Positions 1 through 64,000 of a DNA stretch of 64,000 nt are shown here, one piece after another. The position numbers and the translations under genes were made by a program. The notes under the pieces were generated by a model that saw nothing but the letters and a program-made list of their open reading frames with translations, was not told the DNA's origin and made no database searches. Every line of letters starts with the position of its first letter. Within the stretch, counting starts at the first letter, position 1. Source of the DNA: an uncultured Candidatus Saccharibacteria bacterium (GTDB lineage: Bacteria > Patescibacteriota > Minisyncoccia > UBA6257 > 2-01-FULL-56-20); NCBI GenBank assembly GCA_964484655.1, contig CAZAFA010000002.1, positions 24,130 through 88,129 on the forward strand, in the 5' to 3' direction.

Positions 1-643
1 GCCCCGCCGCGTAGGCATGCTCGACGCCGTCGAGGGAGAACGAGATGCGGAACGCGTGGAGCATCAGGCGGGTGACCGCGGGTTCCGTACGCTTGGGCGC
101 GTAGAGCGCGTCGCCGACCACGGGATGCCCGACCGAGGCAAGGTGAACGCGAATCTGATGCGTGCGCCCGGTCTCCGGGAAGACGGCGACGTGCGCGATG
201 CGCGCGAGCTGCTCGACGGTCTCGTACCGGGTCGCGGCAGGCTTGCGCATCTGCTGCGAGAAGACGCTGCGCTTGGTACTCCGCGGCAGGATGCCGATCG
301 GACGGTCGATGCGGCCCGTCGCGGGATGCATCGCTCCGTGCACGATTGCGCGATACTCCTTCCCGACCTGACGCTCCTGGAACAGGAGCTTGAGGCGCTC
401 GTACGCGTCCTGCGTCCGCGCGGCGATCATCACGCCGCTGGTCGCGCGGTCCAGGCGGTGCACGATGCCCGGGCGCACGTCCGGCGCGTCCCCCACCGCC
501 ATCGTCTCCGGATAGCGTGCGCGCAGCCAGTCCGCCAGCGTGGGATCGCTCGTCGGATGCGGGCCTGGATGCACGAGGAGCCCGGCCGGCTTCTCGAGAG
601 CGACCAGGTCGGGCGTTTCGGCGATGAGGACCGGCTTGTCCAT
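1..643 (-). CDS. RluA-family pseudouridine synthase (C-terminus runs off window start)
   Basis: Minus-strand translation MDKPVLIAE...HRLDRATSGVMIAA...ETGRTHQIRVHLASVGHPVVGD matches the RluA/RluC pseudouridine synthase core (HRLDxxTSG motif). ATG is the complement of 641-643. Not in the ORF track because it is open at the window edge. Confidence 0.8.
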   Translation of the reverse strand, partial: MDKPVLIAETPDLVALEKPAGLLVHPGPHPTSDPTLADWLRARYPETMAVGDAPDVRPGIVHRLDRATSGVMIAARTQDAYERLKLLFQERQVGKEYRAIVHGAMHPATGRIDRPIGILPRSTKRSVFSQQMRKPAATRYETVEQLARIAHVAVFPETGRTHQIRVHLASVGHPVVGDALYAPKRTEPAVTRLMLHAFRISFSLDGVEHAYAAG

Positions 644-851
644 GCTCCTTATATAAGGAGCATGGCGGGGCCTGTCTATGCGGTGGGTGCGGAAGGAATC
701 GGACCTTCGACCTCTGTCTTATCAGGACAGCGTTCTACCACTGAACTACGCACCCGGTAGCCGGGCCATTCTATACGCGCCTTTTGGGAGGCGCAACGCG
801 CGTAGACTGGCAAAAAGGGCCATGCTAGGATGCCCGCGCACAACGGAATAC

Positions 852-925
852 GCGCGATTAGCTCAGTTGGTTAGAGCGTCACATTGACATTGTGAAGGCC
901 AGAGGTTCGAATCCTCTATCGCGCA
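852..925 (+). tRNA. tRNA-Val (anticodon GAC)
   Basis: Cloverleaf: acceptor GCGCGAT/ATCGCGC, D stem GCTC/GAGC, anticodon stem TCACA/TGTGA with loop TTGACAT, T arm AGAGG-TTCGAAT-CCTCT. CCA not encoded. Confidence 0.9.
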
Positions 926-975
926 CACAACCATCGGGCACGTTCAACGGCGTACGGCTTTGCTACACTGAACGC

Positions 976-1518
976 GTGCTCCAGACCAATCTCAAAGGTC
1001 CGCTGACGCTCGCCGGCATCGTGATCGGCCTGAGCCTCGTTCTCGGCGTCGGCGGCGCCTTCCTCCTGGACCGCTGGCTCACCGCCGAGGCGCAGGCGGT
1101 CGCGTCAGCGCGGATAGCCTCCTCGCGCGCCGCGACGCTCGGTCCGCGTATCGCGTCGCTGAAGGACCAGGAGCAGGCCGCCGCATCCTACGGACGGGTC
1201 CTCTCGCTGCTACTGCCCACGCAGGAACAGCTTCTCGAGGTGCCGCGCTCCGTCGAGCAGCTCGGCGTCGGCCACAACGTCCAGTCGCGCTTCCAGTTCC
1301 AGGGAAGCCCGCCGCCCGGCGCCGTCGAGCCCGGCGCTTCGCTCCCCTTCACGCTTGCCGCGACCGGCGCGCCGGGCGATCTCGCCGCGTTCCTCGCGGA
1401 CTTCGAACACAAGAATCCGCGCTACACGATCTCGATCGCTTCTGCGGAGATCAACATCAACCCGCTCGAGCAGGGCGGCGGCCAGCTGGCGGTCACCGGC
1501 AGCTTCTACTACCAATGA
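976..1518 (+). CDS. membrane-anchored protein, PilO-like (type IV pilus assembly), start uncertain (GTG)
   Basis: The 892 ORF start overlaps the tRNA, so an internal GTG is chosen. Single N-terminal TM (LTLAGIVIGLSLVLGVGGAFLL), then a coiled region and a C-terminal domain of PilO-like size. A type IV pilin is elsewhere in the window. Similarity is weak. Confidence 0.35.
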   Translation: MLQTNLKGPLTLAGIVIGLSLVLGVGGAFLLDRWLTAEAQAVASARIASSRAATLGPRIASLKDQEQAAASYGRVLSLLLPTQEQLLEVPRSVEQLGVGHNVQSRFQFQGSPPPGAVEPGASLPFTLAATGAPGDLAAFLADFEHKNPRYTISIASAEININPLEQGGGQLAVTGSFYYQ

Positions 1519-1733
1519 ACGACCTCTTCGGACGCCGTGGCGACACGCTTGCACTCGCGGCCGGCACGCTACTCGGGCTTATCATCATCGCCTCGTACGC
1601 GCTCGGGATCGGCAGCATCGCGCAGAATCTCGAGCTCGCGCTCAATCCCGACCGCAGCGCGACGCCGCCTCCGGTCTATAACATCGACGCCGCCAGCAAG
1701 CTCGATCTGAAGGGCCTGACGCCGGCCCGCTAG
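1515..1733 (+). CDS. small membrane protein, hypothetical
   Basis: 72 aa with an ATGA overlap onto the upstream gene. One TM helix (LALAAGTLLGLIIIASYALGI). Confidence 0.3.
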   Translation: MNDLFGRRGDTLALAAGTLLGLIIIASYALGIGSIAQNLELALNPDRSATPPPVYNIDAASKLDLKGLTPAR

Positions 1734-1806
1734 TTGACAACGTCCGGCGCCGCGCCAAGACTTCGTACCCATGAGCGCCGCGCAGGCGCTTTAGGCTAGG
1801 AATACC

Positions 1807-4065
1807 GTGGCTCAGAAGAAGACTCTCGTCATCGTCGAGTCGCCTACCAAGGCGAATCTCATCGGCAAGTTCCTCGGCCGCGACTTCGACGTCGCGGCCT
1901 CCTTGGGACACGTCCGCGACCTCCCGAAGAGTAAGCTCGGCGTCGACGTCGAGAACGGCTTCGAGCCGACGTACGCGGTCTCGCTCCGCGCGAAGCCCGT
2001 CATCGCGGAGCTGAAGAAGCTCGCCAAGCAGGCGGACCGGGTGATCCTGGCGCCGGATCCGGACCGCGAGGGCGAGGCTATCGCCTGGCACCTCGCCGAG
2101 GTGCTGGGACTCGGCAAGAAGGACGCGCCGAAGCCGGAGCGCATGGTCTTCCACGAGATCACCGAGAGCGCGGTGAAGGAGGCGCTCGCGCATCCCCGCG
2201 AGATCGACCCGCACCTAGTCGACGCGCAGCAGGCGCGCCGGGTCCTGGACCGGCTCGTCGGGTACGGCCTCTCCCCCTTCCTGTGGAGGAAGATCCGCTA
2301 CGGCCTCTCCGCCGGCCGCGTGCAGTCCGTCGCGGTGCGGCTCGTCGTCGAGCGCGAGCGCGAGATCAGGGCGTTCGTGCCGCGCGAGTACTGGTCCGTC
2401 GAGGGCGTCTTCGACGGCGCCTCCGCGCCGGTACCCGCGCGGCTGGTCCGCTCCGCGGGAAAGGACGTGGGAAAGTTCACCCTCGAGGACGAGTCCATGG
2501 CGAAGGCCGCCGTGCAGGCGGCGCAGGCGGCGGCCCCGTACCGGGTCGCGTCCGTCACGACCAAGCGCGTCAACCGCAACCCCGCTCCCCCGTTCACGAC
2601 CTCCACGCTCCAGCAGGAGGCGAGCCGCAAGCTCGGGTGGTCCGCGAAGCAGACCATGGCCGTCGCGCAGAAGCTCTATGAGCAGGGCCTGATCACCTAC
2701 ATGCGCACGGACTCCGTGCACCTGGCCATGTCCGCCGTCCTGCAGGCGCGCGACGTCCTCACGGACCTGTACGGCGACGCGTACGCGCTCGAGAAGCCGC
2801 GCTTCTTCGCGACCAAGTCCAAGAACGCGCAGGAGGCGCACGAGGCGATCCGCCCGACCAGCTTCGCGCGCATGCCGGACCACTTCGGCACCTCCGCCGA
2901 CCGCAGCGAGAAGCGCCTGTACGAGCTGATCTGGAAGCGCGGCATCGCCAGCCAGGCATCGGCTGCGGAGATCGACCAGACCGCCGCGGAGATCGAGGGG
3001 AGCGGCGGCAACGCGTTCCGCGCGAACGGCAACGTCGTCGTCTTCCCCGGCTTCATCAGGGTGTACACCGAGGGCAGCGACGAGGCCGAGGAAGACGCGG
3101 GCGCGCTGCCCGCGCTGACCGAGGGCCAGCGGCTGACGCTCGCCTCCGTGACGCCGACGCGCCACGAGACGGAGCCGCCGGCCCGCTACACCGACGCGAC
3201 GCTCATCAAGGCGCTCGAGAGCCACGGGATTGGCCGGCCGTCCACGTACGCGCCGACTCTCACCACGATCCAGGACCGCGGCTACGTCGAGAAGGTGGAG
3301 AAGAAGTACCGCCCGACCGAGGTCGGCGAGCTCACTACCGACCTCCTCGTGGAGCACTTCCCCGAGATCGCTGACGTCGCCTTCACCGCGGGCATCGAGG
3401 AGCAGCTCGACGAGATCGCGGAAGGCGCGCAGGACTGGCGCGCGGTGCTCGGCGAGTTCTACGCGCCGTTCAAGCAGCACCTCGACGCCAAGGAGGAGGA
3501 GGTCGAGAAGGTCGTCATCGTCACGGACACGCCCTGCCCGCACTGCGGCAAGCCGATGATCATGAAGTTCGGCCGCACCGGGAAGTTCCTCGCCTGCCCC
3601 GAGCCGGGCAGCAAGGTCACGCTGCCCACTCCCGAGGAAGCCGCGGAGATCGCCGCGCTCGAGGCGAAGACGCAGGGCGAGCTCTGCCCGCTCTGCGGCA
3701 AGCCGATGAAGATCCGCAAGGGACGCTTCGGGTACTTCCTCGGCTGCGTGGATTACCCGGCCTGCAAGGGCGTCTCCAAGATCTGGAACCGGACCGGCTT
3801 CAAGTGCCCGCACTGCCGCAACGAGAGCCGCGAGCCGCAGGGCGACATCGTGGAGCGCAAGGGACGCGGCCGGGCGAAGCCGTTCTACGGCTGCAACCGC
3901 TTCCCGGACTGCACCTTCCTGATGCCGAACAAGCCCGAATCCGAGCGGGACGTTATGGACGCGTACGGCGCCTGGCTCGAGAAGCCGAAGGACGGCGCCA
4001 AGAAGAAGCCGGCGCGGAAGAAGACGGCGAAGAAAACCGCGAGGAAGAAGGTAGCGAAGGAATAG
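1807..4065 (+). CDS. topA: DNA topoisomerase I
   Basis: GTG start. TOPRIM N-terminus (TLVIVESPTKA, GHVRDLP). C-terminal repeated C4 zinc ribbons (CPHCGKPM, CPLCGKPM, CPHC). Lys-rich basic tail. Confidence 0.95.
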   Translation: MAQKKTLVIVESPTKANLIGKFLGRDFDVAASLGHVRDLPKSKLGVDVENGFEPTYAVSLRAKPVIAELKKLAKQADRVILAPDPDREGEAIAWHLAEVLGLGKKDAPKPERMVFHEITESAVKEALAHPREIDPHLVDAQQARRVLDRLVGYGLSPFLWRKIRYGLSAGRVQSVAVRLVVEREREIRAFVPREYWSVEGVFDGASAPVPARLVRSAGKDVGKFTLEDESMAKAAVQAAQAAAPYRVASVTTKRVNRNPAPPFTTSTLQQEASRKLGWSAKQTMAVAQKLYEQGLITYMRTDSVHLAMSAVLQARDVLTDLYGDAYALEKPRFFATKSKNAQEAHEAIRPTSFARMPDHFGTSADRSEKRLYELIWKRGIASQASAAEIDQTAAEIEGSGGNAFRANGNVVVFPGFIRVYTEGSDEAEEDAGALPALTEGQRLTLASVTPTRHETEPPARYTDATLIKALESHGIGRPSTYAPTLTTIQDRGYVEKVEKKYRPTEVGELTTDLLVEHFPEIADVAFTAGIEEQLDEIAEGAQDWRAVLGEFYAPFKQHLDAKEEEVEKVVIVTDTPCPHCGKPMIMKFGRTGKFLACPEPGSKVTLPTPEEAAEIAALEAKTQGELCPLCGKPMKIRKGRFGYFLGCVDYPACKGVSKIWNRTGFKCPHCRNESREPQGDIVERKGRGRAKPFYGCNRFPDCTFLMPNKPESERDVMDAYGAWLEKPKDGAKKKPARKKTAKKTARKKVAKE

Positions 4066-4070
4066 GAAAC

Positions 4071-4088
4071 GGCCCGCGGAAGCGGGCC
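4071..4088. terminator. bidirectional hairpin between the convergent topA and 4093-5295 genes
   Basis: GGCCCGC-GGAA-GCGGGCC stem-loop, flanked on both sides by modest T/A tracts. Confidence 0.5.
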
Positions 4089-4092
4089 GTTC

Positions 4093-5295
4093 TCATCGCA
4101 GGAATTCCTGCAGCGCCGGATACCACGTCTCCGTGGCGCAGGCGAGGAGCGTCTCCTCGAACGCGGCGTCCGTGAGCACTGCCACGAGCGCCTCCGTCCG
4201 CTCCGTCGGGTCCTTCGTCCCCTGCAGCTCCTCGAGGAAGTTCTCGAAGCTGAAGCAGGCGAAGATGCGATCCCGCTCGCGCCGGACCATGCCGGTGATG
4301 AAGCGGAGCACGGCATCGTCCGTGCGCGCGTCATGCCGCTTCCCCGCGAGCGCCCAGCGGTTGCAGTACAGGTACTGCGTGCGTCCGGCCGCGGAGAGCA
4401 GGCCATCCAGCGTGGTGCCGAGCCTCTGCGCGAGCTTCTCGAGCTCGGCGACGCTCTCGGGCGACATCTTCCAGCGGTACAGCTGGAAGATCGTCGGCGA
4501 GAGGACGCCCATTCCGAGGAGCACGTACTCCCCGATCGTGTTCAGGAACGACGTCTTGAGCAGCTCCGTCCTCCCGCCGCAGTGCCGGAAGCGCTCGACG
4601 AAGCGCGCGAGAAACCGCGAGCTGAACGTCGGCGCGAACGCGCGGACCGCCTCGATGCGGCGGCAGGCGAGCACCAGGACCGGGACGGCGGCGTCAGGCC
4701 TCCGCGCGGCGAACAGGATGCGGAGCATCTGCGCCAGCGCGGCGACCGGCTCCCGCAGCTGGTCAGCCGCGGTCACCGCGCCTTCGATCCAGCGGCGGTC
4801 CTCGAGGAGCCCGCCGTAGTCCTTCTGCTGGAGCTCGAGGAGCCCCGTGAGGCGGTCGAGCTCGGCGCGCTGCGCATCCGGCTCGGCGAGCGCCTTCAGG
4901 AAATCCTGGAAGCGCACCTCGTCGGAGCGGTGCCCGCCCTCCTCGGCGTCGTACGAGAACGTGCCGCGCACGCTCTCCCCTGTCTGCAGGCGGAAGGCGT
5001 ACGAGGCGGCGAGCTGGTAGAGCGCCGCGTCGTCGGGCATGCAGAGCTTCCGGCTCTCGTCGGCGATGGCGGCATGAAGCGCGGCATCGTCGGCGAGCCC
5101 GGAAAGCTGCGCGGGATTGCCGAGGCACGCGAGCGCCTCCGCCACCGCTTCCGCGATGAATGTCTCCGGCGGATCCACTTCCTTGAAGAAGGCGGAGAGC
5201 CGGAGAGCGACGGTCTGGACCTGTTCCAGACGCAGTTCCAATCGTTGCTGTTTCGTCAGCGTCTGCTCGACGCTGCATCTGAGTGACAAGCTCAT
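4093..5295 (-). CDS. hypothetical protein (400 aa)
   Basis: Long ORF divergent from 5427-6293 across an AT-rich promoter region. No motif recognised. Confidence 0.5.
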   Translation of the reverse strand: MSLSLRCSVEQTLTKQQRLELRLEQVQTVALRLSAFFKEVDPPETFIAEAVAEALACLGNPAQLSGLADDAALHAAIADESRKLCMPDDAALYQLAASYAFRLQTGESVRGTFSYDAEEGGHRSDEVRFQDFLKALAEPDAQRAELDRLTGLLELQQKDYGGLLEDRRWIEGAVTAADQLREPVAALAQMLRILFAARRPDAAVPVLVLACRRIEAVRAFAPTFSSRFLARFVERFRHCGGRTELLKTSFLNTIGEYVLLGMGVLSPTIFQLYRWKMSPESVAELEKLAQRLGTTLDGLLSAAGRTQYLYCNRWALAGKRHDARTDDAVLRFITGMVRRERDRIFACFSFENFLEELQGTKDPTERTEALVAVLTDAAFEETLLACATETWYPALQEFLR

Positions 5296-5426
5296 AAGCG
5301 AAATCTCCTTATTACCTAGGTTTCAAATTACCTGGTCTCGATACCACGGATATTGCCAAATAGCAAGATAAATGCTATTATATTCGCAGCAATACCAATA
5401 TCTAAAGGAAAAGGAGAAAGAAATCA

Positions 5427-6293
5427 GTGGTAAAAAATCAATACAGGGAGGCTGCCACCTGGCAGCAGTTCAATCGCGTTCATGAGCTCAAGCTCAAGGC
5501 GTTCATGGTCCTCTTCGGCGCGTACATCGCCGTCATGACCGGGATGCTGGTCGCGCAGCACTACGGGTTCGTCCTGTGGGGCGGAAGGCTCGGCGCGCTG
5601 CTCAACCTGATCTTCGGGCTCGGCGGGCAGCTCGTCATGCTGTTCATCGCCATCGTCGCGTTCGACGCGCCGTACCGGCGCTGGCACGGGGAGCTCGCGA
5701 AGATCTTCGGATCGGTCGGGCGGCAGACGCGGCTGGGAGCCTTCGGCTTCTACCGCTTCATGTTCAACCCGCGTCCGGCGGACACGCTGGCGGCGATCCT
5801 CGACCAGAAGCTGGAGATTCAGGAGCTGGGCGAGGAACATGCGCGACTCGAACGCGAACGCGACGGCTGGAACCGCAAGCTCGAGATCGAGACGCTCAAG
5901 CTCCAGCTCGCCGGGCTGGACGGCAAGTTCCGTGAAGGATCATCCGAACAGCGGCGGCTCGAGCGCGCTCTCCGCAAGTGCGCCGACCCGGTAGCGCTCA
6001 GGCGGCTCCTCGAGGAGCTGACGAAGCTGGAACCGCATCGCGAGCTTCCCTCCGAAGCCCCGAACGGTCCCGACCGCATCGAGGAGCTCATCGCCACCTT
6101 CCGCGAGGAAGAGCGCGATGGCACCGACGAGGAAGCGACCCGGCTCTTCCATGCCGCGCTGCAGGAAGAGAGCCGCAAGGGCAAGCGGATGAAGCTCGTC
6201 GCGGCGATCGGCAAGCTGCGCGCTGCTAACCGGCGACGGAAGGAGCAGGAGGAGAAGGCCGCCTCGCGGCGGCACCGCAGAGCTGCGGAATAG
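5427..6293 (+). CDS. hypothetical membrane protein with charged coiled-coil C-terminal half
   Basis: GTG start preceded by AAAGGAGAAAG. Three predicted N-terminal TM helices, then a K/E/R-rich coiled region. Confidence 0.5.
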   Translation: MVKNQYREAATWQQFNRVHELKLKAFMVLFGAYIAVMTGMLVAQHYGFVLWGGRLGALLNLIFGLGGQLVMLFIAIVAFDAPYRRWHGELAKIFGSVGRQTRLGAFGFYRFMFNPRPADTLAAILDQKLEIQELGEEHARLERERDGWNRKLEIETLKLQLAGLDGKFREGSSEQRRLERALRKCADPVALRRLLEELTKLEPHRELPSEAPNGPDRIEELIATFREEERDGTDEEATRLFHAALQEESRKGKRMKLVAAIGKLRAANRRRKEQEEKAASRRHRRAAE

Positions 6294-6294
6294 G

Positions 6295-6318
6295 ATCAGG
6301 GCACCCTCGGGTGCCCTT
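6295..6318. terminator. rho-independent terminator (bidirectional)
   Basis: GGGCACCC-TCG-GGTGCCC followed by TTTTCGC, lying between convergent genes. Confidence 0.6.
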
Positions 6319-6322
6319 TTCG

Positions 6323-6820
6323 CTACCAGCTCTCGGGATGCGAGACCGTCGCGCCGTCGACGGCCGCGAGGTCGGCCAGCGGTATCGCGACGCGCTCGGA
6401 GAGGCGCGCTCCCCGCGCGTCGCGACCGGCTACCTGCGTCACGCTCCGGGGATAGTCCTTCCGGGCGAGCAGCGCGCGCAGCTCGTGGGCGGGCACCGTG
6501 AGCATGCTCTGGCTCTCAGGAGAACAGACGAACACGAGCTGCACGGACGCGGAGAGGCCGGCGCCCGGCATCCGTTCCGCGCCGTAGAGCTCGGCGACCT
6601 CGAAGCGCGCCTCGCGCGCGCCCGGCGAGACGACCGCGATCATGAACGGGATCTCCAGGAGGCGCCCCTCCTGCCGCACCGTCCAGAGGCCGTCCGCGCC
6701 TCCGCGGCGCTCCAGCGCGACCTTGCGGGCATCCGTCACGGAAACCGTATCCGGATGCTGCGCCAGGAGCGCGAGGACGCGATCCTCCCATGCCGTCGAC
6801 GAGAAGTCGGCCCGCTTCAC
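6323..6820 (-). CDS. hypothetical protein
   Basis: Shares the frame of the 6323..7126 track ORF. A GTG start overlaps the stop of the upstream DUF167 gene (GTGA). Confidence 0.4.
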   Translation of the reverse strand: MKRADFSSTAWEDRVLALLAQHPDTVSVTDARKVALERRGGADGLWTVRQEGRLLEIPFMIAVVSPGAREARFEVAELYGAERMPGAGLSASVQLVFVCSPESQSMLTVPAHELRALLARKDYPRSVTQVAGRDARGARLSERVAIPLADLAAVDGATVSHPESW

Positions 6821-7035
6821 GGGCAGCGGAAGACCTTCATCCTGCTCGTCGACCCGCGCAGGAGGACGACCTCGCTCGGCGCGACGCCCAGGTGCGCGGC
6901 GAGCATCTTGCGCGCGGCCTCGTTCGCCTTCCCCTTCTCCGGGCGTGCCGGCGTGGCGATCAGCACGATGCCGTTCTCCTCGCGGAGCGAGGCGGCCCGC
7001 GCGCCCGGCTTCACGCGCGCCTCGACGATCCTCAC
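6817..7035 (-). CDS. DUF167/YggU-family small protein
   Basis: 72 aa. MRIVEARVKPGARA...GKANEAARKMLAAHLGV...VVLLRGSTSRMKV fits the YggU pattern. Confidence 0.6.
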   Translation of the reverse strand: MRIVEARVKPGARAASLREENGIVLIATPARPEKGKANEAARKMLAAHLGVAPSEVVLLRGSTSRMKVFRCP

Positions 7036-8219
7036 AGCAGTATGTCGGCCTCGCGCGCGAGGCGCTCGAGGATCGCCGAGAGCTCCTCGCGCGAGTAGAA
7101 CGAGATCGTGATCTTGCCGGCGTCACCGTGCGCCTGGATGCGCACCGGCGCTCCGAGGTCCGAGGCGAGACGGTCCTGGAGCATCTGCAGCTCCGGGCTC
7201 AGCGGCTCGGCCTCGCGCGGGACGCGCGGAGCGATCCGCCGTCCCTTGCCCGCGGCGACGCGCTCCCGCAGCTCCCGGGTGGTCAGCTGGCGCTGCAGGA
7301 GGTCGCGGAAGAGGGACTGCTGCAGCGCCGGATCGGTGACGCCGAGGAGGAGGCGCCCGTGGCTCTCGCTGATGCGGCCGTCTTCGATCGCGGCCTGCAC
7401 GTCGCCCGGCAGGTCGAGGAGGCGCAACGTGTTCGCCACCACTTCCCTGCTCTTGCCGAGGCGCGTCGCCACCTCGCGCTGCGTCATGTTGAACTCGTCC
7501 TGGAGGCGGGCGTACGCGCGCGCCATCTCGATGGGATTGAGCTGCTCGCGCTGCAGGTTCTCGATGATCGCGAGCTCCAGGCTCTCGCGGTTCGCCGTGA
7601 CGGCGCGCACGATGGCCGGCACGCGCGGCAGGCCGACCAGCTTGCTCGCGCGCAGGCGCCGCTCGCCCGCGATGAGCTCGTAGTGGACCTGCGTGCCGGT
7701 CGGCGTCTCGGTCTCGATCTTCCGCACGACCAGCGGCTGGAGCACGCCGAACTCGCGGATGCTCGCGGCGAGGTCCGCGAGCGCGGCGTCGTCGAAGGTC
7801 TTGCGCGGCTGGTTGGGGTTCGGATGGATCCGCTCCACCTCGATCTGGAATACCGCCTCGTGCGGCAGGCGCGTGTCAGGCTCGCGGACGGGCGCCGGCG
7901 CCGGCTGTGGATACATCTGCTGGCGCGGCGGCTCCGGCTGCCGGACCGGTTCGGGCGCCGGCCGGTACGGCTGCGCCATGAAGGCGTCTCCCTGGCTCGG
8001 CGGCACGAGGGAGGCGTAGTCCGGAGCGGCAGGCTGCGCGGGAGCGTCGTCGTGGACGTGCAGCATGAGCGGCACGGGCGGGAGCGCTTCCTCGCGCGGC
8101 TGCGCCGGCAGCTCCGGATACGCGAAGCCGCCCGGTCCGTGAAGGCTGCGGTCGTCTCCCTGCGCCTGGGAGCCGTTCCCCTGCGGCGGAATGAGGGCCT
8201 CGAGGCCGCGTCCGAGCAT
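7032..8219 (-). CDS. parB: chromosome partitioning protein ParB with Pro-rich N-terminal extension
   Basis: MLGRGLEALIP start. ParB box motifs (LIAGERRLRA), an HTH (MTQREVATRLGKSREVVANTLRLL) and a C-terminal dimerisation region. Confidence 0.9.
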   Translation of the reverse strand: MLGRGLEALIPPQGNGSQAQGDDRSLHGPGGFAYPELPAQPREEALPPVPLMLHVHDDAPAQPAAPDYASLVPPSQGDAFMAQPYRPAPEPVRQPEPPRQQMYPQPAPAPVREPDTRLPHEAVFQIEVERIHPNPNQPRKTFDDAALADLAASIREFGVLQPLVVRKIETETPTGTQVHYELIAGERRLRASKLVGLPRVPAIVRAVTANRESLELAIIENLQREQLNPIEMARAYARLQDEFNMTQREVATRLGKSREVVANTLRLLDLPGDVQAAIEDGRISESHGRLLLGVTDPALQQSLFRDLLQRQLTTRELRERVAAGKGRRIAPRVPREAEPLSPELQMLQDRLASDLGAPVRIQAHGDAGKITISFYSREELSAILERLAREADILL

Positions 8220-8319
8220 GCTGCCAGTATAACGGCTCGCGCGGTTTGACGCTTCCGCCGCGGCTATGCTTCATTGCGTACGGAACGATTCCGAAACCCA
8301 TAGGGAGGAGGTGAAGCCC

Positions 8320-8640
8320 ATGTACTGGATAGCCCTGTATGTCTTTCTCGCCATCGCGTTCGCGGCGCTCAACGCCGTCGAGAGCAGGAAGGCGAGCTAC
8401 CGCTTCAGCACGCCGGACCGCCTCGAGCGGGCGCGCGGCGTCACGCAGGCGATGACGGTCTTCGCCGGCGTCGTGCTCGTCGCCGGATGGAACGTCTTCG
8501 ACATGCGCGTGCCGGGGATCCCCGGCTGGCTCGCTGCGCTCGCGCTCTGCGCCTACCTGTTCGTCGCGTACTGGATCGGCCGCTTCGGCGCCTGGTCCGG
8601 CATGGACCGGTACCGCGCGGAGCTGCGCGAGCGAGGATAG
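8320..8640 (+). CDS. small membrane protein, hypothetical
   Basis: ATG preceded by GGGAGGAGGTG. Three hydrophobic helices. Sits between parB and parA on the opposite strand. Confidence 0.45.
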   Translation: MYWIALYVFLAIAFAALNAVESRKASYRFSTPDRLERARGVTQAMTVFAGVVLVAGWNVFDMRVPGIPGWLAALALCAYLFVAYWIGRFGAWSGMDRYRAELRERG

Positions 8641-8644
8641 GTTT

Positions 8645-8669
8645 CGAGGGGCTGCGGCCCCTCGTTTTT
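8645..8669. terminator. bidirectional terminator hairpin
   Basis: CGAGGGG-CTGC-GGCCCCTCG followed by TTTTTC. Confidence 0.6.
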
Positions 8670-9439
8670 CATATGCCGCGCTCCTCCCCGATGACCTCGC
8701 GCGCCAGGTCGCGGTACGCGCGCGCGCCGTCCGAATCCGGGCGATGCAGCAGCACGGGCTTGCCGAAGCTCGGCGCCTCCGCGAGCGCGACGCTCCGGGG
8801 GATCTCGGTGCGGAACACGCGGTGCGGGAAGTGCGCGCGCAGGTTCGCGGCGACCTCGCGCGAGAACCGCTCGCCGGCGTCGTGCATGGTCAGGAGCGCG
8901 CCGGCCACGGAAAGGTCGTGGCTGAGGTTCTTCCGGATCATGTCCACCGTCGCAAGCAGCTGCCCGAGCCCCTCGAGGCTGTAGTACTCGGCCTGCACGG
9001 GCACGATGATCTCGTCGGCGGCGACGAGCCCGTTGACGAACAGGAGATCCATCGAGGGCGGCAGGTCGATGACGATGTAGCTGTACTCGTGGCGGAGCGC
9101 GTTGAGCATCCGGCGCAGCGCGCGGTCGCGCTCGTGCATGCCGATGAGCTCGACGCGCAGGCCGGTCAGGTGCGGGGCGGCGGGGACGAAGTGCAGGTTC
9201 ATCAGCGCCGAAGGCCGCACGAGGCTCCGCGGATGCGCGAGGCCGAGCACGCCGTGGTACACGCTCTCCTGGAGAGAATGGGGCGTCGCGCCGAGCGCAG
9301 AGCTCGCGTTCCCCTGCGGATCGAAGTCGACAAGCAGCGTGCGTCGCCCGTGCGCGGCGAGGTACGCGGCGAGGTTCACCGCGGTCGTGGTCTTGCCGAC
9401 CCCGCCCTTCTGGTTGCATACCGCGATCACGCGCGCCAT
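8669..9439 (-). CDS. parA: ParA/Soj partitioning ATPase
   Basis: MARVIAVCNQKGGVGKTTT deviant Walker A. The track ORF extends to 9487, but the standard start is the MARVIAV ATG. Confidence 0.9.
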   Translation of the reverse strand: MARVIAVCNQKGGVGKTTTAVNLAAYLAAHGRRTLLVDFDPQGNASSALGATPHSLQESVYHGVLGLAHPRSLVRPSALMNLHFVPAAPHLTGLRVELIGMHERDRALRRMLNALRHEYSYIVIDLPPSMDLLFVNGLVAADEIIVPVQAEYYSLEGLGQLLATVDMIRKNLSHDLSVAGALLTMHDAGERFSREVAANLRAHFPHRVFRTEIPRSVALAEAPSFGKPVLLHRPDSDGARAYRDLAREVIGEERGI

Positions 9440-9575
9440 ATGGGCGAGTATAGCAGGCGTATCGGGCAGAGAATCGTGGCCTGCCATGCAGATTTGACCT
9501 TCCTAGCCGCCTTCGCGTCTAATGGCAGCAGTCTTTTCAGAAGGCGAGAAATACTTGATCAAGGAGGTTTGCAAG

Positions 9576-10091
9576 ATGGTACTCAAATCCTTCGTGTACC
9601 TGATATTGGTAACGGTACACGGACTCGAAGGCCGATCTGGCTGGCGAGGATTCATGACGAGGAAGGGCATAGCCGTAATGCTCCGGCTGATGCCGAGCGT
9701 GCTGAGGAAGGCTGGCTGGGATCGGTCCCGCGATGCGCAGCTGGTCAACGTCGTCGCGCTCAGCTTCGTTCGCTACTACCGAAAGCCGCATGTCGCGCTT
9801 GCGCACCGCATAGCCACGGACCCGGGCTTCCCGGCGTACGTCCGCCTGAAAGCCGAGGCGCTGCTCGTCCTCGCCGGCGTCGGCAAGTCGGGAAAAGAGC
9901 GCGAGAAGCTCTTCGCGGACGGCCGGCAGGCTGAGCGGAGGAAGACCAGGATCTTCATGCTCGCAGCCGAAGCGTACTCGTCCCCGGAGCGCATGGCAGA
10001 TATCCGCGAGGAGGCTCTGGCGGTCGCAGGCAAGGATGAGGAGCTTAGGGCATGGCACTGCGTGCTATTCGATCATGCGCTTGAGCAGTAA
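9576..10091 (+). CDS. hypothetical protein
   Basis: ATG preceded by AAGGAGG. The first ~100 bp are distinctly lower GC. Ends just before tRNA-Leu. Confidence 0.4.
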   Translation: MVLKSFVYLILVTVHGLEGRSGWRGFMTRKGIAVMLRLMPSVLRKAGWDRSRDAQLVNVVALSFVRYYRKPHVALAHRIATDPGFPAYVRLKAEALLVLAGVGKSGKEREKLFADGRQAERRKTRIFMLAAEAYSSPERMADIREEALAVAGKDEELRAWHCVLFDHALEQ

Positions 10092-10121
10092 GGACACCTC
10101 GCGCCTTCGGGCGCGAACTCC

Positions 10122-10207
10122 GCCGAGGTGATGGAACTGGTAGACATACGCGACTCAAAATCGCGAGACCTTCACCGGTCGTGCGGGTTCGATCCCCGCC
10201 CTCGGCA
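10122..10207 (+). tRNA. tRNA-Leu (anticodon CAA)
   Basis: Acceptor GCCGAGG/CCTCGGC, anticodon stem CGCGA/TCGCG with loop CTCAAAA, long variable arm, T arm GCGGG-TTCGATC-CCCGC. Confidence 0.85.
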
Positions 10208-10277
10208 CCGTTGACGCCGTCCCCGCTCCCTCCTAGGGTGCGGGGAGTTTCGCATATTGAGAACGGAGAAGGGAAAT

Positions 10278-10943
10278 ATGGAGATACTGAACGTCGGAGG
10301 CGAGGAGATCGCCTTCGCGCACACGGGCGTCGTTCGTCAGACGCTCATCAACCATCCCCTAGCCGAGCCGCGGCAGGGAGAGAAGAAGCGGCGGTACCCG
10401 TCGGAGCGCGTCCCCTTCCTGCGGGCGCGCGTCGGCGGAGGGCTGTTCTTCGGGCAGCACGCGGACCGCCACAGCGGCGGCAAGCGCGTCAGCGGCATCC
10501 GCGAGCTGAAGGCGCACGGCGTCCCGCGGAAGACGACGCTCTTCAACGGGCGCGAGTTCTCGGCGGTCGCCGAGGAGGAGCTCGGAGCCATCGCGGATCA
10601 CCTGGTGGTCCCGGAGATACCGTACGGCGCGCTCGGCGAGAACCTCGTCGTCGCGGGCATAGACCGGTTCACGCAGCTCCCGCCGGGATCGCTGCTGTAC
10701 TTCTGGTCGCCCGCGGGCGAGCTGCGCGAAGCGATGCTCGCCGTCTGGCGCGAGAACGAACCCTGCCACATACCGGGGCAGATTCTCGAGGAGCGGTTCT
10801 TCCCGGATGAGTCCGGGCTGCCCCAGGCGTTCCAGAAGCTGCGCGAACTGGAGGTAGGGTTGCGCGGCATCGTCGGCTTCGTCTTCCGGGACGGCACGAT
10901 CCATCCCGGCGACATCGTCCGCGTGCAGCTGCCGTCACGATAG
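10278..10943 (+). CDS. MOSC-domain protein (putative)
   Basis: GENLVVAGID...LPPGSLL and a conserved Cys (EPCHIPGQ) near the C-terminus, as in YiiM/MOSC proteins. RBS GAGAAGGG lies upstream. Confidence 0.55.
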   Translation: MEILNVGGEEIAFAHTGVVRQTLINHPLAEPRQGEKKRRYPSERVPFLRARVGGGLFFGQHADRHSGGKRVSGIRELKAHGVPRKTTLFNGREFSAVAEEELGAIADHLVVPEIPYGALGENLVVAGIDRFTQLPPGSLLYFWSPAGELREAMLAVWRENEPCHIPGQILEERFFPDESGLPQAFQKLRELEVGLRGIVGFVFRDGTIHPGDIVRVQLPSR

Positions 10944-10944
10944 C

Positions 10945-10972
10945 GAAAGGCGCCCTGCGGGGCGCCTTTCCA
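10945..10972 (+). terminator. rho-independent terminator
   Basis: GAAAGGCGCCC-TGC-GGGGCGCCTTTCC followed by ATTT. Near-identical to the hairpin at 11757. Confidence 0.6.
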
Positions 10973-11036
10973 TTTGCCGAGCGGGACGCTAGGGTGGCCG
11001 CGGATACTATGCCAATTGGATAAGGAGGAGATTCGC

Positions 11037-11744
11037 ATGTTCGATACCCAGACCTTCCCCGGACAACGCTACGGGAAGGCGTTCTTCCCGGTCGTGCACG
11101 TCGCCGACCAGTACCAGGCGGTCCGCGACCTCGAGGTCGCCGCCTGGTCGGACGCCGACGGCGCGTTCCTGATAAGCCACGGCCCGATGCAGGCGGAGGA
11201 GCTCGCCGAGCTCTACGCGCTCTGCAAGGGCGTCGTGCCCGGCGCGTTCCTGCTCGGCGCGAACTTCTACCCGAAGCCGCTCCTGCAGGCGTTCGGCTAC
11301 GCGCCCAAGTGCGGCCTCGACGCCCTCTGGGCGGACGACGGCATGCCGCGGTACGACCCGCCCCGCCCGGCGACCGTCAACGACATCCGCGCGGAGTCGT
11401 CCTTCAGGGGGCTGCTCTTCGGCGGCCTCGCCTTCAAGGGGCAGCGCCAGGTGGACGACTCGCTCATACCGCAGGTCGTCGAGCTCGCGAAGGCGTGCAT
11501 GGATGTGATCGTCACGAGCGGTCCGGAGACCGGCACCGCGCCGGCGCTGCGCAAGATGGCGCTGCTGCGCGAATGCTGCGGGGATTTCCCGCTCGGCATC
11601 GCTTCGGGCATGACGCCGGAGAACATCCGCGACTTCCTGCCGTATGCGGACTGCTTCCTCGTGAACACGGGGATCAGCAGCGACGGCGGGCTTACGCTCG
11701 ACAAGCGGCTGACCCCGCGCATGGCGGAACTGATCCACACGTAG
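11037..11744 (+). CDS. putative TIM-barrel protein, BtpA/SgcQ-like
   Basis: RBS TAAGGAGGAG. Gly-rich segments DVIVTSGPETG...LGIASGMTPENI...FLVNTGI resemble BtpA-family barrels. Weak. Confidence 0.4.
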   Translation: MFDTQTFPGQRYGKAFFPVVHVADQYQAVRDLEVAAWSDADGAFLISHGPMQAEELAELYALCKGVVPGAFLLGANFYPKPLLQAFGYAPKCGLDALWADDGMPRYDPPRPATVNDIRAESSFRGLLFGGLAFKGQRQVDDSLIPQVVELAKACMDVIVTSGPETGTAPALRKMALLRECCGDFPLGIASGMTPENIRDFLPYADCFLVNTGISSDGGLTLDKRLTPRMAELIHT

Positions 11745-11756
11745 CGTGAAACGAAG

Positions 11757-11783
11757 AAAGGCGCCCCTGGGGCGCCTTTCCCT
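11757..11783. terminator. bidirectional terminator hairpin
   Basis: AAAGGCGCCCC-TGG-GGCGCCTTTCCC between convergent genes. Confidence 0.6.
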
Positions 11784-11795
11784 TCCCGCGCGCCG

Positions 11796-14102
11796 CTACT
11801 GCGGCGTGCTCGTCGTCGTGGTCGCGGCCGGAGTCTGCGCGCCGACTCCGCTGAGCGCGGGCCTGCCGGCGGTCACGTTGTCGAGCACCTGCCGGACCTC
11901 GGCGTTGTCCGGATTGTCCTTCGCGAGGCGCTCGAACGTGGCTACCGCCTGGTCGCGCATGCCCAGCTGGCTGTACGTGAGGCCGAGGAAGTAGCGCGCG
12001 TCGGCGAACCCTTCGTTGAGCGAGACGGCACGCTCGAAGTCAGCGCGCGCCTCGGCGTAGAGCTCGTTCTGATACAGGAGGAGCCCGACCTGGAAGGCGA
12101 GCTGCGGGTCCTGCGCGGCGAGCGCGCGAAGCTCCTGGACGCGCCCGAGCGCGCGGTCGCGGTCGCCGGCGGCGAAGTATCCCTGCGCCGAGAGGAACCG
12201 CGCATCGGCGTAGTCCCCCTTCAGCTCGAGCGCGGCGGCTGCCTGCTCCTGGGCCTTGGCGAACGCGTCGCCCGCGGGCTCGCCCTTCTGCGCGCGCGCC
12301 GAGGCGAGCGTCAGGTACGTGCGTGCGCGAGAGAGCGGCCAGAGCGGGCTGACCGGGTCGGCGGCGGACGCGCGGTCGTACGCCTCGATCGCCTTGTCCG
12401 AGGCGCCGTCGAGGTACGGCGTGAGCCCTTCGTAGATGCCGCCCAGGTTGCTCCAGTTGCCGGAGTCGTGGGGGTTGAGGACGGTGGCGCGCTGCGCGGC
12501 GGCGAGAGCCGCCTGGAGCAGGGACTGCAGCTGCTGCTGCGTCTCCTGGTCAGGAGCCGAGGTGGCCGCGGACGCCTTCGCCCGGAAGGAGTTGAGGAGC
12601 GCCTGCGAGAGGGAGCGCTGGTACGCGTCGGAGCGCTCATCCAGGTCCGCTGCGCGCGCGACCATGCGGAGCGCGCGGTCCGCGTCTCCCGCGGCGGCGG
12701 CGCGGCCGCCCAGCGCGAAGTACGAGGCGGCCGCATACCGCTCGCCGACCAGGTACAGGCCCGCGATGCCGCCCGCGGTGACGACGATCAGCGCCAGGAA
12801 GGTCGCGAAGAGCGGCATGGTGGACCGTCCCGAGAAGGAGACCTCCCGGCGGCGCCCCGCGATGCCGACGAGTAGGCCGAGGCCGAGCGCGCCGAGCGTC
12901 AGCTGCACGAACGAGCCGGGGTACACGAGGAGGCCGAGGCCCGCGAGGCCGGCGGCCATGATCGCGTAGGGCGCGGCCGGGTCGTCGAGGCGACGCCATG
13001 CCAGGGAGGCGCCGCCGACGAGCACGACGAGCCATGCGGCGAGCCCGAGGATGCCCGTGGTGACCGGGACGGTAGCGAGGTAGCTCACGCCCTGGTCGAA
13101 GCGCATCTGCCAGAACGGCGAGAGGTTCGACGCCGGCGTGCGATCCTTGGCGAACGCGTACGCGTACGTTCCGGGACCGGTGCCCTGGAGCGCCCGCTTG
13201 CTCGAGAGGACCTCCTTGACCGAGGAGAACGTCAGCGCGGTGCCCGGGCGCAGCTCGAGGCTGCTCACGGCGAAGGACGGGAGTCGCGGGCCGACCAGCA
13301 CGAAGACGAGCGCGATCAGGGAGAGGCCGAGCGGGATGCCGATGCTCGCGCGGCGCACGAAGCCCGATGCCGCGCAGAAGAGCGCGATGAGCGCCACCGC
13401 CACCCAGAGGATGCGGAAGTTCATGAGGATGAGCACGATCAGCGCGAGCGCGCCCGAGCCGAGGAGGAACGCCTGCGCGCGCGACCCGAGCGCCTGCAGC
13501 GGCACGAGGCACGCGATGCCGAGCGCGAGTACGGCCACGAAGCCGAGCTCCGCGATGGTCGCCGGCGCGTAGGTCAGCAGGACGGGCACGCCCATCAGGC
13601 CGATCGCGCCGAGGAGGCTGGCGATGCCCGCGCCCGCGACGAACGCGGTCAGGAGACGCACGAGGTCCGCGCGATCCGTGATAAAGACGGCGGCGAGGAC
13701 GAAGACGATCGCCGCGATCAGCACGTGCAGGAGGGCGTCCGGCGCCAGCAAGCCGCCGAAGAGCGACTGCGCCGGGGTGAGCGAGAACGCCGTCGAGATC
13801 GCGGTCGCGATCACCACCCCGAGCACGCCGGCGGATGCCCACGAGCCCGGATAGCTGAGGCGGCGGCGCTGCACCGTCTCGGCGAGGAGCGCCACGAGTC
13901 CGACGGTGGCGAGCACGGCCGCCAGGAGGACGCGCGCCGCGCCGGCGGGGCTGGCCGTCAGCGGGATGAAGAACCAGGGCAGCGCGAAGGCCAGGACCAG
14001 GAGCGAGCCGCGGCCGATGCGGCGCCAGGCCGAGACGCCTTCGCGGCGGGCGGGAGCGGTTGCTGCGGCGCGCTTGCGCGTCGCGCGTTCGTTGTCAGGC
14101 AT
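11796..14102 (-). CDS. O-antigen ligase (Wzy_C)-like polytopic membrane protein fused to C-terminal TPR repeats
   Basis: About 12 TM helices in the N-terminal 450 aa, then TPR-like repeats (ARYFLGLTYSQLG, AEARADFERAV). The start was moved to the internal ATG at 14102 because the 14192 start would overlap tRNA-Leu. Confidence 0.7.
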   Translation of the reverse strand: MPDNERATRKRAAATAPARREGVSAWRRIGRGSLLVLAFALPWFFIPLTASPAGAARVLLAAVLATVGLVALLAETVQRRRLSYPGSWASAGVLGVVIATAISTAFSLTPAQSLFGGLLAPDALLHVLIAAIVFVLAAVFITDRADLVRLLTAFVAGAGIASLLGAIGLMGVPVLLTYAPATIAELGFVAVLALGIACLVPLQALGSRAQAFLLGSGALALIVLILMNFRILWVAVALIALFCAASGFVRRASIGIPLGLSLIALVFVLVGPRLPSFAVSSLELRPGTALTFSSVKEVLSSKRALQGTGPGTYAYAFAKDRTPASNLSPFWQMRFDQGVSYLATVPVTTGILGLAAWLVVLVGGASLAWRRLDDPAAPYAIMAAGLAGLGLLVYPGSFVQLTLGALGLGLLVGIAGRRREVSFSGRSTMPLFATFLALIVVTAGGIAGLYLVGERYAAASYFALGGRAAAAGDADRALRMVARAADLDERSDAYQRSLSQALLNSFRAKASAATSAPDQETQQQLQSLLQAALAAAQRATVLNPHDSGNWSNLGGIYEGLTPYLDGASDKAIEAYDRASAADPVSPLWPLSRARTYLTLASARAQKGEPAGDAFAKAQEQAAAALELKGDYADARFLSAQGYFAAGDRDRALGRVQELRALAAQDPQLAFQVGLLLYQNELYAEARADFERAVSLNEGFADARYFLGLTYSQLGMRDQAVATFERLAKDNPDNAEVRQVLDNVTAGRPALSGVGAQTPAATTTTSTPQ

Positions 14103-14158
14103 GTAGGCGTGATGAAGGGGTATGCCCGTCCAGTATACCCGATAGGGGCGCCGCGCTG

Positions 14159-14241
14159 TGCCCGGGGTGGGAGTCGAACCCACATGGCGCAAGCCAGAAA
14201 GGTTTAAGCTTTCCGTGTATAACCAGTTCCACCACCCGGGC
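14159..14241 (-). tRNA. tRNA-Leu (anticodon TAA)
   Basis: Reverse-complement cloverleaf: acceptor GCCCGGG/CCCGGGC, anticodon stem GAAAG/CTTTC with loop CTTAAAC, long variable arm, T arm GTGGG-TTCGACT-CCCAC. Confidence 0.85.
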
Positions 14242-14256
14242 TGGGAAGATGACCTG

Positions 14257-14327
14257 AGGCCTGAGCGGGAATCGAACCCGCGATGGAGGATTTGCAGTCC
14301 TCTGCCTTACCACTTGGCTATCAGGCC
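14257..14327 (-). tRNA. tRNA-Cys (anticodon GCA)
   Basis: Reverse complement GGCCTGATAGCC...GAGGA-CTGCAAA-TCCTC...GCGGG-TTCGATT-CCCGC-TCAGGCC. Confidence 0.8.
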
Positions 14328-14421
14328 GCCGCGGGCATTCTAGCGGTTTTGACAGTGCTGGAAAGACCGCATCTAATGAGCCCGGCTATATGCTAGAAGC
14401 TTGAAAAGGAGGAAGAAGGAT

Positions 14422-15060
14422 ATGGATGGTAGCAAAGGCTACGAAAACGCGGGGAAGATCCGTGACGACGTCGTCGGCCTCGCGAACGAGGCCGCGAAGC
14501 GGCACGACTTCGATACGCTCAGGCTCATCAGGCGTCGGCTGGCGCTCGGGCCCGGCATCAACAGGGTGCAGGAACTGGAGTGTCCGACCTACCGGATCCT
14601 GACGGGATTCGCGAAGGACCTCGATGCCCTCTGGGGCTATCTCAAGGAGGGGGCGCGCCTGCCGCCTGACGAGCAGGTGCAGGAGAGGCTCCGCGCGACG
14701 CTAGCGCATCTCATCGAGGACATGCAGCATCGCGGCCGCAGGATGATGCAGCGCGAAGAGACGGTCATGTGCGTCACGCCTGAGGATCTCGGCTGGAGCA
14801 CGGAAGAGGTCACGCTGCACCGTTTCCATCTCGCGGCCGACGCCTGCGGACTCGAACGATGCGATCCCGACGTCGTGGCGATGGCAATCCTCAACGACGT
14901 TCCGTACGACGCGACGTTCCTGACCGGCGTCCTCGAGCATGACGAGCTGCTCCGCAGCGCGCGAGGCAGCCTCGTTGATGAGCGCCCGATGCTCACGCTT
15001 GAGCATACGACCGGCAACCTGAGGCCGCGCGCCAAGGTCCTCTGCCAGAGGAAGAAATAA
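14422..15060 (+). CDS. hypothetical protein
   Basis: ATG preceded by AAAAGGAGGAAG. ~60% GC, lower than surroundings. Confidence 0.4.
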   Translation: MDGSKGYENAGKIRDDVVGLANEAAKRHDFDTLRLIRRRLALGPGINRVQELECPTYRILTGFAKDLDALWGYLKEGARLPPDEQVQERLRATLAHLIEDMQHRGRRMMQREETVMCVTPEDLGWSTEEVTLHRFHLAADACGLERCDPDVVAMAILNDVPYDATFLTGVLEHDELLRSARGSLVDERPMLTLEHTTGNLRPRAKVLCQRKK

Positions 15061-15080
15061 GAATAAGAGAAAAGGAGGGC

Positions 15081-15446
15081 CTAGCCCTCCTTTTCCGTCT
15101 CTCCGCCCTTATCCGCCTCCTGTGCTTTCAGGAGCGCCGCCTCCACGGCCGCCGCGTTCTGCAATCCCCGGTCCGCCTTGAAGACAAGCTCGGGGATGAG
15201 GCGGATCGGTATCGGCTTGATGAGGAGGTGCCGGAGCATGCCGCGCGCGCCGTTGAGGCGCCCGACGACGTGGTCCGCCTGCTCGTCCGGCAGCACCGAG
15301 ACGTGCACCGTCGCGACGTCGCGCTTCTGGTTGAGCTCGACCTCCGTGATGGTCGGCAGCGCGCCGGGGAATTCCATCTCCTTGAGAATCGCGCGAGAGA
15401 GCTCGTCCCGGATCTGCGCGGCGAGGCGTTCCTCCCGGTAGAGCAT
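15081..15446 (-). CDS. rbfA: ribosome-binding factor A
   Basis: Immediately downstream of infB with a 1-nt gap. RAILKEM...ITEVELNQKRDVATVHVSV fits RbfA. Confidence 0.85.
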   Translation of the reverse strand: MLYREERLAAQIRDELSRAILKEMEFPGALPTITEVELNQKRDVATVHVSVLPDEQADHVVGRLNGARGMLRHLLIKPIPIRLIPELVFKADRGLQNAAAVEAALLKAQEADKGGETEKEG

Positions 15447-15447
15447 G

Positions 15448-16893
15448 CTACTGCTGCTCGATGCGAAGATCGTCGCCGACGGCGATCTCCACCGGGCTGT
15501 TCACCACGAGGCCGATCTCCATGACGGCCTCCGCTTCCTGGATCGTGTCCTTCTGCTGGCGGATCGTCGTGATGCGCCCGCGCCCGATGCGCTCGCCGTC
15601 GCGGAAGATCGCGAAGGTCATCTTCGGCTTCATGACGCCGACCTCGAGCCGTCCGCCGACGAGCTGCTCGTCGAGGCGCTTCTGGTTGAAGAGCGCGAGG
15701 ACGGACAGGCGCGCGAGCACGTCCGGGTCCCCGTCCTCGGCGAGCAGCGCCTCAAGCGCCTGCACGAGCTCGTAGACGATCTCGGACGTGAAGATCCTCA
15801 CCTTGTGCACGTCGGCGAACGCCGCGGCGGACTTCTCCGCCTTCGTCTTGAAGCCGATCACCACCGCGCCCGTCTGCTGCGCGAGACGCACGTCCGCGTC
15901 GGCGATCTCGCCCACCGAGCCGGCGAGCACCTTCACGGGGACGTCCTTGGGGCCCGACATCGCGGAGACGATCTGCGTGAGCACCTCGAGGCTGCCCGCG
16001 TCGCTCGCCTTGAGGATTACCGGGAAGACCGCATCGGTCGGTGCTACGTACTCGTTGACGAGCTCCGCCTTCCCCTCCTGCTCGGTGAGATGGACCAGGT
16101 CGCCAGCGGTCAGCTCCTCGCCGACGCGCGGAAGCGAGTCGAAGCCCACCACGAGCGCTGGAGCGCCCGCGGGCACGGCCTTGGCGGGCTTGCCGAGGAA
16201 ATCCTCGAGCACCTTCGCCTTGCCGGAGGCCGTCGGCGTCGCGACCGCGTCCCCGTAGCGGAGCGTGCCGTCCGTGACGATCACCACCGCCTCGTTGCCG
16301 CGACGCTTGTTGGCGCGGGCTTCGAGCACGACGCCCTCGGCGGGCGCGGCGGGGTCGTAGGTGAGGTCCTCGACCTCGGCCGCGAGCACGAGCAGGTCGA
16401 GGAGGTCGTTGACGCCCTCGCCGGTGATGCCGGATACCGCCTGGTAGCTGACGTCGCCGCCGTACCCTTCGACGAGCACGCCGATGGCGGCGAGGTCGCC
16501 CTTCGCCTTCTCGACGTTCGCGCCAGGCGCGTCGATCTTCGTGAAGGCAACAACGAACGGCGTCTTGCTCTCGAGGAGGATCTTCGCCGCCTCCTCCGTC
16601 TGCGGCTTCACGCCCTCGGTCGCGGCGACCACCAGCACCGCGAGGTCCGCGACGTGCGCGCCGCGGCTGCGCATGTTGGTGAACGCTTCGTGGCCAGGCG
16701 TGTCGATGAAGGTCAGGACCGCGTCGCCGTGCTTCGCCTGGTACGCCGAGATGGCCTGGGTAATACCCCCTGCCTCGCGCGCGGCGACGTTGGCCTTCCG
16801 GACGTAGTCGAGGAGCGTCGTCTTGCCGTGATCGACGTGCCCCATGATGACCACCACCGGCGGCCGCTTGATGCGGGTCTCTGCCATAGCCAC
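15448..16893 (-). CDS. infB: translation initiation factor IF-2, short form beginning at the G domain
   Basis: [20 protein letters not shown]1, DTPGHEAF G3, NKID G4. Only 481 aa with no N-terminal extension. Confidence 0.9.
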
Positions 16894-16948
16894 GCCAGCC
16901 TAGCGGAGGCCGCCTTTACAGGCAAGGAAAATGGGGCGATTTGCAGTC

Positions 16949-17542
16949 CTAGGCTCCCCAGGTCTCGTCCTCCTTGTCGCGCACGGGCCTGGTGCCGGTG
17001 ATCAGCTGCATGATCCAGGCCGGGATGCCCGAGCGCAGGAACACGAAGAAGACGAGGAGGGCCAGGAGGAGCACCTCCGCCATGCGGAGATAGTGGAGCA
17101 CCGGCAGGAGGGTGAGATGCGCCACGACCGCCAGGGAGCAGATCGACGCGAACCAGAAGGCGGTGGCAGGCAGGTCCAGCAGGAAGTAGCGCTTCACGGG
17201 AAAGCGCTCCATGCCGAAGCGGAGCTGTATGGGGCGGTGGAGCCCGTACGTGATCTTGCTCAGGAACAGCATCCGGCGCGGATGCCGCTCGATGCGGCCG
17301 TCCATGATGCGCGTGATCGCGCGCAGCGTCTTCCCGTAGCGGCTCTCGGGATTGATGCAGGTGCCCAGCGCGTACCAGAGCAGGTCGCCGAGCAGCGCGC
17401 CCGCGACCGCGAGCGGGAGCGCGATCCACCAGACGAGCTTGCCCGTGAGCGCGAGGAAAGTGACGCCGAACAGGAGCAGGTCGCCCTCGAAGAGCATGCC
17501 GGCGAATATGCCGGCATACGGAAGGAGAGAGGGCGGGAGCAT
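16949..17542 (-). CDS. DedA/SNARE-associated (VTT) family membrane protein
   Basis: FEGDLLLFGVTFLALTGKL followed by multiple TM helices. Confidence 0.55.
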   Translation of the reverse strand: MLPPSLLPYAGIFAGMLFEGDLLLFGVTFLALTGKLVWWIALPLAVAGALLGDLLWYALGTCINPESRYGKTLRAITRIMDGRIERHPRRMLFLSKITYGLHRPIQLRFGMERFPVKRYFLLDLPATAFWFASICSLAVVAHLTLLPVLHYLRMAEVLLLALLVFFVFLRSGIPAWIMQLITGTRPVRDKEDETWGA

Positions 17543-17560
17543 GCCCCCAGTATAACCGGG

Positions 17561-17899
17561 CTAGCGGGCGTAGGACCCGATTCGCAGGCTCGCGAAGGTC
17601 TCCGCGGCCTTCCCGCCCGCGATGCGCTCGGAGGCCTCGGTGGCGTCCGTGCCGCAGATCGTCGCCGAGCTGGGGTTCTCCTGCACGTACCGGGTGAAGT
17701 CGTATACGCCGTCGCCGATGGCGGCGTAGCAGCGCTCGGTCGTGCTGGCTGAGCTCAGGTCCTCGAAGGTGTACGAGGTCTGAACGGGATTCTGCGGCTC
17801 CGACGGGGCGCGACGCGAATAGGCGTATATGCCCCCGATGACGAGCACGGCGAGCACGAGGATCGCGACGAGTGGTGCGGTGTTCTTTTTCTGGTTCAT
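17561..17899 (-). CDS. membrane-anchored cytochrome b5-like domain protein lacking the HPGG heme motif
   Basis: N-terminal TM, then YTFEDLSSASTTERCYAAIGDGVYDFTRYVQENPS. This parallels the b5 fold pattern (VYDVTxFxxxHPGG), but the His is replaced. Confidence 0.4.
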   Translation of the reverse strand: MNQKKNTAPLVAILVLAVLVIGGIYAYSRRAPSEPQNPVQTSYTFEDLSSASTTERCYAAIGDGVYDFTRYVQENPSSATICGTDATEASERIAGGKAAETFASLRIGSYAR

Positions 17900-18436
17900 G
17901 ATCTAAGTGAAGCACGCGAGAGAGAAAAGCGACACCTCCCGGAGGGGAGGTGTCGCGAACGGTCAGGCGGTCCTGTGCGCGGGCAGTTCGAAAAGAAGTA
18001 TCGATTTATCGGAGCGGTTCCGGCTTCAGTGACCTGACGCGTTCCCCTGTTGCTGTTCAGTAGTCGTACTGGTCGCCCGCATCGGCTTCCGGTGGCGGTT
18101 CCCGGGTCGGTCCGCGGTATGGCGGGTCCGGGAAGCGGCGGAGGCGAGCTGGGCCGAGTGCGCTGCGTCGTGGTGTTCAGATTCCCCTTCTGGTTCCCGG
18201 ATCGCCTTGTAAGGCGGCGATACGGATACGACGGAGCGGTAGCGCTACGGATGCCGGTCAGCAGCTTCCTGCCAAATCCCCTCTACACGTCTCGTGCGCT
18301 GTCATAGCTCAGCAAGGCGCTGGTGAGCATCCGGAGATAGATGACGTCTGAATCGTGTGCTTGCGGATGAGCGACTGGTGATGTTTTGATCGCGATCACT
18401 TACTGGTACGCCGTCCGGGCCGGGTTTCTTTCACGG

Positions 18437-19129
18437 TCAGCGGCGGCCCCGCCAGGGCAGCACGGTCTGGGCCGCGAACGTGCTCGTCCCTACGTGCGCG
18501 CCGATGGCGCGGACGTAGGCGCCCGTCGTAACACCCTCGGCGTCGCCGGTGACCAGGACCATCCAGTCCCGGCCGTTGGCGTCGCGTAGCAGGAACGCAG
18601 TCGTCGTAGTCGCCTCGAGAACCTGCCCGCCGAGGAGTCCCTGCGCGGGATTGGACCAGAACGCCTCGCGCGAGAGCACGAAGCGGTCATAGGCAGGAAG
18701 CTCGCGGGCCAGCTCGTGGGTGCGCGTGCCCAGGCCTGCCGCGTAGAGCGCGCTGCCGATCGCGAGACTCATGAGCACGCTCCCGCCGAGCACCGTGACT
18801 GGTGCGAAGCGGTAGCCGCGGCGCGTGCGCGTGACCAGCTGGTAGGTAAGGAGTACGAGCATGAGGAGCGCGGCGAGCCACAGGTACGGGAACGACCGCA
18901 CCGTGGCGATGGTGTTGCGCTGGCTGAGCTCGACGGCGAGGTCCCAGTCGCGGTCGAGGAGCAGGAACTCGGACGTCGCCACGGTCATCGCGCCGAAGAA
19001 GACGGAGAGCGCCAGCAGGAGGCCCAGCAGGACGTTGCGCGCGACGAAGGTCCAGCGCGGGCGCGGCGCTATCTCGCGCTCCTGGATGGCGCCGACGACG
19101 CGGGCGGCGAAATCGTGTTCGTGGTTCAT
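18437..19129 (-). CDS. putative anti-sigma factor (membrane protein)
   Basis: Start overlaps the stop of the upstream ECF sigma gene (ATGA). Cytoplasmic N-terminus followed by TM helices. Confidence 0.5.
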   Translation of the reverse strand: MNHEHDFAARVVGAIQEREIAPRPRWTFVARNVLLGLLLALSVFFGAMTVATSEFLLLDRDWDLAVELSQRNTIATVRSFPYLWLAALLMLVLLTYQLVTRTRRGYRFAPVTVLGGSVLMSLAIGSALYAAGLGTRTHELARELPAYDRFVLSREAFWSNPAQGLLGGQVLEATTTTAFLLRDANGRDWMVLVTGDAEGVTTGAYVRAIGAHVGTSTFAAQTVLPWRGRR

Positions 19130-19716
19130 GGATTCTGGGTAAGGAGGTCGCGGAGCCGGGCCTTGGCGCGGGAGATGAGCGTCGCTACGGTGCCGGGCGG
19201 CTTGCGCAGGATGTCCGAGATCTCCTCGTACGTGCGCTCCTCGAGGAAGCGCAGGATGAGCACGTCCCGGTACTTGGGGTCGAGGCGGTCGATGGCCGCG
19301 CGGAGCGCCGCGGCATCCATGCGGGCTTCCGTCTCGGCCGCCGGGTCGGCCTCGGCGACGATGTTCTCGAACGCCGCGACCTCGTCCTCGTCGCGCGCGA
19401 CTTGCGGGACGCGGCTCACCTTCCGGAAGAACGTCATCGCCTCGTTATGCGTGATGCGGTAGATCCAGGAGGAGAACTTCAGGGAAGGATCGTAATCGTT
19501 GAGGTTGCGATACGCCTTGAGGAAGACCTCCTGGAGGATGTCATCGGCATCGCTCTGGCTCCTGCAGCCGAGGCGGAACAGGTAGCGGTTCAGCGGCGCC
19601 TGGTACCGGCGCACCAGAGGCGCGTACGCCGCGCTGTCCCTGAGCGCGGCCGCGACCAGCTCCTGATCGCTCGGCTCCTTAGTAGAGGATGTGGTCTCGG
19701 GCATGCGGGGAAGCAA
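19126..19716 (-). CDS. ECF (sigma-70 family) RNA polymerase sigma factor
   Basis: Region 2 (DILQEVFLKAYRNL...FSSWIYRITHNE) and region 4 (LEERTYEEISDILRKPPGTVATLISRAKARL). Confidence 0.85.
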   Translation of the reverse strand: MLPRMPETTSSTKEPSDQELVAAALRDSAAYAPLVRRYQAPLNRYLFRLGCRSQSDADDILQEVFLKAYRNLNDYDPSLKFSSWIYRITHNEAMTFFRKVSRVPQVARDEDEVAAFENIVAEADPAAETEARMDAAALRAAIDRLDPKYRDVLILRFLEERTYEEISDILRKPPGTVATLISRAKARLRDLLTQNP

Positions 19717-19801
19717 GGCGCCGAGGCGGCCTGAACCTTGATACGCCCCGGATGCCCCTATTCTTTCATATTAGGACGGGGCAGGAGCGTATACTTACCC
19801 G

Positions 19802-22288
19802 GTGATGGCCGCCTGGTCCCGATACGCTCCCCTGCCGGTCGACGAGACCGCCGCCCGCCTCGGCACGGATGCCGCGCGCGGGCTCGATCCCGCGGGGCTG
19901 GAATCGCGGCGCAAGGAGCACGGATGGAACGAGATCGGGCGCGACGCCGTGACCTGGCATGGGATCCTGCTCAGGCAGTTCCGCTCCTCCTTCGTCTACG
20001 TCCTCGCCGGCGCCGCGGTGCTCGCCTTCGCGCTCGGCGAGGTCGCCGACGGCGCGCTCATATTCCTGTTCGTCGCCGTGAACGCGGCGCTCGGCTTCTA
20101 CCAGGAATTCCATTCCGAGAAGGCGGCGCGGCTGCTCGCGAGCTACCTCGAGACGAAGGTTGACGTCATCCGCGGCGGCGAGCATCGCGCGGTGCCGGCG
20201 CGCGAGCTCGTGCCCGGCGACCTGGTCTGCCTCCAGGCGGGCGATGCCATCCCGGCGGACGTGCGCTTCGTCAGCACGGACGGGCTCGTCGTGGACGAGT
20301 CCTCCCTCACCGGCGAATCCGTCGCGATCGCGAAGCTGACCGAGTCGCGCGAGGCGCAGGAAGCGTTCGAGGCGGCCAACATGGGCTTCTCGGGCACGCA
20401 CGTGACCCAGGGCAGCGGGACGGCCGTCGTGATCGCCACCGGCGCGGCGACGCTCCTCGGCGAGACCGCGCGCCTGACCGCGACGGCTTCCGGCACGAGC
20501 TCGCTCGAGCAGGGCCTGGACCGCTTCAGCGCGTTCATGATCCGCCTCGTGCTCGTCACGCTCGCGCTGGTCTTCGCGGCGCACCTGTTCCTCCGCGGCA
20601 GCGAGATCGGCATCGGCGAGCTCGCCATCTTCGCCGTGGCGCTCGCCGTGAGCGTCATCCCGGAAGGGCTGCCGGTCGTCATGACGTTCTCGCTCTCGCG
20701 CGGCGCGATGCGCCTGGCGAAGCGGCACGTCGTCGTGAAGCGGCTCTCGGCGATCGAGGACCTGGGGAGCATCGACGTCCTCTGCACCGACAAGACGGGC
20801 ACCCTCACGGAGAACCGCATGGGGATCGTCGCGGTCAGCGACGAGGCTGCCGTGCCGCTCGCGGCGCTCGCCGGCGAATGGCCGTCGGACGGGCAGATGC
20901 GGAACTCCTTCGACGCCCCGCTCTGGACGCGCCTCGGCGACGCCGGCGAAGGCCTGCGCGCGGGAGCGCGGAAGACGCACGCTATCGCCTTCGACCCGGT
21001 CCGCCGCATCGACAGCGCCACGGTCGCGCGAGGGTCGCAACGGACGCTCGTGATCCGCGGCGCGCCCGAGGCCGTCCTGGCAGCCTGCGCGGACGCCGGC
21101 GATGCCCTCGCCTGGATCGAGGAGCAGGGCCGCCTCGGCAGGCGCGTGATCGCCATCGCGCAGAAGCCCTGGCACGAGGACGCGCACGCCGTCGATGACG
21201 AGCGTGCGGGCTTCGCGCTCGCGGGCGCCATCGCGTACGCCGATCCCCTGCGCGCCTCGACGCGGGATGCGCTCGCGCAGGCGCGCTCGCTCGGCGTCGC
21301 CGTGAAGGTCATCACCGGGGACAGCGTCGGCGTCGCGGAAGCGGTGGCGCGCGAGGCGGGCCTGCAGGGCGAGGTCATCTCGGGCGCGGAGTTCGCCGCG
21401 CTTCCGGAGGACGCGCAGCACGCCGCGGCGGAGCGCGTCGCGGTGTTCGCGCGCGTGAGCCCCGCGCAGAAGCACCGCATCATCCAGCTGCTCGCGGAGC
21501 GCCACGCGGTCGGGTACCTCGGCGACGGCATCAACGACGCGCCGGCGCTCAAGGCCGCCGGCGTCGGCCTCGCGGTGCAGGGCGCGACCGACATCGCGCG
21601 CGAGGCGGCGGACATCATCCTCCTCGATCCCAGCCTCGCCGTCGTGATACGGGGCATCCGCGAGGGACGGAGCGTGTTCGTGAACTCGGTGAAGTATCTC
21701 AAGGCGACGCTCTCCTCGAACTTCGGCAACTTCTACGCGGTGGCGCTCGGCTCCCTCGTGATCAAGGAGCTGCCCATGCTCCCCGTGCAGCTCCTGCTGC
21801 TCAACCTCCTCACGGACGCGCCGCTGATCGCGGTCGCGGCGGACAACGTCGACGACGGGGACCTCAAGAAGCCGAAGGCGTACCGCGTGCGCGAGATCGC
21901 GACGATCGCGCTCGTCCTCGGCATCGTGAGCACCGCGGTGGACTTCGCGTACTTCGGCCTCTTCTTCCAGCTGCCGGTCAGCGAGCTCCAGACGAACTGG
22001 TTCGTCGGCAGCGTCCTGACCGAGCTGGCGTTCCTCTACTCGGTGCGCACGCGGCTCCCGTTCTGGCGCGCGCGCGGACCGGCGCGCGTCATCACCGCGC
22101 TCACCGTCGGCGCCGGCGCCGTCGCGCTCGCGCTCCCCTTCACCCGCTTCGGGCAGGAGGTGTTCCGGTTCACGCCGCCCGGAGCGACGACGCTCCTGCT
22201 GATCGCGGGCATCGCCGCGGTCTACCTCGTCGCCAACGAGGCGGTGAAGCTCGGCTATTACCGCTCCTTCCGCGGTACCGAGGACTGA
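19802..22288 (+). CDS. cation-transporting P-type ATPase (Mg/Ca type)
   Basis: DKTGTLT phosphorylation motif, TGES, GDGINDAPAL, and 10 TM segments. Confidence 0.9.
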   Translation: MMAAWSRYAPLPVDETAARLGTDAARGLDPAGLESRRKEHGWNEIGRDAVTWHGILLRQFRSSFVYVLAGAAVLAFALGEVADGALIFLFVAVNAALGFYQEFHSEKAARLLASYLETKVDVIRGGEHRAVPARELVPGDLVCLQAGDAIPADVRFVSTDGLVVDESSLTGESVAIAKLTESREAQEAFEAANMGFSGTHVTQGSGTAVVIATGAATLLGETARLTATASGTSSLEQGLDRFSAFMIRLVLVTLALVFAAHLFLRGSEIGIGELAIFAVALAVSVIPEGLPVVMTFSLSRGAMRLAKRHVVVKRLSAIEDLGSIDVLCTDKTGTLTENRMGIVAVSDEAAVPLAALAGEWPSDGQMRNSFDAPLWTRLGDAGEGLRAGARKTHAIAFDPVRRIDSATVARGSQRTLVIRGAPEAVLAACADAGDALAWIEEQGRLGRRVIAIAQKPWHEDAHAVDDERAGFALAGAIAYADPLRASTRDALAQARSLGVAVKVITGDSVGVAEAVAREAGLQGEVISGAEFAALPEDAQHAAAERVAVFARVSPAQKHRIIQLLAERHAVGYLGDGINDAPALKAAGVGLAVQGATDIAREAADIILLDPSLAVVIRGIREGRSVFVNSVKYLKATLSSNFGNFYAVALGSLVIKELPMLPVQLLLLNLLTDAPLIAVAADNVDDGDLKKPKAYRVREIATIALVLGIVSTAVDFAYFGLFFQLPVSELQTNWFVGSVLTELAFLYSVRTRLPFWRARGPARVITALTVGAGAVALALPFTRFGQEVFRFTPPGATTLLLIAGIAAVYLVANEAVKLGYYRSFRGTED

Positions 22289-22303
22289 GGGTATCCTCGT
22301 CCC

Positions 22304-22972
22304 ATGCACGCGTGGGACGTCTCGCCGAAGGAAGCGGTCCGCATCCAGCAGGAGCTGCGGCATGCCGTCCGCGTAGCGCCGCTGGGGAACGTGCCGCGGC
22401 TGATCGCGGGATGCGACGTGAGCGCGAACCGGTTCAGCGACGAGGTGTTCGCCGGCTTCGTCGTCATGACCTGGCCGGAACTCGCGGTCGTCGAGACCGT
22501 CACGGTACGCCGCACCGCGGGCTTCCCCTACATTCCGGGCCTGCTCTCCTTCCGTGAGATCCCCGCGCTCCTGGACGCCTGGGAGATGATCGGCGAGAAG
22601 CCCGGCCTCCTGTTCGTCGACGGCTCCGGCATCGCGCATCCGCGCCGGCTCGGCATCGCGGCGCATCTCGGCGCGCTCCTCGGCGTCCCGTCCGTCGGCT
22701 GCGCGAAGAGCAGGCTCGTCGGCGCGTACGAGGAGCCGGGTCTCGAGCCCGGCTCGCGCAGCGCGCTGTTGGACCGCGGCGAGCAGGTCGGCGTCGTGCT
22801 CCGCACGAAGGCGCGCACCAATCCCCTGTTCGTCTCGCCGGGGCACGGCGTCGGCATCGAGGAGGCAGCCGACCTCGTCCTCGGCGCGACGCGCGGCTAC
22901 CGCCTTCCCGAGCCGACGCGGCAGGCGCATCTCGCGACGAACGCGGCGCGGAGGGCACATTACGGCTTGTAA
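22304..22972 (+). CDS. nfi: endonuclease V
   Basis: GCDVS...PYIPGLLSFREIP...VDGSGIAHPRRLGIAAHLG...VGCAKS...SPGHGV. Confidence 0.85.
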   Translation: MHAWDVSPKEAVRIQQELRHAVRVAPLGNVPRLIAGCDVSANRFSDEVFAGFVVMTWPELAVVETVTVRRTAGFPYIPGLLSFREIPALLDAWEMIGEKPGLLFVDGSGIAHPRRLGIAAHLGALLGVPSVGCAKSRLVGAYEEPGLEPGSRSALLDRGEQVGVVLRTKARTNPLFVSPGHGVGIEEAADLVLGATRGYRLPEPTRQAHLATNAARRAHYGL

Positions 22973-23011
22973 TGGAGGCCTGAAAAAAGTAACGTTTCGA
23001 ACACTCAGTCA

Positions 23012-24574
23012 ATGATCCGAAACGTGCTCTCCCCCATAGGGCGCATCCTCCGAAAGCGCATCTGGCGCGTACCGCTGTACGTGCCGCTCGCCCTGCTGCT
23101 GATCGCCGGCGCGTACCTCGGGTACCGCCAGGTGACGGCTCCCGACGCGCCGCTCCAGACCGTGACGGCGACGCGCGGTACCGTGCGCGAGGAGGTCTCC
23201 GTCGTCGGGCGCATCCAGCCCACGGAGCGCCTCGACCTCGCGCTGCAGGGATCGGGACGCATCGCGTACGTCGGCACGAGCGAAGGCGCGCGCGTCCGGC
23301 GCGGCCAGCTCCTGGTCTCGCTCTCGGGCGCGAACCTTCAGGCCCAGCTCCAGGCCGCGCTGGCCGGCCTCGACCAGCAGCGGCTCCGCCTCGACCAGCT
23401 GCGCGAGGGCGCGCGGACCGAGGACGTCGCCGTCACGCGCACGTCACGCGACAACGCCGAGCTCGCGTTGGCGGCCCAGCTGCGCCAGAGCTTCTCCTCC
23501 GTTGACAGTACGCTCGGCGCGAGCGTCGACCAGCTCTACGCCGATCCGCGCTCCGGGTCGCCGCGCTTCGGCGCATCCATAGCCGCCGGCGCGTCCAACT
23601 ACTTCATCAACGCCCCCTACCAGGACCGCATCCGCCTCCAGGAGGAGCAGGCGGAGACCGTCCGGCGCATGGACGCGTGGCGCGCCGCCCTCGACGGCGG
23701 GGACCGCGCGGCGGCCCTCGCGGCGGCGCAGCGCGCGCTGCCGTACGCGCAGAGCTATCTCGCGGACCTCGCCGCGGTGATCAACGCGTACCGCGCGGAC
23801 AACACGACCCAGCAGGCGATCTACGCAGGCTTCAAGGCGGACGTCGCCGCGGCGCGGAGCGCGGTCTCCGGAGCTGACGCGGCCGTGACCGCGGCTGCGG
23901 CGTCGCTCGCGAGCGCCGAGAGCCAGCTCGCGCTCAAGACCGCGCCGGCCGGAAGCACGGACGTCCTCATCCAGGAAGCGGCCGTGCGCGCCGCGCAGGC
24001 GCAGGTCGCGGCGGTGCGCGCGCAGCTCGCCGAGAACGCCGTCGTCTCCCCCGTGGACGGCGTTGTCACGAAGCTCGACGCGCAGGTCGGCGAGTCCGCC
24101 TCGCCCTCGCGGACGCTGGTGAGCGTCATGGCGGACGCGCGCTACGAGATCGAGGCGCGCGTGCCGGAGGCGGACATCGCGAAGATCAAGGTGGGCGACG
24201 AGGCGCGCGCCACCATGGACGCGTACCCGGGCGAGCGCTTCGCCGCCCGCGTGATCTTCGTCGCGCCGGCCGAGGATCTCGTCGAGGGCGTCGCCACCTA
24301 CAAGGTGAAGCTCCAGCTGACGGCCGACGACGCGCGCGTGAAGCCCGGCATGACCATCGACATGGACATCAGCACGAACACCCGCGAGGACGTCGTCGTC
24401 GTGCCGCAGCGCGTGGTCGTCACGCGCGGCGACCGGAAGGTCGTGCGCATCCCCGACGGCGAGAGGACGCGCGAGGTCGAGGTGAGGACCGGCATCCGCG
24501 GCACGGACGGCATGATCGAGATCGTCAGCGGCCTGCGCGAGGGCGAGGTGGTCGTCAGCGGCTCGGCGGACTGA
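23012..24574 (+). CDS. efflux adaptor, HlyD/MacA-like periplasmic protein with long coiled coil
   Basis: N-terminal TM, beta-barrel/lipoyl segments, a long Ala/Gln coiled region, and a C-terminal beta domain. Confidence 0.8.
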   Translation: MIRNVLSPIGRILRKRIWRVPLYVPLALLLIAGAYLGYRQVTAPDAPLQTVTATRGTVREEVSVVGRIQPTERLDLALQGSGRIAYVGTSEGARVRRGQLLVSLSGANLQAQLQAALAGLDQQRLRLDQLREGARTEDVAVTRTSRDNAELALAAQLRQSFSSVDSTLGASVDQLYADPRSGSPRFGASIAAGASNYFINAPYQDRIRLQEEQAETVRRMDAWRAALDGGDRAAALAAAQRALPYAQSYLADLAAVINAYRADNTTQQAIYAGFKADVAAARSAVSGADAAVTAAAASLASAESQLALKTAPAGSTDVLIQEAAVRAAQAQVAAVRAQLAENAVVSPVDGVVTKLDAQVGESASPSRTLVSVMADARYEIEARVPEADIAKIKVGDEARATMDAYPGERFAARVIFVAPAEDLVEGVATYKVKLQLTADDARVKPGMTIDMDISTNTREDVVVVPQRVVVTRGDRKVVRIPDGERTREVEVRTGIRGTDGMIEIVSGLREGEVVVSGSAD

Positions 24575-25293
24575 TGGCGCTGATCGAGGCCCGCGACCTC
24601 GCGAAGGTGTACGGCGAAGGCGAAGGCGCCACCGTCGCGCTCGCCGGCGTGTCGTTCGACATCGAGAAGGGCGAGTTCGTCTCCATCATGGGCCCCTCCG
24701 GGTCCGGGAAGTCCACGCTCCTGCAGATTCTCGGCTTCCTGGACCAGCACACGGGCGGCACGTACCGCTTCGAGGGGCGCGACTCCGGCTCCTACTCCGA
24801 CGACGAGCTCGCCGAGGTGCGCAACCGCAAGCTCGGCTTCATCTTCCAGGCCTTCAACCTCCTGCCGAAGACCACGGTGCTCGAGAACACGCAGCTTCCG
24901 CTGCTCTATTCGCGCATCCCCGAGCGCGAGTGGGCGCCGCGCGCGCATGCCGCGATCGACGCGGTCGGGCTCGGCCACCGCGCGTACCACGAGACCGGCA
25001 AGCTCTCCGGCGGCGAGAAGCAGCGCGCCGCCATCGCCCGCGCGCTCGTGAACGACCCCGAGGTCATCTTCGCCGACGAGCCGACCGGCAACCTCGACTC
25101 GCGCTCGGGCCAGATGGTCATGGAGACGATCCAGGACCTCAACGAGAACCACGGCCACACGATCATCCTCATCACGCACGAGACGAGCACGGCCGAGCAC
25201 GCGAACCGCATCATCCGCATCCGGGACGGCCGCATCGAGAGCGACGCGCGCGTGCAGGCGCGCCGGCGCGCTGCCGCCGCATACGAGAAATGA
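24574..25293 (+). CDS. ABC transporter ATP-binding protein (MacB/LolD-like)
   Basis: GPSGSGKST Walker A, LSGGEKQR signature, IFADEPTGNLD Walker B. Confidence 0.9.
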   Translation: MALIEARDLAKVYGEGEGATVALAGVSFDIEKGEFVSIMGPSGSGKSTLLQILGFLDQHTGGTYRFEGRDSGSYSDDELAEVRNRKLGFIFQAFNLLPKTTVLENTQLPLLYSRIPEREWAPRAHAAIDAVGLGHRAYHETGKLSGGEKQRAAIARALVNDPEVIFADEPTGNLDSRSGQMVMETIQDLNENHGHTIILITHETSTAEHANRIIRIRDGRIESDARVQARRRAAAAYEK

Positions 25294-26528
25294 GGTTCCG
25301 CTACGCGCTCCGCACCGCCCGCACGGGCGTCGCCCGGCACAAGAGTCGCTCGGCGCTCACGATCCTCGGCATCGTCATCGGCATCGCGAGCATCATCCTC
25401 ATCCAGTCCGTGGGCGAGGGGGCGCAGTCGCTCATCCTCGACCAGGTGCAGGGCCTCGGCGCGCGCACCATCGCGATCCAGCCGGGACGGCCGCAGCGCG
25501 GCCCCGCCGACGGCGCCAACGCCTTCTCCGACTCGCTCAAGCAGCGCGAGGTGGACGCGATCAGCAGCAAGGCGAACGTCCCCGGCATGGAGAACGTCAC
25601 GCCGTCCATACTCCTTCCCGGCTCGGTCGCGTACGGCACGGAGACCTACGACGGGACGATATACGGCACCGCGCCCGGCTTCGCGGCCATCCTCTCCCTC
25701 GACGTCGCCGAGGGCTCCTTCATCGCCGACGAGGACGTCGCGGCGCGCGCGTCCGTGGCCGTGATCGGCCACACGGTGCGCGAGGAGCTCTTCGGCGAGA
25801 GCGACGCCGTCGGGCAGCGGATCAAGGTTGGCGACCGCAGCTTCCGCGTCATCGGCGTGCTCGAGAAGAAGGCCTCGGCGCTCTTCGTCGAGCCGGACAA
25901 GATCGTCATCGTCCCCTACACCGCCGCGCAGAGCTACCTCACCGCCAACGACCACTTCAACATGGTCTTCGGCCAGGCCGTCTCCGAGGACGAGATCGAC
26001 AACGTGCAGGCCGACGTGGAGCGGACACTCCGCGACCTGCACGACATCACCGACCCAGAGAAGGACGACTTCGACGTCGGCACGCAGAAGGAGCTCGCGG
26101 ACCAGATCGGCACCATCACGGACGTGCTCACGTACCTGCTCTCGTCCGTCGCGGCGATCTCGCTCGTCGTCGGCGGCATCGGCATCATGAACATCATGCT
26201 CGTCTCCGTGACGGAGCGGACGCGCGAGATCGGCCTCCGCAAGGCGCTGGGCGCCAAGAGCAGCGACGTGCTCCTCCAGTTCCTCATCGAGTCGGTGATC
26301 CTCACGCTCGCCGGCGGCGTCATCGGGATCGTCCTCGGGGCGAGCCTCTCGTTCCTCGCGGCGATCGTCCTGAGCACGTTCGCCGGCCTGAACTGGGGCT
26401 TCTCCTTCCCTGTCTCCGCGGCGGTCATCGGCATCTCGGTGGCGGCGGCCGTGGGACTCGTCTTCGGCCTCTATCCTGCGAGCCAGGCGGCGAGGAAAAG
26501 CCCGATGGAGGCTCTGCGTTACGAATAG
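25290..26528 (+). CDS. ABC transporter permease, FtsX/MacB-like
   Basis: ATG overlaps the upstream TGA. N-terminal TM, a large periplasmic domain, and C-terminal FtsX TM helices (GIGIMNIMLVSVTERTREIG). Confidence 0.85.
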   Translation: MRFRYALRTARTGVARHKSRSALTILGIVIGIASIILIQSVGEGAQSLILDQVQGLGARTIAIQPGRPQRGPADGANAFSDSLKQREVDAISSKANVPGMENVTPSILLPGSVAYGTETYDGTIYGTAPGFAAILSLDVAEGSFIADEDVAARASVAVIGHTVREELFGESDAVGQRIKVGDRSFRVIGVLEKKASALFVEPDKIVIVPYTAAQSYLTANDHFNMVFGQAVSEDEIDNVQADVERTLRDLHDITDPEKDDFDVGTQKELADQIGTITDVLTYLLSSVAAISLVVGGIGIMNIMLVSVTERTREIGLRKALGAKSSDVLLQFLIESVILTLAGGVIGIVLGASLSFLAAIVLSTFAGLNWGFSFPVSAAVIGISVAAAVGLVFGLYPASQAARKSPMEALRYE

Positions 26529-26565
26529 CCCGGCCTTATCGGGAATTTATCGACGGCCGGCTATC

Positions 26566-26605
26566 TTGACGGCACGTTCGGGCCCATATAACATATCTGT
26601 TATGT
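26566..26605 (+). promoter_or_regulatory. candidate promoter (TTGACG-N17-TAACAT) with inverted repeat ACATA-N5-TATGT over the -10
   Basis: Read directly upstream of the toxin-antitoxin operon. The inverted repeat is a plausible autoregulation operator. Confidence 0.35.
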
Positions 26606-26635
26606 AAGACGCCTGGCGAATTACTGCCCGTATCA

Positions 26636-26968
26636 ATGCGCTATGCCATCCTGCCTCCCTGCCGGAAAGAGATAGAGAAGATATTGGGCCGTGATGTCGC
26701 CTCCGTGAGGCTCTTCGGGGCGGCGGCCGACCGATTCCGCGACCACTCCCTCGACGAGCTCCAAGCGGCGGGTCTTACGGAAAAGATCAAGGGAATCACC
26801 ACGCGGCTGCCGATGATCGAGTACCGCATCGAGCTCAAGGACAGGAAGCTGCGCGTCATCTTCAGCATCGACGGAGCGGACGCGACCTGGCTCGCCTGCG
26901 AGCTCGAGAAGCGGGGCAGGATCACGCGGCAGGCCAAGGAACGAGCGGCCGGAAGAATATCTCACTAA
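26636..26968 (+). CDS. RelE/ParE-superfamily toxin-like protein (HigB/Gp49-like arrangement)
   Basis: 110 aa. IEYRIELKDRKLRVIFSIDGADATWLAC fits the RelE/ParE beta-sheet core. Immediately followed by an XRE-HTH gene. Confidence 0.5.
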   Translation: MRYAILPPCRKEIEKILGRDVASVRLFGAAADRFRDHSLDELQAAGLTEKIKGITTRLPMIEYRIELKDRKLRVIFSIDGADATWLACELEKRGRITRQAKERAAGRISH

Positions 26969-26972
26969 GCAC

Positions 26973-27383
26973 ATGCAGTTCGACGACATCCTCGACGACC
27001 TCCTCAAGGACCCGGAGTTCAGGGAGCGGCACGCCCAGAAGGACGCGGCCGACCTCGCCGCGCGCGTCAGCGACCAGATCGTCCGCGCCCGCATCCGCGT
27101 CGGCATGACCCAGGCCGATCTCGCGCGGAAGGCCGGGACGCAGCAGTCCGGCATCGCGCGCGCGGAGAGCGGGGCGACGCTGCCCAGCCTCGCGTTCCTC
27201 CAGCGTCTCGCCGAGGCCATGGGAACCCATCTCATCGAACCGCGCTTCGTCGACGTCCGCGCCGTACTCCCGAGGAGCGTCACCAGGAGCACCGCGCGCG
27301 AGACGCGCACCAAGCTCGTCAGCCACGGTACCGGCTCAGGCCTGAACCTCGCATCCACCCCATTCACCTCAACCCATGCATGA
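26973..27383 (+). CDS. XRE-family HTH protein (putative antitoxin/regulator)
   Basis: IRVGMTQADLARKAGTQQSGIARAES is a classic HTH_3. Confidence 0.65.
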   Translation: MQFDDILDDLLKDPEFRERHAQKDAADLAARVSDQIVRARIRVGMTQADLARKAGTQQSGIARAESGATLPSLAFLQRLAEAMGTHLIEPRFVDVRAVLPRSVTRSTARETRTKLVSHGTGSGLNLASTPFTSTHA

Positions 27384-27864
27384 AGTAAAGAACGCCAACG
27401 TCACCCACCTCTGGAGCGTCCTCTGCCAGACCGCCACCGTCGACGCGGACAGCAACGACTTGTCGCTGATCAAGACGATCGACGAGATGAGCGTCTCGTT
27501 CGCCAACGCGGACGCGCTCCGCTCCTTCCAGGAGTCCGCTGCCAAGGGCCCGGTCACCACGCCGACCGCGTGCGACCTCGTCACGCTCTGGAAGAAGGCC
27601 GACCGCGCCGCGGACGCCGTCTTCGACCTCCGCGTCCGCTACCAGGATCCGGACGGCCGCAGCCTCGGCGAGGTCGAGATCCCCGTCCGCATGGGCGCCG
27701 GCGAGCTCCGCCACCGGCACCGCCTCAACATGCCGGGGCTCCCCATGACCGTGCCCGGCGAGTACGCGTTCGTCGTCGAGGTCCGCGCGGAAGGCGGGAA
27801 GTACAAGCTCGTGGACCGCGTCCCGCTGGATATCGTCTTCCGGCTCGACCAGCCGAAGAAGTAG
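27376..27864 (+). CDS. hypothetical protein co-oriented and overlapping the HTH gene
   Basis: ATG is 8 nt inside the upstream gene. 162 aa with no recognised motif. Confidence 0.45.
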   Translation: MHEVKNANVTHLWSVLCQTATVDADSNDLSLIKTIDEMSVSFANADALRSFQESAAKGPVTTPTACDLVTLWKKADRAADAVFDLRVRYQDPDGRSLGEVEIPVRMGAGELRHRHRLNMPGLPMTVPGEYAFVVEVRAEGGKYKLVDRVPLDIVFRLDQPKK

Positions 27865-27955
27865 CCCTTGCCAGGCCGGCAGGGATGCCGCATGGTGGAA
27901 AGCGACCCGAGCGGTCGCTTTTTAGAAAACTGAATAACCCTGGAGTATAGAGAGT

Positions 27956-28369
27956 ATGAGAAAGAACAGAGGATTCTCCCTGATAGAGCTGCTCATCGTC
28001 GTGGTGATCATCGGCATCATCGCCGCGATAGCCATACCCAACCTGCTCGACGCGCGTCGCGTCGCCAACGAAGGCGCGGCGGTCGCGGAGATGAAGAAGG
28101 TCGCCGACGGATGCGCGAAGGACAAGGCGAAGTGCGCCTATACCTACGAATCGTCCGGCTACATGCTGGCGGTGGCGCCCGCCAACGCGGGCGGGTTCGT
28201 GGTGACGGCGGTGCCGATCCAGCCGAACGGCGTAACCGCGACCGGCAACCGGTCGTTCGCGCTCATGAGCTGGTCGAGCAACGGACGGGACGGCTACGAG
28301 GTCATCTACAAGCCCGGAGGCATGGCGCCGTCGAGCCTGAGCGACCCCGAGGCGCGACGCCTCGAATAG
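27956..28369 (+). CDS. type IV pilin / pseudopilin (prepilin N-methylation motif)
   Basis: MRKNRGFSLIELLIVVVIIGIIAAIAIP N-terminus. Confidence 0.8.
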   Translation: MRKNRGFSLIELLIVVVIIGIIAAIAIPNLLDARRVANEGAAVAEMKKVADGCAKDKAKCAYTYESSGYMLAVAPANAGGFVVTAVPIQPNGVTATGNRSFALMSWSSNGRDGYEVIYKPGGMAPSSLSDPEARRLE

Positions 28370-28392
28370 CCGTACCGGGGCGTGAAAGAAAG

Positions 28393-28420
28393 AAGGCAGG
28401 ACCCGCGGGTCCTGCCTTTT
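28393..28420. terminator. bidirectional terminator hairpin
   Basis: AAGGCAGGACCC-GC-GGGTCCTGCCTTTT. Confidence 0.65.
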
Positions 28421-28438
28421 CCTATGCGCGAGCGTCCG

Positions 28439-28750
28439 CTACTGCGTGGTGCTCGTAATGTTGACCGTGCTCGTGTTCGCCTGGATGGTGGTCGTGGTCA
28501 CGGTGCTGGTGGGGGCAGGGTTCGTGCCGTTGTTCCCCGAGTTGCCGGGAAGGCCGCTGTCCTGCGTCGTGTTCGACGGGACGGCCGTGTTGTCGTAGCT
28601 CGCCGGCCGCGCGAACACCTTGTAGGCGATGAACGCCGCGATGACGACGAGAGCGAGTATGGCGAGGATGGATGCCAGCCCCGCGCCGTCTCCGCCCTCC
28701 GAAGAGCGTACCTGGCGCGTGACGCGCACCTCGCGTTCCGTATCTGCCAT
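28439..28750 (-). CDS. small membrane protein with Thr/Asn-rich tail
   Basis: TM helix LASILAILALVVIAAFIAY followed by a low-complexity T/N/S C-terminus. Confidence 0.4.
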   Translation of the reverse strand: MADTEREVRVTRQVRSSEGGDGAGLASILAILALVVIAAFIAYKVFARPASYDNTAVPSNTTQDSGLPGNSGNNGTNPAPTSTVTTTTIQANTSTVNITSTTQ

Positions 28751-28976
28751 GGGATCAGTTGGAAATGGGTTTGCGACTAGAAGTGTAGATGGATTCGCTG
28801 GAGGCTGCAGCCTACGGACTGCGCGCACAGCTCACCATGTAAGACGTGCGCCGGGAGGCATGCTGACGCATGCAAGAGCGCGGGGCCCGAAGGCCCCGCG
28901 CTTCCCCATAGGTTGTCCCTCCGCTTCCCTCCCCCGATGAGGAAGCTGCTCTGCTTGGTTCCCTGATTGCTGGTCC

Positions 28977-29720
28977 CTAGAAGTCGGCCTTCACGCGGAC
29001 CGTCGCGGCGGTCACCAGGTTATGGAGCGAGTTCCAGAGGCCCTGGATGCGCACCTTGGTGCCGACGACGAGGTTCGAGAAGGTTCCGGCGTCGCCGTCG
29101 CGGTCCGAGATCGTGGTCGATGCGTTGACCGCGACCGTCACGTCGCCCTGATGCTTGGTGCTCACGGTGACGGTGTCGGCCGCGTCATCGACCGCGGTGA
29201 CCGTGCCCTTTACCTGGGCGTAGTCCGCGTCGACGACGAGCACGAAGCTGGCGTCTATGGTCCGGGCAGGACCCTCGTTATCCGTGACGTTGCCCGCTAC
29301 CGCGATGCGGTCCCCCGCCTCGATGGTGCGGTCGCCCCGGTAGGCGAAGGTCGTGTTGCTGTCCGTGTCGATGGTCCAGGTGATGCTCGGATCCTTCTTC
29401 GACGTGGCCGTGATGACGCTGCCGTCGACGGCGGTCACCGTGCCGAGGCCGAAGGTCAGGCCGATGCGGTCATCGAGCTTGCGGTCCTGGCGATCCATGC
29501 GGTCCTCCCGCTTCTGGTCGTCACCGCCCTTCCGGTCATCGCCTTGATGACGCGAGAAGAAGCCCTGGAGCGCGCCCCCGAGGCCGAGGTTCGCGTCCCC
29601 CTGTACGCGAGCGTCTGCCTTCGCCGAGGCGTCGATGCCGAATGCGTGCGCCGCCGAAACCGAGGTTCCCGCGATCGCGAGCGCGATGAATGCGCCGAGT
29701 AGTGCTTTCTGCTTGTTCAT
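28977..29720 (-). CDS. secreted protein with internal repeats
   Basis: Signal peptide MNKQKALLGAFIALAIAGTSVSAAHA. Repeated GTVTAVD...VTV modules. Confidence 0.55.
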   Translation of the reverse strand: MNKQKALLGAFIALAIAGTSVSAAHAFGIDASAKADARVQGDANLGLGGALQGFFSRHQGDDRKGGDDQKREDRMDRQDRKLDDRIGLTFGLGTVTAVDGSVITATSKKDPSITWTIDTDSNTTFAYRGDRTIEAGDRIAVAGNVTDNEGPARTIDASFVLVVDADYAQVKGTVTAVDDAADTVTVSTKHQGDVTVAVNASTTISDRDGDAGTFSNLVVGTKVRIQGLWNSLHNLVTAATVRVKADF

Positions 29721-29787
29721 TGCTGATGAGTGTCTTGGTGAACGACTCGCTATATAAGACGCATCCTCCGCGAGCGCCTTACATCCG

Positions 29788-29816
29788 TTGACTCATCGCG
29801 ACGCATGTCGCATAGT
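29788..29816 (+). promoter_or_regulatory. candidate promoter TTGACT-N17-CATAGT containing inverted repeat GCGAC-GCAT-GTCGC
   Basis: Read in the AT-richer gap upstream of 29862. Confidence 0.35.
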
Positions 29817-29861
29817 GCGGTGCAACTTGATCACTGAATAGAAGGAGGAGGAGTATCGCCT

Positions 29862-30143
29862 ATGTCCGATACCGAAACTGAAACGCAGCCGTTCAACCGG
29901 CGTCATCCCGAGCTCCGCGACGGAGAGCGCTGGCTCGGCAACTATCCGCTCTCCCAGGTCCCTTACCTCCCGCATAGCACCAAGCGCCGCGGGCAGGTCG
30001 CCTACGACCGCGAAGGCACGCCGCTCACCGAGTCCGTCGGGAGCAACATGAGCCGCTTCGTCCCGGTCTTCGTCAGCCTCGACGAGATCGTGAAGAAGCA
30101 ACGTGCGAGGCGCCGTCCCAGCGTCGCAGGAGGCGTGGTATGA
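29862..30143 (+). CDS. small conserved-motif protein, paralog A
   Basis: RBS GAAGGAGGAGGAG. Shares RHPE..ER.GN...P.L......V.YD..G.P...S..PVFV with the next ORF. Confidence 0.45.
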   Translation: MSDTETETQPFNRRHPELRDGERWLGNYPLSQVPYLPHSTKRRGQVAYDREGTPLTESVGSNMSRFVPVFVSLDEIVKKQRARRRPSVAGGVV

Positions 30144-30397
30144 CCATGACCCTGGAGCGTCATCCCGAGGAAGGGGCTGACGAGCGCTGCATCGGCAACT
30201 TCCTGCCGGACGAGCTGCCGCAGCTCGAGCAGAGGTACGGCGCCTTGCGCGTCGGCGAGGTCCCCTACGACCACGATGGCGCGCCGAAGCGGGACTACGG
30301 ATCGCTGCGACCGGTGTTCGTGAACCGGTTCAAGCCGCCGCCGGTCGAGACGCGCGTCGCGACGATCAGGCAGAGGCCCTGGTGGAGCCGGAAATGA
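30140..30397 (+). CDS. small conserved-motif protein, paralog B
   Basis: ATGA overlap with paralog A. Same motif order. Confidence 0.45.
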   Translation: MTMTLERHPEEGADERCIGNFLPDELPQLEQRYGALRVGEVPYDHDGAPKRDYGSLRPVFVNRFKPPPVETRVATIRQRPWWSRK

Positions 30398-30399
30398 GG

Positions 30400-30427
30400 A
30401 AAGCGGGACCTGCGGGTCCCGCTTCTG
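30400..30427 (+). terminator. rho-independent terminator
   Basis: AAAGCGGGACC-TGC-GGGTCCCGCTTCT. One loop base differs from the hairpin at 32857. Confidence 0.6.
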
Positions 30428-30470
30428 CATCTGCAGTGAAATATAAAAAGTAACCGGTACAATATCCTGC

Positions 30471-31058
30471 ATGGATTCCTCCCGCATGCGCTCCCTCGCG
30501 CTCATCGTCCACTGGCTGCCGCTCGCGGCGGCGATCGCGCTCATGGGCGGCATGGCGATCGCCATGGCCCAGCAGGCGCTCCGCGCGCAGCTCAACGACC
30601 CGCAGATACAGATGGTCGCCGACGCGCAGGCGCTCCTCGAGAAGGGCGTCGCGCCCCAGCAGGTCGCGACCCCGACGACGCCCGTCCCGCTGGACGCGGC
30701 GCACAGCTTCGCCCCCTTCCTCGCCGTCTACGACGCCCAGGGAACGCCGCTCGCCTGGAGCGGCACCATCAACGGGCAGGCGCCGAAGCCGCCCACGGAC
30801 GTGTTCGAGCGGGCCAAGGAGGCGGGCCGCAACCGCGTGACCTGGGAACCGGAGGAGAAGGTCCGCATCGCGCTGGTAGCGCGCCCGGTGAACAACGGGG
30901 AGCGCTACGTGGCCGCCGGCCGGAACATGGCCGAGGTGGAGGACCGGATCTGGCTGATGACCCGCATCGGGCTCTCCTCCGTGCTGCTGATCCTCCTGAT
31001 CACGCTCGTCCTCGAGGGCTTCGCGGACTGGTGGCGGCGGAAGGCCGTTGCCGCTTAA
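30471..31058 (+). CDS. hypothetical membrane protein
   Basis: N-terminal and C-terminal TM helices flank a soluble domain. Confidence 0.4.
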   Translation: MDSSRMRSLALIVHWLPLAAAIALMGGMAIAMAQQALRAQLNDPQIQMVADAQALLEKGVAPQQVATPTTPVPLDAAHSFAPFLAVYDAQGTPLAWSGTINGQAPKPPTDVFERAKEAGRNRVTWEPEEKVRIALVARPVNNGERYVAAGRNMAEVEDRIWLMTRIGLSSVLLILLITLVLEGFADWWRRKAVAA

Positions 31059-31073
31059 CGAACGAACGGAAGG

Positions 31074-31095
31074 GCCGCGCGAGTCGCGGCTTTTT
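31074..31095 (+). terminator. rho-independent terminator
   Basis: GCCGCGC-GAGT-CGCGGC followed by TTTTTCG. Confidence 0.6.
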
Positions 31096-31097
31096 CG

Positions 31098-31125
31098 TTG
31101 ACTATTTCTCAGAAACCCTTATAAG
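31098..31125 (+). promoter_or_regulatory. candidate promoter TTGACT-N16-TATAAG
   Basis: Lies in the AT-rich leader ahead of the sigma-factor gene. Confidence 0.3.
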
Positions 31126-31172
31126 TTTGCTTACGCTTCTTGATAAAAACGTAATAAGGAGAACGAAGGCCC

Positions 31173-31943
31173 ATGCTGGACAGTCTGAACGGCGCCTCCG
31201 GCCTGCTGGAGGGAACTGAGACGACGGATCCGCCGAAACACGACTATGCACTCGCGAAACGCGCGGGCATGGGCGACGAATCGGCGTTCACGACGCTCTA
31301 TACGCGATACCGTTCGCGCACGCTGAACGTGGTTTCACGGATCGTGGAGCCCGCGGACAGCGAGGACGTGAACCAGGAGGTATGGATCCAGGTATTCAGG
31401 AAGATCGGCTCCTTCAAGGGAGATTCGGCCTTCACGACCTGGCTGCACCGCCTGTCGGTCAACACGGCGCTCATGCACCTGCGGAAACGCACGGTGAAGC
31501 TTGAGCATGTCACCGACGACGAGGAATTCCCCGTCGTCGTGGTCCCGGGAACGGAACGTCCGTCCCGGATGAGGATCGTGGATAAGATCGCGATCGACGA
31601 GGCCTGGGAGTATCTCCCCGCGGGATACAAGCAGGTCCTCTACTACCATGACGTCCTCGGCTACGAGCACGAGGAGGTGGCGGTCATCATGGGATGCTCG
31701 GTAGGGACCTCTAAGTCCCAGCTGCACAAGGCACGCCTCAAGATGGGACGGATACTGCGCCGGAAGAAGCTGAACGCGCACGATTCGAACAACGTCATCG
31801 AGGCCCGATGGAACGCCAGGCTCGGCATAGAGCTGCCGGCGATCAGCATCGGGGAATGGAGGCGCGGCATCGAGGATGCGGCGGAGGAAGAGGCTGAGAC
31901 GGTCGAGGACGACTTCGACATAGGGGAGGAATGGAGCTTATGA
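31173..31943 (+). CDS. sigma-70/ECF-type sigma factor with acidic C-terminal extension
   Basis: Region 2 (DVNQEVWIQVFRKIGSF...FTTWLHRLSVNTA) and region 4 (YHDVLGYEHEEVAVIMGCSVGTSKSQLHKARLKM), plus ~60 extra residues. Confidence 0.75.
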   Translation: MLDSLNGASGLLEGTETTDPPKHDYALAKRAGMGDESAFTTLYTRYRSRTLNVVSRIVEPADSEDVNQEVWIQVFRKIGSFKGDSAFTTWLHRLSVNTALMHLRKRTVKLEHVTDDEEFPVVVVPGTERPSRMRIVDKIAIDEAWEYLPAGYKQVLYYHDVLGYEHEEVAVIMGCSVGTSKSQLHKARLKMGRILRRKKLNAHDSNNVIEARWNARLGIELPAISIGEWRRGIEDAAEEEAETVEDDFDIGEEWSL

Positions 31944-32857
31944 GAGATGCTCTCGAAAAAACGGGAACGTCGCTCCCGGTCGCGACGAACGGCACGCAGC
32001 AGGAGGAGAAGGTCATCTGGGTCAGGCGCGACCGCCTGGCTCCCGACCCCCGCCAGCCGCGCAACTGGTTCGACGAAGCCAAGCTCGAGGAACTCGCCAA
32101 GAGCATCGGAGCCGTCGGACAGCGGGTGGCCATCATCGTGGTCGCCCACCCCGAGGAGCCTGATCGCTACCTCATTGTCGACGGCGAACGCCGCTGGCGC
32201 GCCTGCGAGATCGCGGGCGTCATGATGATGAAGGCGGTCGTCTCCCAGGAGACGGACGAGCGCGAGCTCTTCAAGCAGTCCGCGATCGCGAACTTCTCGC
32301 GGGAGGGTCACACCACCCTCGAGATCATGCACGCGATCGCCCGCATCAAGCAGGACTTCCCGGATCTCAAGAATCACGAGATCGCGGCGATGTTCGGCAA
32401 GTCCCTCGGCTGGGTGCAGAACCACCTTGCGCTGCTGCGGCTCCCGCGGGAGGTCCAGGACCTGATGCATCCCTCGCGACCGAAGGAACAGCGGCTGGTG
32501 TTTTCCGTTGCCCTGCAGCTCGTCCCGCTCTCCGAGCAGGATCAGCTGCGATTCGCCCGCGAGTACTGCTCCGGCAGGAGGAGCGCGAAAAGCACCGCGG
32601 TGGACATCACGCGCCACCGGCTGACCAGCGGCGGCGTCACGGTGAAGAAGCCGAAGAAGTCGCATGCGCGGCAGAAGATCACCAACTTCACCAAGCGCAT
32701 CCAGGAGGACACGGAGCTCATCGCCCTGATGGATCCGGAGACCTTCCAAGTCGCCTTCGCGGGACGGAACAGGCAGGAGGTCAAGGAAGCCCTCCGCAAC
32801 CTCGAGGATGCGGAGCGGAACATCGCCAAGATCAAACGCTTGCTCGGGAAGTCATAA
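31931..32857 (+). CDS. ParB/Srx-like N-terminal domain protein with HTH (orphan ParB-like)
   Basis: LIVDGERRWRACEIAG is a ParB box II-like motif. Overlaps the sigma gene by 13 nt. Confidence 0.75.
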   Translation: MELMRDALEKTGTSLPVATNGTQQEEKVIWVRRDRLAPDPRQPRNWFDEAKLEELAKSIGAVGQRVAIIVVAHPEEPDRYLIVDGERRWRACEIAGVMMMKAVVSQETDERELFKQSAIANFSREGHTTLEIMHAIARIKQDFPDLKNHEIAAMFGKSLGWVQNHLALLRLPREVQDLMHPSRPKEQRLVFSVALQLVPLSEQDQLRFAREYCSGRRSAKSTAVDITRHRLTSGGVTVKKPKKSHARQKITNFTKRIQEDTELIALMDPETFQVAFAGRNRQEVKEALRNLEDAERNIAKIKRLLGKS

Positions 32858-32884
32858 AAAGCGGGACCTTCGGGTCCCGCTTTT
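32857..32884. terminator. terminator hairpin
   Basis: AAAAGCGGGACC-TTC-GGGTCCCGCTTTT. Confidence 0.7.
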
Positions 32885-32939
32885 GCATGCCAGTCGCTAG
32901 CTGCTCCGCTTCCCGTGCCTTCGCTTGAGACGTAGCTGG

Positions 32940-35285
32940 AGATGGCATGAGATTTCCTACTTTAACCCTTACAACTCCCTAATCAAACTAATCAAGTCCT
33001 AATACAGCTCTAAACCATCTAATTGCACCAATGCCATGATGATTAATAATTTCTAGCGTTGTGGAATCGGCAACGCGGTTATGGACACGATTATTTCTGT
33101 ATTCAATAAGTTCCACAAAACTCTTTTCAAGCCTGGGCTTATGCCTAAATTTTGGCTTGAACGCATCCCAATTCTGAGCTTTTAAGATAATGTCTTTGTA
33201 GTGGTTGAGGGACAAAAAGCGAACTAAGGCTTCCCCTTGCTGAAACTCTTCCTGAGTTTTAAATGGATACCTTTCCAATTCAGAATCCACCATACCGGCA
33301 ACTTGCTCCTTGATATACTGAGGAATCACTCCGTCACGATTCCAGTAATTAGCACCATACTTTGTCAGCAGCTCAGTATGAATGAGGTCCCTAAGTGCGC
33401 TTTCGATTTCTTCAATGGACTGAATGCCGATCTCTTCAACTTCATTCGAATCCTCTTCTCCCGTTTCATCATTAGAAAGAATCTCTGGATTAAAATCAGG
33501 CTTTACCTTATTGATCTCTAGACAAAGCATTGCAGCAACCTTTACATAACCAGCTTCACTCGATGCACTTTTCATCTCTTTAAGTTGTTCATCATCAAGG
33601 CTAGTCAGATGCGCAGTAAGAGGCTTTGTATATTCGGTAAGCTTAAGTCGATAAATTTTCAAATCCTGCACGATGTTTCGATCACTCCGACGAAAATCTA
33701 AAAGTATATGTTTGAAAACTAATAAGAGGACCGCTATACCGAAATTAGAACGTACGAAGCCTTTTTCGCCATTATTCCAATCCTTTAAACATTCATCCTT
33801 AATTGCTTGGAAAAATATATCCAGCCTCTCAACTGCGAAATCAACGGTATCTTCTTCTGTCTCATGGAAAAGCTCGCCAGGCCTCCTTCCGGCTTTTAGA
33901 AAATTTCCCTTCTTTAAACGATTGCAAAGAGTATAAAGACTGATATTTGACTGCGTGTCTTTCTCATTAACACTCGGAACATAAATATGATTTTCCAATG
34001 CGCCATTCCTCTTTGCGTTGAGCCCTTTACCGACACGGCTGATTAAGCAAAGAAGCCGATTTTTATCTTCTTTAGAGCCATAGTAGATATCGCTATACAA
34101 ATCCCATAGCAAATTTGCATCGACCTTCTTCTGGTGCTCATTGATATCGATGAATAACTTACCCTGACGATCTGCAGGAAGTCCCTCGTAGGCAAAAACA
34201 GGAATCAATGCAGTCGTTCCCTCTGGGATGCCTGCATAACTCAATAAGCGATGCTGACCATCAATAATCCACGCAGCTTTATAAGAACGAGGGAAAGTAA
34301 GATCGCCATATTCAATTCCTTCAAGAGTAGAAATTACTTTAAAACGAGGCGGCTTACTGAAATTGACGATAACATTATTAGCAAAGCTGCCTCTATGATT
34401 TTGAATATATTCCCTGATATCGGCGACACGTCCTTTATTCACCATCCTTTGATATGGATTTTCAGAACCATTTAGTAGATTGCCCTGATTGAGCTTTCTA
34501 TGATGAACATAACTGATCTTAATCAGATCCTTCGGATAGCAAACAAATGAATAGCCTGTTAGTCCATTTGGGTCAGTTACTCTTATAGCGGGGACATGTG
34601 GAGGATAATCTGGCACCTCCTCATCAAAGAAAGTCTCAGCGCAAACTTGATAAAAAGCATCTTTCCCAAGGCGGCCGAATAAATCTTCAAAGTATGAAAT
34701 ATAAAACGAGTTCCAAATAGAAACTCTCTTTTCAGAAGCTAAAACTAAATCAGACTCTGAAGGGTCAATGTTATTGAGAGCCAAGATGTATTTAACCGAT
34801 GTACTCTCTCCAAAAAGTTTCTGGAAAACAGGAGTTAGTTTTCGCGAATAATCATTAATTTCCCGGATATCCTGAGCAACTGTTCTCCGGGATCGCTCCT
34901 CAGCATGCTTACATTCGATGACAAATATAGTCTTCCCAAAGCGGGCAATTACATCGATTTGCTTACTCTCGCCATTGTTATCAAGCAAGACCCTAGATGC
35001 TTGACTATCCCGATTTAAGTTGTGGGCACCGAGACTCCACATCAAATTCCAAATCCTATCCTCAAAAACTTCTGACGCGGCTTTATCGGAGTTTTTAATT
35101 TTTCTCCTTTCTATTTCTGTATTAAAAAAAGGATCGGACTCATCAACACGTAATAAAATATTTTGAATCCGCTCGAGTGGAGTTTCCGAAACCGAATCCT
35201 TCTTGGGCATAGAAATATTGGATCACGTAAACACCTATCTAACAAGACGGCGAAATATCAATCCTTACCCAGAATTGGGCGTTTG
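32940..35285. other. low-GC (~37%) genomic island abutting tRNA-Ser(GCT)
   Basis: Abrupt compositional shift from ~70% GC with AT-rich codon usage. Carries a single gene. No integrase or direct repeat found. Confidence 0.55.
32988..35210 (-). CDS. multidomain defence-like protein: PD-(D/E)xK-like N-terminus, DGQHR domain (DndB/ParB-Srx-like), HEPN-like C-terminus
   Basis: Motifs read directly: IDVIARFGKTIFVIECKH (D...ExK), WIIDGQHRLLSYAG (DGQHR), ELIEYRNNRVHNRV (Rx4H HEPN-like). 740 aa. Confidence 0.8.
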   Translation of the reverse strand: MPKKDSVSETPLERIQNILLRVDESDPFFNTEIERRKIKNSDKAASEVFEDRIWNLMWSLGAHNLNRDSQASRVLLDNNGESKQIDVIARFGKTIFVIECKHAEERSRRTVAQDIREINDYSRKLTPVFQKLFGESTSVKYILALNNIDPSESDLVLASEKRVSIWNSFYISYFEDLFGRLGKDAFYQVCAETFFDEEVPDYPPHVPAIRVTDPNGLTGYSFVCYPKDLIKISYVHHRKLNQGNLLNGSENPYQRMVNKGRVADIREYIQNHRGSFANNVIVNFSKPPRFKVISTLEGIEYGDLTFPRSYKAAWIIDGQHRLLSYAGIPEGTTALIPVFAYEGLPADRQGKLFIDINEHQKKVDANLLWDLYSDIYYGSKEDKNRLLCLISRVGKGLNAKRNGALENHIYVPSVNEKDTQSNISLYTLCNRLKKGNFLKAGRRPGELFHETEEDTVDFAVERLDIFFQAIKDECLKDWNNGEKGFVRSNFGIAVLLLVFKHILLDFRRSDRNIVQDLKIYRLKLTEYTKPLTAHLTSLDDEQLKEMKSASSEAGYVKVAAMLCLEINKVKPDFNPEILSNDETGEEDSNEVEEIGIQSIEEIESALRDLIHTELLTKYGANYWNRDGVIPQYIKEQVAGMVDSELERYPFKTQEEFQQGEALVRFLSLNHYKDIILKAQNWDAFKPKFRHKPRLEKSFVELIEYRNNRVHNRVADSTTLEIINHHGIGAIRWFRAVLGLD

Positions 35286-35372
35286 CGGAGAGGCAGGGAT
35301 TCGAACCCTGGGAGGGGTTCCCCCCTCAACATCTTAGCAGGATGCTCCATTCGACCGCTCTGGCACCTCTCC
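35286..35372 (-). tRNA. tRNA-Ser (anticodon GCT)
   Basis: Reverse complement GGAGAGG...GCATC-CTGCTAA-GATGT..., long variable arm GAGGGGGGAACCCCTCCC, T arm CAGGG-TTCGAAT-CCCTG. Confidence 0.8.
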
Positions 35373-35448
35373 CGTTTTGCAGGGCAACAGTAGCGGTTCC
35401 CGACTAGGATTTCCAGGTCCGTTCCTAGGGAGACGGTGCTATGATTAC

Positions 35449-36024
35449 CCCATGAACACCACCCCCTTCTGGAAGCGCCCCTGGGTCATCGGCCTCGCCG
35501 TCCTGATCCTCATCGCCATCTGGCTCGTCAGCGCGTACAACGGCTTCGTCGCCAAGTCCGCGGCCGTAGAGGCCCAGTGGGCCCAGGTCGAGACCCAGTA
35601 TCAGCGCCGCTTCGACCTCATCCCGAACCTCGTGAGCTCCGTCCAGGGCATCATGGAGCAGGAGCAGGACGTCTTTAAGAGCCTCGCGGACGCCCGCACC
35701 CGGTACTCGGGCGCCGGCACCGTGGACGAGAAGGCGCAGGCCGCCACCCAGGTGGACAGCGCGCTCGCCCGCCTGCTCGTCGTGGTGGAGAACTACCCGC
35801 AGCTCCGCTCCTCCGAGTCCGTGCAGCAGCTCATGGACCAGCTCGAGGGCACCGAAAACCGGATCAGCGTGGAGCGCAACCGCTTCAACGAGAACGTCCA
35901 GGCATACAACGTCGCCGTCACGCGTTTCCCGGGCAACATCAGCTCGCGCATCTTCGGCTTCGCCCCGCACGCGTACTACCGCGCCGCCGAGGGCGCGGAC
36001 GTCGTGCCGCAGGTAGAGCTCTAA
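35449..36024 (+). CDS. LemA-family protein
   Basis: N-terminal TM, then YNGFVAKSAAVEAQWAQVETQYQRRFDLIPNLV, the LemA signature. Confidence 0.8.
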   Translation, partial: PMNTTPFWKRPWVIGLAVLILIAIWLVSAYNGFVAKSAAVEAQWAQVETQYQRRFDLIPNLVSSVQGIMEQEQDVFKSLADARTRYSGAGTVDEKAQAATQVDSALARLLVVVENYPQLRSSESVQQLMDQLEGTENRISVERNRFNENVQAYNVAVTRFPGNISSRIFGFAPHAYYRAAEGADVVPQVEL

Positions 36025-36075
36025 GCTCCCCTGCACGGCAGAAGGACCCGCATGCGCGGGTCCTTCTTCGTTCGT

Positions 36076-36357
36076 TCAAGCCTCCTTTTTCTTGGATTCT
36101 TCCCAGGCCGCGTAGCGGTCCGGGTGGCAGGTCGGGCAGATGCATTTGCCGAACCAGCAACGCTGGTGCTGGCCGTCCGCGCAGTAGCCGCAGGGAGCGG
36201 GTTCGCGCTCGGGACGGGCGCGCAGGCGGGATTGCTCCACGGACTCCTTGAGCGAGATGTCGCTCAGAAAACGCTGGGAGCGCACCGAGACCGGCGCGAC
36301 GGTCACGACATGCGAGCCGCGAGGGCTGAGGTCGCCGATGTTCTTCGAGATAGCCAT
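36076..36357 (-). CDS. small Cys-rich (zinc-ribbon-like) protein
   Basis: CGYC...C...C...CICPTC cysteine pattern. Confidence 0.4.
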   Translation of the reverse strand: MAISKNIGDLSPRGSHVVTVAPVSVRSQRFLSDISLKESVEQSRLRARPEREPAPCGYCADGQHQRCWFGKCICPTCHPDRYAAWEESKKKEA

Positions 36358-36480
36358 ACAAGGGGTTCTCCTTCAGGGGTATAGGTTTGTACAAACAGCG
36401 TACGCAAAGCTCATTCTCCTCCGAATCGGGGAAGCGTCAAGGGCGTATCCCGGAGCGCCGCGCGGCGATACACTGATGCC

Positions 36481-37374
36481 ATGAACCGGCGCGCCGCCCT
36501 CGGCATCCTCGCGGGAGTCCTGCTCGCCGTGCCGGCCCACGCCGCGATCCTCGGCCTCCCGGACCGACCGGCGGGCTTCGTCACGGACCAGGCGGGACTC
36601 CTTACGGACGAGCAGCGCGCCTCGCTCGAGAGCACGCTCCGCTCCTTCAACGCGAGCACGAGCATCGAGATCGCCGTCGTCACGGTCCCCTCGCTCCAGG
36701 GCGGCGACATAGACGACTCCGCCGTGAAGCTCTTCGAGCAGTGGGCCATCGGGCAGAGCGAGACGGACCAGGGCGTCCTCTTCCTCGTCGCCAAGGAGGA
36801 CCGCGCGGCCCGCATCGAGGTCGGGTACGGCCTCGAGGGCGCGCTCACGGACGCGCAGGCCGGGCAGGTCCTCCGCCAGGACGTCTTCCCCGCCTTCCGC
36901 GAGGAACGATACGGGGACGGCATCCTGGCCGGCGTGGAGCGCATCATGCGCGTCACCCAGGGCGAGACACTCCCCGTCGAGGAGCAGGAGGCTGCGGATG
37001 CCGGCGGATGGCTCCCCTACGTCCTCTTCGGCGCGTTCTTCCTCTTCCAGGCTCTCGTGGCCGTCATGCGAAGCTCCAAGTCCTGGTGGCTCGGCGGCGT
37101 CCTCGGCGGCGTCGCGGGCCTAGCCGTGACGGCGTTGCACCTGTTCGGCATCGGCACCGTCGCCGGCCTTATCCTCACCGGCATCCTCGCGCTCGCAGGC
37201 CTTGTCCTGGACTTCGTGGTCTCCAAGTTCCCGATCCGGCCGGGAGGCGGGCACGGCGGGCCGTGGATCGGCCCCATGGGCGGCTTCGGAGGAGGAGGAG
37301 GAGGAGGCAGCGGAGGCTTCGGCGGGTTCGGCGGCGGGAGCAGCGGAGGCGGAGGCGCGAGCGGCCGCTGGTAG
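36481..37374 (+). CDS. TPM-domain (YgcG-like) protein with Gly-rich tail
   Basis: Signal/TM then FVTDQAGLLTDEQRASLESTLRSFNASTSIEIAVVTV. TM helices and a GGFGGGGGGGSGGFGGFGGG tail. Confidence 0.75.
   Translation: MNRRAALGILAGVLLAVPAHAAILGLPDRPAGFVTDQAGLLTDEQRASLESTLRSFNASTSIEIAVVTVPSLQGGDIDDSAVKLFEQWAIGQSETDQGVLFLVAKEDRAARIEVGYGLEGALTDAQAGQVLRQDVFPAFREERYGDGILAGVERIMRVTQGETLPVEEQEAADAGGWLPYVLFGAFFLFQALVAVMRSSKSWWLGGVLGGVAGLAVTALHLFGIGTVAGLILTGILALAGLVLDFVVSKFPIRPGGGHGGPWIGPMGGFGGGGGGGSGGFGGFGGGSSGGGGASGRW
37261..37374 (+). repeat. low-complexity GGN-rich coding repeat (Gly-rich tail of TPM protein)
   Basis: GGAGGAGGAGGAGGAGGC and GGCGG repeats read directly. Confidence 0.6.
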
Positions 37375-37450
37375 CGGGACCGGGACGGCGGTACGATTGG
37401 CCTTAGATTCGGAAAACCGAATATCCCTGGAATGCGGAGGAAAGGAACCA

Positions 37451-38233
37451 ATGTTCAAGATGGACGACGTGGACGTCTATTCGGAACGGGGCGTGGAAGC
37501 GCTCATGGACCGCATAGACGCGCACCTGGAGAAGCTCGATCCCAAGAAGAGGAACCCGTACAAGTTCCTGATGAAGGCGCTCCGCGGCCGCTGCTCCGAG
37601 CCCGAGGTCGGCGTCTTCCTCGAGCTCTTCGGCATAGACCGCATCGCGTACTGGCAGGACCTCACGCCTGAGGAATTCTGCGAGACGGTGCCGCAGCTGA
37701 TGCCCGAGGACCTGGAGCTCGTGAAGAGGGCGCCGGAGCATCTGGCGAGCTGCCGCAAATGCCTCGCCGAGTCGTACCGCTACGCGCGCTTCATCGGCGA
37801 GCACCTGGTCATCGTGCACACGATGGCCGCGGACGGCCTGCAGGCGTACCTGGACGCGGGACCGCTCTCGGCTGAGGAGACCATGCGCTTCCATGCCGAG
37901 CTGACGGCGGTGGCGTACACGTACCTGGTCTCGGTGGACCGCATGCGGCAGCGCGAGGACATGCTCGCGGCGCTGCGGGCGATCCCCTGCACGAAGCCGA
38001 GCCTGGCGAAGCGCTTCGAGGCGCGCGGCATCATCAACACGTGCGAACGCCTGCTGATGAGCGATCACGCCCTGGCGCGGGAATCCCGCAGGCGGCATCT
38101 GCCGGAGGAGAAGCGGTACGCGCGCCTCAGCGCGATGTCCGCCCACCTGAAGGAGTGCGGGCGCTGCGCGGCGCAGTACGAGTACGAGAAGCGCGAGGAG
38201 CGATACCAGCAGAAGGTGTACGGACTGCTGTAA
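37451..38233 (+). CDS. hypothetical protein
   Basis: ATG preceded by GGAGGAAAGGAACCA. The track ORF start at 37202 overlaps the TPM gene in another frame. Confidence 0.5.
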   Translation: MFKMDDVDVYSERGVEALMDRIDAHLEKLDPKKRNPYKFLMKALRGRCSEPEVGVFLELFGIDRIAYWQDLTPEEFCETVPQLMPEDLELVKRAPEHLASCRKCLAESYRYARFIGEHLVIVHTMAADGLQAYLDAGPLSAEETMRFHAELTAVAYTYLVSVDRMRQREDMLAALRAIPCTKPSLAKRFEARGIINTCERLLMSDHALARESRRRHLPEEKRYARLSAMSAHLKECGRCAAQYEYEKREERYQQKVYGLL

Positions 38234-38237
38234 AGAG

Positions 38238-38264
38238 GAAGCCCGCCGAGATGGCGGGCTTTCC
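38238..38264. terminator. terminator hairpin
   Basis: GAAGCCCGCC-GAGATG-GCGGGCTTTC. Confidence 0.5.
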
Positions 38265-38295
38265 GTATGAAAACAGGACAGGAAAAGGGTCCCGG

Positions 38296-38601
38296 CTAGG
38301 CGTACGCGGCACGCGCGTGCGAGTTGCTCAGGCACGCCTGGGCGAACGGCAGATACGCAGGTGTCTTCTGCGCGGTCTCCTCGATCGCGGAGGCGAGAAT
38401 GGCAAGCCGGTGCTCCGGCTCGATGGACTGCAGCTCGAACTGATTCACGGCGTTGACCACGTCGGTGACGAATTCAATGCGGTGCTTCTGTTCGGCGATC
38501 TTCTCGCTCAGATGCAGGACTAGGGGGCGGAGCATGGCTCCTTTGGCTATGGCGCCGCCTTGCAGGCGGACGACCAGGTCGTTATTGAGCGGGTTGCTCA
38601 T
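38296..38601 (-). CDS. hypothetical protein
   Basis: 101-aa ORF with a good coding-frame GC3 bias. Confidence 0.4.
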   Translation of the reverse strand: MSNPLNNDLVVRLQGGAIAKGAMLRPLVLHLSEKIAEQKHRIEFVTDVVNAVNQFELQSIEPEHRLAILASAIEETAQKTPAYLPFAQACLSNSHARAAYA

Positions 38602-38682
38602 GGGCTTATTCTCCTTTCAAGGGGTTTAGGGGAGCTGGGAGCCACGGTACCCCTCAGGGACGGAGCCGTCAACCGCGACCGG

Positions 38683-39449
<767 letters not shown>

Positions 39450-39453
<4 letters not shown>

Positions 39454-39989
39454 GCGTCCTTCGAGTATACCCGCCGCCCGAAGAGCGCGCGCCAGTTATC
39501 CGCGATGAGCGCCGCGACGAGTCCGACGACGACGCCCCCGACGAGGTCCGCCGGCCAGTGCACGCCCGCGAGCACGCGCGCGACGCCCACCACCAGCGCG
39601 CCCGCGAGGAGCGCGGCGCCCGTCACGGGTCGGAACTTCCACGTCGCGAACGCGAGCGCCGCGAGCACCGCCACGTGCGAGGACGGGAAGGAGAGCTCGT
39701 GGACGGGCGCGATGTACGGGTCGAAGCCGAGCCGCTGGAACGGGCGGAGCGTCTGGACGAAGAGCCGGACGAGCGGCACGAGGACGAAGCGGGCCACGAG
39801 GACCGCGCCGAGGAGGCGGTACAGGTGGTGCACGAACTGGCGCGGATGCATCCAGAAACGCGCGACCCCCGCCAGGACGGCGAGGGCGACGAGCAGGTAC
39901 GGGAGCCAGACGGCGGCGGCGTTGAGACCGGTCAGGTACCCGTCCGCGACGGGCTCACCCCAGGGAATCGAGGCGAGGAATCCGGTCAC
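39450..39989 (-). CDS. PAP2-family phosphatase (membrane)
   Basis: SFPSSHVA...GVHWPADLVGG PAP2 motifs. Confidence 0.75.
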
Positions 39990-39999
39990 GGCAGGGAGC

Positions 40000-40210
40000 T
40001 CAGCGGGTGACGAACGGCAGGAGCGCCATGTGGCGCGCCAGCTTGATCGCCTTCGCGAGCCGGCGCTGGTGGCTGGCGCAGGTGCGGGTGTGCATCGGGT
40101 CGATGATCTTCGCCTGGCTCGAGACGAACCGGCTGATCATGTCCACGTCCTTGTAATCGATCGTGTCGATGTTCTGGGAGCAGAAAAAGCACTGCTGGTT
40201 GGTATTGCGC
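40000..40210 (-). CDS. rpsR: 30S ribosomal protein S18
   Basis: CFFCSQNIDTIDYKD...ASHQRRLAKAIKLARHMALLPF. The start is the internal ATG. The track ORF extends into nusG. Confidence 0.85.
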
Positions 40211-40228
40211 ATAGAAATGGTGGTGGGA

Positions 40229-40780
40229 TTAAAGCTTCTTGACCTGGAGCGAGTCAAGCTCGACCACGGTGTCGCGGCCGAAGATGGGCACGGTGACCTT
40301 GACGCGGCCCTTCTCGGAATCGACCTCCGAGACCTTGCCGTCGTAGTCCTTGAACGGCCCGTCCATGACGCGGACGAGGTCGCCCTGGGTGAGGTCCACG
40401 TGGAAGGTGCTCTCCTCGCGGCCCATGCGGCCCAGCAGGTTCTCCACCTCCTCGGCGGCGAGCGGCGTCGGGGTCGTGTTGTCCGAGCCGACGAAGCCCG
40501 TCACGCGCGGCGTGTTGCGCACGACGTACCAGGAGTCCTCGGTGAGGACCATGTCCACGAGCACGTAGCCCGGGTAGATCTTCTCCTCGACCGTGGAGCG
40601 GCGGCCGTTCTTCACGCGCACCTGCTTCTCGGTCGGGACGACGACGTTGAAGATCACGTCGCCCATGGACAGCGACTCGACGCGCTGCTTGAGGTACCGC
40701 GCCACCGCCTCCTCGTAGCCGGAGTAGGTGTGGATCGCGTACCAGTTGCGGAGGCCCTTGTGCTCGGGAGGAAGCGCCAT
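40229..40780 (-). CDS. nusG: transcription antitermination factor NusG
   Basis: NWYAIHTYSGYEE NGN domain and a C-terminal KOW (GDLVRVMDGPFKDYDGKV). Confidence 0.9.
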   Translation of the reverse strand: MALPPEHKGLRNWYAIHTYSGYEEAVARYLKQRVESLSMGDVIFNVVVPTEKQVRVKNGRRSTVEEKIYPGYVLVDMVLTEDSWYVVRNTPRVTGFVGSDNTTPTPLAAEEVENLLGRMGREESTFHVDLTQGDLVRVMDGPFKDYDGKVSEVDSEKGRVKVTVPIFGRDTVVELDSLQVKKL

Positions 40781-40782
40781 GA

Positions 40783-40968
40783 CTAGGAGATGATGAGCTT
40801 GCGGATCGCCTCGCCGAAGACGTAGTCGAGGCCGCCGAGGAACGCAGCGAAGATCGCCGAGTAGATCACGACCGCGAGCGTGAGCCGGAAGGCGGTCTGC
40901 CGGTCCGGCCAGGTGATCTTGCTGAATTCGCCGCGGATGTCGCGGAAGTAGTTGATGATGCTGCGCAT
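40783..40968 (-). CDS. secE: preprotein translocase subunit SecE
   Basis: 61 aa. EFSKITWPDRQT followed by a single TM. Lies directly upstream of nusG. Confidence 0.8.
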   Translation of the reverse strand: MRSIINYFRDIRGEFSKITWPDRQTAFRLTLAVVIYSAIFAAFLGGLDYVFGEAIRKLIIS

Positions 40969-41094
40969 TGGGTGTGTCGCCTATAGAAAAACCCCGTCCG
41001 GGGCAGTGGCTGAAGTATGCCGTAATTGCGGGAAAAGCGTCAAGGAGGGCGGAAAATCAATCGGCTCCCGGGGAGCGGGAGCCGATAGCTGAGG

Positions 41095-41484
41095 TCATGA
41101 GACCTGTTGAATCTGGAATTTCTTGCCGGTGAAGCCCAGGCGGAGGGTGCCTTTGCGGCTGCGGAAATCGAAATATCCGCGGATGCCTTTGTCGGACTTC
41201 AGCGTCTCGAGCATCTGCATGAGCCGCGACGAGCTGTTCACCTTGATGCCGATCCGCTGCCGGTGGAAGTAGGCGCGGAAGTTGTAGCTCTCGCCGCCCC
41301 CGTCCTCGCGGCCCATCTCTTCGATGAACACCGCTATCGCGCAGGTCGCCTCGCCGTCCCGCAGGTGCAGGACGACCGGGATGCGTTCGCCGTTGCCACC
41401 GCTGAACAGGGATACCGAAGCGTCGAACTTGCTCGGTCCGTTGAATATGTTGAAAACCTCTTCTTTCGTCTGTTGTGTAGTCAT
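41095..41484 (-). CDS. hypothetical protein
   Basis: ATG preceded by AAGGAGGTAG. Lower GC than background. Confidence 0.4.
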   Translation of the reverse strand: MTTQQTKEEVFNIFNGPSKFDASVSLFSGGNGERIPVVLHLRDGEATCAIAVFIEEMGREDGGGESYNFRAYFHRQRIGIKVNSSSRLMQMLETLKSDKGIRGYFDFRSRKGTLRLGFTGKKFQIQQVS

Positions 41485-41680
41485 ACGACTACCTCCTTTT
41501 TTAAGATGCTCCGTGGAGCGATCGCACATACGTGCGACTGGATAGAATATAACATAATTCGACAGTTTTGTCGACCTTTATAGGTGGGATGATTGATAAT
41601 AAGAATGAATATAGAGGCAAATTATCAATTTTATTGACTTTTTATGATAATTTTATACAGTTTGTGCTATGCCTTAGGGC

Positions 41681-42580
41681 ATGGCATTCATGGCTACCCC
41701 CCGGCTCAAGGAACGCATTAAGGAGCTCAAGGCGCGCTACGAGCAGCTGCGCGCTGGCAAGGCGTCCCTGTTGCGCATGCTCGACGAGAGCGAGATTCCC
41801 GAGGCGGTATATAACTCGAACGCCATCGAGAACTCGACGCTGACGCTCCAGGAGACCGCGGAGATCCTCGACGACCGGAATATCGGACGCAAGGTCGACG
41901 TGCGCGAGATCTACGAGACGCGCAATCTCGCGAAGGTCATCGAGCGCCTGCACGCGCAGGACGCGTTGCCCCGGCTCGAAGAGCAGGGAATCCTCGACCT
42001 CCATCACATGCTCCTGGCAGGTATCGACGACGGCATCGCCGGCAGGTTCCGCGGTCCGGGCGAGTACGTGCGCGTGGGGACGCACGTCGCCCCTCCTCCC
42101 GAGCAAGTGCCGGAGCTCGTCCGGAACATGATCCTCGATTACGAGAGCGACCTGGACGGGTACTTCCTCGAGAAGATCGCTGCGTTCCATCTCGACTTCG
42201 AGACGATCCATCCGTTCAACGACGGGAACGGCCGCATCGGCCGCGTGCTGGTCAACTATCAGCTGCAGCAGCTCGGCCTGCCGAGCGTCATCGTCCGGAA
42301 CCGTACCAAGCAGGCGTACTACGACACCTTTGCCGCATACAAGAAGAACGGGAACGTCCGCGGGCTCGAGGAGATCCTGGCGCTCGGTCTCATGGAATCG
42401 CTCAACCGGCGCATCGCGTACCTGCGCGGCGCCCGGCTCACGAAACTCAGCGAGTTCGCCGCGGCGCGGAGGCTGGCGCCCGCGAAGATAACGACGCTCG
42501 CGCGCCGCCAGCATATCCCCGCGTTCCGCGAGAACGGCGTCTGGCATATCCCTGAGGACTACGAGTACGCCAGGGACTAG
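41681..42580 (+). CDS. Fic-family protein, class II (N-terminal autoinhibitory SxxxEN motif)
   Basis: HPFNDGNGRIGR Fic motif. SNAIEN matches [ST]xxxE[GN]. Preceded by a ~150-bp AT-rich segment. Confidence 0.85.
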   Translation: MAFMATPRLKERIKELKARYEQLRAGKASLLRMLDESEIPEAVYNSNAIENSTLTLQETAEILDDRNIGRKVDVREIYETRNLAKVIERLHAQDALPRLEEQGILDLHHMLLAGIDDGIAGRFRGPGEYVRVGTHVAPPPEQVPELVRNMILDYESDLDGYFLEKIAAFHLDFETIHPFNDGNGRIGRVLVNYQLQQLGLPSVIVRNRTKQAYYDTFAAYKKNGNVRGLEEILALGLMESLNRRIAYLRGARLTKLSEFAAARRLAPAKITTLARRQHIPAFRENGVWHIPEDYEYARD

Positions 42581-42663
42581 GCATCGGAAGGCGCGCCTTG
42601 GCAAGCCTCGTCCGGACGACTATCCTCGTCCGGCACTCTTGAGAACGAGGAGGACAGGAACGC

Positions 42664-42939
42664 ATGACCGTCATCGCGTACGACCCCTCCATGACCGACG
42701 AGGACCTGCTCGCGGGCAGGTTCGTGGCGCAGGCGAACTACGTGCGGGTCGAGCCGAACGTCTCGGTGCGGCTGTACGCGCACGTCCCCTTCCGCATCAG
42801 GCGGAACGAGGGCTGCACGGACGCCTGCTTCGAGGACGCCCCGTTCGTCCCGGTGCGGATCAGCCTGGAACAGGCGCGGTTCGCGCTCGCGCGCGGCTCC
42901 GTGGTCATGGTCGGATCGCAAGCAGAAGCCGCCCCGTAG
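42664..42939 (+). CDS. hypothetical small protein
   Basis: 91-aa ORF preceded by GAGGAGGACAGG. Confidence 0.35.
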   Translation: MTVIAYDPSMTDEDLLAGRFVAQANYVRVEPNVSVRLYAHVPFRIRRNEGCTDACFEDAPFVPVRISLEQARFALARGSVVMVGSQAEAAP

Positions 42940-42969
42940 GGCGGCTTTCGCGCATGCAGGGCGCGGACG

Positions 42970-45012
<2,043 letters not shown>

Positions 45013-45137
45013 TCTAGCCGACTCGGAGAGGCCCGGAAAGCCGCGGAATCATTGACATTTCATGATTTTTCTGATTTCCTTAGTCCCGGTTCCGCGCTTC
45101 GCGCGGGAAAAACTTGATGAGAAAGGAGACGAAGTAG

Positions 45138-45545
45138 ATGAATAACAAGGAGCCGAAAGGCACGTCATACGACGACATAACGGACCGCGACGGGTACCTC
45201 CTGTGCACGTCCCGCTTCGACGGCAACGATGACCACTGGAAGTTCCTCCGGTACGGCCTGCGCGCCGAGGCGGAGAGCGGCAAGACGCTCGAGGACGTGA
45301 TCGTGGAGAACCCGTATGAGAACATACGGAGCATCTGCGAGGGCATGATCGCCCGCGGCGTCACGCTCGCGGCATTGCTCGCGTTCGACGCGGAGCATCT
45401 CGCGCACTGTCACCCGTGCATCGCGACGCGGAGCCGGAACGGCGAGACGGAGCTCCCGCCGCTGCTGGCAACGCTGGCGATCGCCCCGGACCCGTTCCGG
45501 ACCCGCGAGCGCGTGATGCGCGACATAGCCGGCATCCAGTGCTGA
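45138..45545 (+). CDS. hypothetical protein
   Basis: RBS AAAGGAGACGAAG. Confidence 0.4.
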   Translation: MNNKEPKGTSYDDITDRDGYLLCTSRFDGNDDHWKFLRYGLRAEAESGKTLEDVIVENPYENIRSICEGMIARGVTLAALLAFDAEHLAHCHPCIATRSRNGETELPPLLATLAIAPDPFRTRERVMRDIAGIQC

Positions 45546-45557
45546 CGACAACAAGAT

Positions 45558-45582
45558 GAAAAGCCCCCTCGGGGGCTTTTCT
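45558..45582 (+). terminator. rho-independent terminator
   Basis: AAAAGCCCCC-TC-GGGGGCTTTTC. Confidence 0.7.
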
Positions 45583-45604
45583 CATAGCCTGGTATACTGG
45601 CCCC

Positions 45605-45991
45605 ATGGATATCACCGCTATTCTCCTCGCCGCCGCTGCCTCGTTTGTGATCGGCGCGGTCTGGTACGCGTTCCTCTTCGCGAAGCCGTACCGCCGGCTC
45701 ATGGGCATCCCCGAGGGGGCCTCGATGAAAGGCATGGGCAGGACGATGGCTCTCGGCTTCGTCCTCGACCTCGTCCGCGCGTACGTCCTCATCCAGGTCG
45801 TCGCGGCGATGGGCGCCTTCTCCGTGGCCACCGGCGCGGAGGCGGGCTTCTGGGTCTGGCTCGGCTTCGTGCTCACCACGTACGCCGGCGCCGTCGTGTA
45901 CGAGAAGCGCTCGATCCCCCTCGCGGCGATCAACGCCGGGTACTACCTCGTCGCGTACCTGGTCATGGGCGCGATCGTCGCGGTCTGGTAG
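45605..45991 (+). CDS. DUF1761-like membrane protein
   Basis: Four TM helices. AVWYAFLFAKPY N-terminus is typical of that family. Confidence 0.4.
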   Translation: MDITAILLAAAASFVIGAVWYAFLFAKPYRRLMGIPEGASMKGMGRTMALGFVLDLVRAYVLIQVVAAMGAFSVATGAEAGFWVWLGFVLTTYAGAVVYEKRSIPLAAINAGYYLVAYLVMGAIVAVW

Positions 45992-46006
45992 CGGAGTCTC
46001 CGAAAT

Positions 46007-46039
46007 AAAAGAGGGCGGTCATGGACCGCCCTTCTTTTC
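46007..46039 (+). terminator. rho-independent terminator
   Basis: AGAGGGCGGTC-ATG-GACCGCCCTTCT followed by TTTC. Confidence 0.65.
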
Positions 46040-46217
46040 GTGGCGCTGACGCCTGTCGGTGCGGAAGCACCGTCATCACGCCACGCGGACGCACGCATCT
46101 GACCGGACGGAGTCCGGAACCCCTTGTTCGCGTGCGCTTCCCTTGACCCAGATTGGCACCGAGCTGTCCGCATGGTGCGGAACGGGAAAGCGGCTGTCAA
46201 ATGCGTATACTCCGGGC

Positions 46218-47039
46218 ATGCCGCTCCCCCGCAAGAGCTCGCGCGACGCCTTCATCCGCGACGTCCGCCAGGCCTACGCGGAGCACGGCCGCCACGACCT
46301 CCCCTGGCGGAAGACGCGCGACCCGTACCGCATCCTCGTCTCCGAGGTGATGCTCCAGCAGACGCAGGTGGAACGCGTCCGCGGCTTCTACGATCGCTTC
46401 CTGGAGCGCTTCCCGGACGTCGCGGCGCTCGCGGCCGCGCCGGCGTCCGCCGCGATCGCGGCCTGGCAGGGGCTCGGGTACAACCGCCGAGCGCTCGCGC
46501 TCCGGCGCGCGGCGCGGGAGATCGTCGCGCGGCACGGCGGCAAGGTCCCGCGCGCGTACGCGGACCTCGTCGCGCTCCCCGGCATCGGACCGTACACGGC
46601 GGGCGCGGTGCGCGCGTTCGCCTGGAACGAGCCCGGCGCCTTCCTCGAGACGAACGTCCGCGCCGCCTACCTGGATCGCTTCTTCCCCGACGCGGAGCGC
46701 GTGCCCGACCGCGACCTGCTGCCCGTCGTCGAGGCGACGCTCGACCGCGAGGACCCGCGGACCTGGTACTGGGCGCTCATGGACTACGGCGCGCGTCTCA
46801 AGGCGACCAAGGGCAACGCCACGCGGCGCTCCGCGACGTACGCGCGCCAGAGCCGCTTCGCCGGCTCGGACCGCCAGCTGCGCGGCCGGATCCTCCGCAT
46901 GCTCGCGAACCGGACCCGGACTGCCGCCGAGCTCGCCGCGCTCGACCCGGATCCCGCGCGCCTCGCGCGCATCCTCGGCGACCTGGAGCGGGAGGGGTTC
47001 GTGACGCTCCGGCGCGGCAGGTACCGCCTCGCGGACTAG
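46218..47039 (+). CDS. HhH-GPD base-excision glycosylase (MutY/Nth-like) without a C-terminal Cys4 cluster
   Basis: YRILVSEVMLQQTQV...WQGLGYNRRA...LPGIGPYTAGAV. The C-terminus has no CX6CX2CX5C. Confidence 0.7.
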   Translation: MPLPRKSSRDAFIRDVRQAYAEHGRHDLPWRKTRDPYRILVSEVMLQQTQVERVRGFYDRFLERFPDVAALAAAPASAAIAAWQGLGYNRRALALRRAAREIVARHGGKVPRAYADLVALPGIGPYTAGAVRAFAWNEPGAFLETNVRAAYLDRFFPDAERVPDRDLLPVVEATLDREDPRTWYWALMDYGARLKATKGNATRRSATYARQSRFAGSDRQLRGRILRMLANRTRTAAELAALDPDPARLARILGDLEREGFVTLRRGRYRLAD

Positions 47040-47290
47040 GTTGCCAGCGCCGCGGAGGGGCGTATCATGATGCTTGTCTTCCCGCGAGGACGCAGTTCGA
47101 AAAAAGAATAAGGAGCAGATAACCCATGAGAAGATTCCCGTCGCACAACTACGCACCCGCATGCCGGCGCTCCGCCGACAACTTCGCTTACAAGCGGACT
47201 CACCGGAGCCTGGTGCGGGCGCGCGCGACACGCATCTGCCGATGCGCCTCTTAATGCAGCGAGACCCCCGTACGGGGGTCTCAGCTTTTT

Positions 47291-47674
47291 TCAGCGCGGG
47301 GAGAGCCGCGAGAGCACGCCGGCCGCGAGCAGCGCGACGAGCAGGACCGCCGCGGAGAGCGCGGCGATGCCGTGCACGCGCGGCAGGTGCCGCCATCCGG
47401 TCGCGTTGCGGCGCAGCGCGATGCCGGACCAGACCGCCGTCCCGAAGGACGGGAGGAACAGGCCGGTCAGGGCGAGATGCACCGGGTACAGCGCGCCGTG
47501 CGGCTCGTCGTACTGGACGTAGCCGCGATAGAGCACGGCGCCGAGCACCAGTGCGGCGCAGGCGCCCGCGGCGATGCCTGCGGCGACGTGGCGCGGGCTC
47601 CCCTTGCGGTTCGCCAGCTGATAGGCGAACAGCGCGACGAGCGCAAGGCTCAGCGCGCGTATGACCATGTCCAT
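47291..47674 (-). CDS. membrane protein, hypothetical
   Basis: Four TM helices. Confidence 0.35.
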   Translation of the reverse strand: MDMVIRALSLALVALFAYQLANRKGSPRHVAAGIAAGACAALVLGAVLYRGYVQYDEPHGALYPVHLALTGLFLPSFGTAVWSGIALRRNATGWRHLPRVHGIAALSAAVLLVALLAAGVLSRLSPR

Positions 47675-47749
47675 GATCAGGACCTCCTTATTACGTGATC
47701 GGTAAAGCTCTGCTCCTTATCCCTGACGCGCTGGTCCGCGTCAAGCGGG

Positions 47750-48502
47750 TTAGAAGATGCCGGCCTGGTTCCGCGGGATCGTCACCTTCTGCTCGCCCGC
47801 CGCGCCGGGCGCCACCTGGTACCGCGGGAAGTACACCGTGACCGCGTCGTCGGTGAAGGTGTACCACTGGTAGTTGTCCTCGTTAGGCGCGGTGCCGCTG
47901 TCGAGGAACTCCGCCGAGGTGTTCTCGCCGAGCATGCTGCCGAGGACGTTGCGCGCGTAGTCGGCGATCCCCTGCAGCGAACCGCGTGGGAAGAGATCGA
48001 GGAGCGCGACCGGGCGTCCCGTCTCGAGGTTCCAGTTGAAGGACCGCAGCTCGTCGCGGCCGTGCGCGCCGCCCTCGAAGGCGTAGACGTGCAGGATGAA
48101 GCTCGCGTACTCGCGATTGAGCTGCGCGTGCTCCCAGGTGACGTAGAGCGCGTACTGGACCGGCGACGCGCCGGTCTCGCCGCGCGCCTCCGCGTCCGCG
48201 GCGACGGTCTTCGCGAACTCCCGCTCCGTCTCGTCGACGAAGGACTCCACCCGGCGCGTCAGCTCCGGCGATGACGGGAAGCGCGGGTACTCGATGCTCA
48301 CCTTCTGCTGGTCCGTCGAGCTCGCGCGCGTCACGACCTCGACCGCGAGTCCGGCGGAATCGGTGGACGTCGCCGACGGCGCGGGCCCGCCTGCCGGGCC
48401 TCGCGAGACGGACTGCCAGCGCCCGATGACGGCGAAGCCGACGATCAGCACGAGCGCGGCCGCGGCGAGCGATGCGTAGAGGGGCTTCTTCTCGGCCTGC
48501 AT
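47750..48502 (-). CDS. DUF3298/DUF4163-like (RsiV-type) extracytoplasmic protein
   Basis: N-terminal TM, then the SFILHVYAFEGGAHG motif typical of that family. Confidence 0.5.
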   Translation of the reverse strand: MQAEKKPLYASLAAAALVLIVGFAVIGRWQSVSRGPAGGPAPSATSTDSAGLAVEVVTRASSTDQQKVSIEYPRFPSSPELTRRVESFVDETEREFAKTVAADAEARGETGASPVQYALYVTWEHAQLNREYASFILHVYAFEGGAHGRDELRSFNWNLETGRPVALLDLFPRGSLQGIADYARNVLGSMLGENTSAEFLDSGTAPNEDNYQWYTFTDDAVTVYFPRYQVAPGAAGEQKVTIPRNQAGIF

Positions 48503-48503
48503 G

Positions 48504-49136
48504 TCAGCGCGTGGCGAAGCTCGCGCGGAACTGCGCGAAGACGGCCTCGAGGGCGGCGCGGTCGAACTCGGTCACGGCGCCCGGCTCGTAGTTGCCGATA
48601 TTCCCGCTGTGCAGGAAGAGCCGCAGGCCGTAGCAGCGTCCGTTCGCGGCGGTCGCGTAGACGGTCTCGTCGTACAGGTTGCCCGCCGCCGCTCCGCCGC
48701 CTTTCGCGACATCCCACTCCCGGCCGTTCGGCTCGACGACGCGGTCGCGCCCGGCGACGTTGCCGAGGAACGTCGCGGCGCGGCATTCCCCGGAGCCGAG
48801 CACCTCGACGCTCATCCCCGTATCGGAAGAGAGGTTCGTGCCCGCCGTCAGCGACGCCGGGACCTTGAACAGCACGCCGGGGACGTAGGACCCGGGGCCG
48901 AGGTTCGCGTACTCGTAGTCGGGCTGCACGGTCCAGCCCTCGGGGTAGCGCACGGCGAAGGCATGTGCCTGGCTCTCGTACGCCTGCCAGCCGTCGCCGG
49001 GCGGCGTCGCTACTGGAATCGACGTCGTGGTCCCGGCGGATTCGGGATCTGGCGCCTGCACGCGGCCGCGCAGCGCCCAGCCCGCGACGAGGACCGCTGC
49101 CAGGACGGCGATCGAGAGGACAGCCCTGCGGCTCAT
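48504..49136 (-). CDS. secreted hypothetical protein
   Basis: Signal or TM anchor, no recognised motif. Confidence 0.45.
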   Translation of the reverse strand: MSRRAVLSIAVLAAVLVAGWALRGRVQAPDPESAGTTTSIPVATPPGDGWQAYESQAHAFAVRYPEGWTVQPDYEYANLGPGSYVPGVLFKVPASLTAGTNLSSDTGMSVEVLGSGECRAATFLGNVAGRDRVVEPNGREWDVAKGGGAAAGNLYDETVYATAANGRCYGLRLFLHSGNIGNYEPGAVTEFDRAALEAVFAQFRASFATR

Positions 49137-49170
49137 GCGGGTAGTCTAGCACTTCGGGTATGATTCGGGC

Positions 49171-49662
49171 ATGAATGACCGAACCTTCTTCCTCAAGACA
49201 TACGCAGCCGAATTCGCCACCACCCAGAACGTCCTCAAGGCCGTCCCGGAGGACAAGGGCGACTACACGCCGAACCCGGTATCCAAGACCCTGCGCCAGC
49301 TCGCCTGGTCCGTGGCGGCGAGCGAGCTCGCCTGGCAGCAGATAGCCGGGAAGGGCATCGACTTCGCCGACGCGGCCTGGAAGCGCGAGGCGCCGGCGAC
49401 GCTCGCGGAGATGATCGCGGTCCACGCCGCCGATCACGCGGCGAGCATGGCGGCGCTCGAGGCGCTCGACGACGCGGCCTGGGAAGCGGAGATTCCCGGA
49501 TGGATGGGCGGCCCGATGCCCCGCTACGAGCTCGCCTGGGGCATGCTCCACGACACGATCCACCATCGCGGCCAGCTCACCACCTACCTGCGCGCGGTCG
49601 GCGCCATCGTGCCGTCCATCTACGGCCCGACCGCCGAGCAGCCGATGCAGATGGATGCGTAA
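49171..49662 (+). CDS. DinB/YfiT-like metal-dependent hydrolase family protein
   Basis: H...H...H spacing (WSVAASE...HAADH...HDTIHHRGQ), as in DinB_2. Confidence 0.65.
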   Translation: MNDRTFFLKTYAAEFATTQNVLKAVPEDKGDYTPNPVSKTLRQLAWSVAASELAWQQIAGKGIDFADAAWKREAPATLAEMIAVHAADHAASMAALEALDDAAWEAEIPGWMGGPMPRYELAWGMLHDTIHHRGQLTTYLRAVGAIVPSIYGPTAEQPMQMDA

Positions 49663-49698
49663 GCTCGCGATTCTCCAGCACGCCGGTCACCGCCCGGC

Positions 49699-50532
49699 AT
49701 GACGCCGTACTGCTATCTCGACGGGCAGACAGTCCCGGTGGCCGACGCGAAAGTCGGCGTATACGACACCGGCCTCCTCCGCGGCTTCGGCATCTACGAG
49801 GCGCTCGCGACGTATAACCGCAAGCCATTCATGTTCGACGCCCACATGGCGCGGTTCCGCGCTTCGGCTGACCGGCTCGGCCTCGACATCCCCGTCAGCG
49901 ACGAGGAGCTCCGCGCGATCCTCCTCGACCTGATGGAACGCAACGTCCCGGAGGGCGAGGCGGCGGTCCGCATCATCCTCACCGGCGGCGAGGCGATCGG
50001 CGGCATCGACTACGACCGCTCGAAGCCCACCTTCTACGTTCTCGTCGAGCCCATGCAGCTCCCGCCCGCGGAAGCCTTCGAGAACGGGGTGTCCGTGATC
50101 GTCGCCGAGCACCAGCGGCAGCTGCCCGAATGCAAGACCATCGACTACATCGAGGCCGTGATGCGCCAGAAGGAGCGCAAGGAGGCGGGGGCGCTCGAGG
50201 TCCTGTTCATCTCTGAAGGGCTCGTGCGCGAATGCGCCACCAGCAACGTGTTCGTCGTGAAGCACGGCGTCATCGCGACGCCGAAGGACAGGATCCTGCT
50301 TGGCATCACGCGGAAGGCGGCGATTATGGCCGCGGAGCCGAGGTTCCCCCTCGAGGAGCGCGACGTGACCGTGGACGAGCTCTACGCCGCGGACGAGGCC
50401 TTCATCACCTCCTCCTTCAAGGACGTGGTGCCGGTGGTGCGCGTCGGCGACCGCGTCATCGGGGACGGGAAGCCGGGGCCGGTGACGCGCGAGGTCATGC
50501 GGCTCTTCCACGAGCTCACGCAGGCAGCATAA
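49699..50532 (+). CDS. class IV aminotransferase (branched-chain/D-amino acid)
   Basis: Fold-type IV pattern: GFGIYE, catalytic-Lys region ECKTIDY, EVLF...E.ATSNVF. Confidence 0.8.
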   Translation: MTPYCYLDGQTVPVADAKVGVYDTGLLRGFGIYEALATYNRKPFMFDAHMARFRASADRLGLDIPVSDEELRAILLDLMERNVPEGEAAVRIILTGGEAIGGIDYDRSKPTFYVLVEPMQLPPAEAFENGVSVIVAEHQRQLPECKTIDYIEAVMRQKERKEAGALEVLFISEGLVRECATSNVFVVKHGVIATPKDRILLGITRKAAIMAAEPRFPLEERDVTVDELYAADEAFITSSFKDVVPVVRVGDRVIGDGKPGPVTREVMRLFHELTQAA

Positions 50533-50533
50533 A

Positions 50534-50562
50534 GAAAGGGACCGCGTCGCGGTCCCTTCTTC
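50534..50562. terminator. bidirectional terminator
   Basis: GAAAGGGACCGC-GTC-GCGGTCCCTTCTTC. Confidence 0.6.
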
Positions 50563-51293
50563 TAGAACGCCTCGCGCAGAGGCGACTCGCGGATGATGCC
50601 CATCGCCTCCTCCGCGGAGTCGACGACCGTGAAGATCTGCAGGTCCTCGGCATCGATGGAGCCGTGCTGGGCAAGCAGCACCGTCTTCATCCAGGCCGTG
50701 AGCGGGTCCCAGAACTCGTGACCGACGAGGATGACCGGGATATGCGTCGCGATCTTCCGCGTCTGGATGAGCGTGACTATCTCGAAGAACTCGTCGAGCG
50801 TCCCGAAGCCGCCCGGGAAGTAGACGTACGCCTGAGCCGCGTACGTGAGCATGAGCTTGCGCGTGAAGAAGTAGTGGAAGCCCTTCGCCTTGTTCACGTA
50901 GGGGTTGATCCGCTGCTCGCGCGGCAGCTGGATGTTCAGGCCGACGGAGACGCCTCCGGCCTCGGCGGCGCCCTGGTTGCCCGCCTGCATGATGCCCGGG
51001 CCGCCTCCCGTGACGACCACGTAGCCCTCCGTGGCGAGCATCGCCCCGAGCTTCCGCGCCTCGCCGTACCACTGCTGCGCGATGACGCTCTCGTCCCGGG
51101 TCGAGCCGAAGATCGTCACCGACTTCTTGACGTCCGTCAGGAACTCGAAGCCCTCGATGAACTCGGCCATGATGCGGAAGATCCGCCACTGCATGCTGTC
51201 GCGGAAGTCCTTCGGGGGCATAACCATGCCCGCCTCCTTGTCCGAGAGCGTGGACGCGGGGACCGGAGGCTGCGGGAGGTCCTGAGGATCCAT
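50562..51293 (-). CDS. LOG-family protein (TIGR00730)
   Basis: VVTGGGPGIMQAGNQGA and PGGFGTLDEF motifs. Confidence 0.8.
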   Translation of the reverse strand: MDPQDLPQPPVPASTLSDKEAGMVMPPKDFRDSMQWRIFRIMAEFIEGFEFLTDVKKSVTIFGSTRDESVIAQQWYGEARKLGAMLATEGYVVVTGGGPGIMQAGNQGAAEAGGVSVGLNIQLPREQRINPYVNKAKGFHYFFTRKLMLTYAAQAYVYFPGGFGTLDEFFEIVTLIQTRKIATHIPVILVGHEFWDPLTAWMKTVLLAQHGSIDAEDLQIFTVVDSAEEAMGIIRESPLREAF

Positions 51294-51370
51294 GACCGAA
51301 GTATACCAGCTGCGCCCGTGGTAGAATGAACGCGCTTCTTTCCCCGAAAGAACATCACCTACAACACCCC

Positions 51371-51577
51371 ATGAACAAGCTTTCCGGTCTCGATTGGGTC
51401 GCGATGATCCTCGTCATCGTCGGCGGCCTCAACTGGCTCCTCGTCGGCGCCTTCCAGTTCGACCTCGTCGCCACGCTCTTCGGAGACATGACCATGCTCG
51501 CGCGCGTCGTGTACGTGCTCGTCGGTCTCTCGGCGATCTACCTGCTCACGATGGCAGGCAAGCTCCGCCGCGCCTAA
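51371..51577 (+). CDS. DUF378-family small membrane protein
   Basis: WVAMILVIVGGLNWLLVGAFQFDLVATLFG is the DUF378 signature. The start was chosen at the internal ATG. Confidence 0.5.
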   Translation: MNKLSGLDWVAMILVIVGGLNWLLVGAFQFDLVATLFGDMTMLARVVYVLVGLSAIYLLTMAGKLRRA

Positions 51578-51592
51578 GAGGCGCCCGGATGC

Positions 51593-51630
51593 GGAAAGGA
51601 CGCCCGCGAGGGCGTCCTTTCCTTTGTCAG
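51593..51630 (+). terminator. rho-independent terminator
   Basis: GGAAAGGACGCC-CGCGAG-GGCGTCCTTTCC followed by TTT. Confidence 0.6.
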
Positions 51631-51727
51631 CCGCCAACAGGTCGACCGCTTGCCTTTCGCGCGCGATGGGCTAGGGTGCCTGCACGTTCGTACGTTGATA
51701 TTCAGGTAATAAGGAGGACAGAGACTG

Positions 51728-52327
51728 ATGGACTATCGAGCCGTGAACGGCCGCTGCGCGGCCGACATCGCGGACCTGCGGCTTCCCCTCTCCGAGGACG
51801 AGGCGCTCGCCCTGCTCGGGCATCTCGGCTTCGACCTCGTGGAGGTAGATCCGGTCGAGATCGCGCGCTCGCGCGTCGGCGTCTCGACGTACCGGCGCGG
51901 CGCGCGCATGCGCGAGGCGCCGCGCGTCTTCGACTGCTCGGGCTTCGCGAAGTGGGTCTACGGCGCATGCGGCATCTGGCTGCCGCGCCGGAGCATCCAG
52001 CAGCGGGAATGCGGCATCGCGATCCCGGTGCTCGAGATCGAGGCGGGCGACGTCGTCTTCGTCTCGGGACGGATCGACTACTACTTCGACGACCCCGAGG
52101 ACGGCGTGGGACACGTCGGCATCGCCACCAGCGAAGGCACCGTGGTGCACGCGGCGAACACCGCGCGCGGCGTCGTGGAGGACCCGTTCGAGGACTTCGC
52201 GCCTCCCGGCAAGCTCCGCGGCATCCGCCGCTACCGCGCGCCGGGAACCCGCGTCTTCGCGATTCCGCCCGACCGCGAGGTGGAGACCTCGGACGACCTG
52301 CGCTGGATAGCGCTACAGAACCTATAG
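51728..52327 (+). CDS. NlpC/P60 (C40) family peptidase
   Basis: FDCSGFAKWVY catalytic Cys, then GHVGIA and HA His residues. No signal peptide. Confidence 0.7.
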   Translation: MDYRAVNGRCAADIADLRLPLSEDEALALLGHLGFDLVEVDPVEIARSRVGVSTYRRGARMREAPRVFDCSGFAKWVYGACGIWLPRRSIQQRECGIAIPVLEIEAGDVVFVSGRIDYYFDDPEDGVGHVGIATSEGTVVHAANTARGVVEDPFEDFAPPGKLRGIRRYRAPGTRVFAIPPDREVETSDDLRWIALQNL

Positions 52328-52331
52328 AGAA

Positions 52332-52355
52332 AGAGGCCCCGCGGGGCCTCTTTTC
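52332..52355 (+). terminator. rho-independent terminator
   Basis: AGAGGCCCC-GC-GGGGCCTCTTTTC. Confidence 0.7.
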
Positions 52356-52427
52356 GCGCGTAAAGGACCGGGAGCGGCATCCGTCATATACAGCGAGTCG
52401 ATAACCAGCATTCAAGTTTCCCCAGCA

Positions 52428-52751
52428 ATGTTCGAAATCCGACGCATACTCAACGACTTCATCCGCATCGTCCTCGCGATCGTGGAGGTGTTCCTCGCGC
52501 TGCGGTTCATCCTGCGGCTCGCAGGGGCCAACGCAACGGCGCCCTTCGCCAAGTTCGTGTACGCCTCGAGCGCGGCTCTCCTCGAGCCGTTCCGCGGCCT
52601 CTTTCCCACGGCGATGCTCGAGCCGGGCAGCGTGATCGAGTTCTCGACGCTCTTCGCGATGATCATATACGCGCTCTTCGCCTACCTGATCATTGAGCTG
52701 ATTCGATGGGCAGAGCGCGCGACGCGCGAGGGCTCGCGAAGGCTCGGCTGA
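52428..52751 (+). CDS. YggT-family membrane protein (putative)
   Basis: 107 aa with two TM helices. LRFILRL...TAPFAKFVYASSAALLEPFRGLFP resembles YggT/Ycf19. Confidence 0.45.
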   Translation: MFEIRRILNDFIRIVLAIVEVFLALRFILRLAGANATAPFAKFVYASSAALLEPFRGLFPTAMLEPGSVIEFSTLFAMIIYALFAYLIIELIRWAERATREGSRRLG

Positions 52752-52813
52752 AGAATCAGACAAAGGGCGAGCAAGAGCTCGCCCTTTGTCTGCTCAACGG
52801 AACCGATCTACTG

Positions 52814-52898
52814 CGGAGAGGAAGGGATTCGAACCCTTGATACCTTGCGGTACACAGTCTTTCCAGGACTGCCGTTTCAACCACTCACGCACCTCTCC
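52814..52898 (-). tRNA. tRNA-Ser (anticodon GGA)
   Basis: Reverse complement GGAGAGG...CAGTC-CTGGAAA-GACTG..., long variable arm, T arm AAGGG-TTCGAAT-CCCTT. Confidence 0.8.
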
Positions 52899-52948
52899 AG
52901 TGCCGTGCCTGGGGATTCTAGGGATAACTTCCCGCGGGTGCCAGGGCG

Positions 52949-53419
52949 CTAGCCCTGGGAATCCGAGGCCTCTCCGGACGCGTCGTCCGCATCCGCATGC
53001 GCCTGCGGATGCTGCGCCGGCCGCGCTGCCGCGGCGGGACCCGCGTTGAGGACCGCCTCCTTCAGCGGCATCTCGGCCGGGAACGGCGCGCCGAAGCGGT
53101 TGCTCCCCGCCGTCCCCTTCCTGAAGAGGAGGACGAGCAGCATGACGACGTTCACGAACGGGATGAAGTTGAGCAGCACGAACCAGCCGCTCCACGCCAT
53201 GTCGTGGTAGCGGCGGACCGTGACGCCGACGTTGACCACGACCATCGCGATGATCGCCACCGCCGAGGCGAGCGTCATGAGCGCGCCGATCCCGTCCAGG
53301 ATCAGGTCCAGTGAGGAGAAGACGATCCTGACGAGGATGACGGCTACCAGGAACGCCAGCTGGGCCCACGCGAAGTGCGCGCGGCCGAGACGTCCTTCGA
53401 AGAGGCGGGAGAAGTTCAT
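52949..53419 (-). CDS. DUF805-family membrane protein
   Basis: RRYHDMAWSGWFVLLNFIPFVNVVMLLVLLF is the DUF805 signature. Confidence 0.6.
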   Translation of the reverse strand: MNFSRLFEGRLGRAHFAWAQLAFLVAVILVRIVFSSLDLILDGIGALMTLASAVAIIAMVVVNVGVTVRRYHDMAWSGWFVLLNFIPFVNVVMLLVLLFRKGTAGSNRFGAPFPAEMPLKEAVLNAGPAAAARPAQHPQAHADADDASGEASDSQG

Positions 53420-53428
53420 GAGCGCAGT

Positions 53429-54334
53429 CTACCGCACCTCCTCATCGACGCGCATCTGCCGCAGGACGGCGATGCGCTCCTCGAGGGGCGGATGCGTCAT
53501 GAAGAGCTTGTGGATCATCCCGAGCCGCTCGCGGCCCTTGAACGGGTTGGAGATCCAGAGGTGCGCCGTCGCGTCGGACGCGACGGGAAGCCGTGACTGG
53601 TCCCCGCGGATCTTCTCGAGCGCGTCGGCGAGGTCCTGCGGGCGCCGGGTCAGCAGGGCGCCCGTGGCATCCGCGAGCGACTCGCGACGCCGCGAGACCG
53701 CCAGCTGCATGAGCGTCGCCGCGATAGGCGCGAGGATGATCAGCGCGATGCTCGCGATGCCGGACACGGGATTGCGCTCGTCGCGGTTCCCGCCGCCGAA
53801 CATGAGCGCGCTGCCGAGGAAGTGGCTCGCCATCGCAACCGAGCCGGCGAGCACCACGGCGATGCTCGAGACGAGGATGTCCCGGTTCGAGACGTGCGAG
53901 AGCTCGTGCGCGAGCACGCCCTCGAGCTCCGCCGCAGTCAGCTGCCGCATCGCGCCCGTGGTGACCGCCACCGCGGCGTGGGACGGGTTGCGTCCCGTGG
54001 CGAACGCGTTGATCTGGGGCTGGTCGATAAGATACAGCCGCGGCATCGGGATGTGCGCCTGGTGCGCCAGGCGCCGGACGGCCGCGTAGAGCGCCGGCTG
54101 CTCCTGCTCGGTGACCGGCTTCGCGCCGCTCGCGGCCAGGGCGATCCTGTCCGACCAGAAGTAGCTGACGAAGGTGGTCAGGAGAGAGAAGCCGATCGCG
54201 ATGGTCAGGATGGACGGGTTGCCGACGTACGTCGCGAGGGCGTAGCCGACGGCTATGACCAGGCCCGCGAAGACGGCGATCAGGAGCCCTGATTTGAAGA
54301 GGTTGGCGCTGCGGTGCGCGAGTGCGTTCTGCAT
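53429..54334 (-). CDS. htpX: M48 zinc metalloprotease HtpX
   Basis: HELSHV HEXXH with four TM helices. Confidence 0.85.
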   Translation of the reverse strand: MQNALAHRSANLFKSGLLIAVFAGLVIAVGYALATYVGNPSILTIAIGFSLLTTFVSYFWSDRIALAASGAKPVTEQEQPALYAAVRRLAHQAHIPMPRLYLIDQPQINAFATGRNPSHAAVAVTTGAMRQLTAAELEGVLAHELSHVSNRDILVSSIAVVLAGSVAMASHFLGSALMFGGGNRDERNPVSGIASIALIILAPIAATLMQLAVSRRRESLADATGALLTRRPQDLADALEKIRGDQSRLPVASDATAHLWISNPFKGRERLGMIHKLFMTHPPLEERIAVLRQMRVDEEVR

Positions 54335-54375
54335 GTGGCCTATACCTTATCACGGCCGGATAAGGCTGAAATTAC

Positions 54376-54404
54376 TTGCAATTCAGGATATTTTGTGGTA
54401 TGGT
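54376..54404 (+). promoter_or_regulatory. near-consensus sigma-70 promoter TTGCAA-N17-(TGg)TATGGT
   Basis: Read directly. It has an extended -10, and AGGAGA with the ATG lies ~45 nt downstream. Confidence 0.45.
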
Positions 54405-54456
54405 GATGCCAAGCTTTTTTGAAAAAAATTAAAGGTAATAAGGAGATTTTAGAATT

Positions 54457-55155
54457 ATGGATATCGAGAAGAGGACCGCGATGGCGGTCTCGCCCAAGAA
54501 CGAGCTGACTCTGGCTTCGCCGGAGCTGATTCAAGGCGCGAAAGCGCTCAACTACAGACCGAAGACGTTGCTGGACAGGATCCAGCAGCATCTTCCCAAT
54601 CCGGTCGAGGCTCGGATCTACCTGAGCGTCGGTCCGAAGATGAAGCATCGTCCCGCGACGTTCGCGATCATCCTGCGCGAGCTCATGGGCTCCCAGGAGA
54701 TCAACGAGCAGGACCTCGATCCCGTCAAAGGGACGAGCGTCGCTCGCGTCGAATGGCTGCTGGACGCGCTCGAGACCGTGCTGGCGCTGATCCTCAGGGC
54801 ACCGGACGACTACAACGGTCTCCGGCTCGGAGCTCAGTCGGCTGCACGGCTCTGGATCGCTTACGGCGATAACGCGGATACGTTCATCGCTTCGGTTATG
54901 GACAACATTCCCGAGATCGCCCACCAGCTCGGTTACACCGGGAGGAAGCCGTATCGGAGCCGCCTCGGCGACGACGATTACGAGTGGTATCCCGAGGGCA
55001 AGGTGGCGAAGCATGCCTTCGGCATGTTCAACCACGTGATATTCCCCTACTGTCGCGATCACGGCGTTCCCTACTTCCTGGAGTTCCTCGAGTTCTTCCA
55101 GGTTGGAGAGATCGCCCGCTCGATCGAGGAGTGGGAAGACATGGAGGACGAATAG
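54457..55155 (+). CDS. hypothetical protein (232 aa), first gene of a lower-GC two-gene operon
   Basis: RBS TAAGGAGA. Acidic C-terminus. No known motif. Confidence 0.5.
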   Translation: MDIEKRTAMAVSPKNELTLASPELIQGAKALNYRPKTLLDRIQQHLPNPVEARIYLSVGPKMKHRPATFAIILRELMGSQEINEQDLDPVKGTSVARVEWLLDALETVLALILRAPDDYNGLRLGAQSAARLWIAYGDNADTFIASVMDNIPEIAHQLGYTGRKPYRSRLGDDDYEWYPEGKVAKHAFGMFNHVIFPYCRDHGVPYFLEFLEFFQVGEIARSIEEWEDMEDE

Positions 55156-55156
55156 C

Positions 55157-56512
55157 ATGGCGATATTCGATCGCACTGACCTGCTGCGCACCATCAAGGG
55201 GGCGCAGCAGAACCCGTTAAGGACAATCGGCTTCAGTGCGCAGCTCCTGCGGCTCAACCTCACTGAGGAAGAGCTCTGGAAATACGCCAAGCAAGCCGCC
55301 AAGCAGCTGGTCGCCATCATCCATCCGGATCAGGCGGACAGCGAGGAGCGCGAAGCGAGCATCGCCATGCGCGACGCTTTCGAAGCGCTCAAGGACTTCT
55401 CGGCATTCCAGGAAGCGCTCGCCGAGCTCCGCAAGGAGCACAGCGAGGAACGCAGCCAGGAGAACGCGAAGAAGCGTGCAGTCCGCCAGGGCGACTCACT
55501 CGTCCAGGAAGCGGTACGCCAGCGCGAGCAGGCGATCGCCGACGCGAACGAGCACAAGCGGCAGGTGGAGCGGCTCAAGAACCAGCTCTCCCGACTGACC
55601 GGCACCGACACGGTGGTGGTCAGGAACCGCAAGAGCAAGGAGCGGAACGGCTTCGAATGGATCAAGATGCCGCGTCAGCTGACGCAAGCCATCGCGATCC
55701 GGTTCGAGGTCAAGACCTGGAAGGGCAAGGTAGGCGAACCGGGGATGCTGCAAGGCGTCATCGGCACCTACAACCGGAAACGGGAGCGGGCACTCCGCAC
55801 GATGGCGACGAAGCGCAAGGAGGCGAGCAAGACTCGCGAGCTCCGCCCCGGCGAGCTGCAGCTCAATCCCGACCGCGACTCGGGTCACGTCGAGGAGGCG
55901 CACCACAAGATCGAGAAATTCGGTTACGCCTCGCGCACGCTGGCTGAGCTGGTCGCCCAGGCGATCGAACAGCCGATCCCGGTGCTCAACTGGGGTATGG
56001 CGAACGCTCTCGACGAGTACGGCATCGTGCGCGGCACGGTACGGCATACCAAGGTCCCTGACCTTGCCCAGGTCGTATCGGCGAGCGCTTTCGATCCGGA
56101 GGACTTCGAGAAGCACTACCGTCGCGCGTTCTCCGACCTCGTCGCCTGGCTCGATCGCCGCGTCACCCGGGTCTCCGAGATCCATGTCTTTCCCGAGCTC
56201 GTCGACCTCCGCGGCGGATGGTTCAACGGCATCGATTCCAAGATCGTGCTGGGGAGCGTCTTCCTGGACGAGATGAAGCTCAGCCTGGAGAAAGGGTATC
56301 TGAGCGCGGGAACCTATCCCGAGGACCTGGAATACCCGGTCGTGTGCGAAGGGGCGCTCGTCGCGACGTGCATGCCGACCGAGATCGGCGTCACGGGCGA
56401 TATCGCGCGCTTGCGCGCGGACTCCTTCCATACGGAACTCTTCAATAAGGCAGGACGCTTGAAGGAAGGCCCGCGTATCATCGCGACGCACTACCTTCTC
56501 GAACTGATGTAA
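55157..56512 (+). CDS. J-domain-like protein (HPD motif) with coiled-coil and unknown C-terminal domain
   Basis: ATG is 1 nt after the upstream TAG. EEELWKYAKQAAKQLVAIIHPDQADSEEREASIAMRDAFEALKD parallels DnaJ helix II-HPD-helix III. Confidence 0.5.
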   Translation: MAIFDRTDLLRTIKGAQQNPLRTIGFSAQLLRLNLTEEELWKYAKQAAKQLVAIIHPDQADSEEREASIAMRDAFEALKDFSAFQEALAELRKEHSEERSQENAKKRAVRQGDSLVQEAVRQREQAIADANEHKRQVERLKNQLSRLTGTDTVVVRNRKSKERNGFEWIKMPRQLTQAIAIRFEVKTWKGKVGEPGMLQGVIGTYNRKRERALRTMATKRKEASKTRELRPGELQLNPDRDSGHVEEAHHKIEKFGYASRTLAELVAQAIEQPIPVLNWGMANALDEYGIVRGTVRHTKVPDLAQVVSASAFDPEDFEKHYRRAFSDLVAWLDRRVTRVSEIHVFPELVDLRGGWFNGIDSKIVLGSVFLDEMKLSLEKGYLSAGTYPEDLEYPVVCEGALVATCMPTEIGVTGDIARLRADSFHTELFNKAGRLKEGPRIIATHYLLELM

Positions 56513-56517
56513 ATGGA

Positions 56518-56547
56518 ACGGGCGCTCTCACGAGCGCCCGTCTTTTA
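56518..56547. terminator. bidirectional terminator between the J-domain operon and groEL
   Basis: ACGGGCGCTC-TCACG-AGCGCCCGT followed by CTTTTA. Confidence 0.65.
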
Positions 56548-56560
56548 TTCCTGCATAAGG

Positions 56561-58490
<1,930 letters not shown>

Positions 58491-58521
58491 GGTGTGTGAT
58501 ACGCGTTTGTGCGGACGGATA

Positions 58522-58548
58522 TTAGCAATCCCAAGAGGAGATTGCCAA
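58522..58548. promoter_or_regulatory. CIRCE-like inverted repeat (putative HrcA operator) upstream of groES
   Basis: TTAGCAATC-N9-GATTGCCAA versus CIRCE consensus TTAGCACTC-N9-GAGTGCTAA (15/18 positions). Lies 32-58 nt upstream of the groES start. Confidence 0.5.
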
Positions 58549-58617
58549 GACTTGCCAAGGACGCAGGAGATCTGTTTAGTTACGCCGGACCTAATTTAAA
58601 AAACAGGAGAAGGCTGA

Positions 58618-59009
58618 TGAGTAGGAAGAAGGAGAACCTTTTCATTTTCTTAGGCATGGCGGTGGCGCTCGGAATCATATTCTTCGTCGTAGCACAGATC
58701 GTCCCCAGCAACGCCCGCTCGACATCCCTGCACCAGGGAAGCGCGGTAGTGCGCGGCACGGTGACTAAGATCCCCATTGAGACGGAGTCCGGCGTCTCCA
58801 TGCTGGAGTTCGGAAGCGGCGGCAGGACGTATCGCGCCCGCCTGCCGAATGAGTGCGGGGATGACATCGCGGTCGGCACCGAGATCGAGGTCTGGGTGGA
58901 CACCTGGCGATCGGACGGTATCGCGATAACCGAATCGGAGCCTCCCGTGTACGCGCAGGAGGCGTTTGTGAAATGCCGTAAGGTATGGAAGCTGACGCAG
59001 AACCGCTGA
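58618..59009 (+). CDS. hypothetical membrane-anchored protein
   Basis: RBS AACAGGAGAAGG. N-terminal TM LFIFLGMAVALGIIFFVVAQI. Confidence 0.4.
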
Positions 59010-59076
59010 CGACAGGCAAACGGAACGAAGAGCGGACATCGCATTATGTCCGCTCTTTATAATCAATATGAGCCGA

Positions 59077-60000
59077 CTATCCGACCTTCGCCTCGTCGTA
59101 CAGGCTCAGCAACGCCTTGATAGCGTCGCCGGCGGCGATGTTGTTCTGCTTGTAGTGCCCGTCGGTGATGTCCCCCGCCGCCCAGATGCGCGGGTGGGAC
59201 GTCTTCTGCGTCTTCGGGTCCGTTACCACCTGGCCGCGCTCGTTGAGCGTCACGAGGTCGCGCACGAGGTCGCTGTTCGGCACGGAGCCGATCTCGACGA
59301 ACACGCCGTGCACCTGCAGCGTCTTCTTCTCGCCCGTCGCGTTGTCCTGGTACCGCAGGCCCGAGACCATCTTGTCGCCCTCGATAGCGAGCACCGTGAC
59401 GTTCGGCACGCGCTCCACCTTTTCGCTCCCGAGTGCGACCTGCTGCGTGATCGCGTCGCCCTTCAGGGTGCCGCTCCGGTCCAGGAGATAGATCCGATTC
59501 GCGTACGGGATGAGGTCCACGACCGCCTCGACGCCCGCGTTCCCGCCGCCGACCACCGCGACGTCCATGCCGCGGAAGAGCGGCGCGTCGCACGTGGCGC
59601 AATACACCACGCCGCGGCCCTCGAACTGGTCCTCACCGGGGACGCCGAGGCGCCGGTACCGGCTCCCGACCGCCAGCAGCAGGCGCTCCGCCTGGAGCGA
59701 CTCGCCGTTGGAGAGCGTCAGCGTGAAGAGCGCGCCGTCGTCGGCGATCGACGTCACGCGGCTCTCGCGGACCGCTACCTCCGGGTACGCGAGCACGTGC
59801 GCCTTGAGCGCGTTCGCGAGTTCGGTTCCCGATATGGATGGCGTGCCGATCCAGTTATGGATGTCCGCCGAGACCGCGGACTGGCCGCCGAAGCTGTCCG
59901 CCACGATAGCCGTGCGCAGCTGCTTGCGCGCGGCGTAGACGGCGGCAGCGACCCCTGCCGGGCCGCCGCCGATGATCGCTACCTGGTACGCCTCCGCCAT
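59077..60000 (-). CDS. trxB: thioredoxin-disulfide reductase
   Basis: VAIIGGGPAG FAD site, CATCD redox motif, and VVGGGNAG NADPH site. Confidence 0.9.
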   Translation of the reverse strand: MAEAYQVAIIGGGPAGVAAAVYAARKQLRTAIVADSFGGQSAVSADIHNWIGTPSISGTELANALKAHVLAYPEVAVRESRVTSIADDGALFTLTLSNGESLQAERLLLAVGSRYRRLGVPGEDQFEGRGVVYCATCDAPLFRGMDVAVVGGGNAGVEAVVDLIPYANRIYLLDRSGTLKGDAITQQVALGSEKVERVPNVTVLAIEGDKMVSGLRYQDNATGEKKTLQVHGVFVEIGSVPNSDLVRDLVTLNERGQVVTDPKTQKTSHPRIWAAGDITDGHYKQNNIAAGDAIKALLSLYDEAKVG

Positions 60001-60002
60001 GA

Positions 60003-60740
60003 CTACCGCAGGAAGCCGTCGATGATCTCTTGGAACGTAGAGAACGGGTACGCGCCCTCGACCTTCTGGTCGTTGACGAAGATGGTCGGCGTCGAGTTCA
60101 CGCCGTAGCGCGTGCTCGCGTCCTTGGTCTGGTCCTGCACGTACTGGTCGTACGTCTTGCCGTCGATGCAGGAGGCGAACTTCTGCTCGTCGAGCTGCGC
60201 GTCCTTGGCGAGCTTCATGAACAGCGTGCGGTTCAGGTTGCCGTTGTGCTCCTGCCCGTCCGCGACCTCGGCGTTGAAGAGGCCGTCATGGAAGTCCCAG
60301 AACTTGCCCTGGTCCTTGGCGCACTCGCTCGCGGCCGCGGCCGCGATGGACTCGGGGCCGAGGAAGGCGAGGTGGCGGTACACGATCTTCGCCTTGCCCG
60401 TCTCCACGTAGGCCGAGCGGATCTGCGCCTCGGTCTCCTGGAAGTACTCGCCGCAGAACGGACACTGGAAGTCCTCGTACTGCACGATCGAGACGGGCGC
60501 GTCCGGGTTGCCGAGGATGGCGTCGCGATCCTCCGCGGCCGGCGCCTCAACCTTGGCCGCTACGCCCGGATCCTGGGTGTCCGGAGCCGCCGCGGTCTTC
60601 CCGCCGTGCACCATGTAGATGAGCGAGCCGGAGATGAGGACGGCCGCGACGAGGATGGATGCGGGGAGAAGCCAGGCCGGCGTACCGCCCGAGCGGGCCT
60701 CGGCTACCGGCGTGTGTTCGTGTGCGTGCTGATGTTCCAT
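60003..60740 (-). CDS. DsbA-like thiol-disulfide oxidoreductase (membrane-anchored)
   Basis: N-terminal TM. CPFC active site. Immediately downstream of trxB. Confidence 0.75.
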   Translation of the reverse strand: MEHQHAHEHTPVAEARSGGTPAWLLPASILVAAVLISGSLIYMVHGGKTAAAPDTQDPGVAAKVEAPAAEDRDAILGNPDAPVSIVQYEDFQCPFCGEYFQETEAQIRSAYVETGKAKIVYRHLAFLGPESIAAAAASECAKDQGKFWDFHDGLFNAEVADGQEHNGNLNRTLFMKLAKDAQLDEQKFASCIDGKTYDQYVQDQTKDASTRYGVNSTPTIFVNDQKVEGAYPFSTFQEIIDGFLR

Positions 60741-60774
60741 GCGGCTACTGTATCACACGCGTCCGAAGACGCAG

Positions 60775-60799
60775 AAAGGGCCGCATGGCGCGGCCCTTC
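60775..60799 (-). terminator. terminator hairpin after the small minus-strand gene
   Basis: GAAGGGCCGC-GCCAT-GCGGCCCTTTC on the minus strand. Confidence 0.45.
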
Positions 60800-60816
60800 G
60801 CTGGAAAAGGAAACGA

Positions 60817-61041
60817 TCAGTCGAGGAGGATCCGCGGATGCGGATGCCGTGCGATCTCGAGCCGGAGCCCGAGGAACATCTTCTCGCCCATGAGCCCGAA
60901 GGCCAGGGAGAGCAGACCGAGACCGATCAGGGTGACCATCGTCCCCGGCTCGGGACACAGGGAACCGAACAGGACGAGGATGAGCGCGAACGGGAGGAAT
61001 ATCACTCTCCGCAAGCTCTCGCGAATCGCATTGATATCGAG
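60817..61041 (-). CDS. small two-TM membrane protein, hypothetical
   Basis: Internal ATG of the long 60817-61905 ORF, whose remainder is probably antisense artefact. Two hydrophobic helices. Confidence 0.3.
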   Translation of the reverse strand, partial: LDINAIRESLRRVIFLPFALILVLFGSLCPEPGTMVTLIGLGLLSLAFGLMGEKMFLGLRLEIARHPHPRILLD

Positions 61042-61149
61042 CATAGAAAAATCTCCTATAGGAACAGTATAAAAGGCTGACCAAATAATAAGCATTTTAT
61101 TGATAAAAGTCAATTCTTGCCGGCGCATGCGAGCTGGTACCATTCGGCC

Positions 61150-62472
61150 ATGCGACCCCGGGCGCGCGTGAAGCAGGCCCTCCTCATCGCCGGCGACCTG
61201 GCCATCATGGCCGGGGCCCTGGCCGCGGCCGTCTACCTCCGCGGCCGCGGCGACGTGTACGGCGAGCTTCTCCGCGGCGCCTGGCCCTGGACCGTCGTCA
61301 TCGCCGGCTGGACCTTCATCTTCTGGCTCTCCGGCCTGTACGACGTCCGCCGCCTCCGCAACGACATCTCCTTCCTCTCCACGTTCGTGCTCGCGGTCGG
61401 GATGAACCTCCTGCTCGCGATCGCCTTCTTCTACGCGATCCCCGCCGGCATCGCGCCGAAGACCACGCTCGTCATCTTCGCCGGCGTCTACCTCGTCCCA
61501 GCGCTCGTGTGGCGCCGTGCCTTCAACCGCTTCGTCGTCGGCATGGACGGCGCCGCGCGGACCCTCGTGCTCGGCGGCGGTCCTGTCGCGACGGAGCTGG
61601 TCGCGACGCTCCGCGAGTCCCCCCGCCACGGGTACCGCGTCGTCGCCTGGCGCCGCGGCGAGCCGGACGAGGAGAGCGCGGTCCACGTGCCAGCCGATGT
61701 CGAGGTCGCCATCGTCCCGCGGCGGACCGTCAACGACCCCGAGCTCGCGGCCGGCCTGTACGGCCTGCTCGCGCGCGGCGTGATCGTGCGCCGGCTCGAC
61801 GACGTCTACGAGGAGGTCTTCGGCAAGGTGCCGCTCCCCGAGGTGGACGAGACCTGGCTCCTCGAGCACGCCAGCCGGCGCCTCGACGTCTACACCGAGT
61901 TCCACGACCTCCTCACGTACGCGCTCGCGGTCGTGCTACAGGTCCTCTTCCTGCCGCTCGAGATCCTCATCGCGGTCGCGATCAAGCTCACGAGCCCGGG
62001 ACCGGTCATCTACCGCCAGGTCCGCACCGGCCGGGACGGGAAGCCGTTCACGCTCTACAAGTTCCGCACGATGCGCACCGACGCCGAGAAGGACGGCCCG
62101 CAGTGGTCCGGGGAGGGCGACAGCCGCGTCACGGCGATCGGCCGCCTCCTCCGCTACACGCACGTGGACGAGTTCCCGCAGCTGTGGAACGTGCTCCGCG
62201 GCGAGATCGCGTTCGTCGGCCCCCGGCCGGAGCGGCCCGAGTTCGAGGAGACGCTCGAGAAGCAGATCCCGCACTACCGCGTCCGCCATCTCGTGAAGCC
62301 GGGCATCACCGGCTGGGCCCAGGTCAGCTACCCGTACGGCTCCGCCGTGGAGCACGCCTACCAGAAGCTCCAGTACGACCTCCACTACCTCCGGTACCGG
62401 TCCGTCCTGATGGACGCCTTCGTGCTCCTGAAGACGGTGAAGACCCTGGTGGCGACGCCCCGGCAGGCGTAG
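61150..62472 (+). CDS. polyprenyl-phosphate sugar transferase (WbaP/CpsE family)
   Basis: C-terminal KLTSPGPVIYRQVRTG...YKFRTM...DEFPQLWNVLRGEIAFVGPRPE. Four N-terminal TM helices. Confidence 0.85.
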   Translation: MRPRARVKQALLIAGDLAIMAGALAAAVYLRGRGDVYGELLRGAWPWTVVIAGWTFIFWLSGLYDVRRLRNDISFLSTFVLAVGMNLLLAIAFFYAIPAGIAPKTTLVIFAGVYLVPALVWRRAFNRFVVGMDGAARTLVLGGGPVATELVATLRESPRHGYRVVAWRRGEPDEESAVHVPADVEVAIVPRRTVNDPELAAGLYGLLARGVIVRRLDDVYEEVFGKVPLPEVDETWLLEHASRRLDVYTEFHDLLTYALAVVLQVLFLPLEILIAVAIKLTSPGPVIYRQVRTGRDGKPFTLYKFRTMRTDAEKDGPQWSGEGDSRVTAIGRLLRYTHVDEFPQLWNVLRGEIAFVGPRPERPEFEETLEKQIPHYRVRHLVKPGITGWAQVSYPYGSAVEHAYQKLQYDLHYLRYRSVLMDAFVLLKTVKTLVATPRQA

Positions 62473-62504
62473 CGTTCCGGCCGGATTCGGGGCAGACTTA
62501 GCGC

Positions 62505-63956
62505 GTGTTCGCCCGTCTCCGCAGCTTCCTCTTCAGCAACGGCTCTCCCGAGCAGACCGTGGCCAAGAACGCGTTCTGGCTGGGCGTCTCGCAGTTCGGC
62601 GCGCGCCTGGTACGCGCCGCCTTCATGGTCTACCTCGCGCGCCTCGTGGGCGCGGAAGGCTACGGCGTGATCAGCTACGCGCTCTCGCTCGCGGCGCTCC
62701 TCTCGGCGGTCACCGACCTCGGCATCTCGGGCGTCATCACGCGCGAAGGCAGCCGCCATCACAAGGACCAGCTCCGCTACCTCGCGACGGGCGCCGCCGC
62801 GAAGGCGGGACTCGTCGTGGTCTCCGGCATCGTCCTCCTGCTCTGGGGGATCGCCGGCGCGCCGCATGCGATGCTGCTGCCGCTGGTGATGCTCGTGGTC
62901 GCCTTCGACGGCGTGCGAGACCTGGCGACGGCCCTCTACCGCGCGCAGGAGCGCATGGAGGTCGAGGCGTACGTGCAGATGATCACCAACGTCGGCATCG
63001 CCGTGCTCGGCCTCGTCGCCGCGCTCGCGATCGGGACCCCGTCCTGGGTGCTCATCGGCTACGCGGGCGGCTGCGCGCTCGGCGCTGCCGCGGCGATCTG
63101 GCCCATGCGGTCGAGCCTCGGCTCCTTCCGTCGCCGCTACGACCGCTCCCTCGTCCGCGAGCTCGTCCGTTCCTCCTGGACCTTCGGCGTCGTCGGGCTC
63201 GTCGGCGGCATCATGCTCAACGCGGACGCGATCATGCTCGCCTGGTTCCGCCCCGAGGCAGAGGTCGGCTACTACGCCGCCGCGCAGCGCATCGTCCAGC
63301 TCCTCTACGTGCTCCCGCTGCCGCTGGCGTCGGCGCTCTTCCCTCTCGTGGCGCGCCTCGCCGACGACCGCGAGCGGTTCCGCGAGGTGGTGGAGGGCGC
63401 GACGCGGTTCCTGCTCGTGCTCGGGACCGGCCTGGCGGTCGGCCTGCTCGCCTCGTCGGGCGCGGTCATCCGCCTCCTCTACGGCGAGGCCTTCGAGCCG
63501 TCCGCCAACAGCCTGGCGCTCCTGAGCCTGACGCTCGTGCCGTCGTTCGTGGTCGCGAGCCTGGGTAACGCGCTCTTCGCGCTGCGCAAGGAGCGCGCGC
63601 TCGTCTGGTACGCCGTGATCGCGGTCGGGGCGAACGTCCTCGCGAACCTCGTCTTCATCCCCCGCTGGGGCGGCCCTGGCTCGGCCTTCGCCACGCTCGT
63701 CGCGCAGAGCGTGCTGCTCGCCTATCTCAGCTACGTGCTCCGCCGCGCGTCCGGCGCGCGCCTGTTCCGCAACCTCGCGGAGATCGCCGTGGGCGTCATC
63801 GCGGGCGTCGTGGTAGCGGTGCTCTGCATCATCGTCGGCGTCAACGGGATCGTCGTCGGCGCGCTCGCTTTCGCCGCCTACGTCGCGGCACTCGCCGCGC
63901 TCAAGGACGAGACCGCCTTGCGCGGCATCCGGTACGCGCGCGCCTTCCTGCGATGA
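62505..63956 (+). CDS. polysaccharide flippase (Wzx/MOP superfamily)
   Basis: ~12-14 TM helices. Typical N-terminus (AKNAFWLGVSQFGARLV). Confidence 0.75.
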   Translation: MFARLRSFLFSNGSPEQTVAKNAFWLGVSQFGARLVRAAFMVYLARLVGAEGYGVISYALSLAALLSAVTDLGISGVITREGSRHHKDQLRYLATGAAAKAGLVVVSGIVLLLWGIAGAPHAMLLPLVMLVVAFDGVRDLATALYRAQERMEVEAYVQMITNVGIAVLGLVAALAIGTPSWVLIGYAGGCALGAAAAIWPMRSSLGSFRRRYDRSLVRELVRSSWTFGVVGLVGGIMLNADAIMLAWFRPEAEVGYYAAAQRIVQLLYVLPLPLASALFPLVARLADDRERFREVVEGATRFLLVLGTGLAVGLLASSGAVIRLLYGEAFEPSANSLALLSLTLVPSFVVASLGNALFALRKERALVWYAVIAVGANVLANLVFIPRWGGPGSAFATLVAQSVLLAYLSYVLRRASGARLFRNLAEIAVGVIAGVVVAVLCIIVGVNGIVVGALAFAAYVAALAALKDETALRGIRYARAFLR

Positions 63957-64000
63957 GGAGCGTCCTGCTCGTAGCCACGCGCGCCGAGATCGGCGGCGCG
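63953..64000 (+). CDS. start of a following polysaccharide-locus gene (N-terminal fragment only)
   Basis: ATGA overlap with the flippase stop. MRSVLLVATRAEIGGA resembles glycosyltransferase N-termini. Only 16 codons are visible. Confidence 0.25.
   Translation, partial: MRSVLLVATRAEIGGA

Follow-up and report, generated by a model that had tools for sequence, protein, structure and literature searches.

An ECF-type sigma factor gene with an acidic C-terminal extension and, directly downstream of it, the gene of an orphan ParB-like protein form a conserved operon in the window, i.e. the whole 64-kb stretch of DNA that was analysed (Table 1), and this two-gene operon is almost certainly native, vertically inherited and unrelated to the neighbouring DGQHR gene. 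Its host is a high-GC bacterium, probably one of the Patescibacteria (Paceibacterota), as judged in part by ParB similarity. The sigma factor and the ParB-like protein are likely to be functionally coupled, and the conservation of the pair tentatively suggests, with somewhat less than even confidence, a dedicated sigma/ParB-like partnership that may go up to and include direct contact through the sigma tail.

Table 1. Coordinates of the operon, its parts and the neighbouring or related genes in the window
Feature	Position (nt)	Strand	Remarks
Housekeeping-type promoter	31098–31125	+	−35 TTGACT 31098–31103, 16-nt spacer, −10 TATAAG 31120–31125; not ECF-type
AT-rich conserved leader element TTACGnTTnTTnAnAAA	31131–31147	+	Partly palindromic; roughly +1 to +20; invariant columns in seven loci
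Shine-Dalgarno AAGGAG of sigma gene	31156–31161	+	
ECF-type sigma factor, 256 aa	31173–31943	+	Pfam and NCBIfam matches; AF2 model mfedee11debd0
sigma-2 of ECF-type sigma	~31296–31493	+	
sigma-4 of ECF-type sigma	~31590–31745	+	
Sigma C-terminal extension	31761–31940	+	Variable linker, LGIELPA, amphipathic Trp-containing helix, acidic/aromatic tail
Orphan ParB-like protein, 305 aa from the conserved start	31940–32857	+	308 aa from ATG 31931
ParB_N of ParB-like protein	~32021–32293	+	
GERRWRA of ParB-like protein	32183–32203	+	Residues 85–91
HTH domain of ParB-like protein	~32318–32593	+	
Three-helix C-terminal domain of ParB-like protein	~32657–32851	+	
Intrinsic terminator hairpin AAAGCGGGACC-TTCG-GGTCCCGCTTTT with T-run	32858–32885	+	Closes the operon
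DGQHR gene	32988–35210	−	Ends 130 nt from the ParB-like stop codon; DndB, DGQHR and DpdB family matches
Genuine parA	8669–9487	−	
Genuine parB	7032–8219	−	ParB_N, HTH_ParB, ParB_C

The pair is conserved in synteny and independent of the DGQHR gene

The sigma-then-ParB-like order of the window recurred in seven other loci (L003, L004, L007, L008, L211, L213 and L214), which apparently belong to related high-GC Patescibacteria, and the identity of the ParB-like protein to that of the window was 80% in L003, 62% in L007, 53% in L004 and 49% in L008. A MacB-type ABC transporter, a Gp49/HTH_3 pair, DUF6941, a pilin-like gene, DUF5666 and a PQ-loop protein were the recurring flanks. In all the extended-sigma orthologues found with readable context, the ParB-like gene was located directly downstream, 0–22 nt away or overlapping.

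A preliminary description of this DNA had offered two readings of the pair, namely an independent sigma/KorB-like regulator cassette, or a regulatory or partner module of a DGQHR (DndB/DpdB-like) defence island. The former is borne out by a self-contained conserved operon, in which the link between sigma and ParB-like protein is tighter than had been proposed. The latter has proximity as its one argument, i.e. two convergent genes ending 130 nt apart, as the coordinates confirm, with both proteins described as ParB/Srx-related, and it can hardly be true: the DGQHR gene was found in none of the seven other pair-bearing loci (L007 being too short to show its flanks), six of which (L003, L004, L008, L211, L213 and L214) share the flanks of the window, and among the closest DGQHR homologues (P0246 and P0249, 42% identical), neither of the two readable contexts had a sigma or ParB neighbour. 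Since the pair is conserved in relatives lacking the DGQHR gene and DGQHR homologues occur without the pair, the island reading is refuted by the very observations that the preliminary description had named as decisive. In addition, no PADLOC defence model matched the sigma or the ParB-like protein.

Base composition separated the neighbours as well. The GC content of the pair had been called intermediate between host and island, and its 61–64% agrees with that, but the GC3 values of 0.82 (sigma) and 0.88 (ParB-like) match those of host genes (0.81–0.96), unlike the 0.36 of the DGQHR gene, so the intermediate GC reflects amino-acid composition and not foreign origin. At 2.3 kb and 40% GC, the DGQHR gene is inserted as a single gene between the operon terminator and a tRNA-Ser; a search for att-type repeats linking this tRNA to the distal end of the low-GC segment gave none of ≥7 nt. 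For annotation, this defence gene is an unrelated single-gene insertion at a tRNA, and the pair should be labelled neither as part of a defence island nor as a partition system.

Promoter, leader, start codon and terminator of the operon

The promoter and the strong terminator noticed earlier (TTGACT-16-TATAAG and a T-run hairpin) both proved to be conserved in position across the loci. The promoter was overlooked by a generic scan because its second hexamer ends in G; in the alignments of seven orthologous loci (A3 and A7), the TTGAC core was invariant and a −10-like hexamer was present. An ECF-type autoregulatory promoter, with an AAC-like −35 and a CGT-like −10, was absent before the operon in the seven loci, which had the housekeeping-type promoter instead. 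The leader element that follows occurs as a single exact match in the 64-kb window (0.03 expected by chance), and a similar element precedes an extra sigma gene located downstream of the ParB-like gene in L211. By its conservation, it is a candidate operator or 5′-UTR element and also the only candidate for a ParB-type loading site, and no Rfam family was found in the leader or elsewhere near the operon. The Shine-Dalgarno AAGGAG of the sigma gene was kept in six of seven loci, with a shifted AGGAG in L004.

Read from its first ATG (31931), the ParB-like gene overlaps the sigma gene by 13 nt, as had been described, but the overlap is probably only 4 nt (ATGA), with the start at ATG 31940, because the GGAGG at 31925–31929 is spaced 10 nt from the downstream ATG 31940 but a mere 1 nt from ATG 31931, and because the start giving the ATGA overlap is the one used in the orthologues of L003 and L213 and in the public gene call P0001 (305 aa). 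The translational coupling suggested earlier still fits this shorter overlap, and from the gene anatomy we infer that the two genes are co-transcribed and translationally coupled.

A T-run hairpin was found at the terminator position in all six loci inspected (the window, L003, L004, L005, L007 and L008), with stems that differ in sequence. A 31-nt repeat (30400–30430 and 32858–32888) was considered as an insertion scar or a parS-like site and rejected: it is a hairpin of the terminator type, present behind various genes in the near relatives, and the more distant relatives have other hairpins in its place.

The sigma factor carries a C-terminal extension kept where the ParB-like gene follows

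The 31173–31943 product has the domains of an ECF (group IV) sigma-70 factor, in keeping with the regions 2 and 4.2 recognised before: it matched Sigma70_r2 (residues 42–107, 46.3 bits) and Sigma70_r4_2 (residues 140–191, 51 bits) of Pfam and the NCBIfam model sigma70-ECF (TIGR02937, 69 bits, cut-off 42.9). The nearest solved structures were AlgU/RpoE-type ECF sigmas, and no named ECF equivalog was assigned, as all the NCBIfam models of this kind scored far under their cut-offs (RpoE, 104.5 versus 236 bits). No anti-sigma family of Pfam or NCBIfam was matched in the operon, where the ParB-like gene is the sole downstream gene.

The extra tail of ~60 residues (residues ~197–256) is acidic, as first noticed, the net charge of its last 22 residues being −11, and it was predicted by the AF2 model to be flexible with a helix at residues 226–244. 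This extension was kept in 8/8 orthologues; the nearest sigmas that have no ParB-like gene beside them (~53% identical in alignment A5; 55–63% over the aligned core) were without it. A more diverged case was provided by L005, in which the partner of a 40%-identical ParB-like protein had no recognisable sigma-2, its alignment being confined to region 4 and the GIxLP tail motif (hhalign probability 85%). Judged from the sequences of this partner and of the non-paired sigmas lacking the extension, the tail is the part of the sigma that stays with the ParB-like protein.

The orphan ParB-like protein retains CTP-binding motifs and lacks the box III glutamate

The ORF at 31931–32857 matched ParB_N (56.8 bits), HTH_ParB (28.8 bits, cut-off 22.6) and TIGR00180 (115 bits), which upholds the earlier reading of a 308-aa ORF with GERRWRA and an HTH. 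Its ParB N-terminal domain retains the CTP-binding motifs QPR and GERRWRA, with Q42, P43, R44 and G85–A91 invariant in seven relatives, and its HTH DNA-binding domain has by Foldseek the fold of the Noc/ParB DNA-binding domains. The best Foldseek matches of the AF2 model (m3207ce40110f, pLDDT 77) were Noc, ParB and KorB, the fold match covering the N-terminal and DNA-binding domains.

In box III, the alignments to Noc and to the same genome's own ParB showed IANFSRE versus IENLQRE, namely that the Asn and Arg of ENxxR are invariant while the catalytic Glu is replaced by Ala or Val. The substitution E111Q at this Glu abolishes CTP hydrolysis in Bacillus subtilis ParB (PMC8494293), and the ParB-like protein, having Ala in its place (residue 120, counted from ATG 31931), would probably hydrolyse CTP poorly. 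A ParB_C-type dimerisation domain (PF23552), which the genome's true ParB has, was not matched in the ParB-like protein, and a three-helix C-terminal region takes its place in the AF2 model. No ParA gene was found beside the ParB-like gene in the window or in any orthologous locus, and the genuine parA/parB pair was confirmed elsewhere in the window.

The pairing is repeated in a second clade, partly on viral contigs, and in one possible fusion protein

In a distant ParB-like subclade, the upstream neighbour was again an ECF sigma extended at its C-terminus; the extension ends in a Trp-containing helix and acidic residues, and it resembles the tail of the first clade over only a short, low-complexity stretch. 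The second clade was found on the viral contig L171, beside terminase and portal genes, on the viral contig L220 and on the metagenome contig L131. A metagenomic protein of 475 aa (P0418) was found to have Sigma70_r2, Sigma70_r4_2, ParB_N and HTH_ParB in one chain, a fusion that could be a frameshift or assembly artefact, since just one sequence on one 3.5-kb contig shows it. The same pairing in phages suggests a sigma/ParB regulatory partnership that is so far undescribed. In the library searched, no relevant paper on sigma–ParB pairing was found, the term matches being unrelated, and ParB does not occur in the main text of the 2021 ECF reclassification (PMC7826278).

The wider orphan ParB-like family comprises at least 588 clusters at 50% identity, and most of its members in the loci sampled had no sigma beside the ParB-like gene. 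This speaks for an alternative in which the sigma and the ParB-like protein are co-expressed and physically independent regulators, the operon merely co-ordinating their expression: the sigma would direct its own regulon, and the ParB-like protein would act at its own sites as a KorB/Noc/VirB-style DNA-binding regulator or as a nucleoid protein. Orphan ParBs lacking partners are frequent and widely distributed (PMC12704722), and the ParB-like protein has its own complete HTH DNA-binding domain, both of which fit such independence. The alternative nevertheless leaves unexplained why the sigma extension is conserved only where a ParB-like gene follows, why the diverged L005 partner retains just the tail and region 4, and why the pairing occurs in a second clade and as a fusion, and we regard it as rather unlikely.

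Phage members of the wider family (L006, L168–L171 and L220) also bring in the possibility that an integrated mobile element or prophage left the ParB-like protein behind, or contributed it as a second protein for DNA segregation or maintenance, and that the sigma is the element's own transcription factor. Consistent with an origin of this kind, the best PHROG match of the ParB-like protein, phrog_4715, spans residues 19–295, and toxin-antitoxin genes are nearby. This is nevertheless very improbable, given that the GC3 of the pair is host-like, that the block is located between ordinary chromosomal genes (MacB transporter, LemA and TPM), that synteny holds even between genomes in which the identity of the ParB-like proteins has dropped to 49%, and that no flanking ParA, integrase or repeats were found; ParB_C is absent as well, and no ParA-binding motif stood out in the N-terminus. 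Among the deposited phage genomes, no close relative was found (at most 36% identity with partial coverage), and the N-terminal extensions of ten further long family members contained no Pfam domain.

Search for DNA sites and target promoters

The preliminary description had proposed parS-like inverted repeats as sites of the ParB-like protein; none came to light near the pair, as the canonical parS had no match within 3 mismatches above chance, and the palindromes common to the loci were only terminators or coding-sequence coincidences, with no non-terminator palindrome shared. One shared palindrome, GGGACCTCTAAGTCCC, was rejected as a site, for it encodes the invariant GTSKS of sigma-4. On the promoter side, a conserved ECF-type element, TGTAAG-N15/16-CGTyT, was found upstream of DUF5666, whose promoter region is at 29700–29860; an element similar to it precedes another ECF sigma, of the classical kind, in the window (19126–19716), in L008 and in L213, so the DUF5666 element is not assignable to the paired sigma. 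Alternatively, the element upstream of DUF5666 may, as is weakly suggested, be an RNA hairpin.

A proposed mechanism

From these features we infer CTP binding, clamp formation, tail docking, a direction of regulation and target genes, which may be arranged as follows. The operon would be read from its housekeeping-type promoter, and the ATGA start/stop overlap would yield both proteins in coupled amounts. The ParB-like protein would then bind CTP and close as a DNA clamp like ParB, Noc, KorB and BisD, probably with poor hydrolysis, and the sigma extension, by its flexible linker, hydrophobic motif and acidic/aromatic tail, would dock on the ParB-like protein. RNA polymerase with the paired sigma would thereby be tethered to, or controlled by, the clamp-marked DNA.

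As to the direction, the ParB-like protein could instead be an anti-sigma factor that holds the sigma inactive and frees it on a signal, such as the CTP level or DNA loading. Its gene directly follows an ECF sigma gene and is translationally coupled to it, as is classical for anti-sigma genes, the operon encodes no protein with a recognisable anti-sigma domain, and with a housekeeping-type promoter the control would have to be post-translational. On the other hand, the DNA-binding architecture of ParB is fully present in the ParB-like protein, which contains no anti-sigma domain, the covalent fusion P0418 is hard to square with reversible sequestration, and the phage versions are located among structural and replication genes, where an activator is more usual; an anti-sigma role is accordingly judged unlikely. 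For a sigma on clamp-marked DNA, activation or recruitment would be favoured over sequestration. Net activation of the sigma by the ParB-like clamp is in itself possible but doubtful, and the most specific version, in which the CTP-gated clamp is a mobile, DNA-loaded co-activator of its own sigma with the tail plugging into the clamp, is put forward as a speculative proposal with decidedly low confidence.

Comparison with known systems

A role in transcriptional regulation was recently shown for the ParB-type CTP switches of a few mobile elements (KorB, BisD and VirB), and their clamps work with, or against, the ordinary transcription machinery of the host. If the proposed partnership is true, a clamp hard-wired to its own sigma, in a conserved operon, in a second independent clade on viral contigs and in one fusion protein, would be a new coupling of promoter choice to a DNA-loaded, nucleotide-gated mark, and a new way of controlling an ECF sigma without an anti-sigma factor. 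Such a system would be small, with two genes of ~250 and 305 codons.

Noc has an N-terminal membrane-targeting helix. It is the closest solved relative of the ParB-like protein (sequence E 1.9e-27; Foldseek E 2e-13) and, like the ParB-like protein, is found in a genome that also has a genuine ParAB pair, but the ParB-like protein scored far under the Noc equivalog cut-off (92 versus 315 bits), its C-terminal domain is unlike that of Noc, and Noc has no sigma partner.

KorB with KorA of plasmid RK2 is a ParB-type clamp that regulates transcription with a docking partner (PMC11790492). The ParB-like protein shares with KorB the ParB fold, i.e. the N-terminal CTPase-type and HTH domains, and, as proposed, a transcription control beyond segregation, and the KorB structure 8qa9 matches its model (Foldseek E 5e-10); a small partner from the same operon docks on the clamp, namely KorA there and, as proposed, the sigma here. 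The partner is however a sigma factor instead of an operator-binding repressor, the ParB-like protein falls under the KorB Pfam cut-off (17.4 versus 22.3 bits), and here IncC/ParA is absent, the context is chromosomal in an uncultured lineage and the box III Glu is missing. BisD–BisC of ICEclc, a ParB-like CTP clamp activating promoters over long distance, is similar in combining an orphan ParB-like clamp without ParA with a co-encoded factor, activation being only a proposal for the present pair (PMC12409273). BisD has its own activator domain and works with the FlhC-like BisC, whereas the ParB-like protein has no extra domain, its partner is an ECF sigma and no bisS-like site was found.

Among the sigma factors with extensions, that of ECF41 is SnoaL-like and that of ECF42 is a TPR extension. 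ECF sigmas of this sort, such as ECF41 and ECF42, resemble the paired sigma in that a core of sigma-2 and sigma-4 is followed by an additional C-terminal segment and a classical anti-sigma gene is lacking, and the extension is a fused regulatory domain in ECF41 and a SnoaL_2 domain in ECF56 (PMC3426412, PMC8999054). The present extension differs from these in being ~60 residues long, largely disordered, acidic and always accompanied by a ParB-like gene.

An analogy in layout is offered by T4 late transcription, in which the sigma-like gp55 (with gp33) is tethered to the sliding clamp gp45 via a hydrophobic, acidic C-terminal epitope on a flexible linker (PMC2988020). The paired sigma has the same layout, i.e. 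a linker, LGIELPA with a helix, and an acidic/aromatic tail, which is an analogy and not homology; the clamp here would be a CTP-gated dimer of the ParB type in place of a PCNA/beta-type ring, and there is no sequence relationship. If the co-activator reading is true, the sliding-clamp-activated transcription of the gp45/gp55 kind would have been re-created with unrelated parts, in a module that candidate-phylum bacteria share with phages and of which the covalent fusion would be the most extreme form.

The sigma and ParB-like genes form an independent, conserved cassette

The ECF-type sigma gene and the orphan ParB-like gene lie together on the + strand as a compact pair at window 31098-32885. 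As the preliminary description had read it, the first gene encodes a sigma factor with regions 2 and 4 and ~60 residues beyond region 4. It matches Sigma70_r2 and Sigma70_r4_2 (Pfam) and sigma70-ECF (NCBIfam) above cut-off, with no named equivalog reached among the NCBIfam models and AlgU/RpoE-type sigmas as the closest solved structures; the second encodes a ParB-like protein with an invariant GERRWRA motif and an HTH_ParB match. The genes also overlap, most likely by 4 nt (ATGA) rather than by the 13 nt initially proposed, because GGAGG lies 10 nt 5′ of ATG 31940, which overlaps the sigma stop TGA (31941-31943), and only 1 nt 5′ of ATG 31931, and the later start is the one chosen in the public gene call and in orthologues.

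By searching for extended-sigma orthologues among 5.8 billion protein clusters, we found the ParB-like gene directly after every one examined in context (eight distinct loci). The closest extension-less sigmas, a very large set of ~222-aa proteins 55–63% identical over the core (31173-31760), had no ParB-like gene 3′ of the nearest members examined, and most sampled members of the orphan ParB-like family lacked a sigma neighbour. In contig L005 the ParB-like protein is 40% identical, and the gene 5′ of it has lost its score as a sigma; its product can still be aligned with sigma region 4 and the tail motif (hhalign probability 85%). The few source-named ~222-aa sigmas are from Acidobacteriota (e.g. 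Pyrinomonadaceae), and the core identity to this set is unusually high across phyla if the host is indeed a Patescibacterium.

Contigs L003 (80% identity), L004 (53%), L008 (49%, from a MAG of Candidatus Paceibacterota), L213, L214/L215 and L211/L212 (each at least 357 kb long) all have this pair in the same gene neighbourhood and lack the DGQHR gene; L007 (62%) has the pair as well, on a 2-kb contig too short for flanks. Recurrent neighbours were a MacB-type ABC transporter, Gp49/HTH_3, DUF6941, a pilin-like gene, DUF5666 and a PQ-loop protein.

The convergent DGQHR gene is a single-gene insertion that fills a 2.3-kb segment (about 32945-35275) of ~40% GC between the operon terminator and tRNA-Ser(GCT), and neither an integrase nor flanking or att repeats were found around it. 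A degraded tRNA-Ser was considered and rejected, its miss in the whole-window Rfam pass at the gathering threshold being a filter effect. The DGQHR protein shows a hint of NERD/Hjc similarity at its N-terminus, resembles DpdB/DndB in its core and matches PADLOC PDC-M34B at its C-terminus. Homologues of full length (~750 aa, the closest only 42% identical) are scattered among archaea (Thermoplasmatota, Nanoarchaeota, Woesearchaeota), Roizmanbacteria, Bacteroidetes and Rhodococcus. The two nearest with readable context (42% identity) neighboured toxin-antitoxin, methyltransferase or transporter genes, and no sigma or ParB gene lay beside either. The composition of the pair, at first described as intermediate between host and island, is host-like at third positions: the GC3 of sigma (0.82) and ParB-like (0.88) falls within the host range (0.81–0.96) versus 0.36 for DGQHR, and follows host composition in the orthologous loci. 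Since the pair is kept without DGQHR in relatives and DGQHR homologues occur without the pair, the proposed island partnership was ruled out, and the convergence is an accident of insertion at the tRNA; the other early reading, an independent cassette, was right and had been undersold.

Features of the window and of second-clade contigs (window positions unless a contig is named)
Feature	Position	Strand	Basis or remark
parA-parB pair	7032-9487		ParB with C-terminal ParB_C
Second, classical ECF sigma	19126-19716		
TGTAAG-N15/16-CGTyT, upstream of DUF5666 gene	29757-29783	-	conserved in six loci
Three consecutive ORFs (93, 85, 195 aa)	29862-31058		common YDxxG(T/A)P motif
31-nt hairpin element, two copies 94% identical	30400-30430 (after orf85); 32858-32888 (after ParB-like gene)
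Promoter (TTGACT, 16-nt spacer, TATAAG)	31098-31103; 31120-31125	+	sequence
AT-rich leader TTACGCTTCTTGATAAA	31131-31147	+	sequence; then AAGGAG
ECF-type sigma factor, 256 aa	31173-31943	+	Pfam and NCBIfam matches
ParB-like gene	31931 or 31940 to 32857	+	ParB_N, HTH_ParB, TIGR00180
DGQHR protein, 740 aa	32988-35210	-	DndB, DGQHR, DpdB families
tRNA-Ser(GCT)	about 35285-35372		ARAGORN; local Rfam search 50.6 bits
Sigma-then-ParB-like pair, L171	5213-6834
Sigma-then-ParB-like pair, L220	3205-4933
Sigma-then-ParB-like pair, L131	4413-6438

The cassette has its own promoter-like element and terminator

Both expression signals first ascribed to the unit were recovered in relatives. Across seven orthologous loci the TTGAC core never varies, a -10-like hexamer follows it, and eight columns of the leader element are invariant; in the window the leader has no second exact match, other matches carrying two mismatches, and a similar one stands 5′ of an extra sigma gene downstream of the ParB-like gene in L211. 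The promoter being of housekeeping type, the paired sigma is not autoregulated in the usual ECF manner. A hairpin with a T-run follows the ParB-like stop in six of the six orthologous loci inspected, with differing stem sequences, as is expected of a terminator. The 31-nt element (AAAGCGGGACC-N4-GGTCCCGCTT..TGCAT) looks like a member of a lineage-specific terminator family. Close relatives have variants of it behind different genes (L003 2123 and 5703; L007 1179; in L004 upstream of the pilin gene), and none was found in more distant orthologues. L004 also carries a perfect 8-3-8 palindrome, TACTACGTCACACGTAGTA (2073-2091), between the ParB-like terminator and an extra sigma gene; the window showed nothing equivalent.

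The DUF5666 gene, whose product is predicted to be secreted, accompanies the pair in seven of nine loci. Among Bacillus ECF promoters, that of sigma-X reads TGTAAC-N17-CGAC, and we take the element upstream of this gene, the only match of its kind in the window, to be a candidate ECF-type promoter, which may serve either of the two sigmas. A conserved AGTCGCTCACCAAG stretch lies downstream of it, with no obvious ribosome-binding site thereafter, and its arms are partly self-complementary, a structure weakly supported. The second ECF sigma has a similar element in front of it (19776-19798, - strand), as it does in L008 and L213.

The three small ORFs had no Pfam or PHROG match; orf93 and orf85 match each other weakly at the protein level (tblastn E 4e-5), and the 195-aa ORF, missing from L003, comes with a promoter-like site and a terminator of its own. 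Elsewhere, a Fic/DOC family protein (41681-42580) sits in a lower-GC stretch (55.7% at 41–42 kb versus ~67% around), which may be another small insertion.

The ParB-like protein is predicted to be a CTP-binding switch

The nearest solved structures to the family profile are Noc, Spo0J/ParB and KorB, and the first ~215 residues of the AlphaFold model (pLDDT 77) superpose on Noc, ParB and KorB. The CTP-binding residues (QPR, GERRWRA, box III Asn and Arg) are invariant, while the ENxxR Glu is replaced by Ala or Val in alignment with Noc and the same genome's ParB. The E111Q substitution in B. subtilis ParB stops hydrolysis and leaves CTP binding and gate closure intact (PMC8494293). From these residues and this precedent we infer a CTP-binding switch with slow or no hydrolysis. 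No ParB_C domain was found by Pfam, and three long C-terminal helices in the model might supply dimerisation instead. No ParA gene is adjacent at any pair locus, and neither a canonical parS search nor palindromes common to the loci yielded the envisaged parS-like loading site. The genuine parA-parB pair reported elsewhere in the window was confirmed. By these features the protein is a member of the ParB superfamily that departs from canonical ParB, Noc and KorB alike.

Orphan ParBs are common according to surveys (PMC12704722). In a rough tree this orphan family stands apart from canonical ParBs, and an exhaustive profile search gave at least 588 clusters at 50% identity with full-length matches; in one member, P0384, the ParB-like part is preceded by three XRE-type HTH domains in the same chain. 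A second, distant subclade is also sigma-paired, in the IMG/VR viral contigs L171 and L220 and the metagenome contig L131. In L171 the sigma overlaps the ParB-like gene, just behind terminase and portal/MuF genes and with nucleotide-metabolism genes (class of ribonucleotide reductase, dCTP deaminase) on the other side. The sigmas of this clade have their own C-terminal extension, ending W-x-x-L-x-A-x-G-A and then acidic residues. P0418, a single metagenomic sequence on one 3.5-kb contig, combines Sigma70_r2, Sigma70_r4_2, ParB_N and HTH_ParB in one 475-aa chain, possibly a Rosetta-stone fusion or a frameshift artefact.

The sigma tail may dock on a DNA-bound ParB-like clamp

The layout of the sigma extension is constant in all eight orthologues: a basic stretch comes first, then a variable linker and LGIELPA, next an amphipathic helix that usually contains Trp, and finally a tail with aromatic residues, whose net charge across 22 residues is -8 to -11. 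AlphaFold models it at low confidence except for helix 226-244, a pattern typical of segments that fold upon binding.

No anti-sigma of the usual kind accompanies the paired sigma, which is thus an ECF sigma without usual anti-sigma and usual autoregulation; that the ParB-like protein itself acts as an anti-sigma, sequestering the sigma, is a live alternative, as is mere co-expression of the two. No related description of a sigma–ParB pairing was found in the literature searched, and ParB is nowhere mentioned in the body text of the ECF reclassification paper (PMC7826278); the partnership is plausible and so far undescribed, and its mechanism is what we infer here.

We favour a model in which the sigma tail would dock on the DNA-bound ParB-like clamp, so coupling the polymerase of the paired sigma to clamp-marked DNA, on the grounds of known clamps and their docking partners, the sigma layout and the constant clamp-type companion. 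Known ParB-type clamps that regulate transcription act together with a docking partner, as when KorA latches KorB at promoters (PMC11790492) or BisD, with BisC, activates those of ICEclc (PMC12409273). The paired sigma has the same layout as T4 gp55, the sigma-like protein tethered to the sliding clamp gp45 via a hydrophobic, acidic C-terminal epitope on a flexible linker, and its own constant companion is a clamp-type protein.

Follow-up and report, generated by a model that had tools for sequence, protein, structure and literature searches.

A 740-amino-acid protein encoded by a foreign gene beside tRNA-Ser(GCT) is, on a modest balance of the evidence, the restriction or effector half of a set of exchangeable modification-restriction modules, orphaned here in a variable low-GC defense hotspot. 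We analyzed this gene within a 64,000-nucleotide stretch of DNA (the window), which belongs to a contig no shorter than 219 kb. The features on which the argument turns are as follows, in window coordinates.

32857..32884, no strand assigned: a perfect 12-bp hairpin, AAAAGCGGGACC-ttcg-GGTCCCGCTTTT, read from the sequence.
32950..35284, no strand assigned: a low-GC foreign segment of ~2.3 kb with one gene, placed by GC profiles, the end of homology and repeated junctions; the left end is approximate.
32988..35210, minus strand: an ORF for the 740-aa three-domain protein (PD-(D/E)xK, DGQHR/DndB-like ParB module, HEPN), from the ORF call, profiles and an AF2 model.
32991..33428, minus strand: a HEPN domain of Swt1/Abi2(AbiF) type, aa about 595-740, with the Rx4H motif R705-N-N-R-V-H710 and with N680-W681.
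33471..34598, minus strand: a DGQHR/DndB-like ParB/Srx-fold module with a helical extension, aa about 205-580, from profiles and invariant motifs.
34611..35093, minus strand: a PD-(D/E)xK (restriction-endonuclease fold) domain, aa about 40-200, with putative catalytic residues E50, D86, E99 and K101.
35211..35284, minus strand: a 74-nt spacer from the tRNA 3' end to the start codon, from the promoter and terminator scan and reading of the sequence.
35285..35372, minus strand: tRNA-Ser(GCT), from a tRNA scan and the Rfam tRNA model (50.6 bits).

The segment stands apart from its surroundings in composition. In 300-nt windows, GC content is 0.37 to 0.43 over about 32900-35300 and 0.61 to 0.74 in both flanks, and the 1-kb bins of 33001-35000 (0.39 to 0.41) are the only ones below 0.55 across the 64 kb. 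The 740-aa gene has a GC content of 0.399, against 0.672 in the remaining window, and a GC3 of 0.363, against 0.82 to 0.96 in four neighboring genes. Both profiles bear out the initial annotation, which had described a single-gene low-GC island: one ORF lies inside the window's only low-GC stretch. It had also placed an exact drop in GC at both ends, which was correct for the right boundary, at 35284/35285 (the tRNA 3' end), and not for the left. Because 32885-32950 is still GC rich, we take the low-GC DNA to begin near 32950. One independent assembly (L090) reproduces window positions 27997-39327 base for base, junctions included, another (L091) reproduces 27997-35314 base for base, and the gene sequence is identical in assemblies of two sequencing runs. 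With its junctions repeated in two other assemblies, the island is genuine and not an assembly artifact. As had been reported, the island lacks an integrase and an att repeat: the ORF list contains no integrase there, and the distal boundary shows no direct repeat matching 11 nt or more of the tRNA 3' end. No inverted repeats beyond chance expectation surround the island. The island carries one intact, recently acquired gene of foreign origin.

The hairpin at 32857-32884 separates the 740-aa gene from a convergent ParB-like gene and, judged by its sequence, is likely a bidirectional terminator. It is missing from the list produced by a consensus terminator scan, presumably because its T-run forms part of the stem. 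The adjacent sigma/ParB gene pair was considered as part of the same element and rejected because its composition differs (GC, 0.60 to 0.63; GC3, 0.82 to 0.88), its orientation is convergent, and the terminator intervenes.

Next, we examined the protein itself. The NCBI call for this ORF is 684 aa; we prefer the 740-aa start because at least 90% of homologs conserve K43, E50, D51 and W54, residues that the shorter start would exclude. The AF2 model has a pLDDT of 86.9. Three motifs had been read directly from the translation, and all are where they were placed (...KQIDV...ECK at aa 83-101, DGQHR at aa 317-321, and RNNRVH at aa 705-710); the three domains assigned from them hold as well. For the central module, membership in the DGQHR family follows from TIGR03187 (121.5 bits versus a cutoff of 58.85) and PF14072 (46.2 versus 29.1), the latter also matched by 36 of 41 homologs. 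Q254-R255, D317-G-Q-H-R321 and F353-x3-N357 are present in all 41 aligned sequences. Because the 740-aa protein falls below the Pfam thresholds for NERD (19.4 bits versus 22.1), Hjc (17.5 versus 21.1) and HEPN, we assigned PD-(D/E)xK and HEPN from family-level profiles, together with motifs and the predicted structure. The N-terminal domain has the alpha-beta-beta-beta-alpha-beta core fold of the PD-(D/E)xK superfamily, and among the 41 homologs, NERD matches four, Hjc three and Card1_endonuc one. Its putative catalytic residues are highly conserved (E50 in 40/41, D86 and E99 each in 38/41, and K101 in 35/41 with R in 3 more), and C100 is invariant in the alignment. The C-terminal domain has the all-alpha HEPN fold, with R705 and H710 in 41/41 sequences and N706 in 30/41. 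PF18731 matches 23 of 41 homologs (best E value, 6.8e-8) and does not match the 740-aa protein itself, whose C-terminal domain has PbAbiF as its best structural match and also matches the candidate PADLOC model PDC-M34B (9.6e-10, aa 599-722). A PDB sequence search with the protein and the 41-sequence profile returned nothing meaningful, and Foldseek against the PDB gave no match at an E value of <=0.001.

This family is large and unnamed, with 1,036 clusters at 50% identity and an E value of <=1e-30. Its members are built like the 740-aa protein: a putative PD-(D/E)xK DNase domain with intact catalytic residues, a DndB/DGQHR-type ParB-fold module predicted to bind NTP, and a putative RNase domain of the Swt1/AbiF-type HEPN kind. 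Nearly all of the top 150 clusters are about 750 aa and are matched almost end to end; a word-index search gave 361 matches among 8,000 scored candidates. Homologs are also found on large plasmids, conjugative ones among them, and their GC content is repeatedly below that of their own flanks, which indicates mobility. HEPN proteins are able to act against plasmids (Ishtar, bioRxiv 10.64898/2026.07.06.735840). Such observations would fit a gene that is selfish, directed against plasmids or stabilizing for a mobile element, instead of an anti-phage system. However, only 12 of 72,556 plasmid records match, 5 of them over most of the protein; tblastn against phage genomes found no match to the 740-aa protein; and the window copy has no accompanying mobile-element genes. 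We therefore regard an anti-plasmid or stabilizing role as quite improbable, and it overlaps the main explanation in any case because it invokes the same enzyme with a different target.

To place the family in its genomic context, we used 73 non-redundant loci from metagenome contigs found with two peptide patterns, many of the contigs being short. Homologs had a Dam-family methyltransferase at 33 loci, a radical-SAM gene at 10, both a radical-SAM gene and GHKL, in part with a small DGQHR protein, at 6, and no partner at 5; 19 were undetermined. A modification gene thus immediately adjoins the homolog in 49 of the 54 informative loci (33 Dam-family and 16 B12/radical-SAM). Six of those 16 also have a GHKL ATPase, and five of the six have a small DGQHR protein in addition. 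Partner genes share the strand of the homolog gene and either adjoin or overlap it. Their profiles agree with these labels: PF02086 is found in 32/32 members of the methyltransferase cluster (TIGR00571 Dam, 212 bits, for a representative), Radical_SAM in 16/16, B12-binding in 9 and HATPase_c_3 in 5/5. The same radical-SAM/ATPase/small-DGQHR set lies beside the homolog on plasmid pNL1 (SARO_RS17535) and on an Agrobacterium plasmid. Adjacency of this kind is a correlation. In the clade closest to the window copy, one member has Dam (L007), one has Vsr plus a C5-methyltransferase (P0002), one is fused to EVE and solo (L003), and two others are solo (L005 and P0004); in all, four of the six members are solo, their loci extending 8 kb or more to either side. 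Only the related P0005 carries an EVE modified-base reader. The initial annotation had proposed a single-protein defense system. That description fits the window copy, which is solo, but not the family, whose gene abuts a modification gene in most informative loci.

We then searched the 64-kb window for a partner. It contains no Dam, C5-methyltransferase, Vsr, radical-SAM or GHKL partner gene and no recognizable methyltransferase homolog or motif, so the pairing with an adjacent methyltransferase seen in 33/73 related loci does not extend to this copy. The single real-looking candidate for a [DNS]PP[YFW] methyltransferase motif, the ORF at 10672-11376, has no Pfam match and was rejected. GATC sites occur in host DNA at an observed/expected ratio of 0.98, neither avoided nor enriched, which is uninformative. 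The 740-aa gene is a solo, orphan member of a clade in which solo copies are common.

How, then, is the solo copy to be read? It could be a conventional type II-like restriction subunit that is solo only in appearance, cutting unmodified foreign DNA while the gene for its cognate methyltransferase resides at another locus. Such an enzyme would suit the methyltransferase gene found next to most relatives and the intact catalytic residues of the protein, and the window spans only 64 kb of the contig. However, the island arrived as a single ~2.3-kb gene, so its own methyltransferase could not have come along to this site; moreover, the clade is rich in solo members and the window holds no recognizable methyltransferase. 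These points leave a partner in trans unlikely. Unprotected restriction nucleases are expected to be toxic and their genes to be counterselected, so that a solo copy could be silent or differently regulated.

This expectation also bears on whether the gene is a nonfunctional or silenced remnant, an orphaned restriction gene that is tolerated as unexpressed or decaying. Along with the partner gene, obvious expression signals are lacking: a promoter scan of the island gave 0 sites, the spacer at 35211..35284 contains neither a promoter-like site nor a strong terminator, and there is no obvious ribosome-binding site upstream of the gene. Nevertheless, the 740-codon ORF is intact, all of the invariant or near-invariant residues of the three domains are kept, and the sequence is identical in the assemblies of two sequencing runs. 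No decay is seen, and the composition is without any amelioration, which implies little time for decay. Finally, the gene lies directly downstream of the tRNA on the same strand, so that its expression by read-through transcription from the tRNA is possible. A remnant is therefore improbable, and we return to the orphaned effector as the preferred reading. Given that no modification gene accompanies the window copy and that solo copies, including an EVE-fused one, abound in its closest clade, the solo form most likely acts either as a type IV-like, modification-dependent enzyme or an Abi-like one, or together with a methyltransferase whose gene lies at another site in the genome.

To examine what such an effector might do, we compared it with known systems. 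In GmrSD, BrxU and SspE, too, one polypeptide combines a nuclease with an NTPase module of ParB/Srx fold that carries a helical extension, a DGQ(Q/H)R motif, a QR pair and FxxxN; these proteins are often solo or accessories in defense islands. The QR pair and the FxxxN motif alongside the DGQHR-type motif are described in PMC4619093. The ParB-like part of GmrSD, BrxU and SspE is described as sensing DNA modification and controlling the nuclease, and a sensor role of ParB/DUF262 has been described for SspE, GmrSD and NsnA (PMC4619093; PMC12065111). Fold matches in BFVD include GmrSD_N proteins. In contrast to these systems, which have a C-terminal DUF1524/HNH nuclease, the 740-aa protein has an N-terminal PD-(D/E)xK and a C-terminal HEPN domain, with no Pfam match to HNH or DUF1524. 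Its ParB module is of the DndB/TIGR03187 type and not DUF262 (PF03235 has no match in the protein and one weak match, E value of 0.0017, among 41 homologs), and SspE appears in Foldseek against the PDB with an E value of only 1.1. Unlike type IV enzymes, most of its relatives are paired with a modification enzyme. The link to GmrSD/BrxU/SspE is at the superfamily or fold level only.

Menshen NsnA likewise has a variable N-terminal domain, sometimes of REase fold, followed by a ParB/DUF262 module and a helical domain that DndB, GmrSD and SspE also have (PMC12065111). The REase domains of NsnA lack the catalytic motif, however, whereas E50/D86/E99/K101 are conserved here; NsnA has no HEPN domain; and the island has no NsnB/NsnC partners, with no PADLOC Menshen match at an E value of <=1. 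The type II R-M systems of the DpnII kind resemble the family in that 33/73 related loci are two-gene, same-strand, overlapping pairs of a Dam-family methyltransferase and a PD-(D/E)xK protein. They differ in that the nuclease partner here is about 750 aa, with a predicted NTP-binding ParB-like module and RNase domain, and in that the window copy has no methyltransferase.

DndB and DpdB share the domain family (TIGR03187 at 121.5 bits; partial DpdB and DndB model matches) and the association with modification genes. DndB is described as a regulator, an ATP-modulated repressor and not an effector (PMC10853773), DpdB as an ATPase with a helper role in base insertion (PMC12839542), and a DndB-like protein binds ATP and GTP (PMC12704722). 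The 740-aa protein might by analogy be an NTP-dependent DNA-binding factor that steers DNA-modification machinery, with no effector function, and the modification genes adjoining its relatives would agree with this. However, it scores far below the equivalog cutoffs (DndB TIGR03233, 17.2 versus 328; DpdB NF041060, 62.8 versus 300; TIGR04172, 67 versus 450), and the PADLOC DpdB match of 65 bits is at the domain level only. It is twice the length of DndB/DpdB, and its two extra nuclease domains with invariant catalytic residues are ill suited to a pure regulator. The family's partners are Dam, C5-methyltransferases or radical-SAM enzymes instead of dnd/dpd genes, and the radical-SAM loci already have a separate small DndB-like protein. 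As had been noted from the sequence, the island has no Dnd/Ssp partners; dnd, ssp and dpd genes are all absent there. We consider a purely regulatory or helper role very improbable, the least probable of the readings weighed here.

Swt1-like and Abi2/AbiD/AbiF HEPN proteins share the Rx4H motif, the PF18731 matches and the PbAbiF structural match of the C-terminal domain, but the AbiF-type noncoding RNA is lacking at this locus: an Rfam scan of 32500-35600 for it or any other noncoding RNA found the tRNA only. The 2013 HEPN survey of Anantharaman et al. reported a Swt1-like HEPN fused to ParB, Saro_3948 (possibly, though not certainly, the pNL1 homolog SARO_RS17535), and noted that the REase and ParB DNases of R-M systems also occur fused to HEPN (PMC3710099). 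The initial annotation had called the architecture unassignable. In PADLOC-DB v2.0, the protein has partial matches only (DpdB, DndB, PDC-M34B and CARF_PDDEXK), which together with the subthreshold equivalog scores upholds its assignment to no named system; the claim goes too far in that computational catalogues of ParB-domain fusions to HEPN and to REase date from 2013 (PMC3710099; PMC3632139). In the literature compared, we found no description of the triple REase-DGQHR-HEPN architecture or of its Dam/radical-SAM partners, and our literature search found no characterized member of the family.

We propose that the family protein supplies the restriction or effector function to interchangeable modification genes. 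These encode a Dam-family m6A methyltransferase, Vsr together with a C5-methyltransferase, or a B12/radical-SAM enzyme, the last sometimes accompanied by a GHKL ATPase and a small DndB-like protein. By analogy with DUF262 in GmrSD/BrxU and SspE, the ParB-like module would bind NTP and DNA and read the modification status of the DNA. This readout may license dimerization-dependent DNA cleavage by the putative PD-(D/E)xK nuclease, and the HEPN domain, which would require a dimer for its active site, may serve as a second, RNA-directed abortive effector; the defense phenotype is likewise putative. More broadly, REase-DGQHR-HEPN proteins of ~750 aa could form a new class of NTP-gated effectors that cleave both DNA and RNA and can be plugged onto any DNA-marking module, be it m6A, m5C or a putative new B12/radical-SAM-dependent modification that would involve a GHKL ATPase and a small DndB-like protein, solo copies being modification-dependent or abortive-infection enzymes. 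We put forward this wider class only tentatively, as a possibility that we rate below even. If it were real, it would represent a new restriction architecture and a pointer to new DNA modification chemistry. If our reading of the anatomy and neighborhoods is right, a widespread and so far uncharacterized type of effector, with some thousand or more clusters at 50% identity, would join the ParB-NTPase-controlled nucleases GmrSD, BrxU, SspE and NsnA, with a DNase and an RNase, rarely found together, in one restriction protein. The alternative partners would then allow one to ask how one effector scaffold reads different DNA marks, and the radical-SAM/GHKL/small-DGQHR set may produce a new DNA modification.

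Lastly, we compared the insertion site with relatives of the host. A scan with LemA in GTDB species genomes reached relatives no closer than 61% identity, whose synteny past LemA-TPM was not usable, and the empty-site comparison was then obtained through GyrB relatives. The gene order GyrB...LemA-tRNA-Ser is kept in relatives of the host, itself a high-GC Patescibacteria bacterium. Relatives L174-L180 retain LemA-tRNA-Ser and lack the 740-aa gene. The tRNA-Ser(GCT) is 100% identical to the L176 copy, divergence begins right after it, and homology to L176 and L177 ends at window position 35284/35285. The picture of a classic tRNA-targeted insertion stands in part: the gene is foreign, lies at the tRNA 3' end and is absent from relatives, but an integrase and att sites are lacking and both flanks vary. 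Next to this tRNA end, relatives carry other low-GC cargo, an Mrr nuclease and a DNA methyltransferase among it; in one, Mrr_N+Mrr_cat and an N6_N4 methyltransferase are at the same tRNA. The loss of homology at the tRNA 3' end together with the differing cargo therefore identifies the tRNA-Ser(GCT) junction as a strain-variable hotspot for low-GC defense genes. This high-GC Patescibacteria lineage maintains a strain-variable, single-gene defense hotspot that flanks one tRNA gene on both sides. Both flanks of tRNA-Ser(GCT) are variable in the relatives, and the assembly graph of SRR11845634 branches within the last 30 nt of the tRNA gene.

The 740-aa protein was shown, at the level of its sequence, to carry three domains with intact predicted catalytic signatures. 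By profile score, the central module is a bona fide DGQHR domain, with 121.5 bits against TIGR03187 (cut-off, 58.85) and 46.2 bits against Pfam DndB (cut-off, 29.1). In an alignment of 41 full-length homologs with 27 to 44% identity to the window protein, the DGQHR pentapeptide, the QR pair, and the FxxxN motif, which are the defining features of the family (PMC4619093), are invariant. Also invariant are R705 and H710 of the Rx4H motif and N680, and the N-terminal residues E50/D51...K83-x-x-D86...E99-C100-K101 are near-invariant. Of these homologs, 23 match HEPN_Swt1 (PF18731) and a few match NERD, Hjc, or Card1_endonuc; for the window protein, scores against the NERD, Hjc, and HEPN models stay below threshold. 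Given these profile matches and conserved residues, the PD-(D/E)xK, DGQHR, and HEPN assignments of the initial annotation were correct. Sequence, profile, and fold searches found no solved structure like the whole protein, and viral predicted structures match its middle part only (GmrSD_N, DndB, or AIPR-like).

The predicted working of the protein is most like that of GmrSD, BrxU, and SspE, and its layout is like that of NsnA, but it falls outside each of these as well as DndB and DpdB, and it belongs to DGQHR, PD-(D/E)xK, and HEPN at the superfamily level only. Its equivalog scores are far under the cut-offs for DndB (17 versus 328), DpdB (63 versus 300), and TIGR04172 (67 versus 450). We classed it as a variant form of modification-linked nuclease controlled by a ParB-type NTPase. 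PADLOC-DB v2 gave no full-length match to any system component, in agreement with the initial reading, which could not assign the protein to a named system.

The family is large. A word-index search returned 361 relatives among 8000 scored candidates, most of them about 750 aa with about 94% query coverage, and named in their sources just "DGQHR domain-containing protein" or "DndB." When 1.84 billion representatives were searched exhaustively with a profile, 1036 clusters were recovered (50% identity, E<=1e-30), and nearly all of the best 150 are about 750 aa and aligned almost end to end. Some variants carry a different or an additional N-terminal domain (AlbA_2 in several, EVE in the homolog P0005), and sources include Roizmanbacteria, Bacteroidota, alphaproteobacterial plasmids, and gut metagenomes. 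Our literature search found no paper characterizing a family member; fusions of ParB-like (DGQHR/COG1479) domains to HNH, PD-(D/E)xK, and HEPN nucleases, and of Swt1-like HEPN to ParB, are already noted in computational surveys (PMC3632139; PMC3710099). In five of eight other loci (L007, L172, L173, L115, and L092), the homolog has a GC content 10 to 25 points below its flanks, suggesting that horizontal transfer from low-GC donors is habitual in the family.

Next, we examined the neighbors of the homologs at 80 loci from metagenomes, 5 that surround close homologs, and 2 on plasmids; ORFs were called and neighbors clustered. After near-identical copies were collapsed, 73 loci were classified; those of the close homologs P0002 and P0004 lie outside the table.

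Gene neighborhoods of the family (73 loci)
33 loci: D12/Dam-family N6-adenine DNA methyltransferase directly adjacent, same strand, usually with a few-base overlap
10 loci: B12-binding/radical-SAM protein directly downstream
6 loci: radical-SAM protein and GHKL ATPase, with a small DndB-like DGQHR protein in 5
5 loci: solo, both flanks 1.5 kb or longer
19 loci: contig too short to classify

Thus, a modification-type partner is present in 49 of 54 informative loci, and partnership with DNA-marking enzymes was shown to hold across the family. The proposal of a single-protein system fits the window copy but fails for the family, and the more interesting lead is at the family level: one effector scaffold coupled to a Dam, Dcm, or uncharacterized radical-SAM module. 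The partner clusters were checked against profiles, with PF02086 matching 32 of 32 members of the methyltransferase cluster (a representative scores 212 bits against the Dam model TIGR00571), Radical_SAM matching 16 of 16 members of its cluster (9 also with B12-binding), and HATPase_c_3 matching 5 of 5 ATPases. P0002 lies in divergent orientation beside Vsr and a C5-methyltransferase. In its fullest form, the radical-SAM arrangement is a recurrent four-gene set of the large REase-DGQHR-HEPN protein, the B12-binding/radical-SAM protein, the GHKL (HATPase_c_3) ATPase, and the small DndB-like DGQHR protein. The radical-SAM proteins of this set are about 525 to 545 aa with a CX3CX2C motif, and no NCBIfam model matched them. 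The set may be an undescribed DNA-modification-restriction system:

L001 (plasmid pNL1, Novosphingobium aromaticivorans), 8161-12301
L002 (Agrobacterium plasmid), 8368-12591
L123, 12233-16400 (also found in L130, L167, and L169)

At L147, which has the radical-SAM set, there is no small DGQHR gene within three genes.

In a rough NJ tree, partner type tracks clades yet has switched several times. The following clade has the window protein as its basal branch:

L007, Dam methyltransferase partner
P0002, C5-methyltransferase and Vsr
L003, solo, EVE-fused
L005, solo
P0004, solo, among housekeeping genes

The 64-kb window holds no partner homolog and no recognizable DNA methyltransferase; the window copy is an orphan there. 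At L005 (5566-7478), the solo homolog P0006 adjoins Hypoth_Ymh, a HEPN-related family, and an Imm5-like gene, suggesting a small conflict-gene cluster. At L007 (5952-7625), the close homolog P0003 has an upstream radical-SAM gene of a different type (Zn_ribbon_HMPTM and Radical_SAM) besides its downstream Dam methyltransferase, and several PIN/VapB toxin-antitoxin pairs lie nearby.

By analogy, the DGQHR module would bind NTP and DNA and report modification status; DUF262 has been described as a modification sensor in SspE and GmrSD and proposed as one in NsnA (PMC12065111), and a DndB-like protein binds ATP and GTP (PMC12704722). The signal from this module would then license DNA cleavage by the PD-(D/E)xK domain. 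HEPN RNases must dimerize to form an active site. The single HEPN domain here, its site formed on dimerization, could serve as an RNA-directed back-up effector, a role argued for HEPN fusions in R-M systems (PMC3710099). Because the clade is rich in solo copies, one with an EVE reader, a modification-dependent or Abi-like mode is favored for the solo window copy; possible alternatives are that a methyltransferase elsewhere in the genome serves it or that it is silent.

The island and its surroundings contain the following features:

32857-32884, perfect hairpin with A-tract and T-tract, read from the sequence, between the 740-aa ORF and the convergent ParB-like gene
32988..35210, minus strand, 740-aa ORF, the single long ORF within the low-GC segment
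35285..35372, minus strand (as the 740-aa ORF), tRNA-Ser(gct)

GC content in 300-nt windows is 0.37 to 0.43 from about 32900 to 35300 and 0.61 to 0.74 on either side, and the 1-kb bins at 33001-35000 (0.39 to 0.41) are the only ones below 0.55 across the window. The gene has a GC content of 0.399 versus 0.672 for the rest of the window and a GC3 of 0.363 versus 0.82 to 0.96 for the four adjacent genes, which points to a recent arrival without amelioration. The AT-rich drop, lone ORF, tRNA, and hairpin initially described are all present, although a consensus terminator scan did not list the hairpin. No integrase was found among the ORFs searched at the island, nor any repeat of the tRNA end around it. 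The low-GC island is thus real, but its DNA begins near 32950 rather than at 32885.

NCBI calls this gene as a 684-aa protein (P0001) starting at M57, which drops codons 1 to 56 (35043-35210). The 740-aa start, also the Logan gene call and in agreement with the family alignment, is the better one because the nuclease-domain residues K43, E50, D51, and W54, whose conservation among homologs is 90% or more, lie upstream of the shorter start.

Window positions 27997-39327 and 27997-35314 are reproduced without a difference in contigs of two other runs, and therefore the island junctions are no assembly artifact. In run SRR11845634, contig L009 starts at 35285 and contig L091 ends at 35314; the two overlap by k-1, and the break falls within the final 30 nt of the tRNA, indicating a graph branch at the junction. 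This split fits alternative junctions in the population; tRNA k-mers shared with related organisms would also explain it.

The window GyrB (42970-45012, minus strand) has 66 to 69% identity to proteins named Liptonbacteria, Paceibacterota, Minisyncoccia, or Patescibacteria and 82 to 88% to further relatives, whose loci have 57 to 65% GC. LemA agrees on this placement, and the host is a Patescibacteria (candidate phyla radiation) bacterium whose GC content, about 67%, is unusually high for the group. Relatives with 82 to 85% GyrB identity keep the order GyrB...TPM-LemA-tRNA-Ser(gct) and, in line with the insertion initially proposed, lack the 740-aa gene. In the relative L176, the tRNA is 100% identical, nucleotide homology extends exactly to the tRNA 3' end (window 35284/35285) and no further, and what comes next is another gene (21105-22025; GC, 0.51). 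Loci L178/L180 and L179 represent one species (identical GyrB; shared DNA 97 to 98.6% identical), and the low-GC cassettes that flank the tRNA at each end differ between them. In one strain, the LemA-tRNA interval holds an Mrr_N and Mrr_cat nuclease (113 and 90 bits), and an N6_N4 DNA methyltransferase (164 bits) lies past the tRNA; in the other, both sites hold unrelated ORFs without Pfam matches. Low-GC cassettes by LemA-tRNA-Ser(gct) are as follows:

L178, 20024-20920 and 21208-22026
L179, 11345-12385 and 12901-13293
L174, 19173-19781 and 20004-21539

This differing cargo implies that the 740-aa gene is foreign and not ancestral at the site, which is a strain-variable hotspot for low-GC single-gene cargo, defense genes included. 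On the other side of the island, an ECF-type sigma-70 gene (31173-31943, plus strand) overlaps a ParB/Noc-like gene (31931-32857, plus strand; ParB_N, 56.8 bits; TIGR00180, 115 bits) by 13 nt. The GC content of the pair (0.60 to 0.63) is slightly under that of the host, and because the pair is not beside the tRNA in the relatives examined (L174 to L180), it may have inserted earlier at this hotspot.

Follow-up and report, generated by a model that had tools for sequence, protein, structure and literature searches.

In Escherichia coli, the J-domain co-chaperone CbpA is encoded in a two-gene operon together with CbpM, a small protein that is dedicated to CbpA and modulates it. In the AtcJ operon of Shewanella oneidensis (AtcJ-AtcABC), a specialised J-domain protein (JDP), whose J-domain links to DnaK, is accompanied by functionally uncharacterised proteins that bind it (PMC6715715). 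In class-C JDPs, the J-domain is joined to client-targeting domains of various kinds, a good many of which are DUFs, and the role expected of these proteins is to steer Hsp70 to one specific client (PMC10410713). The window analysed here, i.e., the whole stretch of 64,000 nucleotides, contains a cassette of two plus-strand genes, ORF1 (54457..55155, 232 aa) and ORF2 (55157..56512, 451 aa plus stop), which is probably a self-contained module of the Patescibacteria in which ORF1 is the dedicated partner of ORF2, a divergent class-C (type III) J-domain co-chaperone. Of the two functions offered in an earlier note on this DNA, a co-chaperone/adaptor pair or a mobile module exploiting host DnaK, it is the former that is favoured, both the J-domain and the conservation of the pair being supported.

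With respect to class C, as exemplified by HscB/Hsc20, the likeness lies in an N-terminal HPD J-domain followed by a non-DnaJ, putatively client-targeting region, and in the absence of a G/F region, a zinc finger (CXXCXGXG) and a DnaJ C-terminal domain (DnaJ_C), there being no PF01556 or PF00684 match in ORF2 or in 70 relatives. In contrast to HscB/Hsc20, which it resembles in neither sequence nor fold outside the J-domain, ORF2 has an extra invariant N-terminal motif (NPLxxIG), a J-domain that is continued by a 72-residue helix and an unmatched alpha/beta domain of about 275 aa, a family-wide variability of the HPD proline, an obligate upstream partner gene, and a distribution restricted, as far as seen, to the Patescibacteria. 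The cassette shares with AtcJ-AtcABC the placement of a specialised bacterial JDP in one operon with its (here putative) binding partner, but AtcJ is a short protein consisting of a J-domain and a 21-aa tail and is encoded by the first of four genes, whereas the 451-aa ORF2 is the second of two. The CbpA-CbpM operon is similar in that a J-domain co-chaperone is paired with a dedicated partner; however, CbpA belongs to the class-B Hsp40 proteins and has DnaJ C-terminal domains, which ORF2 lacks, and CbpM, a protein of about 100 aa, is the product of the downstream gene, in contrast to the 232-aa, upstream ORF1. As an indirect test of membership in a CbpM-type family, ORF1 was found to lack any Pfam match. 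Zuotin, a component of the ribosome-associated complex, differs in being eukaryotic and ribosome-bound, its similarity to ORF2 is confined to the J-domain region, and its partner Ssz1 is Hsp70-like, which ORF1 is not.

The two genes are tightly coupled, as had been described before, with a gap of a single nucleotide at the junction GAATAGcATGGCG, while the 452 aa formerly given for ORF2 include the stop codon and refer to a protein of 451 aa. One NCBI gene call begins ORF1 at Met9 (224 aa, P0003). The source organism belongs to the Paceibacterota and has a high G + C content. The G + C content of ORF1 (60.4%) and ORF2 (63.2%) is lower than the window mean of 66.2%, and their GC3 values of 0.815 and 0.843, respectively, contrast with 0.91–0.98 in the neighbouring genes (htpX, DUF805, groEL, groES, trxB, dsbA, NlpC, LOG). 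The atypical third-position usage and lower G + C content reported in the earlier note are thus genuine, yet moderate, as the cassette ranks 32nd lowest among 310 windows of the same size. Upstream of ORF1, a promoter-like element (54376..54404, plus strand) can be read from the sequence, with TTGCAA as -35 (54376-81), a 17-nt spacer, a TGg extended -10 and TATGGT as -10 (54399-404), and its position and the core TGTGGTAT are kept in a relative that is 87-90% identical (L002). Because it agrees with the consensus at only 8 of 12 positions, in addition to the TG of the extended -10, and a consensus promoter scan made no call for TTGCAA-N17-TATGGT, the element is present as claimed but its designation as near-consensus is generous. 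The ribosome-binding site AAGGAG (54440..54445, plus strand), located 11 nt ahead of the ATG of ORF1, is conserved in L002 as well. At the other end, an intrinsic terminator (56518..56551), called on the plus strand, is located between the convergent ORF2 and groEL and consists of a hairpin (56518-56541) with a 10-bp stem (8 G-C) and a 4-nt loop, and of a T-run 3' of the hairpin. Its proposed bidirectional action on groEL is merely plausible, since there is no T-run on the minus-strand side.

That ORF2 is J-domain-like had been proposed from its helix-HPD-helix segment, KQLVAIIHPDQADSEEREASIAMRDAFEALKD (residues 49-80), and statistical support for this comes from the level of the family profile. 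With ORF2 alone, the Pfam DnaJ model PF00226 gives 14.6 bits (E 0.036, residues 45-80), which is below the gathering cutoff of 27.8 bits; the N-terminus of P0002 gives an E of 0.039, and 6 of 70 family members reach the model singly at E<=0.01 (best 3e-5). When the family profile A3 is compared with PDB sequences, E. coli DnaJ ranks first (1bqz, E 1.8e-5), ahead of 1xbl, 5nro, 1hdj and others, and J-domains make up nearly all of the top ~40 matches. Likewise, hhalign aligns A3 with canonical J-domains over LG-x22-HPD and helix III with a probability of 94.6% (E 6.8e-8), and DnaJ models are the commonest NCBIfam matches of the family. Two members bear automatic names in line with this, P0138 (MBA3733266.1) being annotated as 'J domain-containing protein [Patescibacteria group bacterium]' and P0115 being named 'curved DNA-binding protein CbpA' by one source. 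In the AF2 model of ORF2 (pLDDT 91.9), helices at residues 37-54 and 62-78 enclose the HPD at 56-58, forming a helix II-loop-helix III hairpin inside a small helical bundle; a Foldseek search with the whole-protein model as query did not retrieve J-domains. The J-domain of ORF2 is real but divergent, and the absence of a statistically supported match, which the earlier note had named as a refutation, was not encountered for the family profile.

The J-domain core (55238..55432, plus strand; residues ~28-92) comprises helix I (28-33), helix II (37-54), the HPD (56-58), helix III (62-78) and the start of helix IV. ORF2 of the window itself has a canonical HPD between helices II and III (H56-P57-D58, read from the sequence as CAT CCG GAT at 55322..55330, plus strand) and a basic face on helix II (K42, K45, K49), with K or R being present in 69% of the family at position 45, in 86% at 49 and in 66% at the post-HPD position 59. 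Within the family, the histidine is found in 110 and the aspartate in 108 of 110 sequences, the proline in 76 of 110, and about 30% of the members have a substitution of the latter (HED 16, HSD 11 and HTD 9 of 151). In E. coli DnaJ the HPD proline is essential. Variants of the HPD are rare among JDPs in general, HPE accounting for ~1% (PMC10410713). The most conserved element of the family is not part of the J-domain but the NPLxxIG ahead of it, which is family-specific rather than canonical; in ORF2 it reads NPLRTIGFS (residues 19-27; 55211..55237, plus strand) and is nearly invariant in the family (N19 in 108, P20 in 107, L21 in 109 and G25 in 105 of 110 sequences).

According to the AF2 model, the J-domain is followed by a long helix and an alpha/beta domain that are unlike the DnaJ C-terminal part. 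The helix is continuous over 72 residues (81-152; 55397..55612, plus strand) and resembles a coiled-coil stalk, with one heptad register in which 62% of the a/d positions are hydrophobic vs 31% overall. The C-terminal alpha/beta domain (residues 177-451; 55685..56509, plus strand) has no recognisable relative and no PDB match. Since its conserved positions are mostly structural and comprise no obvious catalytic set, no toxin or nuclease domain is evident. ORF1 in turn has no matches in Pfam, NCBIfam, PADLOC or PDB and is characterised by the conserved motifs SPELxxGA, KPxTLL, HRPxTF and AxRLxxxYGxxAxxFI and an acidic C-terminal tail. In 2 of 10 ORF1 homologues there is a weak match to HHH_RecD2 (E 0.0011 and 0.029) over AxRLxxxYGxxAxxFI, an unconfirmed lead. 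The possibility that ORF1 arose by duplication of ORF2 and later divergence was rejected (hhalign probability 0.2%). The ORF2 C-terminal domain and the ORF1 family are two candidate new protein families.

Word-indexed homology searches yielded two proteins each for ORF1 and ORF2, and pattern scans of GTDB genomes, JGI metagenomes and IMG/VR with a 2-sequence alignment gave no match, while a scan with the 6-sequence alignment A5 returned one metagenome locus (L096). The ORF2 family comprises at least 168 clusters at E<=0.001, and no description of it was found in the full-text literature on J-domains with Patescibacteria/CPR or with anti-phage defence. In all 11 independent relatives' loci with DNA, the J-protein gene is directly preceded by an ORF1 homologue (among them L001, L002, L005, L011, L012, L013, L096, L097, L098, L099), and the pair thus forms the conserved neighbourhood that had been put forward as a check. 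On the contig of P0011, a 215-aa ORF upstream of the J-protein is known by its size and position only. In 9 of 10 loci the two genes overlap or are separated by no more than 1 nt, and in L099 they overlap by 4 nt. There is no third conserved gene beside the pair among the loci examined, and the flanking housekeeping genes differ at every locus. Over 45 locus pairs, which share ancestry, the divergence of ORF1 and that of ORF2 correlate with a Pearson coefficient of 0.69 and a Spearman coefficient of 0.36. The relative that is 87-90% identical carries an in-frame TAG directly after the HPD, which suggests that the gene is dispensable.

The position between htpX and groEL, from which a role among proteostasis genes had been argued, does not bear this argument out. 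The cassette resides on the opposite strand in a variable groEL-(lemA)-htpX gap; the synteny dsbA-trxB-groES-groEL-(variable)-lemA-htpX is present in relatives without the cassette, which elsewhere adjoins unrelated genes. As it is found beside groEL in none of 80 relatives, the neighbourhood is coincidental. The CIRCE-like operator ascribed to groESL was indeed found upstream of groES (58522-58548; 3 mismatches, 0 expected by chance). There is none at the cassette, this being the sole copy in the window, and control of the cassette by it was rejected. Because Hsp70 and GrpE motifs, and hence dnaK and grpE, are absent from both the window and the fetched loci, a genomic link to Hsp70 is not seen.

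An alternative hypothesis assumes that the N-terminus is a J-like domain that has lost its Hsp70 co-chaperone activity and has a structural role or mediates protein interactions, ORF1 and ORF2 together forming a coiled-coil scaffold unrelated to DnaK. Models for such a loss of activity exist in the J-like proteins Pam16/Tim16 and ARC6, and the frequent replacement of the HPD proline, the conservation peak at the non-canonical NPLxxIG, the sub-threshold Pfam score of the single sequence, the Foldseek result and the missing dnaK linkage would all be in line with it. However, J-like domains that have lost their function usually lose H and D too, whereas here H56 is invariant, D58 is nearly so, the basic helix II and the R/K following the HPD are kept, all of them Hsp70-contacting features, and the window ORF2 has a canonical HPD; the hypothesis is unlikely. 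The histidine-bearing helical hairpin could also be taken for a HisKA/DHp-like dimerisation and phosphotransfer domain, making ORF2 a degenerate signalling protein, in view of the weak matches that both N-termini have to Pfam HisKA (PF00512; E 0.08 and 0.023, residues 19-57). These matches are under the cutoff, though, and not accompanied by a HATPase or receiver domain. As the PDB matches of A3 are dominated by J-domains with no histidine kinase among them, and as the histidine is placed by the AF2 model in the inter-helix loop and not on a helix, this identity is effectively refuted and extremely improbable.

It might further be supposed that the pair moves horizontally as an accessory module, either defence- or toxin-antitoxin-like or a phage-derived DnaK hijacker, inserted at a variable spot beside groEL; phage RB43 Rki is a precedent for the hijacking of host DnaK. 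The GC3 below that of the neighbours, the opposite-strand location in a gap where 80 relatives lack the cassette, the different genomic context in every lineage, the nonsense allele in a near relative and a weak integrase-SAM fragment adjoining the cassette in L013 and L014 could be explained in this way. Yet PADLOC-DB 2.0 has no match for ORF1 and only weak ones for ORF2 (E>=0.0026), and these, like the PHROGs matches (best E 0.11), fall mostly within the helical region and involve no characterised defence or phage function. Moreover, tblastn against 50,697 phage and 72,556 plasmid records gave no match, there was none among IMG/VR contigs and no significant BFVD fold match, and the window contains no integrase or transposase next to the cassette and, as possible insertion marks, only short direct or inverted repeat matches at chance level. 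Together with the constant location amid housekeeping genes and the lack of an evident toxin or nuclease domain, this makes a mobile element decidedly unlikely and leaves the corresponding suggestion of the earlier note unsupported. Counting against a co-chaperone, in turn, are the Pfam score, the proline loss, the missing dnaK/grpE linkage, the TAG allele and the weak HisKA matches.

If ORF2 is a class-C co-chaperone with ORF1 as its partner, translational coupling would provide the two proteins in a fixed proportion, and these would interact physically to form a complex. The complex might bind a specific client or site via ORF1 and/or the alpha/beta domain of ORF2, with the 72-residue helix acting as a stalk or dimerisation element. 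The J-domain, by its basic helix II, HPD loop and helix III, would then dock onto ATP-bound DnaK and trigger ATP hydrolysis, whereupon DnaK would clamp the client and remodel, assemble or disassemble it. We infer this recruitment of Hsp70, the stimulation of the DnaK ATPase and the existence of a specific client; ORF1 may be an adaptor, the client itself or, like CbpM, a protein that modulates the J-domain.

The pair appears to be previously undescribed, with ORF1 and the ORF2 C-terminal domain seeming to resemble nothing known, and at least 168 clusters of 'hypothetical' proteins and their upstream neighbours could now be labelled as a class-C J-domain co-chaperone plus partner. With its invariant histidine, near-invariant aspartate, a proline varying in ~30% and an extra N-terminal motif, the family represents a natural experiment on the J-domain, and its variants could inform on the engagement or gating of J-domains on Hsp70. 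Speculatively, and with a low likelihood, the two genes may encode an Hsp70-targeting machine that is specific to the Patescibacteria and made of two new folds, in which NPLxxIG and the H-x-D variants would stand for a non-canonical J-domain regulation or Hsp70 engagement and which might serve a process peculiar to these ultra-small episymbionts, such as building or turning over a structure used in attachment or exposed at the surface, similar to TopJ, the J-protein of the terminal organelle of Mycoplasma. Since the genomes of Patescibacteria are tiny and encode few accessory functions, a conserved pair that apparently redirects Hsp70 points to an uncharacterised, lineage-specific cellular process.

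Between htpX and groEL, ORF1 (54457..55155; 232 aa) and ORF2 (55157..56512; 451 aa) lie on the same strand and meet in the junction TAG-c-ATG. With a G + C content of 60-63% against 66% for the window, and a GC3 of 0.82-0.84 against 0.91-0.98 in eight neighbouring genes, the pair is indeed the coupled, lower-GC two-gene cassette that the earlier note had described. A promoter-like element (TTGCAA, 17 nt, TGgTATGGT; 54376-54404) is likewise present ahead of ORF1, but to call it near-consensus was an overstatement, as it matches 8 of 12 consensus positions plus the TG of an extended -10 and was not called by a consensus promoter scan. L002, the locus of a relative 87-90% identical to the cassette, keeps the position of the element, its TGTGGTAT core and an AAGGAG ribosome-binding site. 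3' of ORF2, between it and the convergent groEL, a hairpin with a G + C-rich 10-bp stem and a T-run (56518-56541) agrees with the terminator proposed earlier, though to call it bidirectional was an overstatement too.

On the strength of sequence profiles and structure prediction, a J-domain in ORF2 can be considered established at the level of the protein family, as claimed before, because several lines of evidence coincide. Taken alone, ORF2 matches Pfam DnaJ below threshold (14.6 bits, E 0.036; cutoff 27.8 bits), as does the relative P0002 (30% identical), and in both proteins a HisKA match is as weak as the DnaJ match. HMMER, run exhaustively over 1.84 billion representatives, returned 168 relatives at E ≤ 0.001, mostly of 350-500 aa, which have in common the N-terminal ~130 residues with the consensus NPLxxIGLSxxILxLGLsxDELYxxxxxxARxLxxxxHPDR...AFxxLKDRxxFxxALxEFR. 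When a 70-member full-length profile was compared with the PDB, nearly all of the best ~40 matches were J-domains, led by E. coli DnaJ (E 1.8e-5) and followed by human Hsp40, Sis1, Ydj1, CbpA and others, and hhalign of the family profile against canonical J-domain sequences gave a probability of 94.6% (E 6.8e-8), with the LG-to-HPD spacing of DnaJ. Pfam DnaJ is matched individually at E ≤ 0.01 by 6 of the 70 members, NCBIfam searches of the family return DnaJ models most often, and one relative is auto-annotated as 'J domain-containing protein [Patescibacteria group bacterium]'. The AlphaFold2 model (110-sequence alignment; pLDDT 91.9, pTM 0.74) predicts helix I at residues 28-33, helix II at 37-54, HPD at 56-58 and helix III at 62-78, while helix IV runs on as a single 72-residue helix to residue 152; a Foldseek search with the full-length model gave nothing significant. 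Across the family, His56 is invariant, Asp58 is 98% conserved, and Lys or Arg predominates at positions 45 and 49 of helix II and directly after HPD.

ORF2 was rejected as a class A or B Hsp40 because it lacks a G/F region, a zinc finger and a DnaJ_C domain. The contig of the relative P0011 (JGI 3300071358) encodes, ~1 kb from its cassette and on the opposite strand, a 421-aa protein with a Pfam DnaJ match (5197-6462, minus), which could be a paralogous J-protein.

The HPD proline is substituted in ~30% of family members (of 151 sequences, HPD 104, HED 16, HSD 11, HTD 9, HDD 1 and HRD 1, the triad not being found by pattern in 9); among some 280,000 J-domain proteins (JDPs) surveyed, HPE, at ~1%, was the sole notable HPD variant (PMC10410713). 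Just ahead of the J-domain lies a family-specific NPLxxIG motif, second in conservation only to His56, with N19, P20, L21 and G25 each shared by 105 or more of 110 sequences. In L002 (JGI 3300072967) an in-frame TAG replaces the Gln codon right after HPD (CAG to TAG; 1464-1466) in an otherwise intact frame, and may reflect sequencing error, variation within the population or a true nonsense allele.

ORF1 found no match in Pfam, NCBIfam or PADLOC, a negligible one in PHROGs and none in the PDB, even as a 10-sequence profile; kinship with ORF2 was rejected by direct comparison. As the interpretation in the earlier note required, the two genes are conserved together: an ORF1 homologue stands immediately upstream in every ORF2-relative locus examined at the DNA level, at 44% (L001), 87% (L002), 58% (L005) and 41% (L011) identity, by HMM at E 4e-25 to 5e-9 (L013/L014, L096, L097, L098) and by hhalign at 99.2% (L012) and 99.6% (L099), the P0011 contig having a 215-aa ORF there (position and length only). 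The two genes overlap, or leave no more than 1 nt between them, in 9 of 10 loci, and L099 adds a 4-nt overlap. The flanking genes are different housekeeping genes at each locus (ribosomal proteins, tRNA synthetases, DnaB/RecR, ScpAB, FtsH, pyruvate kinase) with no third conserved gene across the loci examined; the pair stands by itself as a two-gene unit. Two ORF1 homologues match HHH_RecD2 weakly, below threshold, over an AxRLxxxYGxxAxxFI motif, which is only a lead.

The argument drawn earlier from the proteostasis neighbours found no support. Among the 80 best GroEL records, of which those naming a lineage are nearly all Patescibacteria (Paceibacterota/Parcubacteria) MAGs, neither cassette gene occurs within 6 kb of groEL. 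No species representative exceeds 74% identity to the window GroEL itself, and the lineages of these records place the window in a high-GC member of that group. Many of these relatives have on one strand the order dsbA-trxB-groES-groEL-(0.5-3.5 kb variable)-lemA-htpX, and the window cassette fills the variable groEL-side gap on the opposite strand. The CIRCE-like inverted repeat noted upstream of groES is real (TTAGCAATC-N9-GATTGCCAA, 58522-58548; 3 mismatches to consensus, 0 expected by chance) and overlaps a minus-strand promoter-like site; it is single-copy in a window scan and belongs to groES only. Since the relatives lack the cassette near groEL, the gap is variable and the operator is unique to groES, this neighbourhood is a coincidence of the insertion site and not functional evidence.

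In many related Paceibacterota lemA follows groEL and directly precedes htpX, roughly where the cassette is found; the LemA-like gene of the window (35377..36024, +) is ~18 kb from htpX. A tRNA-Ser(gga) (52813-52898, minus) lies ~1.5 kb from the cassette, past DUF805 and htpX. Between groES and trxB, on the opposite strand, an ORF of maximally 166 aa (58509-59009, +), probably starting at an internal Met ahead of a hydrophobic segment (LFIFLGMAVALGIIFFVVAQ), has values even below those of the cassette (GC 57.5%, GC3 0.73) and may be, in this conserved interval, a second insertion particular to the lineage.

That the pair might instead be a mobile or defence module is improbable, although its GC3 below that of its neighbours, its variable insertion spot and patchy occurrence, the in-frame TAG allele of L002 and an integrase-SAM fragment in one lineage would fit such an origin. 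The last, ~300 bp ahead of the ORF1 homologue, is an ORF of 99 aa that matches Phage_int_SAM_4 weakly (L013 6723-7022; L014 2077-2376), the sole mobility-related feature seen beside any cassette copy. These points are outnumbered by those against: PADLOC and PHROGs gave weak matches only, mostly over the helical region, tblastn against 50,697 phage and 72,556 plasmid records found no relative, IMG/VR held none, BFVD gave no significant fold match, and in the window the cassette has neither flanking repeats nor mobility genes.

Elsewhere in the window, a strong low-GC island (31000-35400; down to ~40% in a 66% GC genome) abutting tRNA-Ser(gct) (35285-35372) looks horizontally acquired and possibly defence-related; it contains a 740-aa ORF (32988..35210, minus) with a DGQHR motif (AAWIIDGQHRLL, DndB/DGQHR-like) and, upstream on the + strand, sigma-70-like (31173..31943) and ParB-like (31931..32857) ORFs.

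The preferred interpretation, a J-domain co-chaperone with a partner, as first proposed, is supported by the J-domain homology and the conservation of the pair. ORF2 would be a class-C co-chaperone whose J-domain docks on ATP-bound DnaK and sets off hydrolysis of the nucleotide, and the long helix, which has one heptad register with 62% hydrophobic residues at a/d positions, would serve as stalk or dimeriser, the client or site being chosen by the C-terminal domain of ORF2 and/or by ORF1. Engagement of Hsp70 by ORF2, binding between ORF1 and ORF2 and the existence of a client are presumed in this scheme; candidate roles for ORF1 are those of an adaptor, of the client itself and of a CbpM-like modulator. 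The closest functional precedents are HscB-type class-C JDPs, the AtcJ-AtcABC operon (PMC6715715), CbpA-CbpM and Zuotin with its partner. Neither Pfam nor NCBIfam has a model of the ORF2 family's own, solved structures include no relative beyond the J-domain, and full-text literature searches returned no description of it. It nevertheless belongs to a known kind, since class-C JDPs, for which 2,712 architectures are on record, are recognised as extremely varied (PMC10410713).
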